IMG/VR virus record: IMGVR_UViG_3300024232_000016
Span: 1 to 52,259 of that record
Origin: a virus
Lineage: Duplodnaviria; Caudoviricetes
DNA: 52,259 nt
Strand: one strand, 5' to 3'
Both the position numbers and the translations under genes were made by a program. Positions 1-52,259 of this stretch are shown here, one piece after another. Under the pieces are notes generated by a model. The model was not told where the DNA came from. It ran no database searches and was given only the letters and a program-made list of their open reading frames with translations. Positions within the stretch are counted from its first letter, which is position 1; the number at the start of each line of letters is the position of its first letter.

Positions 1-905
1 GTAAAGGTGCCTAGGGCTACTGTGATCTTACGGGCTGCCAGTAAGCCCACAGCGTTGCCTGTGAGCGTGAAGGTACCTGTAGCTACGGCTAGGGTATAAG
101 CGGCTGCTGCACCCGCTGTGAACCAGTACTTTCTAGGCTGGCTGTCTAGTAGCGAGAACGGCTCTACATGCAACTGCATCATTTCGCCGGAAGATAGTAT
201 CCGGTTGAACGTCATTACATAGGCCACGTCACCAGTGGCAAACGTGTTTACGTCACCAATGTCCCCGCCCACGGTCCACGGAATAGCAGCGTCGGAAGCA
301 TAGCTACCCGTGGAGCCGCCTGTTCCGTCTTGCAGTCCGTCAAGGTAGCCTACGTGAGAGCCAGACGTAGTCGTAATGCCCAGCGTTCGCCACTTACTAT
401 CGCCTACAGCCGTTGAGCAGTTGATAGACGTTCCGCCAAACATAGGAACGCCATAGGCCGCATAGCTCAAGGCTGCTGTGGCTGGGTCAGTGCCTGTCAG
501 GCACACAATGTGATTGGAGAAGACAGAGTTATACTGGCGACCTGAAATCGCACCGTAGGCGTTGTACGGTCCTGCCGACTGGGTTCCCCTCCATCTGGCC
601 CGCATGACAATGCTAGAAGCAGCCAGTCCGTCCAACCCTCCACCGTTGGGAAGGCTTATGTAGGTTGATGCACCAGACGTGAATTGAACATAGCTGCCGG
701 GCTGGCCTACAGCCCAGCTAGGCCCATTCGTCAAGGTACCTGAGTTACGACCACGACTCAGGTCGTAGGTGGTTAGCCCACCAGTTTCGTTGAATATCCA
801 GAATCCAGTACAAGACGTAGCCAGCCCCCCACTACGTAACCGAACGGAACCAAAGTTAGCCGGCTTACGCCTAGTATCCCTAGCAGAGCTTAGACCTAGG
901 AGCAT
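1..905 (-). CDS. LamG/concanavalin-like jelly-roll domain virion protein (runs off left edge)
   Basis: Not in the ORF track because it is truncated. My translation from ATG 905: MLLGLSSARDTRRKP...GFWIFNETGGLTTYDLSRGRNSGTLTNGPSW...KWRTLGIT...VGYLDGLQDG...GDVAYVMTFNRILSSGEMMQL. This is the LamG-like pattern (W.F.E.G, YLDG, NRxLS..E). It is followed by Ala/Thr-rich GTFTLTG repeats. Confidence 0.7.
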   Translation of the reverse strand, partial: MLLGLSSARDTRRKPANFGSVRLRSGGLATSCTGFWIFNETGGLTTYDLSRGRNSGTLTNGPSWAVGQPGSYVQFTSGASTYISLPNGGGLDGLAASSIVMRARWRGTQSAGPYNAYGAISGRQYNSVFSNHIVCLTGTDPATAALSYAAYGVPMFGGTSINCSTAVGDSKWRTLGITTTSGSHVGYLDGLQDGTGGSTGSYASDAAIPWTVGGDIGDVNTFATGDVAYVMTFNRILSSGEMMQLHVEPFSLLDSQPRKYWFTAGAAAAYTLAVATGTFTLTGNAVGLLAARKITVALGTF

Positions 906-921
906 GGTACCCCGCTCCTAA

Positions 922-1824
922 CTAAGTAGCCGTGGCATAGATACCAGTTTGAGAAACAACGTGGTTGCCACCCGTAGAGTTAAGGTTCACACCCGTATTA
1001 TGGACAACCCAGAAGCCCCACTTAAGCGGCTGGACGCCGCCAAATAATGAAGCCACAGAAACAGGGGCAAAGTAGTAGCCCTGATTGTTGGTTGCGGTTG
1101 TGACCATTACCGATACCAGCCTATGGGATGCAGCCAGTATGTCCCGGGTGGTAGCACTCACATTAGCATCGCTGCCAGTGATAGCGTCTGGGTAGAGTGG
1201 CGTATCATTCAACACACCCCAAATCCAGGGTTCAATAGTAGCCGCAGACGGACTGGTGCCAGTAGTAATCTTTCCACCAGCCATGTAGTCCATATACAGG
1301 TTGGTGGTATTGTCCACGACGGCTGAAGACCGTCCAGCCAGCAAGGTGCTACTAGTGGCTAGGCTGGCCAGCGTAAACGTAGGGGCAGCACTAGCTGCAT
1401 ACACGAGCTTGATATTGGCGTTGTGCTTAGCTGTAAGCCACCACGGTCCTCTACCGTGCTTTTCCATCAGCCTGTCGTCAAACCCAGCGGGTAGTTCCCT
1501 ACCCACGGATATGACTTCTACCCCAGTCTGGTCGCAGAATCTGTGCTTCCAGTTCCAGTCGGCAATCTCTTGCAAGTAGGACCGGGGATTGGTGCTGATG
1601 TTGTGCTGATGGTTGCACTGCCGGCATAGGGCCAGCAACCGGATGTCGACCAAGTGCTGGTCGTCAGCCGGGTGCATACTAAGCACGCTCAGCTCGGTGT
1701 CTATTTGCTGAATCTGCTTGATAAGGCTTTGCCGCTTGTCAGCCTGCCACTCGTTGGTCAGCAATGACCGCAGTTGCCTACGGTCATCTTGCAAGTCAGT
1801 CACAATCTGCAAAGGCATAGCCAT
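922..1824 (-). CDS. Hypothetical virion-associated protein; N-terminal Cys/His domain fused to a Thr/Ser/Gly-rich beta domain
   Basis: 300-aa ORF directly abutting its neighbours. The N-terminal part has CRQCNHQH...HRFC; the C-terminal part has the composition of a structural beta protein. Confidence 0.55.
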   Translation of the reverse strand: MAMPLQIVTDLQDDRRQLRSLLTNEWQADKRQSLIKQIQQIDTELSVLSMHPADDQHLVDIRLLALCRQCNHQHNISTNPRSYLQEIADWNWKHRFCDQTGVEVISVGRELPAGFDDRLMEKHGRGPWWLTAKHNANIKLVYAASAAPTFTLASLATSSTLLAGRSSAVVDNTTNLYMDYMAGGKITTGTSPSAATIEPWIWGVLNDTPLYPDAITGSDANVSATTRDILAASHRLVSVMVTTATNNQGYYFAPVSVASLFGGVQPLKWGFWVVHNTGVNLNSTGGNHVVSQTGIYATAT

Positions 1825-2400
1825 CTAGCTGTTCCAAGCGTTGAGAACGTCTTGATAGTTGAGCGAGCCTTCCCAAGCCATCGTAGCCGGGGAAGCCGTA
1901 GTGCCAGTACCTGCCGCAAATAGCTTCTCAGCTCGGGTAGCTCTACGTCGGGCTAGGGTAAGTAGGTGAGTGCGTTGGGCTGGAGCACTGTTGGTATTGC
2001 CGCTGAAGATGTCAGCAATACCTTGCCGGACGTTGGCCTTGCTGGCGTCAATGGCCCCACCTACGCTGAACATGCGTGTCCAGCCATCCCGTTCGCCTTG
2101 GCTTCGGGCAATGTAGGCACTCCAGCTCCAGGTTGTGGCGTCTTCCGTAGTGGTGGAATACACTTCGCTCTCAGGCACCCGGCTACGCCACACCCAAAAG
2201 TCCGGCGAAGCGTTCGCGTTGTAAGCCACGGCAATAGCAAAGGCATTGTCAGGCGTGTGAGCAAGCTGCCCCAAGGTACCGTCAGCAGCAATGTCGTTCT
2301 TAAGGGCTGTGAGTTGGGCTGGTGTCAATGGTTCTGCTCCGGCTAAGTACGGAAGAAGGGTGGCGGCTGTCAGCACCGCCAAGAAAATACGCCTGTTCAT
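1825..2400 (-). CDS. Hypothetical protein with signal-peptide-like N-terminus, in the virion accessory cluster
   Basis: 191-aa ORF beginning MNRRIFLAVLTAATLLPYLAGAE; operon-like packing. Confidence 0.6.
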   Translation of the reverse strand: MNRRIFLAVLTAATLLPYLAGAEPLTPAQLTALKNDIAADGTLGQLAHTPDNAFAIAVAYNANASPDFWVWRSRVPESEVYSTTTEDATTWSWSAYIARSQGERDGWTRMFSVGGAIDASKANVRQGIADIFSGNTNSAPAQRTHLLTLARRRATRAEKLFAAGTGTTASPATMAWEGSLNYQDVLNAWNS

Positions 2401-2420
2401 GCCGTGCTCCTAGATAGGGG

Positions 2421-2837
2421 TTAGGCGATCGTCAGTACGCCATTGGTGCCATCAAAGTCGATGGTAAGGGTTTCACCATCGTTAAGCGTGATGCTGCTGC
2501 CGTAGTCCCACCAGCCAATGAGTGGATCAGCCGGGCTAGTGGGCGTGTCGTCAAACAGCACTACGTACCGTAGAGGCCCAGTGCTGCCACCGCTGCTTGT
2601 AAGCACCAAGTCGGCACACACCAGCTTGTAGGTGCCCGACGTTTGGGCAGAGCTGCTCGTGGTTACGTTGCGGCTGGAAAGATTGGTGTAGGTGATTTCG
2701 GTTAGGTCACCGACAATCCGGTTCGTGTTAACCGGCACGGTGTTGGTCAGTGAAATCTTGAGCTGGTCACTGCCAAGGTTGTACACCTTCTCGGCAAGGT
2801 CTTCTACGAAAGGCTGAAACTTGTTGAAAGATACCAC
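2421..2837 (-). CDS. Putative phage virion structural protein (beta-rich, tail/decoration type)
   Basis: 138 aa; FNKFQPFVEDLAEKV...LIGWWDYGSSITLNDGETLTIDFD resembles small structural proteins that accompany LamG tail proteins. AAGGAG Shine-Dalgarno upstream. Confidence 0.6.
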   Translation of the reverse strand: MVSFNKFQPFVEDLAEKVYNLGSDQLKISLTNTVPVNTNRIVGDLTEITYTNLSSRNVTTSSSAQTSGTYKLVCADLVLTSSGGSTGPLRYVVLFDDTPTSPADPLIGWWDYGSSITLNDGETLTIDFDGTNGVLTIA

Positions 2838-2905
2838 TGTGAGCTCCTTGACTGGATGGACCTAATACCCTTATCAGGCGTTCCTTCCGGTCAAGGTTAT
2901 GTAGC

Positions 2906-3187
2906 TTAAGGCTGTGGGGGCTGCGGTGTCAGCCGCTTCACATCCTTTCGGATTTTGGTTACTGTCTCTTCAACGTTTTCCACGTTCTTAGCTAGTTTGT
3001 TTTGACCTATGGCCAAAGCAAACAGCCACAGCATGGCTGCCAATGTAACAGTGCCGCCCACCATAAACAATATGGTGAACATAAGCATTAGCACACTCCA
3101 AGCCCACTTAGGCACTTTCACGTGATCCAGGTACGTCTCCCTGTGCTGGGGGGTCGGAGTCTGGTCCGTTTGACTCGGTTGGTTCAT
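2906..3187 (-). CDS. Small membrane protein (possible holin or lysis accessory)
   Basis: Long hydrophobic segment WAWSVLMLMFTILFMVGGTVTLAAMLWLFALAIG followed by a charged tail. Confidence 0.5.
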   Translation of the reverse strand: MNQPSQTDQTPTPQHRETYLDHVKVPKWAWSVLMLMFTILFMVGGTVTLAAMLWLFALAIGQNKLAKNVENVEETVTKIRKDVKRLTPQPPQP

Positions 3188-3605
3188 CTTGCAGTTTCCA
3201 TTTGCGGTGGTTGGTGCTACTTCCTTCCTCCAAATGCTCTTGAGCTCTTTCCAAGAAAGACAGTGCGTCAGAAGTAATACCTAACCGAGTTTTGTTCTTG
3301 CGAACATAGGTAGTAACTGCCCGCATACCTTCCTTCAGCCCACTGTGAATGGAGTGAACTTGGTGGTGAGTACAATCAACAGACGCAATCAGGTGTTCCA
3401 CCGCTTCAGCTACACGCTTTTGTGTATTGATGCTGCTTTCAAACCATATAGGCAGCCACTTCTTAAGGATACTCAAGAAGGTTACGGCTACCCATAAGAA
3501 GATCAAAAGCACTAACGCCAAAAATACAAAAGAAAGCCCCCACGTAGCTGCCTTGTTGATCCACCAGTCGGCTACATCCAGTGCCTGTTTTCCACCATCA
3601 CCCAT
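3108..3605 (-). CDS. Single-TM membrane protein with coiled-coil tail (holin-like candidate)
   Basis: TM segment WGLSFVFLALVLLIFLWVAVTFL. AGGAG lies 7 nt before ATG 3605; an alternative TTG is at 3611. Confidence 0.5.
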   Translation of the reverse strand: MGDGGKQALDVADWWINKAATWGLSFVFLALVLLIFLWVAVTFLSILKKWLPIWFESSINTQKRVAEAVEHLIASVDCTHHQVHSIHSGLKEGMRAVTTYVRKNKTRLGITSDALSFLERAQEHLEEGSSTNHRKWKLQDEPTESNGPDSDPPAQGDVPGSRESA

Positions 3606-3612
3606 CGCCAAA

Positions 3613-3656
3613 CTCCTACTGAGTGAGAAGCGATCCCTGCCCTCACTCAGTAGGAG
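3613..3656 (-). promoter_or_regulatory. 15-bp perfect inverted repeat sequestering the SD of the downstream membrane-protein gene (or a terminator)
   Basis: CTCCTACTGAGTGAG (3613-3627) / CTCACTCAGTAGGAG (3642-3656). On the minus-strand mRNA the 3' arm ends in AGGAG. Confidence 0.6.
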
Positions 3657-3671
3657 GGCAACCCATTCACC

Positions 3672-3836
3672 CTAACGCCCGTAAGGCGGCAACACCCAGC
3701 GAGCAACCTTGCCGACCCCGCCCACTACCCTGTGGGCACCACGTCGCAAGCGACCGTGACCACAAGCACTAGCCGACTGAGCCATCAAGGCAACCAGCGT
3801 CACCGCCACTACGAGCACAATCAACTTCTTCATCAT
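3672..3836 (-). CDS. Small secreted peptide (54 aa) with signal peptide and Arg/Gly-rich mature part
   Basis: My translation: MMKKLIVLVVAVTLVALMAQSASA-CGHGRLRRGAHRVVGGVGKVARWVLPPYGR. AGGAG SD upstream. Below the ORF-track length cutoff. Confidence 0.6.
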   Translation of the reverse strand: MMKKLIVLVVAVTLVALMAQSASACGHGRLRRGAHRVVGGVGKVARWVLPPYGR

Positions 3837-3842
3837 GTTCTC

Positions 3843-4376
3843 CTATCGGTTACGTGGCAACAAACGAAAACGACCACTTCCAATTCCTAGCCGGCTACCA
3901 AAGCCACAGCTACCACTAGAGCAGCCACCTTGGTAGTAAGCAGCATACGCAGGACGACCCACAGCCACAGCCTGAGGCTTTACAGCCGGAACAGGATTGA
4001 CCCGGTCTGAGTTAACTTGGGCAGCTATCTGTAGGTTCTGCTTGGTTAGCTGCTGTTGTAGGTCAGCAGCTAGTTGAACTTGCTGGTCAAACTGGTCCTT
4101 AATAGCAGCCAGTTGCTCCTTGAGCTGAGTCACCAACCTACGTAGTTCAACCACTTCAGCAGCAGCCGCCTGACTTTCTGGGGGAAGTGTGGGCGGAGAA
4201 CTGGCGTACACTTCGGGCTTGCTGCTTGGTATGGGCGGCAAGGGCTGCACTGGTAGCGGCTCCACAGGCACCATAGCCGCTGTAGGCTTAGACTGGCTAG
4301 GCAGCTTGGTGTCCATAGCCCTACGGGCTGGCTCAATACTGGCCAAGGCCAGCAAAGCAAAGGCCCAGCCCAGCAT
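3843..4376 (-). CDS. Membrane-anchored Pro-rich/coiled-coil protein (lysis accessory candidate)
   Basis: Hydrophobic N-terminus (MLGWAFALLALA), Pro-rich linker, Gln/Leu heptad coiled coil, C-terminal GGCSSGSC. The start is uncertain; the ORF is open to 4580, overlapping the peptidase. Confidence 0.5.
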   Translation of the reverse strand: MLGWAFALLALASIEPARRAMDTKLPSQSKPTAAMVPVEPLPVQPLPPIPSSKPEVYASSPPTLPPESQAAAAEVVELRRLVTQLKEQLAAIKDQFDQQVQLAADLQQQLTKQNLQIAAQVNSDRVNPVPAVKPQAVAVGRPAYAAYYQGGCSSGSCGFGSRLGIGSGRFRLLPRNR

Positions 4377-4422
4377 GGGATTGCGTTCAGGCTCCTTAGC
4401 CTTAACAGCAGCCACTGCCGCT

Positions 4423-5283
4423 CTACGCTGCACTGGCCAGCGTTTGCCGATAGGCAAAGCCGCTACTAGGCGTTCCCTTCCCTTCACGAAATACTGCGTA
4501 ACCGGGTTGGCCATATTCATTTTTATCTCCCCAATTTCCCCAATTGTTACGGATGCGGAATCCCCAACTACCAGCTTCAACTTCCACTAGGTCACACAGC
4601 ATAATGACATGCGACCACCAGTTATAGGCAATGGCACAGCAGTAGCCCATCAAGCAAGCCGTAGCAAACTCGTCAAAGCTATTGCACTCGTACAACTCCA
4701 AAGCCAAGTGATGCTTTCGGCTTTCAACTACATCTTGGGAAGTGTTCAAGCTGTAGCTGGTGTCGTTGTTGCCCCACACACCAAAGTCAGCAAAGCCGTA
4801 CTTGACACTGTACTCGGCAGCATCCCACTCGTCCCCACCACTATGACCGCCGCTAATTGGCACAGCCACGCTACAGGCCGACATGTACACCAAGGGCAAG
4901 CCCTGCATGACCCTAGCCGTGGTAAAGGCATGGGCTGGCCCATTGGCCCAGCACGTAGGCAAGCCGTCTTGGTCGTGGGGTGCAAAATTCTGGAACTGGC
5001 TGACCAACCGTCTTCGGTCCGTCTGTTCGGTTAGGGCAGCCTTCCAGTCACTGCGGCTGATCGTGGGATTGGTACCCCTTGGACCTGACGTATCAAATGG
5101 GCTGCTGTACGTAGCCTTGTAGTCAACCGTCTGTCCCGGGCTGTTCACACGGGATAGGTACCGCTTCTGCCCGCCTGAAATATGAACACCTACCACGTTG
5201 CCGTCGGGTAGTTGTTCATAGGTCTGGCTTAGCAGGGACGTATAGTTGCTATCGTCGTAAACCGTTTCTCCTGGACGCAGCAT
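4423..5283 (-). CDS. Papain-like (C1-type) cysteine peptidase
   Basis: Oxyanion Gln and catalytic Cys in DQDGLPTCWA, His in WWSHVIM, Asn in IRNNWG...WG..GY. This is the canonical papain catalytic order. Confidence 0.8.
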   Translation of the reverse strand: MLRPGETVYDDSNYTSLLSQTYEQLPDGNVVGVHISGGQKRYLSRVNSPGQTVDYKATYSSPFDTSGPRGTNPTISRSDWKAALTEQTDRRRLVSQFQNFAPHDQDGLPTCWANGPAHAFTTARVMQGLPLVYMSACSVAVPISGGHSGGDEWDAAEYSVKYGFADFGVWGNNDTSYSLNTSQDVVESRKHHLALELYECNSFDEFATACLMGYCCAIAYNWWSHVIMLCDLVEVEAGSWGFRIRNNWGNWGDKNEYGQPGYAVFREGKGTPSSGFAYRQTLASAA

Positions 5284-5750
5284 TATTTAGTCCCTCCTAG
5301 TGTAGTAAGAGCAGTGATGACGTCCGCTTCCTTGCTAGTAGCGTCAAGCTGCTTGCTGAAGCCCTTGCCTTTGCTGTTAGAGGCCAGAATAGCCGGAGGC
5401 TTTAGCCCTAGCTTGATATAAGCCGCCACAGCGTCCTGTGCCCACTGCTTGTTCAAGGGAACGCTGGTCTGGTTGCTTACGTCTAGCTTTTGCAAGTCCC
5501 AATTGTTCTTGGCCACAAAGTCCCTGACGCTACCCGGATTTTGAGCATCCATGATATTGGGGATGTCGGTCTTCAGGTACTTGATACGGTCGTCAGTTTC
5601 TTCAACCAACAACACAGCCCCCGCCTTGTCAGCCGGAGCTACGAATGGGGCTGGCGTACCTGTAACCCCACCAGTGCCACCAGACAGCACCAGTAGGATG
5701 ATCAGCAGTACAGCCAGCCAAGCATTATTCTTTTCGTCCATAACAACCAC
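5283..5750 (-). CDS. Membrane-anchored hypothetical protein
   Basis: N-terminal TM WLAVLLIILLVLSGG; TAATG coupling to the peptidase gene. Confidence 0.55.
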   Translation of the reverse strand: MVVMDEKNNAWLAVLLIILLVLSGGTGGVTGTPAPFVAPADKAGAVLLVEETDDRIKYLKTDIPNIMDAQNPGSVRDFVAKNNWDLQKLDVSNQTSVPLNKQWAQDAVAAYIKLGLKPPAILASNSKGKGFSKQLDATSKEADVITALTTLGGTK

Positions 5751-5774
5751 ACTCCTTTCTAGTCCGAGTGGTTG

Positions 5775-6152
5775 TTATGACTTATTGGCTGACTTGATCA
5801 GGTTGGTAACGCTGTCTTCCAGCTCCTTATTTCCCGTGGCCTTGGCCTTGATAAGCAGCGGCAGCAGTATGGGCAGTAACTGGGTGATCAGGTCAATAAT
5901 GGGCGTGTCAGGGTGTGGAATGGGAATCGGTGTAGGAGTGGGGCTGGGGTTGGGATCAGGCGTAGGCCCGGGAACGGGTACAGGTGTGGGGGTAGGTGTG
6001 GGCCGGAGCAGGTTCAGCAAGTCCTGGATCTTCAGCTTGCCGGTTAGAAACATGAAAGCCACAATGCCCAGCAAGATGAGCTGGGTTGTGTTCATGTTCT
6101 TGAACAGATCCGTGAAGGCTGTACCGATGTCAGCCAGAAGAAAGTAGTCCAT
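5775..6152 (-). CDS. Membrane protein with (PT/PX)n low-complexity linker
   Basis: Two hydrophobic segments flanking PTPTPTPVPVPGPTPDPNPSPTPTP. Confidence 0.6.
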   Translation of the reverse strand: MDYFLLADIGTAFTDLFKNMNTTQLILLGIVAFMFLTGKLKIQDLLNLLRPTPTPTPVPVPGPTPDPNPSPTPTPIPIPHPDTPIIDLITQLLPILLPLLIKAKATGNKELEDSVTNLIKSANKS

Positions 6153-6261
6153 ACAGACCTCTGTAGCGGTGGATACTGGGTAGGTCCAATATCACAGGCA
6201 AAGTAGGCTGCACCTACACAGCAGCAACCTTGCCTAGACCCTTATAGAGTTGCCTAGGGGC

Positions 6262-6290
6262 ACTATAGCTAGGGGGGTACCCCCTGTAAA
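6262..6290 (-). promoter_or_regulatory. Sigma70-like promoter for the left-hand lysis/virion block
   Basis: Minus strand TTTACA-N17-TATAGT. The spacer contains the palindrome GGGGGTACCCCC (6273-6284). Confidence 0.55.
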
Positions 6291-6292
6291 GC

Positions 6293-7636
6293 CTATTTGC
6301 TGGTGGCTGCTGTTGGCTCCTTAAGCAACCTACGCAAGTGCGTAAGCAGGGTTTGGGCTTGTACGCTTAGCCGGTACACCGTCTTACCCCGCCCTTGGGC
6401 ACCGCTGGCAGCTTGGGACTGGTCGGTGCGTACTATGTCCAGTTCCAGTAGGGTAGCCAGCGTCTTGCGGGTAATTTCTTCGCTCTTGCGTATGGCTACG
6501 GCTAGGCTACGAACGTCCATTGCTTTACCAAACAGAGCCTTGACCACTTCAAAGCTGTTGCCGTAGCTGGTATCTTCCGCTACGTGGGCCATACGCCGCA
6601 TGACTTCGCTGTCAACTGTAGCCTTGCCCATTACCAGCGTGGTACATAGGGCAGCCTTGGCCAGTTGCTTGCTTAGCCGTATATGCAGTTCTTTTTCAGT
6701 CTTGTCTTCATCACCACCCGTGGGTCTGGTTCGCATGTTAGCCACCAGTAGGCCCATCGCTTCACAGTTCTTGACGAACGTAGGTGGTATGCCGGCTGGA
6801 TTGGCTGCCAACCGCTGCATAAGAACGCTAACATTGTGGCGGATGTAGTTGATGTACCCGGCTGTCTTTTGTTTGGCCAGCATTAGGCGGGGGTCTTCGC
6901 GACTGGCTAGTTCGCCGTTGCTTTCAGTCATCATGGACGAAAGGCTGTTGGCCAATACGTCTGTAACCAGTTGCCGTTCCTTGGTTACGCAGTCCCCGTC
7001 GCTAATGATGCAGTCCAGGAACCTATCGCCGGCAGCACTACGGTTCAGCCTACGTAAAGTGCTAGTCCCCGCAATGATGAAGGTGGTCTTAAGCCCGTGA
7101 TACTCGTAGCTGACTCCATTCCTATATACGGCACGAGTTTGACCCGACCATAGATCACGCATTTCGCTAAGCGTTTGTCCGCACGTAGGGCTGGTGAGTA
7201 GTGTGTCTCCTTCGTTAATGATGACCGTCTTATCTGCCATGCGGGAAAATAGACTGTTGTCACCTCCCCGGGAGTCGCCACTATGAAAGCCACGTTGCAC
7301 TGACATACTGAAAGTGTATTCGGTATTCGCACTAAAGGCCTCACATAGCGTTGTCTTGGCTGTGCCCGCCCTGCCAATGATACGGAGCCATACTTGGTCT
7401 CCCTGTAGCTTGGTGCTGGCTACCACGGCCATCATGCTGCTTAGGGTGATGTCCAGGGCATCGGTCCAGTACATGGCGTCCTTCCAGGTACTAACCAAGT
7501 CTTCCCAACTATTGCATTCCAGGGCAGCAATAGGGGGTGGAGTGGGGTGCCCGTTCTGTTTGTGCTTGGTGTTTTCTAGCCACTCTTGGGGATAAGGAAC
7601 AAGCCTATTCAGCAGGTGCAGCAGGTTCTGTGTCAT
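6293..7636 (-). CDS. AAA+ (MCM-like) replicative helicase with C-terminal winged helix
   Basis: Walker A GRAGTAKTT, Walker B-like VIINEGD, Arg-finger-like GDRFLD, C-terminal HTH; lies directly downstream of the primase. Confidence 0.7.
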   Translation of the reverse strand: MTQNLLHLLNRLVPYPQEWLENTKHKQNGHPTPPPIAALECNSWEDLVSTWKDAMYWTDALDITLSSMMAVVASTKLQGDQVWLRIIGRAGTAKTTLCEAFSANTEYTFSMSVQRGFHSGDSRGGDNSLFSRMADKTVIINEGDTLLTSPTCGQTLSEMRDLWSGQTRAVYRNGVSYEYHGLKTTFIIAGTSTLRRLNRSAAGDRFLDCIISDGDCVTKERQLVTDVLANSLSSMMTESNGELASREDPRLMLAKQKTAGYINYIRHNVSVLMQRLAANPAGIPPTFVKNCEAMGLLVANMRTRPTGGDEDKTEKELHIRLSKQLAKAALCTTLVMGKATVDSEVMRRMAHVAEDTSYGNSFEVVKALFGKAMDVRSLAVAIRKSEEITRKTLATLLELDIVRTDQSQAASGAQGRGKTVYRLSVQAQTLLTHLRRLLKEPTAATSK

Positions 7637-8516
7637 GTTTGGTTAGCATATCCCTAGTGTCAGTTCCGTCTGGTAATTGAGGGTCGTACCCCTCGTCGCC
7701 CCACCATAGTACCTTCACGCTGTTGGCTGCGTGGTGCAGCTTGGCCCCAGTCTTCTTCATACCGTAGGTGCCAGCCGGCGGAACGGTAGCGTTGTTCCGG
7801 TTTTTCCGGGGGTAGTCGTTGTCATACAGCAGTGACACGTTCTTACCCCTTAACCACGGCAGCCATTCATCACGAAAGGTTTCACAGCCGGGAACTGCTA
7901 TTATATTGCAACTAGCTAACAGACTTTTTTCTGGGTCTATGGTGCGGTGTAGCTCACCATCTTCCATCCACTTGTGCTTGGACAAGGCGTCTTCCAGGGC
8001 CATAGCATCCCAAGGCCCCTCGCAGATATACACGTCTGGCTTGGCTGGGTCCCACAGGTGCATACCGAACAAGGTGGCGTCCATTGTGGCTGTACCATAC
8101 AGCCTACGCTTGCCACCCTTGGCCTTGGTCCAGCGGTATAGGTTGTCCAGCCTAGGCTCCGTGCTGGTCAGGCTAAAGCCCGGCAATAGAAACTCATGGT
8201 CAATGGCAGACTGGCAAAAGCCCCAGCGTTGCAGCACTTCCGGGCTTACCTTACGTTCTAGGGCCACTTCCTCCAGAACGATATGGTCAATGCTGGAATA
8301 CTCAAATAGGCTACGTATAAACGTAATGGCGTTGCCATGCACACCACACACCCGACAGTTCCACTGGCCTGTCTGCTTGTTCACAAACAGCTTGGACTCC
8401 CTGTCACAGAAGCAGCAAGTAGCCACCGCTTCGGGCACGTCTTCCCAACGTAGGTCCAGCCCGTGGAACAGAAAGGGGCGTAGTACGGAAGGGACTTCCT
8501 TATCTATCTTGGGCAT
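7605..8516 (-). CDS. DNA primase (Zn finger + TOPRIM)
   Basis: CCFCD...WNCRVCG zinc finger; TOPRIM motifs ICEGPWDAMAL and LLYDND. Start placed at MPKIDK. Confidence 0.85.
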   Translation of the reverse strand: MPKIDKEVPSVLRPFLFHGLDLRWEDVPEAVATCCFCDRESKLFVNKQTGQWNCRVCGVHGNAITFIRSLFEYSSIDHIVLEEVALERKVSPEVLQRWGFCQSAIDHEFLLPGFSLTSTEPRLDNLYRWTKAKGGKRRLYGTATMDATLFGMHLWDPAKPDVYICEGPWDAMALEDALSKHKWMEDGELHRTIDPEKSLLASCNIIAVPGCETFRDEWLPWLRGKNVSLLYDNDYPRKNRNNATVPPAGTYGMKKTGAKLHHAANSVKVLWWGDEGYDPQLPDGTDTRDMLTKHDTEPAAPAE

Positions 8517-8670
8517 TCTGCTGCTCCTGCTGTAGTTCCAGCACCCAGTACCTAACCACCGACCGTAGCAGATAGCCATTCGCAAAGCAGGCTAAGCCTA
8601 GGACAAGTGCCCACAGCCCAGCCCATACCACTGACTCCAGCCTAGTTCTAGTCAGCCAAGGCTTGCTCAT
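8500..8670 (-). CDS. Small membrane protein (56 aa)
   Basis: My translation MSKPWLTRTRLESVVWAGLWALVLGLACFANGYLL...; ATGA overlap with the upstream gene. Confidence 0.45.
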   Translation of the reverse strand: MSKPWLTRTRLESVVWAGLWALVLGLACFANGYLLRSVVRYWVLELQQEQQNAQDR

Positions 8671-8939
8671 TGGTCTAGAACCTCCAGCCCTTCAACTTCC
8701 CACTCATCACGCATGGGCCAGTTCTGCAGCAAGTTGGCAGGCACCCATGTCAGCACCCGGTTACAGGATTCACGGACTAGTACGCGGGTAATGCTGTTGA
8801 ATGCCTGCCTGCCACATTCTACTTCCGGACAAACAGTGAACGGGGGATACGGGCTTACCGTAGGCATCGTAACCACTTGGCCAGTGTGCCAGCCCCCGTC
8901 TTTGTCTTGCCACTGAACGTGCCGGCCTAGGTTGGCCAT
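8667..8939 (-). CDS. Hypothetical protein
   Basis: GAGGAGG SD before MANLGRHV; fills the operon. Confidence 0.5.
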   Translation of the reverse strand: MANLGRHVQWQDKDGGWHTGQVVTMPTVSPYPPFTVCPEVECGRQAFNSITRVLVRESCNRVLTWVPANLLQNWPMRDEWEVEGLEVLDQ

Positions 8940-9337
8940 TAGGTTTCCTCCTCGTTGGCGTTGGCACCAGCTAGAAAGCACTTCCACCAGTCAAGCCAGT
9001 CGTCTTCGTGGTCAAAGCTAATACAGTTGTCGTTACCCCAGTTGACAAAGGCTTGCCACAGGGGATGCTTCTTTGGGTTGGTCATGGTTGGGTTCTCGTC
9101 AAATACAAACCGGAGGGGACCGAAGTACGTAGTGCCCAAAGCACCACAGGTGATACACTCAAACCTGTATGGGATCGGGTTGCTATCCCATACGTTTCGC
9201 ACGTGGGTAGGACCACAGTGCGGGCACAGTATGGAAGACTCAGCGATTGAACCCATCCAGCAACTGGGTTCTTCAGCGAACCCTAGTAGTTTCTGACTTC
9301 CCATATAACGGTGTTCCTGTTGGGTAGGCTGCCCCAC
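8939..9337 (-). CDS. Hypothetical protein with CxxC...CxxC zinc ribbon
   Basis: CPHC and CITC motifs; start uncertain. Confidence 0.45.
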   Translation of the reverse strand: MGQPTQQEHRYMGSQKLLGFAEEPSCWMGSIAESSILCPHCGPTHVRNVWDSNPIPYRFECITCGALGTTYFGPLRFVFDENPTMTNPKKHPLWQAFVNWGNDNCISFDHEDDWLDWWKCFLAGANANEEET

Positions 9338-9861
9338 TTAACGCCATAGACGCTAAACTCTACAACGTGTCCGGGGTAGGCAAGCAACAACCAGTCTAGC
9401 CATTCTCTGCTTGGTGTATCTAAATACCAATCGAGTAGCAGCTTGGCACGTAAGCCTTCCGCGTGGACGCCACCCTCGATAAGTGACTGACGCATCGGCT
9501 TGGGAACGTAGCTGTAGTACAAGCACAGATGCTGACATGAATGTTGAACCTCTCCTTGGAATAGAGTGCGGGCTGTAGGGGCCATCAAGCTAAAGTACAG
9601 GTCCTCTAGCTTGGCAGCCCTACTAACCCCGTTGGTAATGCCAGACACAATACCTTCCACGTCGTGGGCTGCAATGTTGTACCAAGTAGGACCACCAGCA
9701 ACACGATTGCGAATATGGACAAGCTCAAATCGGCTTCGTCTTGCCCGAAGAAATTCCTTAAGAGTGTTCCAGGTTGGGGAGCGGTTTCCGAATTCACCTT
9801 GTTCATAGCGACGCACAAAGTCCTTTTTGGTTAGTACTGGGTCCATCATAGTATTAAACAC
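9283..9861 (-). CDS. Hypothetical phage protein (possible degenerate ATP-grasp-like fold)
   Basis: 192-aa ORF with LFQGEV and a C-terminal VVEFS...VIWEVR. The fold assignment is a guess. Confidence 0.5.
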   Translation of the reverse strand: MFNTMMDPVLTKKDFVRRYEQGEFGNRSPTWNTLKEFLRARRSRFELVHIRNRVAGGPTWYNIAAHDVEGIVSGITNGVSRAAKLEDLYFSLMAPTARTLFQGEVQHSCQHLCLYYSYVPKPMRQSLIEGGVHAEGLRAKLLLDWYLDTPSREWLDWLLLAYPGHVVEFSVYGVKWGSLPNRNTVIWEVRNY

Positions 9862-9862
9862 G

Positions 9863-9939
9863 CCAGCCGGCAGGGGTGCTATTCTGTCACCAATGCAGCA
9901 GGAAAATTCTGCATAGGTATTACAGGCCCTGCCGGCTGG
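9863..9939. repeat. Long imperfect stem-loop downstream of csrA
   Basis: CCAGCCGGCAGGG (9863-9875) / CCCTGCCGGCTGG (9927-9939), with inner ATGCAG/CTGCAT. Confidence 0.6.
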
Positions 9940-9950
9940 AGATGCCGTCC

Positions 9951-10136
9951 CTATTGTTTGGCTTCGGTGAGCTTCTTCCGTTCAATGGCGTCCTGGACTT
10001 CGGACCTGTGTACTGGCACTGAGCTAGGGGCTTCAATGCCCAGCCGCACCTTGTCGCCACGGACTTCCACCACCACGACGGTGATGTTGCCGTTGATTAT
10101 GATAGACTCGTTCTTTTTCCTACTGAGCACAAGCAT
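9951..10136 (-). CDS. csrA: Carbon storage regulator CsrA/RsmA
   Basis: MLVLSRKKNESIIINGNITVVVVEVRGDKVRLGIEAPSSVPVHRSEV is the textbook CsrA signature. Confidence 0.95.
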   Translation of the reverse strand: MLVLSRKKNESIIINGNITVVVVEVRGDKVRLGIEAPSSVPVHRSEVQDAIERKKLTEAKQ

Positions 10137-10147
10137 CCTAGCTCTGC

Positions 10148-11407
10148 TTAAGCATGTTCAGACCCGGATTCCAACCGCTTCAATTCGTTTTCCAGATAAG
10201 GGTTGTCAGGGGTCTTATCCTCATTGGCAGCATGTACCCCATCGTCAATTGCCTTACGCCTATTATAGCCCGCCTGCCTACGTCTTAGCCACGTTGTACA
10301 AGCTATTCGCCAGTCGTCGGCCCATATCTGACTGGCCCACTCCAGGGCTATCTTGTACTGCCGCTGCTTGTGCTGGTAGTAGGCTAGGGCCATCGGGTAG
10401 GCCACGTGAGCCAGAAACGGCTCCTTAAACACGTCGCTGCCCGGCAGGTGCATCTTTTCCATCAGGTCCAGGTCCATGCCCAGCCAGCCATAGTTGAATT
10501 CCAGTAGCTCTTTATCAAACTGGTCCTGGAACTCCACCAGCCCTACGCTATTGAGCCTAGGCATCCTCAGGTAATGGTCCGGGGTAGTGTCAGCCAGCCA
10601 TTCCTGATGGTTGAAGGACTCCGTATAAACGTGTAGGTTGCTGCTGACTTGGTGGTACACACCCACTTCACAGCTAAGCTGAGCAGCCATGTATTCCAGC
10701 AAGAAGCTGAAGTGAACCGCATTGGCCCCCAACATACCCAGCACCAGATCATTGGAACGGTTGTAAACCGTCATGTCCAGGGCGTTGTTGGTGATGCTGA
10801 ATACACAGCACAGGTTGCAGCACACGTCCTTGGAGTACAGCTCACGTTCAGTTCCATGTTCGTAGTAGGGAACTCCACCAGCTTGAAGCAGGTCTTTAGT
10901 GGGGTCCCACATCTGTAAAACACCCCTACGGCTGTTTGGGTTCTTTTTCAGGTGCTGTACCAAGGCTTGTAGCTGGTCCCAACCGCCACCGTCCGGTTGA
11001 TTCCAGGCTATGTCTGGACTAGGGGACTTAATACCTACAGCTCGTTCGTGCCTCCACCTGTAGCCGTAAGCCCCGTTCGCAACTTCCCGATCCCCATCCT
11101 TTACGTAGGTAGGGTACTTGGCTGAATAGTACGCAATCGGGTCAATGTCCCTACGACCAGCCAGCATCCAAAGGCTTTCCATCAGGTGCAGAAACGGGTT
11201 GGCGTCCCGGGCTTCATTAAACAGCACCCGCTCCCGGGGCTGGGCATAGCTAACGATGATCGGTTCCAAAAGCTGGGCCACATCCCCCGCCCGGCTAGTA
11301 GTACGCTGAGTGGGAAAGCCTTCCTTGGTTTGAATAGCAGACATCACAAAGTTAGCCACCAGCTTGGTAAAGGCGTCATTGACATTGCGAACGTGAACGT
11401 GGGGCAC
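10148..11407 (-). CDS. Thymidylate synthase-fold enzyme, likely dUMP hydroxymethylase
   Basis: RDANPFLHLMESLWMLAGR, GAYGYRWR, SRRGVLQMWD, catalytic DVCCN, RSNDLVLGMLGAN (Asn at the dUMP-specificity position), NLHVY. Clustered with an aGPT-Pplase1 gene. Confidence 0.8.
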   Translation of the reverse strand: MPHVHVRNVNDAFTKLVANFVMSAIQTKEGFPTQRTTSRAGDVAQLLEPIIVSYAQPRERVLFNEARDANPFLHLMESLWMLAGRRDIDPIAYYSAKYPTYVKDGDREVANGAYGYRWRHERAVGIKSPSPDIAWNQPDGGGWDQLQALVQHLKKNPNSRRGVLQMWDPTKDLLQAGGVPYYEHGTERELYSKDVCCNLCCVFSITNNALDMTVYNRSNDLVLGMLGANAVHFSFLLEYMAAQLSCEVGVYHQVSSNLHVYTESFNHQEWLADTTPDHYLRMPRLNSVGLVEFQDQFDKELLEFNYGWLGMDLDLMEKMHLPGSDVFKEPFLAHVAYPMALAYYQHKQRQYKIALEWASQIWADDWRIACTTWLRRRQAGYNRRKAIDDGVHAANEDKTPDNPYLENELKRLESGSEHA

Positions 11408-11417
11408 AATAAGACTC

Positions 11418-11963
11418 CTAGGTAAGACCGAGTTGCTGCTTGACGTATTTTACAGGGTCGTGGGCTTGGGCGTGCAAATGGTTGCCGCAGCTTGGGAAGA
11501 CGATGCCCGTGCCACCGTGGGCTTTCCATTTGTCTATCGTGCTGGCCCTATCGTCAATGAGCACACGACCGGGTCCGGCTAGTTCGTACTTGTGGTGCGT
11601 AGGGAACCAACGGCTGAACTCTTCACCGAACTTACTGTGCAGCCACTTGGCCTTACCGCTGTAGCTGGTAGGACACTGGCTGGGACTGGTGGCTATGTAC
11701 CAGTGCTCGTAGTTACCCAACACTAAGTCCAAAAGCTGGTGAAACCACGGCAGCGGCTGTAGGTCCAGCCAGAACTGCTCACCGGCTGCTGTAATGGGCT
11801 TCCAGAATTGTTCCACGGTAATGCCTAGGGGTTGGCACAGGTCCCAGCACCCTAGCCGTATGCACTCAGCATCGGCAAATTCCCGGCTCACCCCGTGTAC
11901 TTGGCAAGCCCCACCACGAAAATCGACCAGTACTTCGTCCATATCCAGGAAAATTTTTGGCAT
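11418..11963 (-). CDS. HAD-family 5'(3')-deoxyribonucleotidase (NT5C-like)
   Basis: Motif I FLDMDEVLVD, IATSP, K..WL, motif IV LIDDR. Confidence 0.85.
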   Translation of the reverse strand: MPKIFLDMDEVLVDFRGGACQVHGVSREFADAECIRLGCWDLCQPLGITVEQFWKPITAAGEQFWLDLQPLPWFHQLLDLVLGNYEHWYIATSPSQCPTSYSGKAKWLHSKFGEEFSRWFPTHHKYELAGPGRVLIDDRASTIDKWKAHGGTGIVFPSCGNHLHAQAHDPVKYVKQQLGLT

Positions 11964-12053
11964 TTGTTCTCTTCCTAAAGCCTTATGGTTCAAGGAGTTA
12001 CGTTCAGCCCCAAAGTATTTTCAACAAAATGACCCGTTTTGCTGGTAGCCCTA

Positions 12054-12081
12054 TTTACTTAGGGCCGATACTTACTAATAT
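12054..12081 (+). promoter_or_regulatory. Putative early promoter
   Basis: TTTACT-N16-TAATAT; the same architecture recurs at 31864-31891. Confidence 0.5.
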
Positions 12082-12124
12082 GAATGTAGTGGTTTGAGTG
12101 ACACAGCTAACCGGAGAAAACACA

Positions 12125-12328
12125 ATGAACACCAGCACCAAAACCCGCAACCAGCTTGCCCAAGCTCAGGCCGAGCTTACTAGGCAAGTCAGGTTGATTG
12201 AGTTTATCAGCCAGAACCCAGGAATTAGCGGCAGCGACGACCGTATTCCACAGGCTTACCGACGGTTTTTCCACCAGTTGGAAAGCCTTGGCAAAATCCA
12301 ATATCACAACGGTTGGTACGTTCGCTAA
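12125..12328 (+). CDS. Small hypothetical protein
   Basis: CTAACCGGAG SD-like motif, then MNTSTKTR. Confidence 0.55.
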   Translation: MNTSTKTRNQLAQAQAELTRQVRLIEFISQNPGISGSDDRIPQAYRRFFHQLESLGKIQYHNGWYVR

Positions 12329-12350
12329 CCCCATTGTAAGGCCCAGCCCA

Positions 12351-12509
12351 ATGGCAGCCATTAGCAACCGCAGCCCAGCCGTAAAGGTGGAGTACACCAA
12401 CTCCACCGGCAAGCTGGTCAGCAAGCAGTTTACCAACCCTTACCAAGCCCGTGCCTACTACTGCCGGCTAGTGCGGCAGGGGCACAGCCCACAGGTCCGC
12501 AAAGCCTAA
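12351..12509 (+). CDS. Small hypothetical protein
   Basis: MAAISNRSPAVKVEY...; in-frame part of track ORF 12198..12509. Confidence 0.45.
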   Translation: MAAISNRSPAVKVEYTNSTGKLVSKQFTNPYQARAYYCRLVRQGHSPQVRKA

Positions 12510-12522
12510 CAGGGAGCCAACC

Positions 12523-12777
12523 ATGACCACCCTAGCACAGCCTCGCATGGCGACCCGTACTTACCTAGCCGAAGTGTACACCAGCCACCCCCAAACCGGC
12601 CAACCCGGCTGGGACATCTTCATGGTGTGGGTGTGCGGCTGCCGCAACATGGAACATGCCATTGCCAAGCTCAAGGCCAGCTTGCCAAACTTTGATGAAG
12701 TCATTACACTGACTGAAACCAACGGCATTGAAGACCTACGCTACTGTCAACCCAGCAACCTGAAGGTGATTCGCTAA
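12523..12777 (+). CDS. Small hypothetical protein
   Basis: AGGGAG SD; 84 aa; its stop codon abuts the ribozyme. Confidence 0.55.
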   Translation: MTTLAQPRMATRTYLAEVYTSHPQTGQPGWDIFMVWVCGCRNMEHAIAKLKASLPNFDEVITLTETNGIEDLRYCQPSNLKVIR

Positions 12778-12844
12778 GCCGAAACAGCCCGTACCCCACG
12801 GGCTTTCCTTGGGAGCTAACCTACCCAAGCTGATGAGGCAGGTT
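12778..12844 (+). ncRNA. Type II hammerhead ribozyme
   Basis: Stem II GCC/GGC; GAAA core (12781); stem III AGCCCGT/ACGGGCT; UUC cleavage triplet (C12807); stem I CTTGGG/CCCAAG; CTGATGA core (12830-12836). Loop-I AACCT can pseudoknot with 3' AGGTT. One C-U mismatch at 15.2-16.2. Confidence 0.8.
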
Positions 12845-12875
12845 CCTCGCTACCGTTTACGTAAGGTGTACCGCT

Positions 12876-13280
12876 ATGACAACCGCTGCTGAAAGACTGA
12901 CCGTTCGCGTTCGTGCCCTCAAAGCCATTGCCAAAAAGGGGGAACTGACTGCCCTGAAAGTGTCCCAAGCCATTGGCATCAAGCACGGGTGCAAGCCCAC
13001 CCTGGACCAAGAAGTCAGCCGTGGGCACCTTCGGTGCAAGGAAGGTGAACCGAAAAAGCTGTCTAATGGTGAGTTCAGCCTCAACCCCAGTGCACACGTG
13101 TACGAGATCACGGCTGCCGGCAAGAAGTCCCTTGAAGCCGGCACGGTCAACCCCGTACGGGCTACGGAAGCCCCGGCGAAGGCCAAAAAGAAGGCGGCTG
13201 CCAAGAAGAAGCCGGCTAAGGCCAGCAAGAATGCGGCTGCCAAAGCAGATGCCCCCACCGAACCCACCGCAGCGGCCTAG
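12876..13280 (+). CDS. Winged-helix DNA-binding protein with Lys/Ala-rich histone-H1-like tail
   Basis: wHTH-type wing VYEITAAGKKSLE, followed by APAKAKKKAAAKKKPAKASK. Confidence 0.65.
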   Translation: MTTAAERLTVRVRALKAIAKKGELTALKVSQAIGIKHGCKPTLDQEVSRGHLRCKEGEPKKLSNGEFSLNPSAHVYEITAAGKKSLEAGTVNPVRATEAPAKAKKKAAAKKKPAKASKNAAAKADAPTEPTAAA

Positions 13281-13311
13281 CCCCCAGCTACCAAAGCCCA
13301 GCCCCACCAAG

Positions 13312-13343
13312 CCCCAGTAAGTTAGATACTTACTGGGGTTTTT
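13312..13343 (+). terminator. Rho-independent terminator
   Basis: CCCCAGTAAGT-TAGAT-ACTTACTGGGG followed by TTTTT. Confidence 0.85.
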
Positions 13344-13466
13344 CTATTGGCCCCTTGAGGGCTTTGTGGGGCTTGTAGCGGGCTAGCACCCCCCAACAGC
13401 TTGCCAAGGGCCAGCCACCCCAGTTGCTCGGCTCCCAGCCCTTGCCAGTGGCCCACAGGGCAACCC

Positions 13467-14342
13467 CTAGCCGCCCTTAGCCTTGTGCAAGGCCTCTATG
13501 TCTTGGGCTGTAGCATACGGTGGGGCTGGGGCTGATACGTTGTGGCTGTAGGCCCCCGCGTAGCAATCACATCCCCGGCACAGGGGCAAGCTGCGGTCCT
13601 TTAGCAGCAGCCGGCGACGGTATTCATTCATTACCGGATGAACCCACAGGGCTTGTAGGGAGCTATCGGCTAGGCTGCCGTAGCTCATTTCACCGTGGTA
13701 GTCTTGGCAGCACACCAAGGCTTCGCCCTTCCAGTTAACGTTCAACAACCGAAAGGGCTTGACGCACATTCGCTTGACTGGGGTTTTCAGCGGGGGCATG
13801 TACGAACCAATGTTGCCAGCCCTGTTCATAAGCCTAAACACCCCAGTTCCAAACTGGTTTGGATCAGACTTGTCCAGCAGCTGAAACACCTTTTTGGTAG
13901 GGCTGAGCCGTAGGTACACGCTATCCGTAAAGCTAACCACTGGGGCTAGTTCCTTTAGCCAAGCTGACCTTCGCTGAAACAATCCTGGGCTATAGCAGTT
14001 CACTAGCAACTGGTTTAGCCCCAGCTTGTACAAGTGTAAAATCTGGTCAACCGTTCGTATGTAATCACCATTGGTGGCAACCATCAAGCAGCTTGCTGGA
14101 ACATGTTTGCGAGCTAGTGCAATGCACCAATGCAAGTACTCCAAGTCCTTCATAGGTTCGTTGTACAGATAGAACTCAATACGACCCTTGTACCCTAGCT
14201 GGCCCAGCTCTTCAAAAGCCTTAACGACTAGGGCTTCATCCATTCGCTCGTCTGGCCTTGAGTTGTAAGCCACTGGACAGAACTTGCACTTCCGGTTACA
14301 GGCAGCCGTAATTTCAAGACACAAGGTACTGAATAGGTTCAT
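13467..14342 (-). CDS. Radical SAM protein with SPASM/twitch domain
   Basis: CNRKCKFC (CxxxCxxC), YNEP, ATNGD; C-terminal CVKPF...CCQDY...CRGCDC. ATGA coupling to the glycosyltransferase. Confidence 0.9.
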   Translation of the reverse strand: MNLFSTLCLEITAACNRKCKFCPVAYNSRPDERMDEALVVKAFEELGQLGYKGRIEFYLYNEPMKDLEYLHWCIALARKHVPASCLMVATNGDYIRTVDQILHLYKLGLNQLLVNCYSPGLFQRRSAWLKELAPVVSFTDSVYLRLSPTKKVFQLLDKSDPNQFGTGVFRLMNRAGNIGSYMPPLKTPVKRMCVKPFRLLNVNWKGEALVCCQDYHGEMSYGSLADSSLQALWVHPVMNEYRRRLLLKDRSLPLCRGCDCYAGAYSHNVSAPAPPYATAQDIEALHKAKGG

Positions 14343-15466
14343 ACCATTCCCGCTTGACAAAGAATTTTCTTGGCTATGCTGCTGCATTCACTACGCTGCA
14401 CTAAGTCAAAAGCATTCTGTTGAATTAGCTGTAGTTCCTTTATCGGGGTAGCACTTATTTCGTTCAGGTCTTCAACGACCGTGTCTAAGTCAAACACCTT
14501 ACAGCAGGTCTTTGGTATCTCGCAGTACTTGTCTTCGGCTACCCTTCGTTCCATAACCGAAATCGTACCTACCGTCATCGGCTCCCAGTGAGTCATGTTG
14601 GTCATACCCTGGATAGACAGGTCCATAGAAAACCAAGACTCGGCCATTTCTTTTAGGAGCCTAGCGTATTCCACGTGCCCGTAATAGGCATGAGGGCTGG
14701 CCTTGTTGTACACAGCCGGCTTACCAGCGTGCCAGTCTTCACGGTAAGTCTTTACCATTTCCGGAACGAGCTTGTGGTACACCTGTCCTCCACCATAGGT
14801 CTTCACCGGAACCCGAAGCTCCAACAACCTAGGTACTAGAAACCTGTGGTTCTTAATAGCCAGCCACTGGGTCGCCCACGTAAACTGTCGTACCTTGGCT
14901 TGGCTTAAAGGTAGGACTTTGGGCACAACCAGAGGAAACGTACTCCAGCCCCAAGGCACATTGCTCAGCTCAGCAAACTTACGCACAGAACCAACAAAGT
15001 GATGTTGAGCAGCGTGAACGTAGTCTGGGCAAGCACTGACCTCGGCCATCCAGGTATTGGTGCGATCCCAGTGCCGGTCGTGGAACACGGAAACCTTGGC
15101 TGTAGTTACATCCGTATAGAGCTTTTGCCAGCCCCTAGACCACTTCAAATCTTCAGTGGCCTTGACCGGGTGAGGGCTTGGATGGGCAAACACAACCAAG
15201 TCGTAACGGTTAAGAACCTGAACCGACTTAGCCACTTCCTTGTCTGTGTAGGGCAAGTGGTAAGCCGGCAGCAAGTGGTACCGACCTCGGTTGACTTTTT
15301 CAGTAGGGCTACAGTTAAGCCGGTTCTGGTGGGTGCTGTAAAACGTGGAGACCTGACAGCCCAAGGCTCTACACCCCCGAACAAAGTTTTCAGTCCAGGA
15401 GTTGATCCCTCCAACGTCGTTAACCAGCCAGTGAACAATCGCAATTTTAAGGTTAGACAGGCTCAT
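14339..15466 (-). CDS. GT-B fold glycosyltransferase-like protein
   Basis: N-terminal KIAIVHW...GGINSW, YDLVVF, VSVFHD; C-terminal KNH, YYGHV, THWEPMTVG, matching the GT-B E(A/P)MxxG signature. Confidence 0.65.
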   Translation of the reverse strand: MSLSNLKIAIVHWLVNDVGGINSWTENFVRGCRALGCQVSTFYSTHQNRLNCSPTEKVNRGRYHLLPAYHLPYTDKEVAKSVQVLNRYDLVVFAHPSPHPVKATEDLKWSRGWQKLYTDVTTAKVSVFHDRHWDRTNTWMAEVSACPDYVHAAQHHFVGSVRKFAELSNVPWGWSTFPLVVPKVLPLSQAKVRQFTWATQWLAIKNHRFLVPRLLELRVPVKTYGGGQVYHKLVPEMVKTYREDWHAGKPAVYNKASPHAYYGHVEYARLLKEMAESWFSMDLSIQGMTNMTHWEPMTVGTISVMERRVAEDKYCEIPKTCCKVFDLDTVVEDLNEISATPIKELQLIQQNAFDLVQRSECSSIAKKILCQAGMV

Positions 15467-15682
15467 GATGGTTCCTACTTTAGCTTTCCACCTTTGCGTA
15501 ACTGTACCACCCGGTTCCGTAACCAGTGCAAACTAACTATTTCCTCAAACTCACTTAGGTTCATAGCTTGCCTGATCATACACAGCTCGGCTTCTGTGGG
15601 GCGTCTGTGTGTTCAATGCTGTGCTTGCGCAGGTGGAACGCACTGATGATGTTTTCGTCGGTGAACAGAACTTCGTAAGTGT

Positions 15683-16540
15683 TCATGAGCCTGGATACCT
15701 TTGCTTGGGTGTACCTTCGCCCCATAGACAGCGTTCGTACTTGTCGAATTCGCAGAAGCAGTTCTGCACGTCTATGGCCTCTAGCCGCTGGGCAATGCTG
15801 GGCAAGTGCCGTTTGACCAAGCCGATGGCCCTAGGCAACCAAGTGTTGAACTCGATCTGGGACATACCGCAGTCCACAGGGCGGTCTAGAAACCTGTTCA
15901 TACCCCGCCTGGAGCCAGGACCAATGGCTGCCCACACTAGCCGGTCGGCCCATGTACCTTCTATGGCCCAGCGTAGGTCAGCCACAATCTGCCCGCCTAA
16001 GAACGTGCTAAGCCCCCAGTAGCCAGTCAGGGTCTTTACCGACCGCTCCATACTGCTTGTATCCAGCTTGGGTGTCCCCAAGTACAAGGGCTGTAGCAAG
16101 TGCTTGAACAACACGTCCAGTTTGTCCCCGGTCAGCCCGTTGGTGCTTACGATGTAGGCCCCGTTGAACACCTTGTTGCCCTTGTCCCGCCAGCCCTTCA
16201 AGGCCCCTAGGATACTGACTTGGTTCCATGTCTTACGGAAGCCCACGTGCTCTAGGGTAACTGGGTTGTTGATCAGCCTAGCCAGCACCACGTTCATGAG
16301 CATGTTGGGATGATTGTAGTTGGGGTGATACCAGTTTTCGTACAGCCACTGGCTTACCTTGTCATCCATACGCCGCACATTGCAGAACCTATAGGACTGA
16401 AGAATAGGGTCTCCAGTCCAAGGCTTAGGCTCACCTTCCTCTTGGGCCTTACGCACCTGCTCCCGCTGGCCAATCCAGTAAATGAACCTTTCTTGGGCAT
16501 GGGGTAGCGTTTTCTTTAACTGGTCTAGAAACAGGTTCAT
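15683..16540 (-). CDS. aGPT-Pplase1 family / 5-hmdU DNA kinase helical-domain protein
   Basis: FIYWIGQREQVR...PKPWTGDPILQSYRFCNVRRMDDKVS, FNGAYIV, GLSTFLGGQIVADL, GPGSRRG, DVQNCFCEFDKYER. Confidence 0.85.
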   Translation of the reverse strand: MNLFLDQLKKTLPHAQERFIYWIGQREQVRKAQEEGEPKPWTGDPILQSYRFCNVRRMDDKVSQWLYENWYHPNYNHPNMLMNVVLARLINNPVTLEHVGFRKTWNQVSILGALKGWRDKGNKVFNGAYIVSTNGLTGDKLDVLFKHLLQPLYLGTPKLDTSSMERSVKTLTGYWGLSTFLGGQIVADLRWAIEGTWADRLVWAAIGPGSRRGMNRFLDRPVDCGMSQIEFNTWLPRAIGLVKRHLPSIAQRLEAIDVQNCFCEFDKYERCLWGEGTPKQRYPGS

Positions 16541-16896
16541 CCGGTATAGTCTCCTAGCTTACGCCAGCCACCACGCTTGTCAATAACCGAGTGGCACATT
16601 TCCCCATGAGCATCTGGAATAGGGTGTGAACTATGTCCGTTGGTCATTCCACCACAATCCGGACACTTGTATAGGGGCTGTGGCAAAGCATCAAACTTGG
16701 CCTTGGTCATTGGTCCAATCGGCTTAAGTATTACCCCCTTGACTATGTTCTCGATTATGAACTTGCGTAGAAGCTGAACCTCAGCAACTACTTCTTGTTC
16801 ATGCTCTAATACTTGGGCCTTAGTCCAGCCTGGATGACTACCACAAGTGCCGTGATAAACCAAAGCAACGACTTGAGCCAACTGCTTGTTATTCAT
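16537..16896 (-). CDS. Hypothetical protein (CPDC...H..C)
   Basis: ATGA-coupled on both sides. Confidence 0.5.
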   Translation of the reverse strand: MNNKQLAQVVALVYHGTCGSHPGWTKAQVLEHEQEVVAEVQLLRKFIIENIVKGVILKPIGPMTKAKFDALPQPLYKCPDCGGMTNGHSSHPIPDAHGEMCHSVIDKRGGWRKLGDYTG

Positions 16897-17366
16897 CGAA
16901 CCTGCCCCTTGTACAGCGGCTTGGGCAAAGCATTGACCACTGACACTATGGTCTCAGGCACACCAGCTTCCTTTAGCTTAAGCTCAGCCGCTTGGCACCG
17001 TGCCCGTAGGTCAATGATTTCCCTTTGGTTCAGCAGGCACTGGTTGGCCATGAACTGCAATGCCTTGGGAACAGCCATACCCCGGCAGCCAATGGCATCC
17101 CGTATTTCACGGGCTTCAGTTAGCTCCCCTAGGCTATCCGTGGCAATCAGGTAACACTGGGATGTGACCTGTGTATCACCTAGCTGTTCAACCAGTATTG
17201 GCCCGAGGTGTACGTCCGCAATACCCGGCAAGGCCCCTTGACCGCCACCAGTTTGCAGCCCGCGTATCTTGGACACAAACAGCATAAACGGCAGGTCATC
17301 TTCTTCAACAACAAACTTGTTACACTTGCCAGCTTGTTCTGGGAAGTAGGAAATACGGTACTTCAT
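16893..17366 (-). CDS. Hypothetical protein
   Basis: AGGGAG SD before MKYRISY. Confidence 0.55.
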   Translation of the reverse strand: MKYRISYFPEQAGKCNKFVVEEDDLPFMLFVSKIRGLQTGGGQGALPGIADVHLGPILVEQLGDTQVTSQCYLIATDSLGELTEAREIRDAIGCRGMAVPKALQFMANQCLLNQREIIDLRARCQAAELKLKEAGVPETIVSVVNALPKPLYKGQVR

Positions 17367-17463
17367 GACTGATAGCTCCCTAAGAAGCCTAGGAGACCGA
17401 GTAGTATGTACAGCAAGATAGGCCCGGCTGTTAAAGCCAGTAGCACCCACTTAGCAAGGTTAT

Positions 17464-17658
17464 TCATACTGGTTGCCTTTCCCTGAACAGAAGAACCGCC
17501 TTGTCGGCTGCTTCAGCACACCTAACCATGATTGCGTCTATGGTGGTTTCCTCAAGAGCGTAGGTCTTGTCCAGGCACTTGACCCACGTTTCCCTGAACA
17601 CACCTACCCACAGGGATTCCTCGGTATAGTAGGTTCTTAGCCTTAGTGGTTCGCTCAT
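17464..17658 (-). CDS. Small hypothetical protein
   Basis: ATGA overlap with the polymerase stop codon. Confidence 0.5.
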   Translation of the reverse strand: MSEPLRLRTYYTEESLWVGVFRETWVKCLDKTYALEETTIDAIMVRCAEAADKAVLLFRERQPV

Positions 17659-19682
17659 GCTGCTACTGCTTCCTCTGGGTCTTCTGACTTGGCCCAGTTG
17701 TTGGGGTGGAAACTATAATCAACCCGTAGTGGTATGCCGATGTCGTCGCCAGACAGTTCCATCAACCGCTTTACCTCCATTATATGGGCTAGGTTGCTAC
17801 CACGTTTTGGGCCACAGGGCAGGTCTAGCACTAGCTCGTCGTGTACTTGCATTGTGATAAAGCCACCCGGCACGTTAGCTTCTAAGTACTCAGCCACCCG
17901 CACCATTGCCCGGCACATACACCACATAGCTGTTCCCTGTACATGGTTGTTGAGCGGTGTGGTGGGCCGAATACTTCCGTAGTCATCCCGCTTGGACTGG
18001 ATTGGGTAAGGCCCCACTTCCTTATCGGGCATGGTTAGTACGTACCCGTGTTTATACGCAAAGGCTATTTGCTTCTGGTTCAGCTTGGATATTTCCGTGA
18101 ACCGGGCTTCAATACGCTTTTGAGCTCCAGGCATGTGATAGGCTAGGTCGGCTGTACCGCTTTCAGCCATTGCCCCATAGGTAACAGCAAAGTCCCCATT
18201 CTTGGTCCATTGGTACAGGCTGGCCTTGTACTTGTCCTTAAAGGACTCACCCTTACGCAAGCACTCTTCAAACTCCTTGGGATACAGGATATGGCTGACG
18301 AGCAAGTGCTGGCTACCAAAGTAGGGCGGGTCGTGTGGCCGCTCAAATAGCTGCACCATTGTCATTTCGCTGGCTTCATAGGCAGGTATGGTCAGCTCCA
18401 GGTTGCTATAGTCCAGGCTCCACCACTCCCGCCCGGTCATAGGCCCAAACAGATACCGTAGGTTGGAGTCGCTTAGCTTGCTGATGTTCTGTTCGTTGGG
18501 GTTGCTACTGCTGAACCGTAGGGCATAGCTGCCCGTGGCGTTAAGGCTAGGGTGTAGCTTTACCCATTGGCCCCTAACAGGTATGCCGAACCGCTTGTAG
18601 CTGTTGGCGTAGTTGATGGCTGTGTTACGCCCCCGGTTTACCCGTAGGGTCTTAATGAACATCCCAGCCGCTGACTTGGGGTCCAGGGTGTTGGACCACA
18701 CTTCCAAGGCCACTTTATCCACGCTGGGGGTGTTGGTCTTGGACTTCTTTTTCTTGCGTACTACAGGCGTCAGCTTGAACTTGTTGAACACGACATGCCG
18801 TAGGGCATTGCTGGTGCCACCCCTAGGCAGCTCCTTTAGACTGCCACCGCTTAGGGCAATGCACGTCTTCTCGCTTTCTAGCTCTTCCTTGGTTAGCCTA
18901 GTAACCAGCTCTTCCCAGCGTTGGCTGCTGTAGGTAACACCCCGGGATTCCATTTCGTAGATGATCTTAATCAGCTTACGCCGCTCCAGGTACAGCTTCC
19001 AGTACCCGCGTTGCTCCAATAGCTCCTTGTGCCTAAGCCATAGGGGCAGGGTTACGCCGCTGTCCACGTTGGCGTAGTTGCTGCACACGTTCCAATACTG
19101 GTGGTTGGCTGGCAGCTTAAGAAACTTGGCCACAGCCCTAGGCAGCCAATAGTCGTTGCTCCATACGTGCTCTTCGCCTTCAATACTAGGTAGCTGGGGC
19201 AAGCCTTTGCGGGCAACTAGCCACTCTTGCTTGTGCTGCACCTTGAAGGCTTTGCTCATAACCAGCCTACGGCATTCCTTTACCGCTTCAGCCAGCTTCT
19301 CTTCATAGGGCTGTATGTTCAGACCCAAGTACCGCAGAGCCATTGTGGTCAGGTCATGTGGCTCAGCACTAGCCAAGATATGACCGCTGTACAGGGTGTC
19401 TTGCACCTTACGCCACCAGCGGTGCTTCCACTTAATGCCCACAGCCACTAGGGCTGTGATGTCGTACTTGGCATTTTGAAAAACCACTTCATCGGCTTGC
19501 TCCAGCCGGTCTGTGATTTCTAGCAGGTCCCCCTTGGGTACTATGGGCAGCCGGGTTAGCGGGTTAACGTCCCATTCCCAGTAGCTCAGGTCGTTAGCTT
19601 CATTACAGATTGTAACCAAGAACGGTCGTGAAAGGTGGTATAGGTCAACCCCGCCAGTTTCAGTATCCAAACTGATTAGCAT
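17655..19682 (-). CDS. polA: Family A DNA polymerase with 3'-5' exonuclease
   Basis: ExoI LDTETGG, ExoII QNAKYD, ExoIII YANVD, RFSSSNPNEQNI, motif A LDYSNLEL, motif B KNGDFAVTYG, VQGTA, motif C QVHDEL. Confidence 0.93.
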   Translation of the reverse strand: MLISLDTETGGVDLYHLSRPFLVTICNEANDLSYWEWDVNPLTRLPIVPKGDLLEITDRLEQADEVVFQNAKYDITALVAVGIKWKHRWWRKVQDTLYSGHILASAEPHDLTTMALRYLGLNIQPYEEKLAEAVKECRRLVMSKAFKVQHKQEWLVARKGLPQLPSIEGEEHVWSNDYWLPRAVAKFLKLPANHQYWNVCSNYANVDSGVTLPLWLRHKELLEQRGYWKLYLERRKLIKIIYEMESRGVTYSSQRWEELVTRLTKEELESEKTCIALSGGSLKELPRGGTSNALRHVVFNKFKLTPVVRKKKKSKTNTPSVDKVALEVWSNTLDPKSAAGMFIKTLRVNRGRNTAINYANSYKRFGIPVRGQWVKLHPSLNATGSYALRFSSSNPNEQNISKLSDSNLRYLFGPMTGREWWSLDYSNLELTIPAYEASEMTMVQLFERPHDPPYFGSQHLLVSHILYPKEFEECLRKGESFKDKYKASLYQWTKNGDFAVTYGAMAESGTADLAYHMPGAQKRIEARFTEISKLNQKQIAFAYKHGYVLTMPDKEVGPYPIQSKRDDYGSIRPTTPLNNHVQGTAMWCMCRAMVRVAEYLEANVPGGFITMQVHDELVLDLPCGPKRGSNLAHIMEVKRLMELSGDDIGIPLRVDYSFHPNNWAKSEDPEEAVAA

Positions 19683-19684
19683 GG

Positions 19685-20017
19685 CTATTGCTTGATTAGC
19701 TTATTGAGTTCCTTGACCAGTTCTTTGGTTATACCGTTAGCTAGGTACAGCCGATGGAGAACCACTACTTTTTCTTTCCTGGCACGCTCAGCCCGGTAGT
19801 GCTTTTCGTAGGCCAGTTCATGCTTCCGTTTGAGGGCCTGAAGCCTAGGGTGGGCCATCAGCTTTTCTTCCAGCTTATCTTCTTCATCGCGGGCTTCCAG
19901 ATAAGCCCTTCCAAGAGCTGTGTCTTCGTCACGCTGGTGGCCCAGTAATGAACGGAACAGGACTTCAATAGTCCTACGGGTTGGCTGGTCCAGTGGTTGC
20001 CTATTGGGTGTTGTCAT
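19685..20017 (-). CDS. Hypothetical helical protein
   Basis: 110 aa; GGAG SD. Confidence 0.55.
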   Translation of the reverse strand: MTTPNRQPLDQPTRRTIEVLFRSLLGHQRDEDTALGRAYLEARDEEDKLEEKLMAHPRLQALKRKHELAYEKHYRAERARKEKVVVLHRLYLANGITKELVKELNKLIKQ

Positions 20018-20029
20018 GGGTTTCTCCAG

Positions 20030-20097
20030 CTTGCTATGCGGGAGTCGAACCCGCTAAGGACAGTTCACCTAGGTTAGGTGGTACGCCATAACAGCAT
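20030..20097 (-). ncRNA. tRNA-like RNA 1 (degenerate D and anticodon arms)
   Basis: Acceptor-like TGCTGT/ATAGCA, perfect T arm GCGGG-TTCGACT-CCCGC, central hairpin CACCTA/TAGGTG. No canonical D arm or CCA. Confidence 0.5.
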
Positions 20098-20419
20098 ACG
20101 ACCCCAACCTAACCTAAGTTCTTACATGCTGTAAAACCCATTCCCATCTGGTCCATGGTACTTATAGGATTCCGCTCTAGGTTCCCCATATCACTATGGT
20201 TCGGAACTTCACATATCGTCCTTTGGTAAGTCATTGGGGCTAAGCCGTTCCCCTGTAGCAAGTCAGTAAGTTGTAAGCCTTTCTTCGGGGCACACGAGTT
20301 ACCGCAGCCCTTACACAATTCAGCTTCCCTACTTACGGAGGGGGCCATACTTGTTGAATACTGGTCCCAGCGACAAGACCCAAGTACAGCCTAGCTCCCT
20401 TGCGGGAGGGGAGTCGCAG

Positions 20420-20492
20420 CTTGCTAGGTGGGAATCGAACCCACATTTCTACTCCCATTGCTGGGCACACATTACCTTAATGTTACTAGCAA
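20420..20492 (-). ncRNA. tRNA-like RNA 2 (anticodon arm replaced by a GNRA hairpin)
   Basis: Acceptor TTGCTAG/CTAGCAA, TA linker, D arm ACAT-TAAGGTA-ATGT, CCCA-GCAA-TGGG, T arm GTGGG-TTCGATT-CCCAC; 73 nt. Confidence 0.65.
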
Positions 20493-20496
20493 GTCA

Positions 20497-20603
20497 CCAA
20501 TGATGATTGTCACTCGGGAAGGACGTTCGTAAATCCTCTAAAGGGACTTGAACCCGCGGAGGCCATTACTTAGGTCCTGGTGCTGCTTGGACAACCATAT
20601 TGG
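20497..20603 (-). ncRNA. Candidate structured RNA with T-loop apex
   Basis: Ends pair (CCAATATGGTTGTC / GACAATCATCATTGG); internal AGGAC/GTCCT and CCTC/GAGG; apex GGG-TTCAAGT-CCC. Confidence 0.45.
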
Positions 20604-20714
20604 CCTAGGTATCAAAAGGGCAGCCAGTAGGCGGGCACTTAGACGGCTGCTTGCCCTGTAGCAGTCGAATACCACGATGTTAGCCGTAACTGAGCCGAAG
20701 CATGTTATTAGCTG

Positions 20715-20759
20715 AACAAACTGGAACGTGGAGGAAAGAGCAAAACGCCCACGTTCCAG
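20715..20759 (-). terminator. Hairpin, probable terminator or processing site downstream of the SSB gene
   Basis: CTGGAACGTGG (20721-20731) / CCACGTTCCAG (20749-20759), followed by TTTGTT on the minus strand. Confidence 0.5.
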
Positions 20760-20804
20760 CCCTACTAGCTAGGCACCGGCCCTACTAGCTAGGCACCGGC
20801 CCTA
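20759..20804. repeat. 20-bp tandem duplication
   Basis: GCCCTACTAGCTAGGCACCG x2 plus a partial GCCCTA. Confidence 0.9.
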
Positions 20805-20808
20805 GACG

Positions 20809-21786
20809 CTACCGTTCCAGGTCTTCCCAACTGATGCCCTTGTACATGGTACCATCGCTGGCCTTGATGTTGCACTTGCGGGTACCCAGAAACACAGCCG
20901 TCACTTCACACTCCACGCTCTTTCGTGCCCGTGGGGGCTTGTAGTTGACCGCTTCACCCTTCTCGGGGTCTTGGCTGGCAGGCCCAGCGGCTGCCTCGGC
21001 ACTGCTACCACCAGCATTGGCTTCCTGCATCAGGGCTACTGCGGCTGCCCAGTTTTCAGCATTTTCAATCTGCTGAGCGGAAATGCCGGCAGCTTCACAG
21101 GCTTCCCGGATTTGGGTTTGGGCTGCACTCATTTCTTCGCTGTTGGGGTCGTCGGCCACAGCAGCCACAGCGTCCCAGTCCACTTCACCGCTGTTAGCCG
21201 GCTGGGCTTCACCACCCGTGTTGTCTTGCACAGCGTCCACGTGCCCGTTCTGCTTGAAGTTCTCCACCTTGCCATCCCAGTTTTCGTAGATGGGCTGGCT
21301 GCCGTCGGCTCGCTTGGTGCCAAACACAGTGCGGAAGCGGAAGTGGTGCTCTTCCTTGGAATGGGCGTTCAGGGCGTCTTCCCAGTCATCCGGGTTCAGG
21401 TGCTTGGTTTCAATGCCCAGCTTACGCATTTCGTTCAGGGCAACCGCCACCATTTCCTCTTCGGTCTTGGGGTTCTGGTTGGTGGGCGTCTTCGGCCGCT
21501 GGAACAGGTCAATCCGTTGACGGGTTTGCAAGCCCTCAATGGGAATGCCGTTGTGCTCCTTGGGGTGCTTGACCACACCCACGAGACTCATGTAGGGCTT
21601 GCCTTGGTTGGCCCCGGTCTTGTACAGGTCAATCTTGGCCCCAGTGAACTCAGCAATGCCGGCAGCAATGCCACCCGGCAAATTGGCGAAACCCATTTGG
21701 GTTTCATCGTCCTTGTGCTTGTTGAACGCCGACCCCAGCTTCTTCAGGGCAGCACTAACGGGATTAGAACCTTGCACGGCAGGCAT
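20809..21786 (-). CDS. Putative single-stranded DNA-binding protein with acidic C-terminal extension
   Basis: Directly downstream of the Sak4-like ATPase and nuclease. OB-like N-half (LPGG...GKPYMSL); acidic Ala-rich linker; small SH3-like C-terminus. Confidence 0.55.
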   Translation of the reverse strand: MPAVQGSNPVSAALKKLGSAFNKHKDDETQMGFANLPGGIAAGIAEFTGAKIDLYKTGANQGKPYMSLVGVVKHPKEHNGIPIEGLQTRQRIDLFQRPKTPTNQNPKTEEEMVAVALNEMRKLGIETKHLNPDDWEDALNAHSKEEHHFRFRTVFGTKRADGSQPIYENWDGKVENFKQNGHVDAVQDNTGGEAQPANSGEVDWDAVAAVADDPNSEEMSAAQTQIREACEAAGISAQQIENAENWAAAVALMQEANAGGSSAEAAAGPASQDPEKGEAVNYKPPRARKSVECEVTAVFLGTRKCNIKASDGTMYKGISWEDLER

Positions 21787-21836
21787 ACTAAAACTCCTAG
21801 TAAGAAACCAAAACAGCTACTAGCTACACCTATAGT

Positions 21837-22676
21837 TTACCCATTTATAAGGGCAACGATTTTTTCGTAGGCACTGTCGGCCTGTTTGAGCACAAGGCAT
21901 TCGGGCAGTCTATCACTACCACCAGCCAGCCGAAACTTGGTGGCATACACAGGACTAGGGCCAGTGCGTAGGCAGTACTGTACCTGCTCCACTTCTTTCT
22001 CAATGGTCTTGGTGCCCACTTGCTTGGTGGTTGTAACCGTGGCCATTCGCAGGTAAGCCTGAACTAGATAGTCCACGTTCGGCCCAATCCAGCCCGTAAT
22101 GCTAGGACTCATAGCCATGTTCACGTAGGGCTTGATGATGTCGCTAACGGACTGGTCGGTGTTGTACTCCCGCTCTTGGCTGATCAGCACCACGTTACAG
22201 GCCAAGCTAAGCATGTCTCGGAGCCGTTCCTTTACCCCCAAGCTGATCAGGCCCCACTGCTCTTGCGTGGCACTACCCCAAGCCAATTGGGCAGGGGCAT
22301 CGGTGCCCACTACCTTCTTGAACATCAGGTCTTGGTAGGACGTAGTGTGGTCCAACACAATGGTCTTGTACTTGCCCGTTTCCCGCTGGTGCTGCACTAG
22401 CTCAGCCAGCTCAGCTTCATCCCGTAAGTACTCACCCGTGATGTCCTTGACGTTCTTGATGGTACGGGTTTCACCAGCACCACTACACAGGGCAGCCAGA
22501 ATAGGCTTGGGAAAGCTGGACCATGCTTTGGTCTTACCCGTTCCCGACTTACCGTAGATGCAGATCTTTACCCCTTCCTCTTCAAAGTCTTGGATGGGGC
22601 GTAGCCTGTTTAGGATGCCCCCGGTTTTGGAATGCTGCTTACGGTTGTTAGCCGTTTGCTTGGTAATCACTGGCAC
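21837..22676 (-). CDS. AAA_24 / Sak4-like recombination NTPase
   Basis: Walker A IYGKSGTGKT, Walker B TIVLDHTT, VVLISQE. GTG start with GGAGG SD. Confidence 0.8.
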   Translation of the reverse strand: MPVITKQTANNRKQHSKTGGILNRLRPIQDFEEEGVKICIYGKSGTGKTKAWSSFPKPILAALCSGAGETRTIKNVKDITGEYLRDEAELAELVQHQRETGKYKTIVLDHTTSYQDLMFKKVVGTDAPAQLAWGSATQEQWGLISLGVKERLRDMLSLACNVVLISQEREYNTDQSVSDIIKPYVNMAMSPSITGWIGPNVDYLVQAYLRMATVTTTKQVGTKTIEKEVEQVQYCLRTGPSPVYATKFRLAGGSDRLPECLVLKQADSAYEKIVALING

Positions 22677-22948
22677 TGGACTTCCCTCCACTTGCTGGTT
22701 ACTTTCCACGGAACATGAATGTAGCTGCCCATACCGTTGACCAGATCTAGCCACAGCACGCCCTTGCCATCTGGTCGCAAGCTAAGGCACGCAAGGCAGT
22801 CGCACCTAGCCACCCGCATTGCATGAAACGTACCCGTCAGCCGCACTGACTTACCTTCCGGGCTAGTGGCCCTTAGTGAGTACCTAACCCCTCTAACCAA
22901 GTCATCAGGGTGGGTAATGGTCTTACGCTGTGATTGCCGCTTCGACAT
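22667..22948 (-). CDS. Hypothetical protein
   Basis: MSKRQSQR... with AGGGAG SD; fills the gap between the nuclease and the ATPase. Confidence 0.45.
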   Translation of the reverse strand: MSKRQSQRKTITHPDDLVRGVRYSLRATSPEGKSVRLTGTFHAMRVARCDCLACLSLRPDGKGVLWLDLVNGMGSYIHVPWKVTSKWREVQCQ

Positions 22949-24083
22949 CTTGTAGCTCCCTGAACATCGTATTGGTACGCACCAGCCCGCGTTTACTACC
23001 AACCAAAATATAGTCGTCCAGCGGTGTACCACGTGCTTCAGCTATTGGGTTCCACAGCCCAAACGGTAACGTGTAGTGCCTACGGTAGTGGGTAGGGAAC
23101 CTGTCCAGCCTGATCAGGTAGTTGAACGGGTTGGTGTTCGTAACAAAGCAAAAGTCCCACCATTCATAGTCATCGCACAGGTTTTCCAGCATTGGGTCAA
23201 AGCAGTAAGCCACGAACCGCTCTATGTCGGCTGGGCTTACGTCCACGTTCCACCGCATGAAGAAGAATTCAGGGTCAGCCGCAATCAAGCCCTGTAGCCG
23301 GCTGTAGAACTGCTCTTCCGTTTCAGCCCCTGCCTTGGCGTCGCCCCTGCCTTCCTTCTGTTTGATAGTGTACTTGCCCCCAGCCAGTGGGCGTCTAACC
23401 ACATTGTAGCGTACACCCCGCACTAGCTCGGCCTTGGCCTTTAGCTTCAGTTGCAGGGCAATCAGGTACAGCATGGTCTGTAGGTCAAACTTCAGGTTCC
23501 GCTGTAGCTCTTGGGGGTTGATGTCACCCTTGGACTTGTTCTCTTGCAAGTAGATGTCCCGCTTGCCAATTACGTCCACTGAATCAAACTTGCCCCGTAA
23601 GAACACCTGCCTGCCGCTGGGCAGCTTGTAGGCCTCATGGAACACTTCCTCTTGGAACATGGGCTTACGTTGCTGTACGTCGGGGTGGTTGGCCCAGTGG
23701 TTTACATATACCGGGAACTGAGCCAAGCACACCTTGTAGTACTTGTTCACTTCAACTTGCTGGTCCTGGTACTTGGCAGCCAGTTGCTGGCAGTACTTAA
23801 GCAGCACCCGTTCCCAAGGGCACCCGGCAGCGTGGGACTCTTCGCACAGGTGCCACATATTGCCGTACTCCAGCCTGTGGTTGAACCCCTCTGGGTCACG
23901 CAAGCCCTCTATGACGTTTATACGGAACCGCTCAGGGCAGAACAGATAGCCGTTCAGTAGGCTTTGGGTAACACCACCCATTGGCCCTTCATTGGTAGGC
24001 CCTTGCCACAGGGGCTTGGTGGGCTGCACGGGTGTCTTCAACTTGGTTAGGACTTGCTTGACTTTTGTTTGGACTTTAGGCAT
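22923..24083 (-). CDS. PD-(D/E)XK (Cas4/RecB-like) exonuclease
   Basis: TQSLL..Y..CP, GNMWH, LRGKFD, LQENKS, QTMLY motifs. Confidence 0.8.
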   Translation of the reverse strand: MPKVQTKVKQVLTKLKTPVQPTKPLWQGPTNEGPMGGVTQSLLNGYLFCPERFRINVIEGLRDPEGFNHRLEYGNMWHLCEESHAAGCPWERVLLKYCQQLAAKYQDQQVEVNKYYKVCLAQFPVYVNHWANHPDVQQRKPMFQEEVFHEAYKLPSGRQVFLRGKFDSVDVIGKRDIYLQENKSKGDINPQELQRNLKFDLQTMLYLIALQLKLKAKAELVRGVRYNVVRRPLAGGKYTIKQKEGRGDAKAGAETEEQFYSRLQGLIAADPEFFFMRWNVDVSPADIERFVAYCFDPMLENLCDDYEWWDFCFVTNTNPFNYLIRLDRFPTHYRRHYTLPFGLWNPIAEARGTPLDDYILVGSKRGLVRTNTMFRELQDVEAAITA

Positions 24084-24642
24084 CGTACAATTCCGTGAAG
24101 GCATCAATGAGCTGAACTATTACCCGCTGGCTGCTAAGCCCCTTGGTTTGGATCGGTTCCCGCAGAATAGCGGCTGGGTGTTTTACGTGGACCACATTAG
24201 CCTTAATTTTAGCCGCCCAATTGCCTTGGGTTGCATGTTGCCAGCTTAGGTCGCCCACACACACCACCAGCTTGGGCTTGGCCAGCTTAAACAGCTCTTC
24301 TAGCCGTGGCCTACAGGCTTCTATCTCGTTAGCCGTTGGCTCGCTGTTCTTACGGTTGGTGTTTTCATCCAGGGGTATGCAGCCCACAAGGTTGACAAAG
24401 GCTATAGCCGGAATCGTGCTGAATACAGAACAAGCTGACTCCACTTGGCTATCCAGCAGCTTGCCGGCTGGCCCTACAAACGGAACCCCTATGGAGTTTT
24501 CACTAATGCCGGGGGCTTCACCCACAAACAGGATTTCACAGGGCAGCCTACCCCGTGCCGTTACTACCTGTTTGCGGACTTTGCTTAGCCCGCACCTTTG
24601 GCAGTGGTTCCACCGGCTGCAATGCACTTGGTACGGGGTCAT
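24076..24642 (-). CDS. Uracil-DNA glycosylase family 4 (Fe-S)
   Basis: CQRCGL, FVGEAPG, PFVGPAGKLLD, NLVGCIP, PTANEIEAC, HPAAILR. Confidence 0.9.
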   Translation of the reverse strand: MTPYQVHCSRWNHCQRCGLSKVRKQVVTARGRLPCEILFVGEAPGISENSIGVPFVGPAGKLLDSQVESACSVFSTIPAIAFVNLVGCIPLDENTNRKNSEPTANEIEACRPRLEELFKLAKPKLVVCVGDLSWQHATQGNWAAKIKANVVHVKHPAAILREPIQTKGLSSQRVIVQLIDAFTELYDA

Positions 24643-25130
24643 AGGGCACCTGACGTTCTAAGCCACTCGGCAATGAGCAAGCTATCGGCTAGGTGGTCAT
24701 CAATGCTGGGTGCATCCTTGGGCCAGCGTCTATGAGCAGCCTTGCGGCTGACTGACTTGTCCCCTTTGGTTAGGCATCCCATAGCCTTCTGCCAAGTCTG
24801 TGGCGTGACTTCCACAAAGGGTATTTGATAGGCCACTAGCAGCCCACGAACAAAGCCGTAGCCCATACCAAACTTGAAAGAAGAAGCCACCCCTTGCTGG
24901 GGCATGGAATGTACTTTTTCAAGGGCTGCCTTAAAGTGACCGGGGCTACACTTGGTCCTGATGAACTCGGCTATTTCGTGTTCAGTACGGTTGGCAAACT
25001 TGAAACATCCCACGATGTTCCCGGGTACGTTCAGTATGGAGATGCCACCCCGTTGTCCAGGGTCAACTCCAATACAGCACAGGCTAGGCTTAGGCACTCT
25101 TGCGACTCCTGTTTGAAACCTTGATGGCAA
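24639..25130 (-). CDS. RuvC-like Holliday junction resolvase
   Basis: IGVDPGQRGG, ALEKV, FKFGMGYG, VTPQTWQK, ADSLLIA. Confidence 0.85.
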   Translation of the reverse strand: MPSRFQTGVARVPKPSLCCIGVDPGQRGGISILNVPGNIVGCFKFANRTEHEIAEFIRTKCSPGHFKAALEKVHSMPQQGVASSFKFGMGYGFVRGLLVAYQIPFVEVTPQTWQKAMGCLTKGDKSVSRKAAHRRWPKDAPSIDDHLADSLLIAEWLRTSGAL

Positions 25131-25329
25131 CGATGTCGTCGGCTAACTGGGCCACTTCCACCCGGCAGCCTTTACGCTTGGCCACGATGTACAGGTAAGT
25201 GATGAAGCTGTGAACCGAGCAGTCAAAGTCCTTGGGCCTACGTAACACGTGGTTGGTGCCCGGCTGCATCCACTTGGTCCAGGGGTATTTAGGTGGACCA
25301 CCCCTAGGTCGTTGTTTGGTTGGTTTCAT
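25090..25329 (-). CDS. Small basic protein, possibly DNA-binding
   Basis: GGPPKYPWTKW motif; highly basic. Confidence 0.5.
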   Translation of the reverse strand: MKPTKQRPRGGPPKYPWTKWMQPGTNHVLRRPKDFDCSVHSFITYLYIVAKRKGCRVEVAQLADDIVAIKVSNRSRKSA

Positions 25330-25347
25330 TTGATTAGTATAACCCGG

Positions 25348-25563
25348 CTAGGCTTTGCCGTTTCTTTCTGGGGAAAGTGGTATGTGGGCGTTGACCAAGT
25401 GGGACTTGAAGTACTTGCGTGGGTTGTCCTCCATGTCCATAGCTACCAATAGATGCTCGCGGCAAAGGCATTTACACTTGCGGCAGTCGCAGCAGCCATC
25501 CTGCATTTCTTGGATAGCTACGCGGATCATCTTCCGTAGCTTGGCTTGAAAGTTAGGGCTCAT
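25348..25563 (-). CDS. Small Cys-rich hypothetical protein
   Basis: AAGGAG SD before MSPNFQ; CCDCRKCKCLC. Confidence 0.45.
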   Translation of the reverse strand: MSPNFQAKLRKMIRVAIQEMQDGCCDCRKCKCLCREHLLVAMDMEDNPRKYFKSHLVNAHIPLSPERNGKA

Positions 25564-25565
25564 TT

Positions 25566-25835
25566 TCAGCTCCTTGGGGGTGTGCCCACTGGCTGTACTG
25601 GTTTGGCTTTGCCTAGGTCCATTACCTGTAGGCCCTGCCCGGCTAGTACCACCAGCCACTTACGCCCTTCAACTTCGGCTGTGTAGAACTGGATGCGTTC
25701 CAGTCCAGGCCCCCGTACTTCCAGCACTGGCTGAGTAGGTTGGGTGCTTGAGGGCTTGTTCCAGATAGCTAGGACAACAATACCGATAAACAGAATCAGG
25801 CAGAAACCGAACATTCGTTCAAATACTAGCTTCAT
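25566..25835 (-). CDS. Small membrane protein
   Basis: N-terminal TM FGFCLILFIGIVVLAIW. Confidence 0.5.
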   Translation of the reverse strand: MKLVFERMFGFCLILFIGIVVLAIWNKPSSTQPTQPVLEVRGPGLERIQFYTAEVEGRKWLVVLAGQGLQVMDLGKAKPVQPVGTPPRS

Positions 25836-25838
25836 TGA

Positions 25839-26276
25839 CTACTCCAGGTTAAGGGTGGCTACGTCCCACTGACGTTGTTCCAGTTTGTAGATACGCTCAA
25901 ACATTAAATTCGTGATCACACGAATAAAGGCCAACGGAAGGTACACGTTGTCCGGGCTGTCTATAAACATGGGGGCAATTTCTTCAGGCCTGAACCCAGC
26001 CAACCCACAGCCCAGCTTGGTTACGTTGAATCTGATCTCCGGGTGGGCTTTGGCTAACTGAAGCAACAGCCTGACTTCCATGGCTATTTCATCCAGGTCC
26101 ACTGGTGGTTCTTGAACCCGTAGCTCCTTGGTGACGATGGCGTAGCTGCTGCCTTGCAACCCACGAGGCTGACCGTTGATAGCTCCGTGGCTTAGCTTGG
26201 CTTCTAGGGCTGCCCCTTTGCCGTGCCTACCTTGCCGGTTGCTGCCAAACACAAAGATCTGCCGGGTGTAGGTCAC
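25839..26276 (-). CDS. Macro-domain-like protein (A1S_2505-type phage family)
   Basis: IFVFGSNRQGRHGKGAA, GLQGSSYAI, FNVTKLGCGLAG...IAPMF. Confidence 0.75.
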   Translation of the reverse strand: MTYTRQIFVFGSNRQGRHGKGAALEAKLSHGAINGQPRGLQGSSYAIVTKELRVQEPPVDLDEIAMEVRLLLQLAKAHPEIRFNVTKLGCGLAGFRPEEIAPMFIDSPDNVYLPLAFIRVITNLMFERIYKLEQRQWDVATLNLE

Positions 26277-26800
26277 TTGCGTAGTCCTAGATACTTGACG
26301 TACTTGGGGTGGATTAGACCTAGGTTCAGGTCTTTGACGATTTGGTTGTACCAGCGTAGCTCCACTGCCTTTAGTTTAGCCACAATTTGCCGGGCTGTAT
26401 GGCGATTGGCTAACCAACGGCTGCGGTACCAAGTGCCAATCTGGTACCCACTGATTCCTCTACGACCCTTATGGGGGCATACAAGCTGCAAAGTGCGTTG
26501 TCTTACTCGGTCTAAGTCAAGCAGCTTGGACCCATTTTCAAACTCTACGTGCTCGTGGCATTCATGGCATAGGCAAATTAGTTGACAAGGGCTAACGCCT
26601 AGTAGAGTTTCTCTGGTGTAACTTAAGTGGTGTACGGTCCAAGCACTGTTACCACATAAGGTAGCACAGCATTCTTTAGAATCTCTACTAACTACGATAC
26701 CCCGTATTACTTTCCATAGCGTTGACTTTCTGTAGTCAGAGTAGCTAGTAAAGCCTAACTCACTGAGTAAGTTGTTTCTTTGTAGGTAGTAACTAGTCAT
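26273..26800 (-). CDS. HNH endonuclease
   Basis: YSDYRKS..WK.IR..V..RD..C...C...VHHLSY...LICLCHECH. Confidence 0.75.
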   Translation of the reverse strand: MTSYYLQRNNLLSELGFTSYSDYRKSTLWKVIRGIVVSRDSKECCATLCGNSAWTVHHLSYTRETLLGVSPCQLICLCHECHEHVEFENGSKLLDLDRVRQRTLQLVCPHKGRRGISGYQIGTWYRSRWLANRHTARQIVAKLKAVELRWYNQIVKDLNLGLIHPKYVKYLGLRK

Positions 26801-26885
26801 ACAGTTTTCTGTACTTAGCTTACTTACTTACTTATTAAGTAAATACAACTTCAAACACAACCAACCCCACCCGCCCACCAAACCC

Positions 26886-26894
26886 ACTATAACA
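26886..26894 (-). promoter_or_regulatory. Possible extended -10 promoter for the replication operon
   Basis: TG-T-TATAGT on the minus strand, in the divergent intergenic region. Confidence 0.35.
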
Positions 26895-27007
26895 TATAGG
26901 GCAAGGGGCTAGGTTTGTGCAAGCCTGTTTAGTTGGGCCAGCTACAATACGGGGGCACCAGCAACCACCCACTGCAACTTCCCCCAGAAAAACTAGGGAG
27001 CCAACCA

Positions 27008-28087
27008 ATGCCTGACCAACTACCGCCGACGTTGACGATCAAGGGCCGAAGGCCGGCGATCCACGAGAACCAGCCGCACGGCTGGTACGTGACGACTCAC
27101 CGGAACGCTTCTTGGGGCGGATACCTTTGGCATACGGATGCGGATTGGCATCCTATCGCCACCGATTACGGGCAAGGCGTAGGCTATTGGCCCACCTGCG
27201 ACGAAGCCCGCCAATTCTGCGTGGATCACGCAGACAAGAAGCCAGCCGAAACCTGGACCGCCGAAGAACAAGCCGCCATCACCGACTTGGCCAAGCGGCA
27301 GGAGCTAACGGAACATCAAGTGCTCCGCCAGGCACTGCGGTTATATCAGGCCCACGTCATTTGTCCCCTGTGCGGGCAAATGACAGTGCATGACCCAGTT
27401 GACCCGCCGCAAGGTGACGCCCGGCAGGCTGTTCTTTCGGACGAGGCGTGTCAACAAATCCACGACGTTCTGAATAGCCCTTCTAAATCCACCGTGGTTC
27501 CGAAGGACATCCCAGACGCCCGGCAGGCTGGTTCGTATCCCGACGGTGGAAAGCTCAACGAAGAACTGGCTGGGCTAATAGGGCTGCGAGCTAAGTGTGA
27601 CAATCTTCGCCACGCTCTTAGCGCGATGGACCCATTCGTTCGTGCGGAGTTGCTGGGTCGCCTGCTCGACGACCACGAGCAGTTGCGGCAGAGGCTGGCG
27701 GAGGCGGAGCGGTTAATTGAGATTCAGCGACCGGCGACTAAAACTGTAGGAAATCTGTTCTGTTGGTGCTTAGAGAATTTACAGCCCTGGCCACCGACTG
27801 AAGGAGAATGGGTTGACGACGTTAAGAGACGATTAAAGCAACTCACCTCCGCCCAAGCCGAAGTCGCCAAGCTGCGGGAGGAACGGGACGCGGCGATGGT
27901 CGCTGTGGGAGAATGGGCCGGTAAATGCGGCGATGCCGAGGGCAAGCTGAAGGCCAGCGAATTGGCCTGCGTCATGGAAGCGTGGAAGCATCGTGCCGAG
28001 CAAGCCGAAGCCGAACGCGACCTGCTGCGAGCGAAGCTGGAGCGGATACGCCACACACAACCATTTCTTCCAGGTCCATCCGAATGA
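27008..28087 (+). CDS. Mosaic hypothetical protein (RHH-like segment, coiled coils)
   Basis: AGGGAG SD before MPDQLPP; WTAEEQAAITDLAKRQELTEHQVLRQALRLY resembles a ribbon-helix-helix; internal 16-bp repeat. Confidence 0.55.
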   Translation: MPDQLPPTLTIKGRRPAIHENQPHGWYVTTHRNASWGGYLWHTDADWHPIATDYGQGVGYWPTCDEARQFCVDHADKKPAETWTAEEQAAITDLAKRQELTEHQVLRQALRLYQAHVICPLCGQMTVHDPVDPPQGDARQAVLSDEACQQIHDVLNSPSKSTVVPKDIPDARQAGSYPDGGKLNEELAGLIGLRAKCDNLRHALSAMDPFVRAELLGRLLDDHEQLRQRLAEAERLIEIQRPATKTVGNLFCWCLENLQPWPPTEGEWVDDVKRRLKQLTSAQAEVAKLREERDAAMVAVGEWAGKCGDAEGKLKASELACVMEAWKHRAEQAEAERDLLRAKLERIRHTQPFLPGPSE

Positions 28088-28344
28088 AAACTGCAATCAA
28101 ATGTGCAATCGCAGTTGTACTAGCCGTCGTGCGAATCATGGGTCACAAGTCAGAAGCATTTCAGGCTGTGGCACATCTATTCGTCGGCGGACTATTTGCA
28201 TCCGCTTGGCTTCAGTTCAGCGAGATTAACACGGAGAAAAGTTCAATCCGGCATCCACCATTAGCCAGGGAGAACTTGATTTTAGCTGTATTACTTTCTC
28301 TAATCGAATTGGGTTGTTTTCTGTGGCATAGGTTCAGTGGTTAA
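28084..28344 (+). CDS. Small membrane protein
   Basis: ATGA coupled; three hydrophobic stretches. Confidence 0.5.
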   Translation: MKTAIKCAIAVVLAVVRIMGHKSEAFQAVAHLFVGGLFASAWLQFSEINTEKSSIRHPPLARENLILAVLLSLIELGCFLWHRFSG

Positions 28345-28467
28345 TCATATGAAGATATTTATCTTAGGATTCGTCGTTGGTTTCATCTGTGGGTTCGCGT
28401 TTTTGTTCGTGGTTGCGTGGCTTCTTGGTTTAGCCGGTTGGAACGGTATTCAATAGGAGAACTGCAT

Positions 28468-28662
28468 ATGTTGATTGAAAACTTGGAATCAATTGTCAAA
28501 GCCTGGGAAGAAAAGGCGGATTCGCTCCAGCGGGATGCTGTAACGTTGTGCGGAGACTATTATGCTGAAAATGATGGAATGTCTAAGACTTATAGGCAAT
28601 GTGCAAATGATATACGCACTGCCATAGCCGTAGAACAGGGAAAACAAGAGCACAAGAATTGA
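28468..28662 (+). CDS. Small hypothetical protein
   Basis: AGGAG SD before MLIENLES. Confidence 0.5.
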   Translation: MLIENLESIVKAWEEKADSLQRDAVTLCGDYYAENDGMSKTYRQCANDIRTAIAVEQGKQEHKN

Positions 28663-28830
28663 GAAGCGAGGAGGGCGGGAAGTGAATGAAGTCCTTGTCG
28701 GTATGGCGATAGCCATTGGCTTTGTGATTCTCGGTTCAGCGGTCGGCGACACCTTCGGTTTTCCGATATTCGGTGCAGCAATCGGTAGCGTACTATTTGT
28801 TTTTTACCAAGCCTATAAACCTAGAACCCC

Positions 28831-29043
28831 ATGACCGACGAACCACACGCAGCAGCCGAGCGACCTGAGCACGAGCGACCAATGGCAGACCTGAATGCGG
28901 CCTATGCCTTTGTTGAAAGAATGGTCCCGCGACAGGATGCAGGCGGAGCAGTTCCGCTGTGGCACGGATGGGCCTTACGTGCGGCGTATCTGGCGGGACT
29001 AGATGCGGGGAGAGCCGAACGCTTGAAGGAGGGCAATCCATGA
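28831..29043 (+). CDS. Small hypothetical protein
   Basis: PLWHGWALRAAYLAG; ATGA coupled to the next gene. Confidence 0.5.
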   Translation: MTDEPHAAAERPEHERPMADLNAAYAFVERMVPRQDAGGAVPLWHGWALRAAYLAGLDAGRAERLKEGNP

Positions 29044-29468
29044 GCGATGTGAAAGCAGCAGCCGAGCGGCAGCGGAAGCACTTGGCCATCGTGGCAGCGG
29101 GAGGCGACTTGACTCGCAGCCCGTATTGGCGAGAGGTCGATGAAGGAATTTGTTCTCTGTTCGACCAGGACGAGCGGCTGCTGGCCGACGCCTGGCTGGC
29201 TGAGTATGCCGCCGACGATGATGAGCCGGTGACGGAGGAGTGGTTGGGGCTGGGCTGGCGAAGGGAAGTGGATGAATGGGGGTGCTTGCACTACTACTCA
29301 CCTCCGTTCTGCGTCAACCACGTAGGTGGTCAGTCCTACTGGGTACTGTGCCACATACCCGAGTCAGGCGAACTACAATTTTCACTTGGTGGGGATTTCC
29401 CGCTACCGGACATGAAAACCCGTGGTCAAGTCCGCCGGCTGTTGGCTGGGCTTGGCATTACCCCGTAA
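29040..29468 (+). CDS. Hypothetical phage protein
   Basis: GGAGG SD before MSDVKAAAER; DDDEPVTEEWL and KTRGQVRRLLAGLGI motifs. Confidence 0.6.
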   Translation: MSDVKAAAERQRKHLAIVAAGGDLTRSPYWREVDEGICSLFDQDERLLADAWLAEYAADDDEPVTEEWLGLGWRREVDEWGCLHYYSPPFCVNHVGGQSYWVLCHIPESGELQFSLGGDFPLPDMKTRGQVRRLLAGLGITP

Positions 29469-29498
29469 TTTTGCAGCAATTTACGGGGGCTTGTTTTT
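29461..29498 (+). terminator. Probable terminator, overlapping a possible promoter (TTGTTT-N17-TAATAT, 29491-29519)
   Basis: CCCCGTAA/TTACGGGG stem followed by TTGTTTTT. Confidence 0.5.
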
Positions 29499-29567
29499 AG
29501 CTGGCCTATTTACTAATATGGGCCAATGCTGCTTAGCCCAGTGCGGGCTACAGGAACCTTTTAGCCA

Positions 29568-29774
29568 ATGGAAAGGATATGGCCAATGAGAGTGATCCGT
29601 TGTTCTGACCTAGGTAATGGCACTTACCACCTGAACAGCTTTTGCGGGTTTGTCATGGATGACTTGGACCGCGAACCCGAAGAGCGGCCTGAGCCGGCTA
29701 TTAAGGAAGAGCCGTTGGAGTATGTGCCCCCAATGCCCAAGACCACGAGGCTGGTGCTAGGGGGTAAGCAATGA
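29568..29774 (+). CDS. Small hypothetical protein
   Basis: 68-aa ORF, ATGA-coupled to the next gene. Confidence 0.4.
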   Translation: MERIWPMRVIRCSDLGNGTYHLNSFCGFVMDDLDREPEERPEPAIKEEPLEYVPPMPKTTRLVLGGKQ

Positions 29775-29998
29775 TTATGACTTGGTCCACTGAGGACGAA
29801 ACCACGTTCAACAGCGTGGTCTATCGGATGGAGTTGTGGACTATGCCCATGAGCGTATGCAAGTGGGACCACAACCGACGTGTCGGCCTAATCGTAATTG
29901 CCGTGCCCGAAAAAGGGCGGGCTAGGTGGCTGCGTCGCCACTTGCAAAGCCTTTATGGACTGGGGTTCATAGCCGGAAAGGAAGTGCCCTGTTCATGA
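29771..29998 (+). CDS. Small hypothetical protein
   Basis: 75-aa ORF, coupled start. Confidence 0.4.
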   Translation: MIMTWSTEDETTFNSVVYRMELWTMPMSVCKWDHNRRVGLIVIAVPEKGRARWLRRHLQSLYGLGFIAGKEVPCS

Positions 29999-30082
29999 CC
30001 ACGTTTCTGTTCGGTCACTTTTACCGTGTTGTGTTTTTACCGTTTGCAACCTGCGACCTAACCCAGTACCCGGAGAATAACC

Positions 30083-31543
30083 ATGCCCAAAGTTGGCCAA
30101 CCAACCAAGTCATCCAGCCCACCAACCAAGACCGCAGCTTTGCCCAATGGCAAGCAGAAGCAGACCAAGGCACCTTTGAAGCCGTCTGCAAAAGCTACGG
30201 ACTCCCCGCCCATCTTGTATCCAACGGTCCAGCTACAGGTAGCCACAATAGACCAAGCAGCGGCTAAGCAGTTGCTGTACTGGCAGACCGAGGAAGACGC
30301 CAGCAAGGAAGCCGGCAAGAAGGTTACGTTTGGCACCGAGTACCTGTTGACCGACCTGTACGGCAACAAGGTACGGTGCCTAGCCAACCTGAAGAACCGG
30401 CCCTACTATAGCCAAGTCACCAACGACTGGATGCTGGAAATTCTGCGGGGTAAGTGGCAGCTGAACGGCGAAACCATCATCGTGGATGAGTACGGGGGTG
30501 TCCAGAGCGGTCAGCACCGGCTGGTCGGGTTGGTGCTGGCGAACCAAGCGTGGGAGCTGGATGCCAAGCTGGAGCCGGCTACCGAGCGTCGCTGGGCCAA
30601 GTACTGGCCTACCCCGCCTAGCATCCAGACCGCCTTGGCCCTTGGCATTAAGGGCACCGACGACGTGGTGAACACCATTGACACAGGGCGTAGGCGGGGT
30701 GAAGTGGACGTTATCTACCGTTGCGAACACCTAGCCGGCAGGCCCGACAGCGAACGGCTGGTGCTTAGCAAGATTACGGCAGGGGCGGTCAAGCTCATGT
30801 GGGACCGTACCGACCGCAAGCAGTTTAGCGAAGCCCCGCGTAGGCCTCACAGTGAGCTGTTTGAATTCCTTGGCAAGCATAGCAAGCTGTGGGACGCTGC
30901 CATTTACATTTACGAGTCGGCTGAGGGTAACAAGCTGGCCCAGCTAATTACGCTGGGGTATGCCACTGGGCTGCTGTACCTAATGGGCAGTGCAGCCACC
31001 GACCCCGACAGCTACGCCACCGTGGGCAGTGAGGAAGCCCTGGACTGGAAGCTGTGGCAAAAGGCCCAAGACTTTTGGGCTGACCTAGCCGACAACGGGG
31101 CAGCCACTGAACCACTGCGGGAAGCCTTGCTGGCCATACCCGTGGACATCGGCGGGGGCTTTGGCCGGGACTTGCGTTGCGGTACAATTATCAAGGCTTG
31201 GAACGCCTACAGCGACGGCAAGAAGCTGGTCAAGGACAAGGTAGCCATTGAACTGGTTGAAAATGAGCACGGGCAACGGGTCATCGGTGAGTACCCGCGT
31301 ATCGGTGGCATTGACACTGAGTACGACAAGCCCAAGGAAGACAAACCAGCCCCAGCACCCACCAAGCCCGAGGAGCCGGTTACCGCTTCCCTCCAGAAAA
31401 CCAAGCCGGGTAAACCGGCTAAGACCCTAGTGGATGGTGGTACGGCTGAATGTATCCGGGGTGGCAAGCACGAGTGGATCAAGGATGAAGGGGGTGAGTT
31501 TTGCAGCAAGTGCCTGGACCCCCGTACAGCAAAGGCCAAGTAG
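30083..31543 (+). CDS. ParB/Srx-like (DGQHR-type) domain protein with C-terminal Zn-binding motif
   Basis: KNRP...GKWQLNGETII...SGQHRL...TIDTGRRR; C-terminal CIRGGKHEW...FCSKC. Confidence 0.7.
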   Translation: MPKVGQPTKSSSPPTKTAALPNGKQKQTKAPLKPSAKATDSPPILYPTVQLQVATIDQAAAKQLLYWQTEEDASKEAGKKVTFGTEYLLTDLYGNKVRCLANLKNRPYYSQVTNDWMLEILRGKWQLNGETIIVDEYGGVQSGQHRLVGLVLANQAWELDAKLEPATERRWAKYWPTPPSIQTALALGIKGTDDVVNTIDTGRRRGEVDVIYRCEHLAGRPDSERLVLSKITAGAVKLMWDRTDRKQFSEAPRRPHSELFEFLGKHSKLWDAAIYIYESAEGNKLAQLITLGYATGLLYLMGSAATDPDSYATVGSEEALDWKLWQKAQDFWADLADNGAATEPLREALLAIPVDIGGGFGRDLRCGTIIKAWNAYSDGKKLVKDKVAIELVENEHGQRVIGEYPRIGGIDTEYDKPKEDKPAPAPTKPEEPVTASLQKTKPGKPAKTLVDGGTAECIRGGKHEWIKDEGGEFCSKCLDPRTAKAK

Positions 31544-31545
31544 CC

Positions 31546-31888
31546 ATGCCCTTAGTACTAACTAAGCCGGGGGCTGTCCGTAAGTGGGCAGTCCCTTGTA
31601 ACTAGGTTCTGTAAGCTGGTTGAAGTCCACAAGGGGCACCGCTATTACTACGTGAATAGCTGTGCCTTTTACCGGGCAGGGGTGATCCACTTAATGCCTG
31701 ACAAGTGTGCCGCTCCTGGGTACCCTGGTCAGTGCTGGTCTTGGCCTGGATATGTTATTGACCGCACACCTTACGGAGTGTGGGCACATGAACTAGGGCA
31801 CCACGTTGACCTTACGCTGGGTACCAAGCTGGGTATGAAGGTAGGGCAGTACTCGTCAACCTTTTTACTAATAGGTTGGGCTTGCTAA
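31546..31888 (+). pseudogene. Disrupted HExxH metallopeptidase-like gene
   Basis: The frame from ATG 31546 stops after 19 codons. The +1 frame continues (RFCKL...WSWPGYVIDRTPYGVWAHELGHHVD) and ends abruptly inside the next promoter. A G5 run at 31569-31573 is a possible frameshift site. Confidence 0.45.
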
Positions 31889-31891
31889 CAT
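31864..31891 (+). promoter_or_regulatory. Putative early promoter
   Basis: TTTACT-N16-TAACAT; shares CTTRCTAAYAT with 12071-12081. Confidence 0.5.
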
Positions 31892-31937
31892 AAAGGGCAT
31901 GGCAAGCGGGTGTCTTGCCCTAAACCGGAGAAATGCA

Positions 31938-33944
31938 ATGAAAAAGGCTGATGTGAAAATTGGTGGCGTTTACGCGGCTCTTGTCAGCGGCAACATGGTG
32001 CGGGTCCGCATTGACAGCGAAAGCCAATACGGGGGCTGGGAAGCCACCAACCTTGCCACCAACCGGGCTGTCCGCATTAAGACCGCTGCCCGGCTAACCC
32101 GTGCGGTACCCACTACGGGGGGTGTGCCCGTTAAGGCCCCTAGCAGCCCCGTGGCGGCTGCACCAGCCCCAACGGCTGCCAGTACCTACCAGCCCGCCCA
32201 AGTGCCGGCAAGCGAAGCCCAGCCAGCCAGCCAAGCCATTGCAGCACGGGCTGCCGCTGGCGTAAGTGCCACGGTGGCTATGGCCAGCCAAGCCCCCAAA
32301 GTGCAGCTAAGCCGGCTGCTAGGGGGCACCAAGCCCAGCACCGACACCAGCCCTCACCTGATCATCATTGCTCGGGCTGGCACTGGTAAAACCACTTCGC
32401 TGGTTGGTGGCGTGAACCGGCTGCTTGGTAACACGGTGGACCTGATTCCCAGCCCCCAGCAAGCAGCGGTGTGGGCAGCTATGGAACTGAGTAAGGGTAA
32501 GGTTGAAACCATTTGCTTCTGTGCGTTCAACAAGGCTATTGCCACCGAGCTGCAGAGCCGGCTGCCGATGGGCTGCAATGCCATGACGCTGCACAGCTTG
32601 GGGCTGAAGGCTGTAACCAAGGCATTCGGCCAAGTCAGGGTCAACAGCCACCGGGTGCAAGACATCATCAGCGAAATCCTGGAAAAGGACATCCGGGAAA
32701 TCCGCAAGCACGACGCCATTCTGCTGAAGGCTACCGAAGAGCTGGTTGGCCTGTGTAAGCAGAATCTGTGCAGTGGTAGTGAAGACGAGCTGGACCAACT
32801 GGCTGGCCACTACGACGTTGAGCTGAACGGCAGCCGGGAGCGGGTGTTTGCCTTGGTGCCCAAGGTGCTGGAGCGGTGCAAGGACGTGAACCGGGACCGC
32901 TGCATTGACTTCAACGACATGATCTGGTTGCCGGTTGCTTGCGACCTGCCTTGCACCAAGTACGACTTGCTACTGGTTGATGAAGCCCAAGACCTGAACA
33001 AGTGCCAGCAACAGCTTGCCCTACGTAGTGGTAGCCGGCTGGTGCTGTGCGGTGACGACCGCCAAGCCATCTACGGGTTTGCGGGAGCTGACTGCGATAG
33101 CCTGCCCCGCATGGGTGAGCTGTTGGGTGCCACGAGCCGGGGTTGTGTTACCCTGCCCCTGACGGTTACTCGCCGCTGTGCCAAGGCTATTGTCCGTGAG
33201 GCCAATACGCTGGTGGCTGAGTTTGAAGCCTTTGAAAGCAACGGCGAAGGCCAAGTGCGTAAGGCCAGCTTCATGGCTACGAACGTGCAAGTGGTGCAAG
33301 CCATTGAAGCCAGCTACGAGCAAGGCATTACGCCAGCCAAGCAAGGGATTCTTGCCGAAGGCAAGCAAGCCACAGCCCAAGCCAACCTGGATTACCGCAG
33401 CCAAGTGCAAGACGGTGATTTTTTGCTGTGCCGCTGCAATGCCCCGCTGGTAAGCGAGTGCTTCAAATTCATCAAGGTTGGGCGTAAGGCCAACATCCAA
33501 GGACGGGATATTGGGCAGGGGCTTATCCGCACCATCCAAAAGCTGAAGGCTGGCACCATTGTGGACTTGGTCAGCAAGCTGGACGACTGGTACACGGCTG
33601 AAACCCGCAAGGAAAATGCCAAGCGTAACCCCAGTGATGCCCGACTGATTGCCTTGCAAGACCGTAAGGACTGCCTGATGGCCTTTGTGGACGGCAGCAC
33701 CACGGTTGAGCAGGTGACTAGCAAGATTGAGCAGGTGTTCAGCGACAACACCACGGGCGGCATTCGGCTCAGCAGCATCCACAAGGCCAAGGGGCTGGAA
33801 GCCAACCGGGTGTTCCTACTGGAACCCAAGGGGGCTACGGTGCCCCACCCAATGGCTAAAAGCGGCTGGCAGAAGCAGCAAGAGCTAAACTTACGTTATG
33901 TGGCCATCACTCGGGCTATCAAAGAATTGGTTTACGTTAGCTAA
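31938..33944 (+). CDS. SF1 UvrD/Rep-like helicase with extra N-terminal domain and Ala/Pro linker
   Basis: [51 protein letters not shown]. Confidence 0.92.
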
Positions 33945-33958
33945 CCGGAGGACAAGCA

Positions 33959-34255
33959 ATGCACGTGGAACAACTAAAGCAGTTCCGCCTGACTGTAACT
34001 GGGGCGGAACTGTTCCTCATCTGTAGGGCTTTGGCGGGCCTGGACCTGTCTGACCAAATCACCAAGCAGCGGATAGCGGCTGGTGAGCATGACTACCGTG
34101 AACACCTGAAACTCAAAACCAACGTAGATAAGGCAGCAGCCAACCATGACGATGAAACACAATACCCGGGAGCAGTGGCTAATGGCGGGGCTGGAGTTGC
34201 TAAAGCCCCTATTTACGTCCGCCGACGCCAAAGTGCCCAAGAAGATCAGGGTTAG
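33959..34255 (+). CDS. Small hypothetical protein
   Basis: CTAACCGGAGG SD. The C-terminal third overlaps the next gene and may be read-through. Confidence 0.4.
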   Translation: MHVEQLKQFRLTVTGAELFLICRALAGLDLSDQITKQRIAAGEHDYREHLKLKTNVDKAAANHDDETQYPGAVANGGAGVAKAPIYVRRRQSAQEDQG

Positions 34256-34736
34256 CTGTGGCTTCCCTAGCCGCAGTGCCCTCAGCGTCAAGCGAACCCG
34301 TATTGGCGAGTGCTGGAGCGACAAGGCCAGCGGGGGCAACTACTTTGAAATTTTTGTTAGCCCCTTGTTGAACGACCCGGTACGGGTGCTGGACGTACTA
34401 ACCCATGAAGTGGTCCATGCCGTGGTGGGGCTGGAGTGTGGCCACAAGAAACCGTTTCGCAAGGTAGCCCTAGCCGTGGGGCTAACTGGCAAGATGACGG
34501 CTACCGTGGCTGGGCCACAGCTTACAGAGCGTATAAACGGCATAGTCAAGCAGCTTGGCACCTACCCGCACGACCAGCTGAACAAGATGACCACGGGTAA
34601 GCCTAAGAAGGATAAGTGCCGGCTGCTTAAGGCGGCTTGCCCCGGCTGTGGCTACACCATCCGGGTGACCCGTAAGTGGATTGATGAAGCTGGTCTGCCT
34701 GCCTGTCCATGTGGTGAGCAGCTAGTAGAAGAGTAG
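34146..34736 (+). CDS. SprT-like zinc metalloprotease with C-terminal zinc ribbon
   Basis: RIGECW, VLTHEVVHA, GHKKPF; CPGCGY...PACPCG. Confidence 0.8.
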   Translation: MTMKHNTREQWLMAGLELLKPLFTSADAKVPKKIRVSCGFPSRSALSVKRTRIGECWSDKASGGNYFEIFVSPLLNDPVRVLDVLTHEVVHAVVGLECGHKKPFRKVALAVGLTGKMTATVAGPQLTERINGIVKQLGTYPHDQLNKMTTGKPKKDKCRLLKAACPGCGYTIRVTRKWIDEAGLPACPCGEQLVEE

Positions 34737-34774
34737 TTGTGTTCGTTTCTGTTTTCTAACCGGAGGATTGTGTC

Positions 34775-35593
34775 ATGCGTAACAAACCGACCTGTGTAAC
34801 CCCCAACCAAGCGGCCAAGTGGCTTACCAAAAATAAGTCCAACCGGCCACTCAGCCAAGGCACTGTGAGCAGGTATGCAGCCGCTATGACGGCTGGGGAG
34901 TGGAAGGTCAACGGCGATGCCATCAGGTTTGACGAGCAGGATAACCTGATCGATGGCCAGCACCGGCTCCACGCCTGTGTCAAGTCAGGCAAGAAGTTCG
35001 ATACCTACATTGTGTTTGACTTGCCGGCTGAGGCCTTTGACACCATTGACCAAGGCAGGCCCCGAACGATGGGGGACGTGCTAGCTCGGCGTGGCGAAAA
35101 GCACTATGCCACACTGGCAGCGGCTGTTCGGTACTTTTGGATGTTGCAGAACAACATGAACCAAGTCGAGAAGCTGCGGCCTAGCATCATGGACCGTATC
35201 CTGGATGAACATGATGGCTTGCGGGAGGCGGTCCAGGTTGCTGTTGAGCTGTGCGGTGCCAACAACCGGCTGATCCCCCCGAGCTGGATTGCCGCCTTGT
35301 GGTACTGCTTCAACAAGATCAAGCCCAGCAAGAACAAGGAATTCTGGGAACGGTTGCTGGATGGCACTGGGCTGACCAAAGAGATGCCTGAGTACTGGTT
35401 GCGGCGGAAGATCATTGAAAGCCGCACCAGCACTGCCAAGCTGCCGTTTGAAACTGTGTTTGTGTTCATTATCAAGGCTTGGAATGCCTCCAGCCAGAAC
35501 AAGCCGCTCAAGTTTCTTAAGTGGATTGAGGGGGAGGAGTTCCCCAAAATTGTTGGGGCTGGTCCGGACCTGAAACTGGCCAAGACCGCCTAG
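34775..35593 (+). CDS. ParB/Srx-like (DGQHR) domain protein
   Basis: VTPNQAAKWL..N..NRPLS...YA..M..GEWKVNGDAI.FD...LIDGQHRL.A...TIDQGRPRT. Confidence 0.8.
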   Translation: MRNKPTCVTPNQAAKWLTKNKSNRPLSQGTVSRYAAAMTAGEWKVNGDAIRFDEQDNLIDGQHRLHACVKSGKKFDTYIVFDLPAEAFDTIDQGRPRTMGDVLARRGEKHYATLAAAVRYFWMLQNNMNQVEKLRPSIMDRILDEHDGLREAVQVAVELCGANNRLIPPSWIAALWYCFNKIKPSKNKEFWERLLDGTGLTKEMPEYWLRRKIIESRTSTAKLPFETVFVFIIKAWNASSQNKPLKFLKWIEGEEFPKIVGAGPDLKLAKTA

Positions 35594-35684
35594 CAGCTTC
35601 GAATCTCCGGTTCGCCGGCTGTAGTTGGCTCGTAGCTGGCTACAGCCGGTCACTGGTGGTTCCAAGCACATAAGGAGTAAGGCT

Positions 35685-35861
35685 ATGGCGTGGGTACACG
35701 CGACTTGGATTGGGTTGCTGGTGTTTTCCGCCTTGGTCAGTGTGGGCGTAATACTGTGGTACGAGCTGGTCAATGCCCCGCTTAGAAATGATTGGGACGA
35801 GGACGAGCTCAATGACGGTAGCCTTGATCACACCGGGTTTCCGCCTTGGAGTGACATGTAA
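35685..35861 (+). CDS. Small membrane protein
   Basis: TAAGGAG SD; one TM; acidic tail. Confidence 0.5.
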   Translation: MAWVHATWIGLLVFSALVSVGVILWYELVNAPLRNDWDEDELNDGSLDHTGFPPWSDM

Positions 35862-36205
35862 TGCCCAAACTAGGTAAACCAGAATTCCAGCCAGCTAGAA
35901 AGCTACAGCTAGGGCGTAGCCTGTACGAACGGCTGAAGACCGTGGCGGAATGCCAAGAGGCCTACAGCAAGGCCACACCCAAGGAGAAGGAACAGATCAA
36001 GGGGTTTGTGGAAGCAGTTACGCATGGCGTGTTTGGGCTTACCCATATCCACAACCTGGATACGGGTAAGCTGATGCTGACTGCTTGGGTAGTGCTGCCC
36101 GGCAAGGACATAGGGTTAAACGTCAACCAGATGCGTAGGGTGGTTGGCTTGGGTGGCATTAAAGGTGGTGACTACGCTATACCCGAACCCGTGGATTCTT
36201 ACTAA
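35861..36205 (+). CDS. Hypothetical protein
   Basis: TAATG coupling; 114 aa. Confidence 0.55.
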   Translation: MPKLGKPEFQPARKLQLGRSLYERLKTVAECQEAYSKATPKEKEQIKGFVEAVTHGVFGLTHIHNLDTGKLMLTAWVVLPGKDIGLNVNQMRRVVGLGGIKGGDYAIPEPVDSY

Positions 36206-36216
36206 GGAACACAGCC

Positions 36217-36585
36217 GTGGGTCTTGACCTAAAGGTAGCCCCGATCAAGTATGCCAAGAACGTAGCTAAGGACTGGTGGCTGGCTAGGGACGTGCTTAGC
36301 TTTGACCGGGACTACAGCCTGTTTGGGCAAATACAGCGGATAGGGAACAGCACCGTAGTCCTAAACCCAGTAGCTCTACCCGCTGGTGTTGAGTTCCAGT
36401 GGTATTCCGACGAGGGTATTAAGACCCTAACAACTGACGCCTACGGTACGCTTCTTACGTGGGTACCTACCCACGAGTTTGGCCGAGTGAACTTTAGGCA
36501 TAGCCATTCAATGTGGAACCAAGTAGTAGTGCAGTTCCTAACCAGTTTACCCAAAGAAATGCCCGTGGTCCTTTACTGGTGTTAG
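36217..36585 (+). CDS. Hypothetical phage protein
   Basis: MGLDL...TDAYG..LTW...VVLYWC; AAGGA SD. Confidence 0.6.
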   Translation: MGLDLKVAPIKYAKNVAKDWWLARDVLSFDRDYSLFGQIQRIGNSTVVLNPVALPAGVEFQWYSDEGIKTLTTDAYGTLLTWVPTHEFGRVNFRHSHSMWNQVVVQFLTSLPKEMPVVLYWC

Positions 36586-36596
36586 GAGTACTAACC

Positions 36597-36785
36597 ATGC
36601 CCGTCGTAGGCCAGCCCATTAAGCTCGTTGTTCGCTATGCCCTGTGGCACCGTAAGCCCGGCAGCAGCCCATTTACAGCCACCCACAAGGCCCAGCCCCT
36701 AGCCTTTGCCAGCCTAGCCGAAGCCCGGCAATGGGCTGGTAAGCATGGCTATGGGGGCATTACAGTAATGGGTACCACCCCATAA
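36597..36785 (+). CDS. Small hypothetical protein
   Basis: AGGAG SD before MPVVGQP. Confidence 0.45.
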   Translation: MPVVGQPIKLVVRYALWHRKPGSSPFTATHKAQPLAFASLAEARQWAGKHGYGGITVMGTTP

Positions 36786-36795
36786 GGTACGCACC

Positions 36796-37098
36796 ATGGA
36801 ACCCCTACCCCCTCCCATCCAGGCTGAGTTTGGTCCTATCGTTGGTGGCTACATACGCCGCAGCCAGCGTAAGCATGTTCGGCGGCTGCCCAAGTGGCTA
36901 AAGGATCTAGTCAGCATTGTGGGCGGGGGTATTACTGGGGGGAGCTTGGGTGTGATAATCATCTGGTGGGCTTTGCACATGGACCCCTTCAACCTAGGCC
37001 CAGTGGTTAGCCAGCATTACCCGGTGATTGTGCCGAAGGAATTTCGGGCACAGCCTGTGAAGGCGAGTATTGCTCACAAGTCCCACAGCAAGCAATAG
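36796..37098 (+). CDS. Small membrane protein
   Basis: TM IVGGGITGGSLGVIIIWW followed by DPF.LG. Confidence 0.5.
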   Translation: MEPLPPPIQAEFGPIVGGYIRRSQRKHVRRLPKWLKDLVSIVGGGITGGSLGVIIIWWALHMDPFNLGPVVSQHYPVIVPKEFRAQPVKASIAHKSHSKQ

Positions 37099-37300
37099 CT
37101 TCCAGTGGCTTGCTGATGGTGCATTCCTTGAACAAGGCACACTGAAACACCTTGATACGGGTGCCACCACAAGGCTCGCAGCCTATTTGCCGGGTTGGCT
37201 CACCCCTGTGTATGCAATCAGGTTTGATTGCCGGCTTAGGGGCTTGCTGAGCAATAGGCTCGCCAGACGTGGGGTCAACTAGAGTAGTGGTACGGTCCAT
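37007..37300 (-). CDS. Small Cys-rich protein at the end of the tail operon
   Basis: CIHRG...CEPCGG...FQCALFKECT...CCGTC. Confidence 0.6.
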   Translation of the reverse strand: MDRTTTLVDPTSGEPIAQQAPKPAIKPDCIHRGEPTRQIGCEPCGGTRIKVFQCALFKECTISKPLEAIACCGTCEQYSPSQAVPEIPSAQSPGNAG

Positions 37301-37971
37301 AGGTTCTTCAGGAATTGGGTGTTGACTGTGATATCGCAGCCGTCAGTAATCCAGTTAGAATCACCAGCCACTACGAACTCAGTATTGGTAGCTGGTTTGC
37401 TACGGGCAATCCAAGGGTGTGCCCCGGTGACCGTCTTGGACAAGGTTGTACCCCCGGAAACTTGGGAAGTCAACCCGTAGTACAGGTTTGGGGTTTGCCC
37501 GGCTGTTAGTGCATCTGGTTCTACCGTTCCAGGCTTACCACAGCCACCATCGATAAAATCCGGAACGATGGTAACGCCAGTTACGCCGCTGACACTATTC
37601 AGGTAGGTGTTGGTTCCAGGAAATCCACTGTGCTCTCCAAATACAGCCAGCCTACCCCGCCAAGTGTCTCCTGAAATTTGTGACCACCACGTAGGGTCGG
37701 TAAGTGCAAAAGGCCAAACTACCAAAGCATAGTCATTCAGGGTGCCTGTCCAACTGGTGTCGTAGTTAACGGTCAAGCCCATACCAGTGTAAATAGCTTC
37801 CGCTCCTAGCATGGTTACAGAGAACTCACTGTTGGCCAGCCAGAACAGCACTCGGCCGCTACAGCAACAGTCGGGGTCTATGGTAAGGCTGGGTGTGGGC
37901 GTGGCTTTTAGAATGAGCCTAGTGACCCCACCCGTTGTGCTGATTTGTAGTTCGTCAGCCATTACGGGCAT
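37279..37971 (-). CDS. Putative tail-associated protein
   Basis: 230 aa, Thr/Gly-rich, DCCC motif; follows the large tail protein. Confidence 0.5.
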   Translation of the reverse strand: MPVMADELQISTTGGVTRLILKATPTPSLTIDPDCCCSGRVLFWLANSEFSVTMLGAEAIYTGMGLTVNYDTSWTGTLNDYALVVWPFALTDPTWWSQISGDTWRGRLAVFGEHSGFPGTNTYLNSVSGVTGVTIVPDFIDGGCGKPGTVEPDALTAGQTPNLYYGLTSQVSGGTTLSKTVTGAHPWIARSKPATNTEFVVAGDSNWITDGCDITVNTQFLKNLWTVPLL

Positions 37972-40364
37972 TCCTTCAATGGAATCTTAGTGACGAACGT
38001 TGGGTTAGTGGCGTACTCCACAGCACAAGTGGCCTGCCGTACTTCTATGAATGTTTTAGCCACATTGATGCGAATGTCCATTAGCACCGCTTCGGCCTTC
38101 TTTTCTACATCAATGACTATGTAGGCCCCTAGGGTTTGGTGCCATAGCAGTTCTACCGTGTCCCCGTCCTTGCCCTTGTGCCCGTAGCTGTTGCGGCAAG
38201 TGACCGGCAATGGTGTGGGGGCTACGTTGAATGGGGCTGGGCTAGTGACTACGAAACCAGTAATGTCGGCTATGCCGTTGCTGTCCATGCCCGAGGACAT
38301 CTGAATAACAGCCGTGCCGTATAGAGCTCGCTGGGTTACAACTAGGCACTCGTAGCGGTTGGCCTTGTCGTTCCATATTGCCTTGCCCCTACTACCATCA
38401 ACCACGCCTGGATATAGCCGGTCAGCATCCCAAATGGTTATGTCCGTACCGCTGTCCACTGGGGCTGTATCACCTTGGTCAAAGCTGTTGGCTACCGTGG
38501 CGGCAAAGTTGTCGCTGCCCCCAGCCCGGTCAGTGCTGACTGTGAATTCCACAATCAAGGCCCGACGTTGCATGTACACGATGTCATACTTACCATCGCT
38601 ACGTTGGCTGGCCAAGCCTTGGGCACCTACAGGCCCAGACCACATTCCGTAGTTCGTGCTGTAGCTGTCCACCACGGTAATGGTTTGGCTGCCAGCCCCC
38701 ACGGTGTAGCTGCCACCACTTAGGATCATGGTTTGGGCTGTGGCTACATTGCCCGGACCCAAGCTAAGAGCACTGGTAAGCCTAAAGGGAGTCAGCCCTG
38801 TACCGCTGGCCGACTTACGCACCAAGTACAGCGGATACTGTAGGCCGCTGCTAGTGGCTACCCCGCTTAGCCGGGCTGGTCCGTAGTAGTCTAGCTGAAT
38901 GGCGGTTACGTTGCCGTGGTTGTTGTCGTAGTCATCTACAAACAATATCCAGCACGGGTCCAGGCTGACCATTGCCTTATCGACCCAGCGTTTGACTACA
39001 CCTTTGTGGAACCCATCCGTGTTGGCTGAAACTACAGCCCCAGCCGTTTCACCATCATGGTTGACCTGAACGATGTTGGGCAGCCGGGGATAGCTAGGGT
39101 AGGTGTGCCGGCTTAGGTCTAGCGGGCTGTACTGCTCGTGCTCGGGTGTGCCTAGCTCCTCGTCCATCCAGAACTGAACGTTGCCGTTGGTGGCTGGCTT
39201 GTAGCCGTAGATCAAATCGTTCTTGCAGATGTACTCGGTACAAGTGCCACCTAGCTGGTTTTCGTAGTCATCAAAGTTACGCCAGATGACAGCCCTGATC
39301 TGCCCACCCGGGATGAAGTCTGTCTTTAGGCCAATATGAATTCGGTGCTTGGTGGTTACAGCGTAGCGGGTTACGTACCTGTTCTTTCGGTTGGTGGTTC
39401 GGGTGTTGATTGCCGTTTGGTTTTCAATCGTACCGTCTTCACCCACCATGTAGGCCAAGTCGTCCCAGTAGGGGATTACCCCTTGGGCACCTGTGATGCC
39501 TGTGGTTTCTGTACGCCGGTAGTGGTTGTCGTTCAGGACCCAGTTGTTGTACAGCTCGGTATCACGTTCTTGACCGTAACCCCTACGAGTGCGGGCAAAG
39601 TAATAGGCCAGCGTGGCTGCCGTTTGGCTGACGTTGAGGGTGTAAGGCTCACCGCTCCACTTCAGGTCGCTGTTGCTGTCCAGTACCGTTTGGGTAGCCC
39701 CTAGCTGAACGATGGTGTACTGGTTGGTGGTAGGGTCGTGGCACAAGGCACAGTCCAAGTGGTCCAGCACCGTGTTCAGGCACTTGTAGGCGTTGTGCCC
39801 GACGAACCAATGCTGCTCTGGCTTACCGTCTATGGGCAGGGTGCCGGGCAGATTGGGGTACGTGCCTAGAAAGCTACACTTGTCCCACAGGCGTTGCAGC
39901 AGCTTGTCCCACGTGTCGTAGCTGTCTGTTCCAGTTAGGTAGTTAGAGCTGTTGGCATAGCTTCGCAGGTTGCTAAACGTAACATCGCTGTCGCTCTTGT
40001 TAGCTGCCAGCAAGCGGCTATCGGCAAACTCCACTAGAAACAGGGCGTTCGTATCGCCAACCCCACCACATAGCAGCCGCTCAGACTTGATCAGGTACAT
40101 ACCTGAGAAGGTGAGCACCGTGGGGCTTTGGCTGCTACCGTCGTCCAGGTTGGTTAGGGCTTGCCGCCAGACAATGGTGTGGGGGCTGTTAAGGTCCAGC
40201 TCGTCCATGACGGACTTAAGAATGACCAGCCACGCTTGAGTAGGAGCTGGTCCCAGTGGACAGAACACACTGTTGGCGTAGCCCGTAGCCTTGCTGCCTT
40301 TAGGAACGCTGATTTCTACCCGCTTACCGTCAACCGTAATTTCCGTAGAGAACCGGGTAGTCAT
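37962..40364 (-). CDS. Large tail/baseplate hub-like protein
   Basis: 800 aa; LFLVEFADSR hub-like N-terminus; repeated beta-rich C-terminal modules. Confidence 0.55.
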   Translation of the reverse strand: MTTRFSTEITVDGKRVEISVPKGSKATGYANSVFCPLGPAPTQAWLVILKSVMDELDLNSPHTIVWRQALTNLDDGSSQSPTVLTFSGMYLIKSERLLCGGVGDTNALFLVEFADSRLLAANKSDSDVTFSNLRSYANSSNYLTGTDSYDTWDKLLQRLWDKCSFLGTYPNLPGTLPIDGKPEQHWFVGHNAYKCLNTVLDHLDCALCHDPTTNQYTIVQLGATQTVLDSNSDLKWSGEPYTLNVSQTAATLAYYFARTRRGYGQERDTELYNNWVLNDNHYRRTETTGITGAQGVIPYWDDLAYMVGEDGTIENQTAINTRTTNRKNRYVTRYAVTTKHRIHIGLKTDFIPGGQIRAVIWRNFDDYENQLGGTCTEYICKNDLIYGYKPATNGNVQFWMDEELGTPEHEQYSPLDLSRHTYPSYPRLPNIVQVNHDGETAGAVVSANTDGFHKGVVKRWVDKAMVSLDPCWILFVDDYDNNHGNVTAIQLDYYGPARLSGVATSSGLQYPLYLVRKSASGTGLTPFRLTSALSLGPGNVATAQTMILSGGSYTVGAGSQTITVVDSYSTNYGMWSGPVGAQGLASQRSDGKYDIVYMQRRALIVEFTVSTDRAGGSDNFAATVANSFDQGDTAPVDSGTDITIWDADRLYPGVVDGSRGKAIWNDKANRYECLVVTQRALYGTAVIQMSSGMDSNGIADITGFVVTSPAPFNVAPTPLPVTCRNSYGHKGKDGDTVELLWHQTLGAYIVIDVEKKAEAVLMDIRINVAKTFIEVRQATCAVEYATNPTFVTKIPLKECP

Positions 40365-40393
40365 TAGCGTTCCTCATAAGTGCCGGCTAGAGC

Positions 40394-40600
40394 CTAGCCT
40401 TCAAATGCTTTGGCAAGGTTGGGTATCGGCTGGGTAGGCATTACAAGGCTGGGACGCTTTTCAACTGAAGAATGCCCAAAGGTCTTGTTGAGTACCATTT
40501 GCTTCGCTGACTCAAAGATGCCAATAGCCAGGAAGGCGTCCTCAGGTACACCTTGCATCTGAAAGCCTTCAGGCCCTACTTCAATCAAGATTCTGACCAT
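40394..40600 (-). CDS. Small hypothetical protein
   Basis: AAGGA SD; resembles the neighbouring small ORF. Confidence 0.5.
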   Translation of the reverse strand: MVRILIEVGPEGFQMQGVPEDAFLAIGIFESAKQMVLNKTFGHSSVEKRPSLVMPTQPIPNLAKAFEG

Positions 40601-40618
40601 AGCGGTGGTCCTTTGCTG

Positions 40619-40846
40619 CTAGTTGAGGTTGTCGTTGCTAACAAACAGGTCCGGGGTGGAGCTGGCCACAATTTTAAGGGCTTCCGTGAGCATGTCCATA
40701 CACAGCTCCTTCTGGTTCAAGGGGCCAGTGATATGGACTACGCCTGCCTCCTGTAGCTTGATGGTTAGCTCGGCAACTGGTTGGGCTGGGCTGCCCCTAG
40801 TAGCCCCAATGTGCCCGCCTTCGGCTTTCATCCTGTAGTGGTTCAT
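40619..40846 (-). CDS. Small hypothetical protein
   Basis: ATGA overlap with the portal stop codon. Confidence 0.5.
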   Translation of the reverse strand: MNHYRMKAEGGHIGATRGSPAQPVAELTIKLQEAGVVHITGPLNQKELCMDMLTEALKIVASSTPDLFVSNDNLN

Positions 40847-43800
40847 ACTAAGTCCCTCTTGAATGCTGGGTCTGGTTTGAATGGCGGGGGTTCTACATAC
40901 TCAGCTTGAACTGGAGCTGTTTCGTTGAGGTATTGGTAGAACGTCCCGCCTTTGATTTTGACAATGTCCTTGGCACGCTGTAGCCAGCTTATGGCTTCAA
41001 CCACTCCTTTCTTGGCAGCTTGCTCCACGGTTACAGGGTACCAATGGCAGCGGCAATTGCTAATGCCAATGCCATTGGCTATAATCCACCCACTGGTGTC
41101 GGTAAAGTCATACACAGGTCCATTGTAATGAAATCTCGTAAGTTTCTTAATTCTGCTGAAGTCAAACAAATTATTGGTCTTTACCTTGACGGCACGTCTG
41201 TAAAGGCTTTGGCTACAGCCTTCGGGGTTAGCCGTGGTAATGTTCATGCTCGTTTGGTTGAGAACGGCATTAGCCCAAGAACGCGGTCCGAATCTGAGTC
41301 CGCTAAATGGGCAGGACTGACTGCCAGCCAGCGTAGAGTCAAAGCCGCTGGGCAATGCAAAGCAGCTTGGGCTGCTGTTAGGGGCAGTAAGCGTTCCACA
41401 GCCAGCAAGTTGCTCGGAGCCAGAACTACGTTCGAACGGCAGTCCAAAATCCATGCTTGGGAAACTGAGATCGTAGCCATTCTCAGACCAGTCTTCTTGG
41501 ACCAAGTGGTTCAGCAGTTTCCTGTCGGCAGCTACAATCTGGACATAGCCATCAAATCGTTCAGCGTCGCCGTGGAAATTGTCAACGGGCACCAAAAGTC
41601 TGGCACAGCCGCTAAGCATTTGAAGCGAACGGAATACTTGGTCACACAAGGCTGGCGTGTTTTGTTTATCGAAACTTGGCGAAAAGAAAGCAGTGTAGTC
41701 AGAACCACTTGTCCGATTACTGGCCAGTTTGCTATGCCCACTCAGCTCGGGTTTAACTTCAAAGCAATACTCAATCACGTAGTCCGTATCAGTAAGCTCG
41801 CCAGCAGCAACCCATCCACGTTGGGTGGCTACGGGGTGATTGACCGTCAGGGAAAGGTCATTACCGGACTCGGTCGTTATCTTAACCGCCTGCCCTTTAT
41901 ATCTGGATTTGAATCCAGCCCAAAAGACGCCCTCTACAACAGTCTCGGGTAGAATACAGTTATAGCTCCAAGGCGGGCGGAACAGCTTAAACGTAGGATC
42001 GTCGGCCCGGTAGATGTTGGTACCGTTTAGCCCGTAGCTTTCTAGGTCCCAATGCTCGGGGCGTACCCGCTTGTCGGCTGTAGCCCCATAGCCAGCATAC
42101 GGAAAGGCATCGCTGACCATTGGGTCTTTTAGGGCAGCGTCTTGGGCGTTGCTGTAGGCGGCTAGGGTGTTGGTGCGGAACACGTTTTCTAAGTGGGCTG
42201 GGCTAAGGGGGCTACCTTCCTCCTCCAATCGCTTGGTAACTACAGCAATGAATTCCTTTTGCGGCAGCCCTTCAGCTAGGGCTTTGCTCAGCTGGGTACG
42301 TACATCGGCCACAGCCTTCTCGGTTAGGTCCCCGGTAATGGCGAAGCTGCCGTTTCTTACGTGCTGGGCTGTTTCCAGGTAGTGGGTGCCTACTTGCACT
42401 GGGCTGCGGTCCAGCACTTCCACGGCAACTTGTAGGGCAGGCAGGTGTACCGCAGCACTGGGCTGGGCAACTGCCGGCACTGGTAAGTTAGGGGGGCTGG
42501 TTAAGCCAGCTAATACCCCAGTAAACGCATCGGCAGCCTCGCTAGGGGCTTTGGGCAGCAAGGGCAATAGGCTACTAGGCAGCCTGCCGGCGACGTCTGC
42601 GTGGCCTGTGGCGTGGCTGGCTAGGGTGTCTGTGGTTAGGTCCAGCCCTAGCAGGGGCTGTAGCTGGGCAATTTGCCCGGCTATTAGCTGGCTAAGGCTA
42701 TCTAGGGTGGCTTCGGCTAGGTTGGGTAGCCGCCTTACGCTTTCGGCTAGGCCCTTTACCCGCTGTTGGGCTGCCAGCAAGCCCTTGCCAATCAGCCCCC
42801 GTAGCTTGCTTAGCAGGTCAGGCAGTTCAATGAACTGCTCATTCTGCTGAACCGAACCCATAAAAGGGATCGCATAAGCTTCACCTCCTTTGGTCGGTGC
42901 AGCTTCGTCAACCTGAGCCTGACCTGATAGTCGTATAGGTGTGTGGTTTCTTAGCTTGTTACTAAACACGAGCCGGTCAAACACAGCCACACGACCTTCA
43001 AGCATGTTCAGCCGTTTGGCATAGTACTCGCCTCTGCCGGGCTTTACGTAAGCAATAGTGATATGAGGTTTGTAGTCAGGGAATGTGCTGGTGTGTGGGA
43101 ACTTGGTTAGCTGCTCATGGAGCTCATGCAGCCCCTTGCTAAGTACATCAATTTTCAGTACGTCGTATTCACCTTCTTTGGTGAACATAGTGACAGGACC
43201 TAGCTGTATGGCGATTGGGGCATAGTTATGAACGATGTCTTCTAAGTCTTCCACCTTGTCTGTATGTAGTCCATACAGGGCTGTTACGTGGGGGTTGAGC
43301 TCCTTACCTTTTTCAGCTAAGTCATTGGGGTCAATTAGGTCACCTACCATACGCACTTCAAAAGCCAAGTCACCCGGTAGATTGAACTGGGTACTGCTGT
43401 AGTCGTGGGCTTTCTTCTGTTCTTTACCTTCTTTGTGTTGGCTGGCTTCTTTTACAGCCTCTTTAGCATCAGGCTCAACCTTAGCTAGTTTGCTGTAGTA
43501 GTTGGGGTCTTCTGTCAAGTGGTCAATGGCAATTTCCAAGGCCACTCTGTGGTCACTGGTATGCTCCAGCTCAACCTTGATGCCGGCTGCTAATTGGACC
43601 GGGTTGAACTTACTTAGGTCGTGCTCTTTGTCGCCTTTGCCACCCGGAATCAGGTCAGTACCCCGTTCACTGTGTTGGCTGGGTGGGACTTGCTGTGGTG
43701 GGGCTTGTTGGGGTGGACCCTGTTCACCCACTGGACCGCCAATGCTGCTACCGGCTAGACTGCTGCCGCTAATATCACCAGCAAAGCTCTCCACGAGGGA

Positions 43801-44964
43801 CTTGGGCTCAATCTTGTAGTCAACGTCCTTGCCCCAATTGAGCCAAGCTACAGGACGCAATACTTGCTCGTCAACGCACTGCACAATTTGAATAAGCTCG
43901 TTGGTGCACACGCTTAGCAACACCAAGAACGGAATGCTTCGGCCGCTAAAGCCGCTACCTGTGTCAGCGGCTTGTACCACTTCCCGGGGAATGTCAGCAC
44001 CCTTGAGGATGTTGTCATCACACAGGTCCACCCATTGGAAAATTTCCGTGGCTCCCGCCACTGTCTGGGGAGGAGAGTACCCGGTCAGTTCTTTACCGTT
44101 GTTGTCTAGCAGCCTTGGTAGGGTTAGGGCGGCTCCGCTAAGCCGGTTTTCAGCCGTTTCCCGGAGCAGGTCACGCCAGCTAACTTCATTGCCGTCGGGT
44201 AGGGTCAGCTTCAGGTGCGGTGGGTACCAGAAGATATCCCCAATGTAGGCGTCCTTGACCATCCTAAGTTGCTGTAGCCGCTTAGCCCCGTGGTCCATCC
44301 ATTTCTCGTACCATGCTGGATATTGCCTACGGGTAAGGGCTACACCGTACTGGCTGCCAAACTCAGGGTTGAACTTAAGCCACAGGGCTTGAGGGTGGTA
44401 CAGGGGCTTACCCTTTACCCGCATTCCACACAACTGGTTGCCAGAGCGGACTTCCAGTGCTCGGGAGTCTTCGGGGGCAAAGTCCTTCAGCCCGTTGATG
44501 GTTAGCAAGCCCTTCTCATCCACTTTATAGATGGTCTGTAGCGGGGCAAAGCCCCACTTCTTGGCACTTACCAGCTTGGGTCTGTGGTGCTTCCACAGGT
44601 AGTCCCACTGGTCTTGCACCCACTGCCGGACCTGTTCGTTGGGGCTGGTGACTGTCACCTCGGCAGCCATCAGAGCAGCGTTGCGAATGTTCATGCTAAA
44701 GTCCACAATCGGGTCGGACGTTAGCATCATTCGGGCTGTCCACAGCCGCCATAAAGGTAGGTTGCTTACGAACAGCTCGCCAAAGTAGGCATAGCGGCTG
44801 CTTTGATACTCAGCCGTGGGATCCTTCTTGAGCAAGCCCTGTTTGATTTCAGACCGAGTACGACGCTTGGGCAAGCGGGGCGTACCGGCACTGATAACCG
44901 GGTTAGCCGGGTTAACAGCTACGTTGATGGACTGATTGGCAAAGCCGTTAGGTTTCTTAGCCAT
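40843..44964 (-). CDS. Portal-like protein fused to DUF5661-like, 2H-phosphoesterase (Acb1/T4 57B-like) and intein-containing MuF head-morphogenesis domains
   Basis: The N-terminal ~400 aa look portal-like (DPIVDFSMNIR, WGFAPLQ.IY, YGVALTR...WYEKW, EQVLRPVAWLNWG). Then IPGGKGD...GIKVELEHT...AIDHLTEDPNYYSKL (DUF5661-like), PHVTALY / PHITIAY (2H), and MuF motifs ENVFRTN...D.RVRPEH...PPWSYN|CRC. Confidence 0.8.
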   Translation of the reverse strand: MAKKPNGFANQSINVAVNPANPVISAGTPRLPKRRTRSEIKQGLLKKDPTAEYQSSRYAYFGELFVSNLPLWRLWTARMMLTSDPIVDFSMNIRNAALMAAEVTVTSPNEQVRQWVQDQWDYLWKHHRPKLVSAKKWGFAPLQTIYKVDEKGLLTINGLKDFAPEDSRALEVRSGNQLCGMRVKGKPLYHPQALWLKFNPEFGSQYGVALTRRQYPAWYEKWMDHGAKRLQQLRMVKDAYIGDIFWYPPHLKLTLPDGNEVSWRDLLRETAENRLSGAALTLPRLLDNNGKELTGYSPPQTVAGATEIFQWVDLCDDNILKGADIPREVVQAADTGSGFSGRSIPFLVLLSVCTNELIQIVQCVDEQVLRPVAWLNWGKDVDYKIEPKSLVESFAGDISGSSLAGSSIGGPVGEQGPPQQAPPQQVPPSQHSERGTDLIPGGKGDKEHDLSKFNPVQLAAGIKVELEHTSDHRVALEIAIDHLTEDPNYYSKLAKVEPDAKEAVKEASQHKEGKEQKKAHDYSSTQFNLPGDLAFEVRMVGDLIDPNDLAEKGKELNPHVTALYGLHTDKVEDLEDIVHNYAPIAIQLGPVTMFTKEGEYDVLKIDVLSKGLHELHEQLTKFPHTSTFPDYKPHITIAYVKPGRGEYYAKRLNMLEGRVAVFDRLVFSNKLRNHTPIRLSGQAQVDEAAPTKGGEAYAIPFMGSVQQNEQFIELPDLLSKLRGLIGKGLLAAQQRVKGLAESVRRLPNLAEATLDSLSQLIAGQIAQLQPLLGLDLTTDTLASHATGHADVAGRLPSSLLPLLPKAPSEAADAFTGVLAGLTSPPNLPVPAVAQPSAAVHLPALQVAVEVLDRSPVQVGTHYLETAQHVRNGSFAITGDLTEKAVADVRTQLSKALAEGLPQKEFIAVVTKRLEEEGSPLSPAHLENVFRTNTLAAYSNAQDAALKDPMVSDAFPYAGYGATADKRVRPEHWDLESYGLNGTNIYRADDPTFKLFRPPWSYNCILPETVVEGVFWAGFKSRYKGQAVKITTESGNDLSLTVNHPVATQRGWVAAGELTDTDYVIEYCFEVKPELSGHSKLASNRTSGSDYTAFFSPSFDKQNTPALCDQVFRSLQMLSGCARLLVPVDNFHGDAERFDGYVQIVAADRKLLNHLVQEDWSENGYDLSFPSMDFGLPFERSSGSEQLAGCGTLTAPNSSPSCFALPSGFDSTLAGSQSCPFSGLRFGPRSWANAVLNQTSMNITTANPEGCSQSLYRRAVKVKTNNLFDFSRIKKLTRFHYNGPVYDFTDTSGWIIANGIGISNCRCHWYPVTVEQAAKKGVVEAISWLQRAKDIVKIKGGTFYQYLNETAPVQAEYVEPPPFKPDPAFKRDLV
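41057..41085 (+). promoter_or_regulatory. Sigma70-like promoter for the antisense endonuclease gene, embedded in intein block G codons
   Basis: TTGCTA (41057-41062)-N17-TATAAT (41080-41085), 42 nt upstream of ATG 41128. Confidence 0.65.
41128..41952 (+). CDS. HTH + DUF559/Vsr-like endonuclease encoded antisense inside the intein
   Basis: HTH IIGLYLDGTSVKALATAFGVSRGNVHARLVENGI; basic linker; nuclease-like WETEI...QQFPVGSYNLDIAI...VAVEI.NGH...KRTEYLVTQGWRVLFI. The ORF (274 aa) lies wholly within the intein boundaries. Confidence 0.75.
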   Translation: MKSRKFLNSAEVKQIIGLYLDGTSVKALATAFGVSRGNVHARLVENGISPRTRSESESAKWAGLTASQRRVKAAGQCKAAWAAVRGSKRSTASKLLGARTTFERQSKIHAWETEIVAILRPVFLDQVVQQFPVGSYNLDIAIKSFSVAVEIVNGHQKSGTAAKHLKRTEYLVTQGWRVLFIETWRKESSVVRTTCPITGQFAMPTQLGFNFKAILNHVVRISKLASSNPSTLGGYGVIDRQGKVITGLGRYLNRLPFISGFESSPKDALYNSLG

Positions 44965-45010
44965 AGCGTTTATACGTTGCGTCTAGCCCTAGCACTCTGC
45001 GAGTGAATCC

Positions 45011-45343
45011 TTAGCACTCAACTAGTTCACCGTTGGTCAAGTAGCCGTGCCACTTGTTGATTCCAGTGCAGTTGATGCTTGGGGTCAAGGTTAGGTCAGG
45101 CTGTAGCTTGCCATCCAAAATGCCTTTGACTACGTCCCAACAAGGAACATCCGGGGGATGGGGTTCACTGGGTACTTTGATATGGATGCCGGATACATCG
45201 CCGCTATGGATGCCGGATACATCGCCGCTGGGTAGCCTTATCATTAGCCTACCAGTCTTGCCGTTCCACAGCCACAGGTACACAGCCCCGAGCATGTCGG
45301 TGCTGTGGAACTCTTCGGCGTCTGGACAAATGGTTATCTTCAT
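45011..45343 (-). CDS. DUF6527-like small protein
   Basis: C-terminal LTLTPSINC...WHGYLTNG; internal 8-aa duplication. Confidence 0.6.
   Translation of the reverse strand: MKITICPDAEEFHSTDMLGAVYLWLWNGKTGRLMIRLPSGDVSGIHSGDVSGIHIKVPSEPHPPDVPCWDVVKGILDGKLQPDLTLTPSINCTGINKWHGYLTNGELVEC
45181..45229. repeat. 24-bp in-frame tandem duplication
   Basis: TATGGATGCCGGATACATCGCCGC x2, encoding SGDVSGIH twice. Confidence 0.9.
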
Positions 45344-45630
45344 TAGACCGTGGTTGGTAGGCTACCAGCATTGAGTTGACCCAGTTTGATTTGCATCTTG
45401 GCTTCAGTCAGGGCTTTCTCAGCTGCTTCTGCACTGCCTGTGGTTAGCAGCACAATGTTGGCAATACCCTCGGGCGTGGTTGTGTTCAGCTTGGACTGGT
45501 GCAGCAACATGGTCGCTAGTACCTTGGGGATGTTGGTTATCCAAGCTTCTTTTTCTTCTAAAGGCCAATCTTGGTAGTTACTGGGGACTCCTGCATAGAA
45601 GTGGGCAATGCAGCAGTCCCCGAAACTTTT
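45343..45630 (-). CDS. Predicted -1 frameshift extension of the tail assembly chaperone (GT-like)
   Basis: The frame is open from 45651 to 45343 with no early start codon: KSFGDCCIAHFYAGVPSNYQDWPLEEKEAWITNIPKVLA...LPTTV. It ends in a TAATG overlap with the next gene. Confidence 0.6.
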   Translation of the reverse strand, partial: KSFGDCCIAHFYAGVPSNYQDWPLEEKEAWITNIPKVLATMLLHQSKLNTTTPEGIANIVLLTTGSAEAAEKALTEAKMQIKLGQLNAGSLPTTV

Positions 45631-45929
45631 ATTGAGCGTTCCTTGTTGAGGTCAGCCACCCGCTTGCAAATCAGGTCGTTGAACTCCAGGGCAGTTGACT
45701 CAGCAATCTGCTCAATAGGTACGCCCAGTTTCTTACTTAGCCACTCCTTGACCAAGGCCCAACGGCTGGATTCGTCGGGCTTCTTAAAAGCAGTTTCAAT
45801 CAGCCGTCTGGCCTCATAGATGTCTATGCGGGCACGGGCTGAGCCATCGGCACTTTCTAGCACCATAAAGGCACTAGGAGCCAGCCTGAATACTTCGGTC
45901 TGTTCAATGTCTAAGTTAGCGGTGTCCAT
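45558..45929 (-). CDS. Putative tail assembly chaperone (G-like)
   Basis: 123 aa; low-complexity tail after ATA AAA G; overlapping -1 frame ORF. Confidence 0.55.
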   Translation of the reverse strand: MDTANLDIEQTEVFRLAPSAFMVLESADGSARARIDIYEARRLIETAFKKPDESSRWALVKEWLSKKLGVPIEQIAESTALEFNDLICKRVADLNKERSIKVSGTAALPTSMQESPVTTKIGL

Positions 45930-47767
45930 TAGTAGTTACCTGTGGCCAGTACTCCTGTAGTTGGGGTGGGGGCAGCTCCGCAGCTTGCCCGGTTTTCTGG
46001 TGTCTGCACAGCACTGATAGTGCCCGGTACCCTGTAGATGCGATAGCCACTAATGGCCCACACTGGGCAGCCAAAGCTATCAAAGGCCCAATACGGGGCG
46101 TTCGGGCTTTGGTCAATTTCCACGGGCGTAATACCACCGATAGATTTGATCGATGGTATGTAAGGCTTGTTGACAAACCTTAAGCCCCTGAACTTCACAG
46201 CCACATAGGTACTAGGGTAGCCTTGCTGTTCGACCACATCGTAATCGCTGCTGCCTTGGCTGACCAGCGAACCACCTAGTGGAATACTCGTGTTGTCTAT
46301 GGGGTCAGTAATGGGAAAGCCACTGGCAAGGCTGGGTACAAAGCTGGCAGCCTTCTTGTGGAAGTAAGGGTCGTCCTTACGTAGCACCTTGATTTCCATA
46401 TCAAACGTAATCCAGCCCCCGTCTGTAGGCACAGCCGGGCAAGTGAAGCTAGGTAGGCTGTTGGTGCTAACACTGAAGCTATTAGGGCTGGTAGCACCGA
46501 TGGTCTTAGTAACTACACCGTCACAGATGTCTATGATAACTGCTTCAGAGGCAGAGCTTTGGATACCGCTGGTGCCTCGGTTGCCCCACAGAGCCGCCAT
46601 ACTAGCCACCCAAGTGCTGTAAGTCTGGTTGGCTCCAAAGGTAGTGCCAATCATGCTACTGACCGGCTCCCAGATGCCTGCCGCTGAAAGCATGGCGTTT
46701 AGGCAGCCACCCGCTACCATCCAAACGATAGAGCACTCGGTTTGCCTAGCATCATCGAACTTACCGTTGGTAATGCTGAGCTTGATGGGCATGACCATCT
46801 TGCCCGTGGGTAAGCCAGCTTGAATAGAGGCTTGCTTGGCAATAGCAGCCGCTAGAAACAGCTTGCCAGCCATGTCCCTATGAACGTTGGGGGCTGTTTT
46901 GATGGCCATTTGCAAGGCACAAATAGACTGAGCAAAGCCACCCTTGCCATCACCAGCACTGAAGCTGAAGCTACCCTTAGCTTGGGTTACTCCATCTGGT
47001 AACGGGTCGCCTTCTAGCTGTTGGTCAGTAATGCTGAACCGTAGTATCCGTTTGTCTTCGGCTTCATTCCAGCTATTCTGTACCCGCTTGAAACCGACAG
47101 GCAGTAGAACAACAAGGTTGCCACGGGTCTGCTCGGCAATAGCCAAGACTAGCTTGTTGTTGCCAGCATAGTTTCTGTGGCCAGCAATCTGCACCATACC
47201 CGAAATGGTACGGGTGGTTAGTCCTTCAAAGTCGTTGTTCCAGGTTGTACTGAAGTTAAAGGCTTGGAAAGTAAGAACATCTTGAGTACCGTCATTCAAG
47301 CAGGGCATGTATTGGAAGTTGATTGACCATGCCAGCTCCCAAGACAGTTGACCACCGATTGGGGTCATCTGTAGTGGTCCGGGCTTGGGGCCATTACCAA
47401 TGTCCAGGCTAACAATGTCAAAGTAGTTCTTAGCTGGATCAACATTAGGTTCGTTAACTAGGTCGTGGCTGTAAAAGCCGTAGCCTAAGCCAGCAATCCT
47501 GAGCTGCTTGGCTGGAGCGGATAAGGCTTGTTGAAGTTGGGCCATAGCCACTGTCATATTGAATTCGCTGGTCTCAAAGAAAATACAGCGAACCTGCACA
47601 GTCACGTCTATGTACAGCAAAGACCTGCCCGTTGGGTCATAGACTGGCGTACCAACAAACTGGTAACTAGGAGGCAGGGACTTGTAGCCAGCGTCCGCTC
47701 CACCAAACTGCACCCCGTTATAGGTCAGCGTGGCCCCGCTCAAGTTGGTGTTGACAATGGTTGCCAT
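45929..47767 (-). CDS. Putative tail protein
   Basis: 612 aa, beta-rich (TLTYNGVQFG, NGPKPGPL, TTRTISG); TAATG-coupled on both sides. Confidence 0.55.
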   Translation of the reverse strand: MATIVNTNLSGATLTYNGVQFGGADAGYKSLPPSYQFVGTPVYDPTGRSLLYIDVTVQVRCIFFETSEFNMTVAMAQLQQALSAPAKQLRIAGLGYGFYSHDLVNEPNVDPAKNYFDIVSLDIGNGPKPGPLQMTPIGGQLSWELAWSINFQYMPCLNDGTQDVLTFQAFNFSTTWNNDFEGLTTRTISGMVQIAGHRNYAGNNKLVLAIAEQTRGNLVVLLPVGFKRVQNSWNEAEDKRILRFSITDQQLEGDPLPDGVTQAKGSFSFSAGDGKGGFAQSICALQMAIKTAPNVHRDMAGKLFLAAAIAKQASIQAGLPTGKMVMPIKLSITNGKFDDARQTECSIVWMVAGGCLNAMLSAAGIWEPVSSMIGTTFGANQTYSTWVASMAALWGNRGTSGIQSSASEAVIIDICDGVVTKTIGATSPNSFSVSTNSLPSFTCPAVPTDGGWITFDMEIKVLRKDDPYFHKKAASFVPSLASGFPITDPIDNTSIPLGGSLVSQGSSDYDVVEQQGYPSTYVAVKFRGLRFVNKPYIPSIKSIGGITPVEIDQSPNAPYWAFDSFGCPVWAISGYRIYRVPGTISAVQTPENRASCGAAPTPTTGVLATGNY

Positions 47768-49209
47768 TACAAGTCTAAGCCAGCTACAGGAGGCACACGG
47801 GGGCGTTCAAAGTTGACGGGCTGCATATTCGTTTCTACAAACGGGTGGGGCAGCTTGGGCATGGGTAGATTGTCGTTCCAGTACCGCAGCGGGTTACGGT
47901 CCTTGATATCATTCATGTCATTGGGATAGACCAGCTTGTTGGCATTACCCATCGTTTTTAGCAGCAAGCCAAAGGCATTTCCGTATTGAGCTACTTGAGC
48001 TCCAGTCTGAACCCACCACTTGGCCCTAGGACTATCGTTCAGCCAGTCCGCTATACCCTTGGCAGTGTTGCCTAGCAGCTTGGTGACTTCAGCAAAGTCC
48101 TTGAGTACTGGCTCAAACACAATATCCCGAATACCTTGGACACCTGTGCTCAACCGGCTGCGACCAGTTACGTACTCAGCTATTTCATCCCCTAGTATGT
48201 GGCTGGTGCGTAGGTTGGCCATAAGCTGGCGAACATTGGCTTGGGCTTCAGCCGTAGCTACTTCCGGGCTTAGCCCTTGGGTTTGGGCACGGGCTGCTTC
48301 GGCTACAGCTTCTAGGGTCCTTAGGCCAGCGTAGGGCACAGCCAGTGCGGCAGCCCCTACCCCTACGAACGGAGCAGCAGCCATAAGAGCCGGCACAGCA
48401 GCCCCTAGTGAGCTGGCTACACCCGGTAGCTGAACGGCTGTATTGGCTAAGCCGGCAGCAGCACTACCCATAGGCCCAAAGGCATGAACGAAGTGGCTAA
48501 TGGCGTTAACTGTACCGGCTACTCCTGTGGCTGTGTCCACCACTTCGGCTTCAATGGCTGTGGCACCCGGTAAGCCGGGAATCTGTGGGGGTGGGGTAAC
48601 TGGAGCCGGGGGTGGTCGCCTGGACTGCTCAATACGGGCTTGCTCTTCAGCCTGTACCCGCTGCTCGTCTTGGTATTCAGCTTGCCTACGCCGCTCCCGC
48701 CTTAGCAGCAGCTCCACGTCATCTTCTGTGGGCTTGGCTGCACTAGGGCTAGGGGGTGCTGCCGCAGCTTGGCTAGGCACAGGCTGGGCAGGGGGTGCTA
48801 TTTGGGCTTGGGCTGTGCCTAGGGCTTGGTCTAGCAGATTTTGGGCTTGGCCTTGCTTAATACCTAATGCCTTGGCCAGCTCTTCTGCCGTCGTTTTAGG
48901 GTCGGCTTGTACAATCTGGCTGACCGTATGCAGCAGCGGGTCGGTGCTGGCTGTGCCGACGTTTACAGGGGGTATAGCGGCAGCCGTAGCCTGTGGCACT
49001 TGGTAGGTCGTGCTGGCTGGTGGCGGCTGTTGGGGCTGGGCTTGGGCTACAAAGTTGCCCACACCCCCGGCAGCAGCCATAGCGTTAAGCAAGGCAGCCG
49101 TTTGGGGGTCAATTGTAACGGCAGCCCCAGCCTGAGAGACTACACCCGGTCCCCCTGGAGTTTGGCTGCTTTCATCCCTGAAATTGATGTTAAGGGTAGC
49201 CCCGTCCAC
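47767..49209 (-). CDS. Short tape-measure-like protein
   Basis: Ala/Pro/Gln-rich with an amphipathic helical C-half; directly follows the tail-tube-like gene. Confidence 0.45.
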   Translation of the reverse strand: MDGATLNINFRDESSQTPGGPGVVSQAGAAVTIDPQTAALLNAMAAAGGVGNFVAQAQPQQPPPASTTYQVPQATAAAIPPVNVGTASTDPLLHTVSQIVQADPKTTAEELAKALGIKQGQAQNLLDQALGTAQAQIAPPAQPVPSQAAAAPPSPSAAKPTEDDVELLLRRERRRQAEYQDEQRVQAEEQARIEQSRRPPPAPVTPPPQIPGLPGATAIEAEVVDTATGVAGTVNAISHFVHAFGPMGSAAAGLANTAVQLPGVASSLGAAVPALMAAAPFVGVGAAALAVPYAGLRTLEAVAEAARAQTQGLSPEVATAEAQANVRQLMANLRTSHILGDEIAEYVTGRSRLSTGVQGIRDIVFEPVLKDFAEVTKLLGNTAKGIADWLNDSPRAKWWVQTGAQVAQYGNAFGLLLKTMGNANKLVYPNDMNDIKDRNPLRYWNDNLPMPKLPHPFVETNMQPVNFERPRVPPVAGLDL

Positions 49210-49231
49210 ACGGTAGTCTTTCTGCTATTGA

Positions 49232-49732
49232 TTAGGTGTCTGTGAAGAACTTGGCTTTGTAGGAGCCACCGCTGTTCGGTTGGGGTAGTACACCCAAGGC
49301 GACCACCACGTTGCGTTCTTGGGGGCCAGCCTGAATGTCCAGGTTGTGTCCAGGCAGCGTGGCACAGTAGTGGTAAGTACGGGTCACAGGCCCATAGGTA
49401 GCGGCTGGGGTGTTGGCCAGAGCCGTCATAACCAGAGCTTGGCAGTAGCTGCTGAATAGCCTACCCGGCTCATCTATGACCCCTTGGTTGCTGCCGAAAG
49501 GCCACATGAAGAGCTTGCTGTTGGTAGTCCATTCCTTGACCACGATAACAGCAAAGTAGCCACCACCCCGTAGGATGTAGTCAATGATTGTGTCGCCCCA
49601 CTGGGTAGCCCGAACCGGCAGGCCGAAGGGGCTTTGCTGCATACGAGCAGGCCCTTCCGTCAAGCCGATGTCATTGCCGTTCCAGGTGAAGGTGTACGGA
49701 CCAGCGGGAATAGCCGGGTTGATAACTGTCAT
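49232..49732 (-). CDS. Putative major tail (tube) protein
   Basis: 166 aa; AGPYTFTWNG.DIGLTEG, WGDTIID.I.RGG; follows the terminator-like gene. Confidence 0.55.
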   Translation of the reverse strand: MTVINPAIPAGPYTFTWNGNDIGLTEGPARMQQSPFGLPVRATQWGDTIIDYILRGGGYFAVIVVKEWTTNSKLFMWPFGSNQGVIDEPGRLFSSYCQALVMTALANTPAATYGPVTRTYHYCATLPGHNLDIQAGPQERNVVVALGVLPQPNSGGSYKAKFFTDT

Positions 49733-49752
49733 CTGTGTTACCTACTGGGGTG

Positions 49753-50046
49753 TTAGGCTGACTCGTTGATGCGTAAACCAACAGCAGCAAGGGTAGCGGT
49801 GATGTTAGTGTCCATATCTAGCAGCGTCAAGCCTTCATTGTCCTTGACAAACTGCTGTAGGTTGTTGAAGTCATCCAGCTTGGGGATGCCCAGAATGTAC
49901 CCGTAGTGGCTTACCCCGTCCTTGTCTTCCCACACATCGGGCATGATGTTGAGCGGGTCACCTTTGGTGAAGCCGGCCATACCAGCCTTCTCAAGCAGGT
50001 CTGAGCGGCTGTTGAACTTACGTACGAGTAGCAGTTGGTCAATCAT
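49753..50046 (-). CDS. Hypothetical protein
   Basis: 97 aa; AAGGA SD. Confidence 0.5.
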   Translation of the reverse strand: MIDQLLLVRKFNSRSDLLEKAGMAGFTKGDPLNIMPDVWEDKDGVSHYGYILGIPKLDDFNNLQQFVKDNEGLTLLDMDTNITATLAAVGLRINESA

Positions 50047-50050
50047 TTGG

Positions 50051-50623
50051 TTATCCTTGTGCGTCGTTTATACTGCGAAGTTTCTGTTCTCTATGTAAAC
50101 CCCTGAAGCGTAAACGGTACCCATACCAAATCTGTTCAGCACCACCGTCATCCACACCAAAGGTTTCCATCCGCCCTCGGCCCTTATAAATCAGTGGTCG
50201 GTAGAACCTAGCCCCGTAATCTTCGGACGGCAAATTGTACCGTGTGTTAAGCCCTTCTAAAAAGGCATAGTTTGTGTGGAGTCCGTTAAACCTTGGCAGC
50301 AGCACAGTCCGTTCTAGGTCACTTAGGGTCCAGCTACCCAGCAAGTACTTATCGCTAGGAAGCTTTAATTGGGCCAGCCTATCGCGTTGGGTCAGGTGTT
50401 CCTTACGACGCCAAATACCAATAGTCAGGGTCAGCACTTCCAGTATGGAGTCAGTGGTTTCGTTTCCGGTTTCTACTCCTCCGTCGTCTATGGCTACGTA
50501 AAACTGCCCAGCGTCTTGCAACATGGGCAAGGCATCGTAATTGACGCCGCACTCGTTGTTCTTCCAATCGTTCTGCTCCCTGAACCATTGCTGGCAGTGC
50601 TCTAAGGCTAAGGACATACTCAT
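50051..50623 (-). CDS. Putative tail terminator/completion protein
   Basis: Size and position between the morphogenesis gene and the tube gene; FYVAIDDG...LTLTIGIW. Confidence 0.45.
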   Translation of the reverse strand: MSMSLALEHCQQWFREQNDWKNNECGVNYDALPMLQDAGQFYVAIDDGGVETGNETTDSILEVLTLTIGIWRRKEHLTQRDRLAQLKLPSDKYLLGSWTLSDLERTVLLPRFNGLHTNYAFLEGLNTRYNLPSEDYGARFYRPLIYKGRGRMETFGVDDGGAEQIWYGYRLRFRGLHREQKLRSINDAQG

Positions 50624-50629
50624 GGTGTG

Positions 50630-50815
50630 TTACCGCAGTAAGGGTATATGCGGCAGCCCTAGCAGCGACTGGAGCAGTATCAACAGGAAAATCAAGGCCA
50701 AAATTAAGCACACAATTTGCTTAGCCGGCTGGGGAATTGGTAGCATCCCTAGGATCAAGTACACTACGTAAATGACCAAGGCAAAGCACAGTAACCAAAT
50801 CAGTAAGCTAATCAC
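50630..50815 (-). CDS. Small two-TM membrane protein
   Basis: VISLLIWLLCFALVIYVVYLILGMLPIPQPAKQIVCLILALIFLLILL; GTGA overlap with the upstream gene. Confidence 0.6.
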   Translation of the reverse strand: MISLLIWLLCFALVIYVVYLILGMLPIPQPAKQIVCLILALIFLLILLQSLLGLPHIPLLR

Positions 50816-51645
50816 TGGTTGAGTCCTTTGCCGGAATGGAATAGCTCGCCGATGCGTTGTAAGCCCTGTATGGCTACTCCTAGTATCTGTTGCCACCAGC
50901 TACTAGGAAATTCTTTGGGCCACAGCCTACGCAACGGTCTTGTCTTGGCCTCGTGGTGGTACTCGGCATATTTAACGTTGGTGCCTACCGTGATGCTGTC
51001 AGCCGTATGCTCAAACACTTGGTCAACACCACCTTTGCCGTGGGTCTTCTGGTAGGTACCACCTGGACCGGCTTCAAACACAATGCCGGGCTGAATGCTG
51101 GCTCGCAGTCGACCAGTGTCCACAAGTATCTGGACCTGCCGGTTGCCGTACACTTCCAGCTTGGTTTTGCCGCCAGCCTTTTTAATGATAGACCAAGCAA
51201 TACGGGCAGCCACTTCCTTAGCCTTAGCATCGCTTAGTCGCATGGTGTACCAAGCCAGCCTGTCGGCGTATATACGTCGCCAGTGCTTTAGCTGTTCCTT
51301 GGTGAGTAAGCCCTTCTTATCACCCGGAGCGTACCTGTGGGCTTTGCCTAGCCCGTGGGCTGCCTTTAGCTCCTTGACTTCCCCGGGACCAAACCTGCGA
51401 CCATAGGCCAAATAGGCTTTACTGAGTGGGGGCCACTTCTCTCCGTCTGCCCCGGTAAAGCCCCTGCCTAGCTGGTCAAAGTTGGGTGCCACAAGGCTCA
51501 GTATGGCGTAACCAATGCGGCTACGAAAGCCCATAGCGATGCCATAGACGTCCTGCACCCGACCGGATAGCATACCGGGTAAGTCCCGCACTAGCTTGCG
51601 TAGGGCAGGCTTCTGGTCGCTCGTGGTTGTTACCGTAACGTCCAT
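50812..51645 (-). CDS. Phage virion morphogenesis protein (Mu gpG / P2 gpS-like neck/tail completion)
   Basis: GADGEKWPPLS, ILVDTGRLRASI, VGTNVKYAEYHH...RRLWP. Confidence 0.75.
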   Translation of the reverse strand: MDVTVTTTSDQKPALRKLVRDLPGMLSGRVQDVYGIAMGFRSRIGYAILSLVAPNFDQLGRGFTGADGEKWPPLSKAYLAYGRRFGPGEVKELKAAHGLGKAHRYAPGDKKGLLTKEQLKHWRRIYADRLAWYTMRLSDAKAKEVAARIAWSIIKKAGGKTKLEVYGNRQVQILVDTGRLRASIQPGIVFEAGPGGTYQKTHGKGGVDQVFEHTADSITVGTNVKYAEYHHEAKTRPLRRLWPKEFPSSWWQQILGVAIQGLQRIGELFHSGKGLNQ

Positions 51646-51950
51646 TACTTCAGGGCTTCTTCCAGCTTGGCCTTAAGCCGGGTTTGAAACAGCCATAGGT
51701 AGCCACCCACAAACACATTGACCGGGATGTCTTCGGTTTGTAGGTGTAGGTAGTTAGGGGCTAGAGTGGCACTGCCTAGCACGGTCTTGCCATAGGCGTC
51801 TAGTTCAAAGTTGACCGTGTGGGCAGCTTGTACGTAAGTGAATTCCACTAGCTTGACGTTGGAGTTGCTCAGGGTTGGCAGCAAGGCCAGTAGCTTGTCT
51901 TTGGCTTGCTCCAGCGGCAAGTTGTGCGGCACAGTGATGTCAATTTTCAT
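51645..51950 (-). CDS. Polyhydroxyalkanoic-acid-system family (PHA_gran_rgn)-like protein
   Basis: MKIDITVPHNLPLEQAKDKL...F...G..V.G...KLEEALK. Confidence 0.55.
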   Translation of the reverse strand: MKIDITVPHNLPLEQAKDKLLALLPTLSNSNVKLVEFTYVQAAHTVNFELDAYGKTVLGSATLAPNYLHLQTEDIPVNVFVGGYLWLFQTRLKAKLEEALK

Positions 51951-52259
51951 TTATACACCCTGCCGGAAATCATGTCTCGACCAATGACCACGTCCGTATC
52001 TACGTGGGGGTTGTAAGCCTTCCAGTCCCGACCATGACCATACAGAAAGTGGCAGCCATTCTCCTCACACAGGGTAATCAGGTTGCTGTCCACTAGCTCC
52101 AGGGCTGGGTACAAGTGATAGGGCTTCTTGTGGTGTACGTTTAGGTTCTGGGTGGTACCACACACATTACAGCGGGGGTCTTCAATCAGGTGACTAGCCC
52201 GCTTGGCTGGCCACTTGGGGCTTCTACCTTCCGTGGGCTTGCCAGCTAGGTAGAAGCCC
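51947..52259 (-). CDS. HNH endonuclease (5' end outside window)
   Basis: RSPKWPAKRASHL...RCNVCGTTQNLNVHHKKPYH..P.LEL...NLITLCE...CHFLYGH. Confidence 0.8.
   Translation of the reverse strand, partial: GFYLAGKPTEGRSPKWPAKRASHLIEDPRCNVCGTTQNLNVHHKKPYHLYPALELVDSNLITLCEENGCHFLYGHGRDWKAYNPHVDTDVVIGRDMISGRVYK

Follow-up and report, generated by a model that had tools for sequence, protein, structure and literature searches.

A nuclease gene codon-aligned on the opposite strand of a MuF intein in an uncultured soil phage: a probable composite selfish element

Canonical large inteins contain an in-frame LAGLIDADG or HNH domain. In these elements, HINT blocks flank a nuclease-coding centre, and homing targets a conserved site within an essential gene. 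The locus described here appears to share these properties, but its nuclease lies outside the intein polypeptide, and neither fold nor family can be recognised in the centre of its intein. The closest described systems come from actinobacteriophages. Gosselin, Arsenault and Gogarten (bioRxiv 2025, 10.1101/2025.01.02.630785) reported, for minor capsid and other genes, full inteins with a VSR-like homing endonuclease encoded anti-sense. That preprint, whose survey was limited to PhagesDB, calls such architectures rare, and it cites earlier anti-sense LAGLIDADG cases from Gorbalenya 1998 and Gogarten 2002.

Several other systems resemble the present locus in part. In the "fractured genes" of Dassa et al. 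2009 (PMC2677866), found mainly in phages, a Vsr-like gene is reported at the usual endonuclease place of an intein. As in the present module, the endonuclease of a fractured gene is described as having its own control elements and overlapping the coding sequence of its neighbour. However, the host gene in that report is broken in two, with split inteins that splice in trans, a free-standing Vsr-like or GIY-YIG gene in between, and overlaps of 6-69 bp, whereas the intein ORF described here is unbroken and overlaps all 825 nt (stop included) of the nuclease ORF on the opposite strand. I-Bth0305I and the EDxHD family (Taylor et al. 2011, PMC3239194) are described with an N-terminal HTH/NUMOD part, a C-terminal Vsr-like core, and conserved metal-binding Asp and Glu residues, an organization like that of the present nuclease. 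However, I-Bth0305I is reported to be encoded by a group I intron, and the His of its composite motif is unconserved in the present family. In a cyanobacterial dnaX intein (Phillips, DeSimone and Gogarten, bioRxiv 10.64898/2026.09.14.751524), the endonuclease likewise lies in a non-intein frame, the splicing parts being reported to follow the host frame and the centre the endonuclease frame. That case differs, as reported, in having a LAGLIDADG enzyme, a +2 frame that is not codon-aligned antisense, and a cellular host gene. Finally, the ShiLan insertion in a phage methylase (Arsenault et al. 2025, PMC11855218) is described as stop-free in the host frame with a homing nuclease in another frame, but also as having no splicing domains, a same-strand overlap, and an HNH nuclease.

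The window, i.e. the whole 52,259-nucleotide stretch analysed here (IMG/VR record IMGVR_UViG_3300024232_000016), contains an arrangement like the actinophage cases: an unsplit intein, an antisense VSR-like ORF between the splicing blocks, and a minor capsid (MuF) gene as host, which is among the hosts given in the preprint. A link to 3R3P was found by HHpred in the preprint and by a profile match to 3r3p in the present family. Furthermore, the present analysis covered actinophage copies of this module in Gordonia Vividuovirus (loci L001, L021, L022). Unlike the actinophage cases, the window derives from an uncultured soil phage, its host gene encodes a fusion of portal and MuF, and its nuclease shares no more than 31% identity with that of the Gordonia phages. 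The original prediction had regarded the architecture as undescribed. This was wrong, as 10.1101/2025.01.02.630785 reports the actinophage cases, and the window is a further, divergent member of a described arrangement, not a first. The spread of the module well beyond actinophages may be new.

Table 1. Positions of the host gene, the intein, the antisense nuclease gene and its candidate expression signals in the window.
Feature	Position	Strand	Details
Host gene	40843..44964	-	Portal_Mu + DUF5661 + 2H-phosphoesterase/Acb1-like + Phage_Mu_F + intein, then 70-aa C-extein
Class-1 intein, 301 aa	41056..41958	-	Cys1, block B TVNH, C-terminal Asn, +1 Cys; site PPWSYN/CRC of MuF (slash, junction)
Intein C-terminal splicing region	41056..41172	-	~residues 263-301, blocks F + G; nuclease promoter-like and SD-like sites + start opposite
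Intein centre	41173..41760	-	~residues 67-262; frame open, opposite nuclease gene
Intein N-terminal splicing region	41761..41958	-	~residues 1-66, blocks A + B; C-terminal tail + stop of nuclease ORF opposite
Promoter-like site TTGCTA-17 nt-TATAAT	41057..41085	+	-10 ends 42 nt before ATG 41128; antisense to block G codons (..W-I-I-A..I-S-N)
Shine-Dalgarno (SD)-like AGG	41116..41118	+	9 nt before ATG 41128
Nuclease gene, 274 aa + TAG	41128..41952	+	ATG 41128, TAG 41950-41952; stop opposite intein codon 3
HTH DNA-binding region, residues 3-53	41134..41286	+	invariant R51, RTRSESE..KW linker motif; HTH matches below cut-offs
Vsr/DUF559-like PD-(D/E)xK nuclease core, residues 105-190	41440..41697	+	D139 (YNLD), E150 (VAVE), R167, G175-W176
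Nuclease C-terminal tail, residues 191-274	41698..41949	+	motif YGVI..G..GRYL..LP; ~22-aa lineage-specific insertion; co-encoded with blocks A + B

The host gene is a single ORF of 1373 aa encoding a portal-MuF fusion. Pfam families Portal_Mu (24.9 bits), DUF5661 (39.6), 2_5_RNA_ligase2 (36.5), Acb1 (28.7), and Phage_Mu_F (31.5) are all matched above their gathering scores, and the PHROGs match is head protein, portal. At the insert, the ORF reads ...FRPPWSYN/CILPET...GIGISN/CRCHWYP. Re-translation upheld both the coordinates and the features of the 301-aa intein originally proposed, with Cys1 at 41956-41958, Asn301 at 41056-41058, and the +1 Cys next to it. The Pfam Intein_splicing model matched the insert at 28.8 bits (E 1.3e-6), below its gathering score of 35.8. 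Further evidence for the intein class comes from a seven-sequence intein profile that matched 24 inteins and HINT or intein-like domains in the PDB (best 1.6e-9), with these matches confined to profile positions 8-88 and 264-295. The residues invariant in the alignment of seven lineages including the window (C1, Y20, G22, G32, T38, N40, H41, T45, G48, D59, G130, and N301) are all present in the window intein. Its block B, LTVNHPV, contains the T-x-x-H pattern, and its penultimate residue is Ser instead of the common His; the same SN ending occurs in 62 of 80 relatives. The original prediction had noted no motif in the intein frame of the centre, and Pfam and PDB profile searches gave no family match there in that frame. 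We infer that the intein is spliced because the essential gene is otherwise uninterrupted and selection holds the frame open.

On the plus strand, the predicted 274-aa ORF was found wholly within the 301-aa intein, and it reaches over both splicing regions. Its codon register is exact (41956-41128 = 828 = 3x276), with position 1 opposite position 3. Its product had been read as an HTH followed by a DUF559/Vsr-like nuclease, and the profile searches agree with this reading. Pfam DUF559 (PF04480) matched residues 117-179 at 24.5 bits against a gathering score of 20.6, and the NCBIfam DUF559 model matched at E 1.6e-7, yet far under its equivalog cut-off. Pfam matches to the HTH part (residues 3-53) were weak and all below cut-offs (HTH_58 at 20.5 bits, HTH_7, and others). 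Among 84 relatives, HTH_58 is matched by 39 and HTH_7 by 27; in the nuclease part, 44 match the REase family MTES_1575 (PF18741) and 12 match DUF559. When the family profile was compared with the PDB, the HTH part matched 2lvs (1e-4) and the PAI subdomain of Sleeping Beauty (0.008), and the nuclease core matched 3hrl_A (DUF559; 4.6e-5) and 3r3p_A (I-Bth0305I; 5.6e-4). The Vsr structure 1cw0 gave only E 0.61 in the profile comparison, the best PDB and Pfam matches being DUF559 (3hrl) and MTES_1575. The family consists of 1430 representatives at E<=1e-3 and 541 at <=1e-10 (best 6e-38), and its best matches are 37-40% identical across residues 12-259 of the window nuclease.

Is the window nuclease likely to be functional? 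The original prediction had warned that the usual E-x-D-G motif reads EIVNG and that the enzyme might be inactive. The motif is present in that form, but inactivity was not borne out, because the D of E-x-D-G is variable throughout the family and the invariant residues are kept. Only R51, D139, and E150 are invariant in an alignment of 84 sequences, and R167 occurs in 79/84. The window protein retains D139, E150 (84/84 each), and R167, together with all invariant and all >=90% conserved residues of the alignment. D139 and E150 align with the corresponding residues of 3hrl and 3r3p. The catalytic His of the Vsr/EDxHD set is not conserved; positions 152-160 are variable, and no residue reaches 35% there in the same alignment. 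The window nuclease has H155, and its Jersey-like relatives have no His at that place. The nuclease is therefore classed as a relative and not a member of the EDxHD family, and its chemistry would therefore differ from that of the characterised relatives. In the C-terminal tail, Y235 is conserved in 73/84 and I238 in 66/84 sequences. Two family members (P0008 and P0010) have an insertion at the same spot as the ~22-aa insertion of the window protein, which also carries a 4-aa insertion compared with most relatives.

The codon-aligned register is the sole opposite frame whose stop-making sense codons (TTA, CTA, TCA) can all be avoided synonymously, and therefore one gene can keep the other open. 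In the window, the register frame has 0 stops, and 10 and 28 stops occur in the two remaining antisense frames over this part. The nuclease ORF contains 0 intein-stopping codons against 8.8 expected from its residues and the phage's own codon usage (P(0)=3.8e-5). Stop-making codons also number 0 in 7/7 embedded genes, 80/80 IMG/VR loci, and 2/2 MAG loci, i.e. both frames stay open in homologous inteins; free-standing homologs have 12 and 13 such codons. The AT skew flips sign across 41150-41600.

More direct evidence on selection came from counting changes at MuF-frame codon positions 1/2/3, of which position 1 lies opposite the antisense wobble. Among 14 Jersey-like sequences, the counts were 87/55/285 and 24/14/148 in the exteins, 26/15/41 and 6/2/18 in the splicing parts, and 135/25/55 in the intein centre. 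Three Gordonia phages gave 3/0/49 and 10/6/34 in the exteins and 72/16/42 in the centre. Two independent IMG/VR pairs gave 94/39/59 and 76/28/52 in the centre, with splicing parts and exteins unflipped. In other words, in four independent lineages, all of them other than that of the window and at most 35-40% identical to it at the protein level, changes in the centre favour the antisense frame by falling on its wobble position, and those in exteins and splicing blocks fall on the MuF wobble. Protein conservation follows the same division. Across seven lineages including the window, identity in the centre is 31.2% in the antisense frame vs 19.5% in the intein frame; an alignment built on the intein frame gives 24.8% vs 21.4%, and the splicing parts show the reverse. 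The N-terminal splicing region is better conserved in the intein frame (36-38%) than in the antisense frame (20-23%). In the window itself, the codon-usage log-odds are equivocal in the intein centre (+0.036 in the intein frame vs +0.040 antisense), where the MuF-frame signal of the N-extein (+0.238) is lost. By these results, the dual coding is under selection and not due to chance, and the nuclease gene on the opposite strand dictates the sequence of the centre. The predicted dual-coding mobile element, with an intein frame kept free of stops, finds good support in the stop counts, in the codon-position test, and in the relatives.

A tblastn search with the window nuclease gave matches in 100 phage records. 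Twenty loci were fetched; 19 lie antisense to a long CDS (13 named head/capsid/MuF and 6 "hypothetical"), and 1 is free-standing. The matches in Gordonia phages Fosterous, Affeca, Vivi2, and Angelicage (30-31% identity, E 6e-14) are antisense to MuF-like minor capsid genes. The module is also present in Guernseyvirinae of Salmonella/E. coli, in Pseudomonas, Vibrio, Aggregatibacter, and Idiomarinaceae phages, and in at least 106 IMG/VR stretches. It occupies the MuF site in 80/80 kept IMG/VR loci, and Phage_Mu_F scored above the gathering score in 10/10 sampled host ORFs. The junction xN/CR[CS] is seen in 77/80, as is the Cys1 junction; the 3 loci without a Cys1 junction have no N-junction call, as two opposite ORFs run off the end of the locus and one HMM match stops short of the intein start. 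As for annotation, the MuF gene is annotated in the 19 embedded GenBank phage records and the full-length nuclease ORF in none. Salmonella phage sam has only a short internal "hypothetical" ORF listed within the nuclease ORF, and phage Snoke has the intein annotated but not the antisense gene.

Presence of the module varies among relatives. Of 619 MuF-homolog records, only 75 match the intein-containing query over >=80% of its length, and many MuF homologs with 90-96% identical exteins align in two pieces, with the intein absent. In the Jersey-like lineage, presence is sporadic and an exact empty site was found (MA12), with synonymous differences clustered beside the site. Free-standing homologs occur beside intein-less MuF genes in Acinetobacter phages; they are convergent to MuF and overlap its 3' end by 7 nt. 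Sequence searches for close relatives of the window copy found none. Identical sequence does occur in other runs: in contigs of four further soil-metagenome runs, the covered intein parts show no difference and both junctions are bridged; the structure is therefore no assembly artefact.

How would such a module work? Taken as a whole, the best explanation, and quite probably the right one, is a composite selfish element in which an intein and an antisense homing-nuclease gene are combined in the MuF part of a portal-MuF gene. The minus strand would be transcribed late, giving a precursor that contains the intein. The N-part (~66 aa) and the C-part (~39 aa) of the intein would form the HINT splicing domain around an insert of ~195 aa, whose only role is presumably to remain free of stops. 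Splicing would then join ...PPWSYN to CRC..., restoring MuF. The plus strand would serve as a separate gene, with its probable promoter, ribosome-binding site, and start antisense to blocks F and G. Its 274-aa product most likely binds and cuts the intein-less MuF gene of co-infecting related phages near the site coding for PPxxxN/CRC. Repair by recombination would then carry the intein over along with the nuclease gene, i.e. homing.

Transcription and translation of the plus strand, and with them the originally proposed uncoupling of the nuclease from late-gene expression, would depend on a promoter and a ribosome-binding site that are putative, being recognised as sequence motifs. The promoter-like site has 10/12 matches; the region contains 2 such sites vs 1.0 +/- 1.1 in shuffled sequences, a count that is not significant. 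TATAAT stands at the equivalent place in 12/14 Jersey-like loci and 12/52 unique IMG/VR loci. An SD-like 4-mer is found at -18..-5 in 37/52 unique relatives' loci vs 11% before any ATG. Part of this conservation may derive from the intein, because the motifs are antisense to conserved intein blocks; intein constraint may thus contribute to conservation of the SD-like site and perhaps of the -10. The start codon of the window nuclease gene is a few codons off the block F position used in 5/6 other lineages (L001-L004, L006).

One possibility is that the window copy is a relic, in which the intein has become fixed and vertically inherited and the nuclease is unexpressed or inactive, its frame merely undecayed. 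The displaced start fits this reading, as do an SD-like site reduced to AGG, the ~22-aa and 4-aa insertions, the equivocal log-odds, and the derivation of the polymorphism data from lineages other than that of the window. Moreover, some VSR-like cases are viewed in 10.1101/2025.01.02.630785 as apparently vertically inherited. We nevertheless consider a relic unlikely. The 274-codon ORF is intact and keeps 3/3 invariant and all >=90% conserved residues, the insertion spot common to P0008 and P0010 indicates a subfamily trait and not damage, and a perfect TATAAT and an ATG are in place. An unselected antisense ORF should also have gained stops, as the other opposite frames have.

An equally improbable reading, in our judgement, is that the plus-strand protein, though expressed, has a role other than homing of the intein, acting as a DNA-binding regulator, as a phage-exclusion nuclease on the MuF genes of competitors, or as a tuner of late genes through antisense transcription. 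A binding-only or altered function would fit the HTH and the lost Vsr-type His, head-on antisense transcription across a late structural gene would itself regulate, and the free-standing homologs beside intein-less MuF indicate that the protein persists without the intein. However, the invariance of D139 and E150 and the near-invariance of R167 are those of a working metal-dependent nuclease core, and the gene is tied to one site in one host gene in all 80 loci. Furthermore, intein presence and absence among near-identical exteins, together with clustered synonymous changes, is a signature of homing, and I-Bth0305I, the closest relative to have been characterised, is a homing endonuclease. That there is no plus-strand gene at all, the antisense ORF and its similarity only mirroring conservation of the intein frame, is contradicted already by the results and is very improbable: the register does pair second positions with second positions, so that conservation in one frame gives the other some similarity, and the intein-frame motif FHGD..DGE.E.V does mirror YNLD..VAVE, but the free-standing homologs with 12-13 opposite-frame stops encode the same protein (E 3e-14), centre substitutions lie on the antisense wobble in four lineages, Pfam and PDB matches in the centre zone are to the antisense product only, and the family has 1430 representatives.

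A composite homing element being the preferred reading, a broader one can be built on it, to which we would give slightly less than an even chance as a single package. The MuF intein and the antisense nuclease would form an old, obligately interlocked two-strand module, common across phage groups and environments and no rare accident. As parts of the same package, blocks F and G would double as the -10, ribosome-binding site, and start of the nuclease gene, blocks A and B would double as the conserved tail and stop of the nuclease, and the module would have originated when a free-standing MuF-targeting nuclease gene was fused head-on with a mini-intein. If this is true, there are stretches in which both strands simultaneously encode constrained protein, and the intein tolerates ~200 aa of essentially arbitrary sequence.

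To our knowledge, cases in which two proteins are encoded on opposite strands in exact codon register, with separate purifying selection on each, have rarely been demonstrated in bacteria and phages. The MuF intein module offers dozens of natural replicates of such two-strand coding. It is also a concrete case in which a splicing element and the gene of a homing endonuclease are associated without being fused into one polypeptide. Such an unfused association is relevant to how split inteins arose and to the model of intein origin that puts "splicing first, nuclease later". The module further points to a nuclease family whose target is a conserved phage head gene, and to inteins able to accommodate large inserts of arbitrary sequence.

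The window intein is inserted directly after the MuF domain of a portal-MuF fusion protein (...FRPPWSYN↓CILPETVV...LTVNHPV...GPVYDFTD...IIANGIGISN↓CRCHWYP..., where arrows mark splice junctions). The codons of the antisense nuclease ORF and those of the intein coincide, with position 1 facing position 3. The antisense product matches Pfam DUF559 across residues 117-179 (24.5 bits vs a gathering score of 20.6), and several HTH matches, all sub-threshold, fall in residues 3-53. The intein, the antisense ORF, and the DUF559 and HTH features of the original prediction are all present where it had placed them. Contigs from four more soil-metagenome runs were identical wherever the intein was covered, and they bridged both intein junctions; the sole difference among them was one extein SNP at 42520. 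The intein profile matched 24 PDB inteins, through its two ends only. The centre of the intein, i.e., the stretch between its N- and C-terminal splicing parts, had no match in the Pfam, PHROGs, NCBIfam, and PDB profile searches. There is therefore no support for reading the intein-frame centre as a known nuclease or other known domain, as these searches match the ends only.

Coordinates of the features discussed in the window and in related records
Feature	Record	Position	Strand	Remarks
Portal-MuF fusion, 1373-aa ORF	window	40843-44964	minus	Pfam: Portal_Mu, DUF5661, 2H-phosphoesterase/Acb1-like, Phage_Mu_F, then intein-splicing match
2H-phosphoesterase domain of the fusion	window	about 43036-43299	minus	residues about 556-643
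Intein, 301 aa	window	41056-41958	minus	Cys1, block B TxxH, terminal Asn, +1 Cys
Nuclease ORF, 274 aa	window	ATG 41128 to TAG 41950-41952	plus	ORF reading
Promoter-like TTGCTA-17-TATAAT	window	41057-41085		antisense to block G codons
Overlap carrying YGVI/block B	window	41698-41949 / 41761-41958	plus / minus
ThyX-like thymidylate synthase	window	10148-11407		among recognisable large ORFs
DNA polymerase	window	17655-19682		among recognisable large ORFs
Exonuclease	window	22923-24107		among recognisable large ORFs
Helicase	window	31899-33944		among recognisable large ORFs
Nuclease homolog / MuF	Acinetobacter phage vB_AbaM_IME285 (L007)	455-1348 / 1342-2118	plus / minus	convergent
Nuclease homolog / MuF	IMG/VR contig L107	2453-3394 / 3388-4164	plus / minus	convergent
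Intein-bearing MuF protein	IMG/VR contig L079	1430-3949	minus	ends in PBECR2
Intein-bearing MuF protein	IMG/VR contig L097	1496-4186	minus	ends in PBECR2

The nuclease ORF encodes 23 Leu and 27 Ser residues. The codons TTA, CTA, and TCA in the nuclease gene read as stops in the intein frame. The gene contains none of these stop-making codons vs 8.8 expected (P=3.8e-5) from the codon usage of the phage's other long minus-strand ORFs (9725 codons). The remaining two opposite frames of the same stretch contain 10 and 28 stops. AT skew is negative along the minus-strand genes and positive over 41150-41600. Codon-usage log-odds per codon went from +0.238 in the N-extein to +0.036 in the intein centre for the MuF/intein frame, and from -0.088 to +0.040 for the antisense frame. 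In other words, codon usage in the window's intein centre is equivocal, showing parity of the frames and no win for the antisense frame.

The same arrangement occurs in other phages. A tblastn search with the antisense product found 100 phage records, of which 61 were from Salmonella, 15 from Pseudomonas, and 8 from Gordonia; the further hosts were Acinetobacter, Escherichia, Vibrio, Idiomarinaceae, Haemophilus/Aggregatibacter, and Shigella. Twenty of the 100 records were examined at the locus level, and the match was antisense to a long CDS in 19 of these. The opposite CDS was named head morphogenesis, MuF-like, minor head, or capsid morphogenesis protein in 13/19 and 'hypothetical' in 6/19, and that of E. 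coli phage Snoke was already annotated as 'intein-containing capsid morphogenesis protein'. In each of six lineages inspected, the MuF ORF continued without a break across an intein inserted at one shared site (xN/Q↓C...xN↓C[RK][CS]) and the antisense ORF was open (233-301 aa). Both frames are thus open in these homologous MuF inteins, in line with the original prediction. In a pattern scan of IMG/VR, 106 relatives were confirmed. The counts given here rest on the best 80 of the 106; being those nearest to an embedded query, they are uninformative on distant, possibly free-standing members. The opposite register frame, whose codons coincide with those of the nuclease, was stop-free across the nuclease match in 80/80, and a long opposite ORF (236-1535 aa) matching an intein HMM was present in 80/80. 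A Cys at the N-junction was found in 77/80 and xN↓CR[CS] at the C-junction likewise in 77/80, most loci without a junction call being cut by contig ends. Phage_Mu_F scored above its gathering score just before the intein in 10/10 sampled IMG/VR host ORFs. A scan of genome contigs found only 2 MAG loci, both embedded, and thus gave no host clue.

The host proteins vary in their other domains. Portal-MuF fusions recur in four IMG/VR contigs (L030, L038, L060, and L102) as proteins of 1061-1535 aa with Phage_portal, Phage_Mu_F, and the intein, whereas the portal part in the window matches Portal_Mu and not Phage_portal. The intein-bearing MuF proteins of L079 and L097 end in PBECR2, a Barnase-EndoU-ColicinE5/D-RelE-like nuclease domain, so the intein module occurs also in MuF proteins with C-terminal effector-like domains. 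The 2H-phosphoesterase domain inside the window's fusion scored 36.5 bits with 2_5_RNA_ligase2 and 28.7 bits with the anti-CBASS family Acb1 (gathering score 27). Both of its H-x-T motifs are visible ('PHVTALYG' and 'PHITIAYV'), and its only match among PDB sequences was a weak one to Acb1 (7t26, E 0.061). This domain may be a virion-packaged cyclic-nucleotide phosphodiesterase that is delivered along with the DNA. The window derives from an uncultured soil phage, and five of the ten large ORFs tested in it had no PHROG match at E<=1e-5.

Evidence of selection on the two frames comes from the codon positions at which related copies differ. In 14 distinct Jersey-like (Guernseyvirinae) sequences, which are 72-96% identical and free of indels, changes at MuF-frame positions 1/2/3 numbered 87/55/285 in the N-extein, 24/14/148 in the C-extein, 26/15/41 in the N-terminal splicing part, and 6/2/18 in the C-terminal splicing part. 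In the intein centre they numbered 135/25/55; in other words, changes there fall on the wobble position of the antisense frame. The zone borders of this set were shifted by one codon (the intein is 272 aa, counted as 273), leaving the counts otherwise unaffected, and the antisense stop faces intein codon 2 in these phages and codon 3 in the window. A set of three Gordonia Vividuovirus phages gave 3/0/49 and 10/6/34 in the exteins and 72/16/42 in the centre. Searching 75 IMG/VR inteins for pairs yielded 13 candidates, and 4 pairs were disjoint. Because three of the disjoint pairs amount to a single comparison of identical copies, two independent pairs remain. Their centres had 94/39/59 and 76/28/52, and their splicing parts and exteins were unflipped. 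A deeper comparison placed seven lineages, including the window, in one codon alignment. Identity in the centre was 31.2% in the antisense frame vs 19.5% in the intein frame (BLOSUM sums 4443 vs 1051), and opposite the N-terminal splicing blocks it was 22.8% vs 38.2%. Even when the alignment was built in the intein frame and thereby biased toward it, the centre was 24.8% identical in the antisense frame vs 21.4% in the intein frame; for the splicing parts the antisense frame had 20.5% vs 36.0% and 32.3% in the intein frame.

A control is provided by the Acinetobacter phage vB_AbaM_IME285 and an IMG/VR contig 97% identical to it, in both of which the nuclease gene is free-standing. This gene and an intein-less MuF gene converge with a 7-nt overlap at the 3' end of MuF, and the nuclease gene lies about 60 nt from the 'CKCR' site that is the intein position elsewhere. 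The locus was also considered as a fractured MuF gene with a split intein, a reading rejected because MuF is complete and intein-less and the nuclease gene is convergent downstream of it. The free-standing homolog consists of two HTH repeats and the core (E 3e-14 to the window nuclease), and it looks like either the ancestor of the embedded form or its cousin. The register frames opposite the two free-standing homologs contain 12 and 13 stops; the expectation for IME285 is 14.2.

Together, the codon-position, identity, and free-standing control data indicate that each frame is selected in its own zone. The pattern of substitutions implies that purifying selection is acting on the nuclease frame in the centre and on the intein frame in the splicing blocks, and that synonymous codon usage in the nuclease gene keeps the intein frame free of stops across the centre. 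The dual-coding element that had been proposed from the window is therefore strongly supported for the family by substitution, identity, and stop data. Dual coding of the window's own copy is supported by homology and stop avoidance. No close relative of this copy was found by 'distant' blastn of 40843-42400 against phages, no nuclease-related locus close to it was found in viral or metagenome contigs, and a word-indexed protein search with the nuclease gave only 2 matches. Because the soil-run contigs are identical and no close relative was found, there is no polymorphism for testing selection on the window copy.

The nuclease belongs to a large protein family. An exhaustive HMMER search found 1430 cluster representatives at E<=1e-3, of which 541 reached <=1e-10 and 7 reached <=1e-30, and the top homologs (6e-38) were 37-40% identical across residues 12-259. 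In an alignment of 84 family sequences, R51, D139 (YNLD), and E150 (VAVE) are invariant, and S54, W61, N137, R167, G175, and W176, among others, are at least 90% conserved. It had been cautioned that EIVNG, in place of the usual DUF559 E-x-D-G, may mean a diverged or inactive nuclease. However, the 'D' of E-x-D-G is conserved nowhere in the family, so EIVNG is no sign of decay, and the window protein keeps all of the invariant and highly conserved residues. Among PDB entries, the family profile matched 3hrl (DUF559 'endonuclease-like protein', 4.6e-5) and 3r3p (5.6e-4), which is the catalytic domain of I-Bth0305I, an intron homing endonuclease. It also matched the HTH proteins 2lvs (1e-4) and the Sleeping Beauty PAI subdomain (0.008), and Vsr itself (1cw0) at 0.61 only. 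Pfam matches among the 84 members were to MTES_1575, a restriction-enzyme family (44/84), HTH_58 (39/84), and HTH_7 (27/84). The Vsr-type histidine is unconserved in the alignment, and the catalytic mechanism is thus not simply readable from Vsr or I-Bth0305I. About 22 aa are inserted in the window protein, and two relatives (P0008 and P0010) carry an insertion at the same spot. The conserved C-terminal motif of the nuclease family, 'YGVI..G', is the exact antisense of intein block B 'T.NHP.'. The free-standing Acinetobacter homolog has a loosely similar tail stretch, 'YFKVLTIR', in a MAFFT alignment, and its BLASTP alignment does not extend into the nuclease tail. Both strands may be under functional constraint in this stretch, or the likeness may have arisen by chance.

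Candidate expression signals of the nuclease gene appear to be embedded in the antisense of the intein's splicing blocks. The -10 element of the promoter-like sequence in the window ends 42 nt before the nuclease ATG, and an AGG is present 9 nt before the ATG. No RNA data set was listed as containing this stretch, an outcome that is uninformative about its expression. The number of sites in a promoter scan of the window was not above that in shuffles, and the scan missed the -10 element of Salmonella phage vB_StyS-sam because there is no -35 match there. Relatives usually have their start ATG antisense to the His codon of block F 'GHVY(D/N)LE', and the GGAG or GAGG before the ATG is the antisense of L-E/L-Q codons. 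The counts of these signals are suggestive only, since these are related loci whose motifs reflect conserved residues of the intein: GAGG in 12/14 and TATAAT at the block G position in 12/14 Jersey-like loci, and, among 52 unique IMG/VR loci with a locatable ATG, an SD-like 4-mer in 37 (vs 11% before any ATG in the same loci) and a perfect TATAAT in 12.

Sequence comparisons also bear on the mobility of the intein. An intein-containing Jersey-like query found MuF homologs in 619 phage records, and only 75 of these span 80% or more of it at a single place. Many other records have exteins that are 90-96% identical and match in two pieces spanning about 1.05-1.12 kb vs 1.9 kb, meaning that the intein is absent. 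The intein is thus polymorphic for presence/absence among Jersey-like phages with 90-96% identical exteins. Salmonella phage MA12 carries the exact insertion site without an intein (PPAHPN↓CRST). In this one pair, nucleotide identity of MA12 to the intein-bearing vB_StyS-sam allele is 0.81 and 0.88 within 90 nt on either side and 0.93-0.98 beyond 90 nt, and the differences right at the site are synonymous, with synonymous changes concentrated within about 90 nt of it. Such clustered differences would be the expected residue of homing with co-conversion; the pattern also fits a target site altered in the occupied alleles. In the three Gordonia phages, there were 130 changes in 208 centre codons vs 52 in 250 and 50 in 250 extein codons, which suggests that their intein alleles have a history different from that of the host genes.

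The architecture had been thought undescribed. However, a preprint by Gosselin, Arsenault and Gogarten (bioRxiv 10.1101/2025.01.02.630785, version of 20 Oct 2025) already reports it for actinophages, with non-canonical endonucleases in 63/784 actinophage inteins. The host genes there encode DNA polymerase, minor capsid, terminase, and thymidylate synthase, and the minor capsid inteins carry non-canonical HENs exclusively. The same preprint links the VSR-like HEN to 3R3P by HHpred and cites earlier anti-sense LAGLIDADG cases (Gorbalenya 1998; Gogarten 2002). Related reports describe Vsr-like endonuclease genes between split-intein halves (Dassa et al. 2009, PMC2677866), the characterisation of I-Bth0305I (Taylor et al. 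2011, PMC3239194), a hidden out-of-frame HNH (Arsenault et al. 2025, PMC11855218), and frame-dependent selection with an out-of-frame LAGLIDADG in a cyanobacterial dnaX intein (2026 preprint, 10.64898/2026.09.14.751524). One publication (PMC8425127) refers to the Jerseyvirus MuF intein under the name 'intein-containing capsid morphogenesis protein' and does not mention the antisense gene. No report of the antisense nuclease outside actinophages was found in the literature searched, the coverage of which is incomplete. Since the architecture is already described, the window is a further case of a recently described kind. Several points go beyond the literature found: the MuF module ranges broadly beyond actinophages, it occupies one conserved insertion site, codon-level evidence covers four lineages, free-standing nuclease genes provide a control, and the nuclease expression signals appear to be embedded in the antisense of the splicing blocks.

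Follow-up and report, generated by a model that had tools for sequence, protein, structure and literature searches.

A Mu-like portal, a 2H phosphoesterase and an intein-interrupted MuF domain encoded by one polyprotein gene of an uncultured soil phage

The window analysed here, a stretch of 52,259 nucleotides spanning positions 1 to 52,259 of the viral record IMGVR_UViG_3300024232_000016, contains on its minus strand (40843..44964) a single stop-free open frame of 1373 aa (P0001). An earlier note had described this gene as one uninterrupted ORF with portal-like, linker, DUF5661-like, two-HxT and MuF parts. Both the frame and the whole-protein Pfam scan, in which five families scored above their own cut-offs, agree with this description. 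The parts are arranged in the order portal, Gly/Pro/Gln linker, DUF5661, 2H phosphoesterase and MuF, all coordinates of them given below being on the minus strand, while the span originally singled out (42925-43660) corresponds to aa 436-680, i.e. to DUF5661 together with the 2H domain. An Ala/Leu/Pro-rich spacer without a family match (about aa 691-880, 42325..42894) follows the 2H domain. Several unrelated effector and structural domains, portal and MuF among them, are joined in one chain, which is a defining property of the “polyvalent” proteins of Iyer et al. 2017.

The portal domain (about aa 1-400, 43765..44964) was recognised by the Portal_Mu family (PF06074, aa 77-221, 24.9 bits against a cut-off of 23.9), by phrog_113 and by structure prediction. 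The AF2 model of aa 1-430 had a mean pLDDT of 76.2, and the Foldseek matches listed for it were all portal or neck entries (best E 1.1e-9, 360-440 aligned columns). Residues 17-421 are 64% identical to a relative (P0008), and Portal_Mu was matched nowhere else in the record. Judged by the family score and by the full portal fold of the predicted structure, the portal is complete. The C-terminus of a portal faces the capsid interior, and the portal is a natural partner of MuF. The Gly/Ser/Pro/Gln-rich linker (about aa 401-450, 43615..43764) was delimited by its sequence and by low pLDDT, which falls below 50 for aa 400-430. It is followed by the DUF5661 module (aa 451-497, 43474..43614) with its ELEHT...DHL motif and a Pfam score of 39.6 bits against a cut-off of 27. 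A protein atlas query with this module returned only DUF5661 clusters (scores 0.81-0.82), a literature search gave no paper naming the family, and in relatives the module may lie on either side of the 2H domain or at a great distance from it. As a separate lead, DUF5661 was also seen in stand-alone viral proteins of 67-86 aa.

The 2H phosphoesterase domain (aa 518-690, 42895..43413) was assigned from Pfam, an AF2 model, fold matches and invariant motifs. Sequence and alignment place its first HxT motif, H559-V-T561, at 43282..43290 within PHVTALY, which starts at aa 558 (43291-43293), and the second one, H634-I-T636, at 43057..43065 within PHITIAY, which starts at aa 633 (43066-43068) and belongs to the segment FPDYKPHITIAY. 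Thus, both motifs were found where they had been reported (~43290 and ~43065), and the assignment to 2H phosphoesterases proposed on their basis is borne out by the intact HxT/HxT tetrad and by the fold. Both histidines and both threonines are invariant across 67 aligned sequences. The model (pLDDT 93.7, pTM 0.87) is predicted to adopt the two-lobed 2H fold with both motifs facing one cleft, and every Foldseek and VIA match of it is a 2H enzyme. In the Pfam scan of the whole protein 2_5_RNA_ligase2 (PF13563) covered aa 556-643 with 36.5 bits and Acb1 (PF23474) aa 585-640 with 28.7 bits, both against a cut-off of 27, the Acb1 match being limited to profile positions 57-111 of 144.

The name “Acb1-like” given to this domain in the earlier note stands by sequence, while the fold is just as near to ThpR/LigT. 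Besides the Pfam score, the top PDB sequence match is Acb1 7t26 (27.3 bits), chain A of which (7t26_A) aligns its segment YPDYRPHITLSY with FPDYKPHITIAY, and the motif PDY(K/R)PHIT(I/L)xY is common to both proteins. PF23474 is also present in 61 of 70 stand-alone homologues of the domain. The proposed comparison of the predicted structure with Acb1 and LigT confirmed the 2H fold but revealed no preference for Acb1, since ThpR, LigT and Usb1 ranked at least as close. Acb1 itself (T4 gene 57B and Erwinia phage FBB1; Hobbs et al. 2022, PMC9117128; PDB 7T26/7T27) resembles the domain in the 2H fold, the HxT/HxT tetrad and PDY(K/R)PHIT. It is, however, a free protein of ~150 aa, whereas here a domain of 173 aa is embedded in a structural polyprotein of 1373 aa, and the solved Acb1 chains are 14-18% identical to it. 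In FBB1 Acb1 the bases are stacked by Y12, W74, F107 and W147, and a terminal lid is formed by residues 145-152 (PMC9117128). When the domain alone was compared with phage records, 25 of them matched and none was a T4-type Acb1. The 2',5' RNA ligase-type cyclic phosphodiesterases ThpR/LigT (1IUH, 5H7E, 5LDM) are cellular stand-alone enzymes, and in the alignment they have R two residues past the second HxT, where the phage domain has Y.

MuF is encoded in two parts. Its N-extein part (about aa 881-1002, 41959..42324) ends with ...FRPPWSYN and was identified by Phage_Mu_F (PF04233, aa 887-1003, 31.5 bits against a cut-off of 29.6), phrog_15127 and phrog_220. The C-extein part (aa 1304-1373 plus stop codon, 40843..41055) was assigned by sequence, begins with CRCHWYPVTVEQ and matches phrog_758 weakly. 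Between them lies an intein of 301 aa (C1003-N1303, 41056..41958), delimited by splice residues, homology to phage Snoke and intein-free relatives, which cuts MuF at the N|CRC motif. It has the features of class 1, i.e. Cys C1003, block B TVNH, the C-terminal N1303 (...GISN), the +1 nucleophile C1304 and an in-frame position at a conserved host site, while the penultimate residue is Ser rather than His. The Pfam family Intein_splicing remained under its cut-off of 35.8, both for the whole protein (24.4 bits) and for the intein alone (28.8 bits), but the assignment stands because phage Snoke has an annotated MuF intein to which the segment is homologous (27% identity, E 1e-15). Its PDB matches are weak and include inteins only. 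Removal of the intein re-forms the PPxxxNCRC site, in agreement with the uninterrupted PPxxxxCRC site registered in 19 of 70 relatives. To judge by these residues, the insertion into MuF is precise and excision would be needed to restore PPWSYN-CRC.

On the opposite strand a homing-endonuclease frame of 310 codons (P0142, 41020..41952, plus strand, likely start ATG 41128) runs antisense across the whole intein, both splicing regions included, and has the same triplet register. The earlier note mentioned neither the intein nor this frame. P0142 combines HTH and a Vsr-like/DUF559 nuclease; DUF559 scored 24.1 bits against a cut-off of 20.6, and the HTH matches remained below cut-off. Its PDB profile matches were 3HRL (E 3e-4) and, weakly, I-Bth0305I 3R3P (E 0.13). 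Homologues were found in 1430 cluster representatives at E<=1e-3, and a search of viral contigs with P0142 as a single protein gave no relative. Codons TTA, CTA and TCA, which would stop the opposite frame, are depleted in both: they account for 0 of 311 codons in P0142 and 1 of 301 in the intein, but for 50 of 1073 elsewhere in the polyprotein.

Portal-2H-MuF fusions, a survey of which the earlier note had suggested, were looked for in the 40 closest long relatives. Portal_Mu was registered in 29 of them at E<=1e-3, many of these matches lying below the curated cut-off, MuF in 23, and portal, 2H and MuF in one chain in 16. The exact set of portal, DUF5661, 2H and MuF was found in none of the 40 relatives scanned. 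Other cargo between portal and MuF varies and includes sigma-70, GNAT, ADP-ribosyltransferase, topoisomerase IB and pyrophosphatase domains. The cargo between portal and MuF is thus a swappable cassette, and its variability points to a general delivery slot, the sigma-70 fused to a portal being the most striking case. That MuF proteins often carry enzymatic cargo was claimed at the outset, and known carriers and the literature agree with it. In a tblastn search with the whole protein none of 50,697 phage records covered >=80% of it, the matches being confined to MuF with the intein. The collection thus yielded no cultured phage encoding such a polyprotein.

Based on this data the gene encodes a phage-type “polyvalent” head protein, in which a complete Mu-like portal is continued by a flexible chain with DUF5661, a 2H domain with intact catalytic motifs and MuF. 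One can assume, with a probability of about 0.55 for this reading as a whole, that the enzyme is loaded into the virion and delivered. Fusion to the portal would place the enzyme in every capsid at a fixed copy number, i.e. 12 where no portal subunit loses it. The enzyme might then be released by head-maturation proteolysis in the linkers, exit with the DNA and become active in the first seconds of infection. The 1192-aa MuF protein of phage AXL1 (gp16) was detected in virions by proteomics, and there is a report of an ejection protein from virions blocking CBASS. Neither a protease gene nor a cleavage site for the polyprotein was identified in the window. The genes at 45929-47767, 47767-49209 and 37962-40364, considered as terminase, protease or capsid candidates, were set aside: PHROGs, Pfam, PDB sequence search and the protein atlas gave no function for any of them. 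Since the neighbouring genes gave no usable match, the head-module context is drawn from the polyprotein itself.

The 2H domain would be a metal-independent phosphodiesterase, for which cyclic or 2'-5' oligonucleotide immune signals are the first-choice substrate, as for Acb1, and RNA ends or RNA cleavage the second. According to Doherty et al. 2025, the substrate range of viral 2H enzymes varies by structural group, and two tested groups cut none of 18 messengers. Work on RNA is the less favoured option, but one to be taken seriously; the domain may be a Usb1-like RNase leaving 2',3'-cyclic ends on host RNA or a ThpR/LigT-type end healer countering host anticodon and mRNA nucleases. It is favoured by the higher score of 2_5_RNA_ligase2 (36.5 versus 28.7 bits for Acb1), by a phrog_755 match carrying the label “RNA ligase”, and by Iyer et al. 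2017, who put RNase first by analogy with PBECR RNase domains on MuF and portal. The same source states that such 2H versions never pair with RNA ligases, and no RNA ligase or PNK family was detected among the 55 window ORFs scanned with Pfam, which thus gave no ligase or kinase partner. The record is estimated to be ~72% complete, so the missing part could contain an RNA ligase or a second portal. The surroundings of the second HxT also match Acb1 and not the HxTLxR of the PH0099 alignment. Thus, we lean to an Acb1-like substrate because of the Pfam score above cut-off, the best PDB match, the common motif, PF23474 in 61 of 70 homologues and the lack of RNA ligase or PNK among the 55 window ORFs scanned.

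Even with this substrate the enzyme might act at another time. The earlier note suggested that it would be made at the time and place where late structural proteins may trigger host immunity. On this assumption it would work in the producing cell late in infection as a part of the polyprotein, after which it would be trimmed off or buried. A portal stays in the capsid, and by its position in one ORF the enzyme is made together with late structural proteins. That no cleavage or ejection signal was identified also fits this assumption. We consider it improbable, since MuF-family proteins with fused cargo do occur in virions (AXL1 gp16) and Iyer et al. 2017 treat MuF-fused proteins as injected effectors, while the sigma-70 and ADP-ribosyltransferase that fill the same slot in relatives make best sense at the start of infection.

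An artefactual fusion (mis-assembly, a decaying pseudogene, or a sequencing frameshift that merged a portal gene with adjoining 2H and MuF genes) can practically be dismissed. It is true that many phages, e.g. Snoke, Fosterous and AXL1, encode portal and MuF in two genes side by side, and that a single base is deleted at 44117 in one of the run X4 contigs. However, the three-domain chain recurs in 16 of 40 relatives on different contigs, four soil runs gave contigs with an identical copy of the stretch (two of these runs are not flagged as possible sources), contigs of the further runs X3 and X4 bridge the domain junctions without visible joints, and all catalytic and splice-site residues are intact. 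The assembly error that the earlier note had named as a refutation of its reading was therefore not observed.

Virion loading and delivery of the enzyme remain the preferred reading, and its core has been anticipated. In Iyer, Burroughs, Anand, de Souza and Aravind 2017 (J Bacteriol, PMC5512222) the 2H domain is fused to MuF or portal in virion-packaged phage polyvalent proteins (Fig. 5B), and the section “The 2H phosphoesterase domain” proposes that it works as an RNase or degrades nucleotides that signal defence. The likeness to the proteins of that work is that a single chain joins 2H to MuF and/or portal and is encoded among virion genes and without RNA ligase. Here, in contrast, one chain combines portal, DUF5661, 2H and MuF, the MuF part carries an intein, and a zincin-like processing peptidase domain was not detected in the polyprotein. 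The words “sigma factor” and “intein” are absent from the text of PMC5512222. Thus, both the 2H-MuF/portal fusion and its possible role against nucleotide-activated defence were already proposed, and our interpretation is only partly new. From the earlier note the fusion, the 2H identity, MuF as cargo carrier and the likeness to Acb1, with a Pfam score above threshold, were retained. Experiments on portal- or MuF-fused 2H domains were not found in the literature searched, and for this reason the ORF and the 16 of 40 relatives with the same fusion provide concrete test objects for a prediction standing since 2017.

More tentatively, a widespread soil-phage lineage may use the portal-MuF stretch as a modular slot for payloads. 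In this phage each virion would deliver roughly twelve copies of a phosphodiesterase acting broadly on cyclic oligonucleotides, which would disarm CBASS or type III CRISPR signalling before phage gene expression, while in relatives the injected proteins would be a sigma factor, acetyltransferases or ADP-ribosyltransferases. Within the same gene, intein and homing endonuclease would form a selfish element coded on both strands throughout, so constrained that the conserved YGVI tail motif of the endonuclease family mirrors block B of the intein. To our knowledge, the known anti-CBASS nucleases are free proteins made only after infection starts; a phosphodiesterase loaded into the capsid via the portal would already be active when the host signal has yet to build up.

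The antisense endonuclease was for some time considered an unreported arrangement, but this was dropped, since Gosselin, Arsenault and Gogarten 2025 (bioRxiv 10.1101/2025.01.02.630785) already describe inteins with anti-sense VSR-like homing endonuclease in actinophage minor capsid proteins. Common to both are a MuF/minor capsid protein interrupted by a contiguous intein and a Vsr-like endonuclease on the other strand, and Gordonia phages of this type are direct matches of P0142. The differences are that the host gene here is the portal-2H-MuF polyprotein of an uncultured soil phage and that the antisense frame covers the entire intein, including both splicing regions. In the fractured genes of Dassa et al. 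2009 (PMC2677866) the same endonuclease type is found at the endonuclease-insertion region of a phage-gene intein, but there inteins are split and the Vsr-like endonuclease gene is free-standing, whereas here the host frame reads without a stop along the strand opposite the endonuclease gene. A promoter-like TTGCTA-17-TATAAT (41057..41085, plus strand) is situated 43 nt ahead of ATG 41128, a lead at best, as such sites are not more frequent in this region than in shuffled sequences. Antisense ORFs homologous to P0142 were registered in all five phage MuF loci examined, being unannotated in the inspected records except for one short piece in one of the five. The same arrangement was found in phages of Salmonella, Escherichia, Pseudomonas, Vibrio and Haemophilus/Aggregatibacter (Pasteurellaceae), which shows that the selfish element coded on two strands, reported from actinophages in 2025, is also widespread among Proteobacteria phages.

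The minus strand of the window contains a single open frame of 1373 codons (40843–44964), in which Pfam families scoring above their curated cut-offs follow one another from the N- to the C-terminus: Portal_Mu (aa 77–221, 24.9 bits), DUF5661 (aa 451–497, window 43474–43614, 39.6 bits), 2_5_RNA_ligase2 (aa 556–643, 36.5 bits), with Acb1 PF23474 (aa 585–640, 28.7 bits) overlapping it, and Phage_Mu_F (aa 887–1003, 31.5 bits). PHROGs labels (portal, 'RNA ligase', 'head protein', 'minor head protein and DNA pilot') are consistent with this order. Thus, the uninterrupted portal, DUF5661, 2H phosphoesterase and MuF frame proposed in the earlier note was borne out, and both HxT motifs lie where it had placed them, PHVTALY from aa 558 (43291–43293) and PHITIAY from aa 633 (43066–43068). 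An AlphaFold2 model of aa 1–430, based on 30 aligned sequences, has a mean pLDDT of 76.2 with low confidence at aa 1–67 and in the linker at aa 400–430. All Foldseek rows shown for it were portal or neck entries (best E 1.1e-9), and since the alignments span 360–440 columns, that is, most of the matched chains of ~370–495 residues, this segment, as modelled, is an entire portal and no fragment. It gives the only Portal_Mu match of the record (a linear IMG/VR contig of 52,259 bases, estimated completeness 72%). DUF5661, with its ELEHT...DHL motif, looks like a free module: its place in relatives varies, being behind the portal, on either side of 2H or at the extreme C-terminus, and it also occurs alongside helicase, NUDIX, GNAT and CCA-adding enzyme domains. 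No mention of it was found in the literature searched.

Relatives of aa 430–700 were sought among long proteins only (755–2403 aa), and the best 40 of 70 matches were scanned with Pfam. Portal_Mu was registered in 29 of these 40 at E<=1e-3, many below the curated cut-off, MuF in 23, DUF5661 in seven, portal, 2H and MuF within one chain in 16, and the exact domain set of our polyprotein in none. The nearest four (P0002–P0005) all combine DUF5661, sigma-70 and 2H and lack MuF, and Portal_Mu is seen in three of the four. P0008, a relative whose portal shares 64% identity with ours across aa 17–421, has the order portal, sigma-70, 2H, MuF. Further cargo in the same slot comprises GNAT acetyltransferases, ART domains, topoisomerase IB, inorganic pyrophosphatase and LPD1. 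The polyprotein stretch is also present in contigs of four soil metagenome runs, two of which are possible sources of the record; contigs of the other two (X3 and X4) span the portal-DUF5661 and 2H-to-spacer junctions, and no assembly joints were seen in the soil-run contigs. An assembly artefact, the alternative raised in the earlier note, is therefore very unlikely as the origin of a fusion that recurs in 16 of 40 relatives and is bridged at its junctions. The sole flaw was a 1-base deletion at window 44117, in the portal region, in one low-depth X4 contig (depth 5.46), which represents either a broken-frame strain or an assembly error.

Sigma-70 regions 2 and 4 share a chain with 2H in seven relatives (P0002–P0005, P0008, P0020 and P0032), six of them with a Portal_Mu match and P0008 with MuF as well, which suggests that a sigma factor may travel in their virions. 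In Iyer et al. 2017 (PMC5512222) the words 'sigma factor' do not occur in the text.

For the 2H domain (query aa 518–690, window 42895–43413) 70 stand-alone homologues of 164–302 aa were collected, 68 matching PF13563 and 61 PF23474; when 66 of them are aligned with the query, both His and both Thr of the HxT motifs are invariant. Judged by sequence and model together, this is certainly a 2H phosphoesterase with intact active-site motifs. The model (pLDDT 93.7, pTM 0.87) gave the lowest Foldseek E values with Acb1-type phage enzymes (9Q2Y, 1.4e-5; 7T26, 1.6e-5), Usb1, CPDase and ThpR being a few-fold behind. A family profile compared with PDB sequences ranked Acb1 7T26 first (27.3 bits), narrowly above PH0099 (25.7) and 9Q2G (25.0), and paired FPDYKPHITIAY of the domain with YPDYRPHITLSY of Acb1. 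The label 'Acb1-like' is thus supported in part: its sequence places the domain rather towards Acb1 within the superfamily, but its predicted fold does not separate it from ThpR/LigT. Nor can its substrate be read from the fold, because substrate range differs among structural groups of viral 2H enzymes, two of which showed none, according to the available part of Doherty et al. 2025 (bioRxiv 10.1101/2025.08.21.671373).

Phage 'polyvalent proteins' were defined by Iyer et al. 2017 (PMC5512222), whose available part depicts 2H domains fused to MuF or portal (Fig. 5B), states that such versions are never found with RNA ligases, and proposes them to be either Usb1-like RNases or degraders of the signals of 'counterinvader systems', namely 2'-5' oligoadenylate and cyclic-nucleotide ones. 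The anti-defence or RNA-processing role suggested in the earlier note is therefore already in that paper; Acb1 itself was characterised five years later (Hobbs et al. 2022, PMC9117128, as far as available). Our polyprotein is a new example within the class described in 2017, sharing its fusion type and proposed function, and not a separate kind; it is new there by its exact domain set, intein and soil-phage lineage. Of the two roles, and supposing that the enzyme is loaded into the virion, immune-messenger hydrolysis is somewhat favoured over RNA work because of the Acb1-like motif, the family-wide PF23474 matches and the lack of any RNA ligase or PNK among 55 ORFs scanned.

We consider it slightly better than an even chance (about 55%) that the polyprotein is an effector enzyme loaded into the virion. 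The usual binding partner of MuF proteins is the portal (SPP1 gp7-gp6), and the fusion would turn this contact covalent. Since the portal C-terminus points to the capsid interior, the ~970 residues after it would lie inside the head, in at most 12 copies per particle. Before reaching the host the cargo would have to be released by cutting, probably in the long low-complexity linkers at aa 400–450 and 691–880; a protease for this was not found. Domain order, intact motifs and recurrence are the firm part of this scheme, and everything else we infer. MuF proteins are known to carry enzymatic cargo, as the earlier note had held. In particles of phage AXL1, virion proteomics detected a 1192-aa MuF protein with a fused toxin-like domain; an ejection protein blocking a CBASS effector has also been reported. 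No experiment on a 2H domain fused to portal or MuF, nor on a virion-delivered Acb1-like enzyme, turned up in the literature searched; the polyprotein is a clean candidate for the latter.

MuF is split after ...FRPPWSYN by a 301-aa insert (aa 1003–1303, window 41056–41958, minus strand) that starts with CILPETVV, has TVNH as block B and ends with ...GIGISN, followed by CRCHWYPVTVEQ. The site is uninterrupted in 19 of the 70 long relatives (for instance, FRPPWSYNCRCRW), and BLASTP found the insert in none of the 70. The Pfam intein model scored it under the cut-off; even so, it shares 27% identity (E 1e-15) with the intein annotated in the MuF protein of Escherichia phage Snoke, inserted at the very same N|CR site. 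Neither this intein nor the gene antisense to it appeared in the earlier note.

That gene, a 310-codon plus-strand frame (41020–41952), is co-extensive with the intein, and shares its triplet register; its product combines an HTH at the N-terminus with a DUF559/Vsr-like nuclease (DUF559 24.1 bits, cut-off 20.6). Codons reading as stops on the opposite strand (TTA, CTA, TCA) account for 2.9% of codons in 27 genes of the phage and for 50 of the 1073 polyprotein codons outside the intein. The intein has one in 301, this being the endonuclease's own stop, and the plus-strand frame has none in 311. The plus-strand protein has 1430 cluster representatives at E<=1e-3, 541 of them at E<=1e-10, and matches 85 phage records, every time under MuF or head-morphogenesis genes. 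In all five loci inspected (Snoke, Fosterous, Aaphi23, vB_StyS-sam and vB_Pae_CF74b) the gene runs antisense to MuF, in register with it, and a simple pattern located the intein at N|C...N|CR in four. Cultured phages of Salmonella, Escherichia, Pseudomonas, Gordonia and Haemophilus have such antisense homologues within their MuF inteins, unannotated except for a short piece in vB_StyS-sam. In the family alignment the conserved C-terminal motif G-x-Y-G-V-I (YGVI) corresponds to intein block B VNHPV read in reverse complement (window 41830–41845), so that many of the 1430 representatives may be encoded inside inteins. A promoter-like TTGCTA-17-TATAAT (41057–41085, plus strand, 10/12 matches) is situated at the intein's very end, 43 nt before the ATG of the endonuclease (41128); the number of such sites in the region did not exceed that in shuffles. 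Anti-sense VSR-like endonucleases in actinophage minor capsid inteins are already in print (Gosselin, Arsenault, Gogarten 2025, bioRxiv 10.1101/2025.01.02.630785, available part); our data add a range beyond actinophages and full-length overlap with the splicing regions.

The large flanking minus-strand ORFs at 37962–40364, 45929–47767 and 47767–49209 (800, 612 and 480 aa) had no Pfam, PHROG or PDB sequence match, and the terminase, protease and major capsid genes of the phage were therefore not identified. Elsewhere on the minus strand Pfam recognised a thymidylate-synthase-like gene (10148–11407), an NT5C nucleotidase (11418–11993), a radical SAM/SPASM protein (13467–14387) and HMUDK_hel, '5-hmdU DNA kinase, helical domain' (15683–16540, 136.6 bits).
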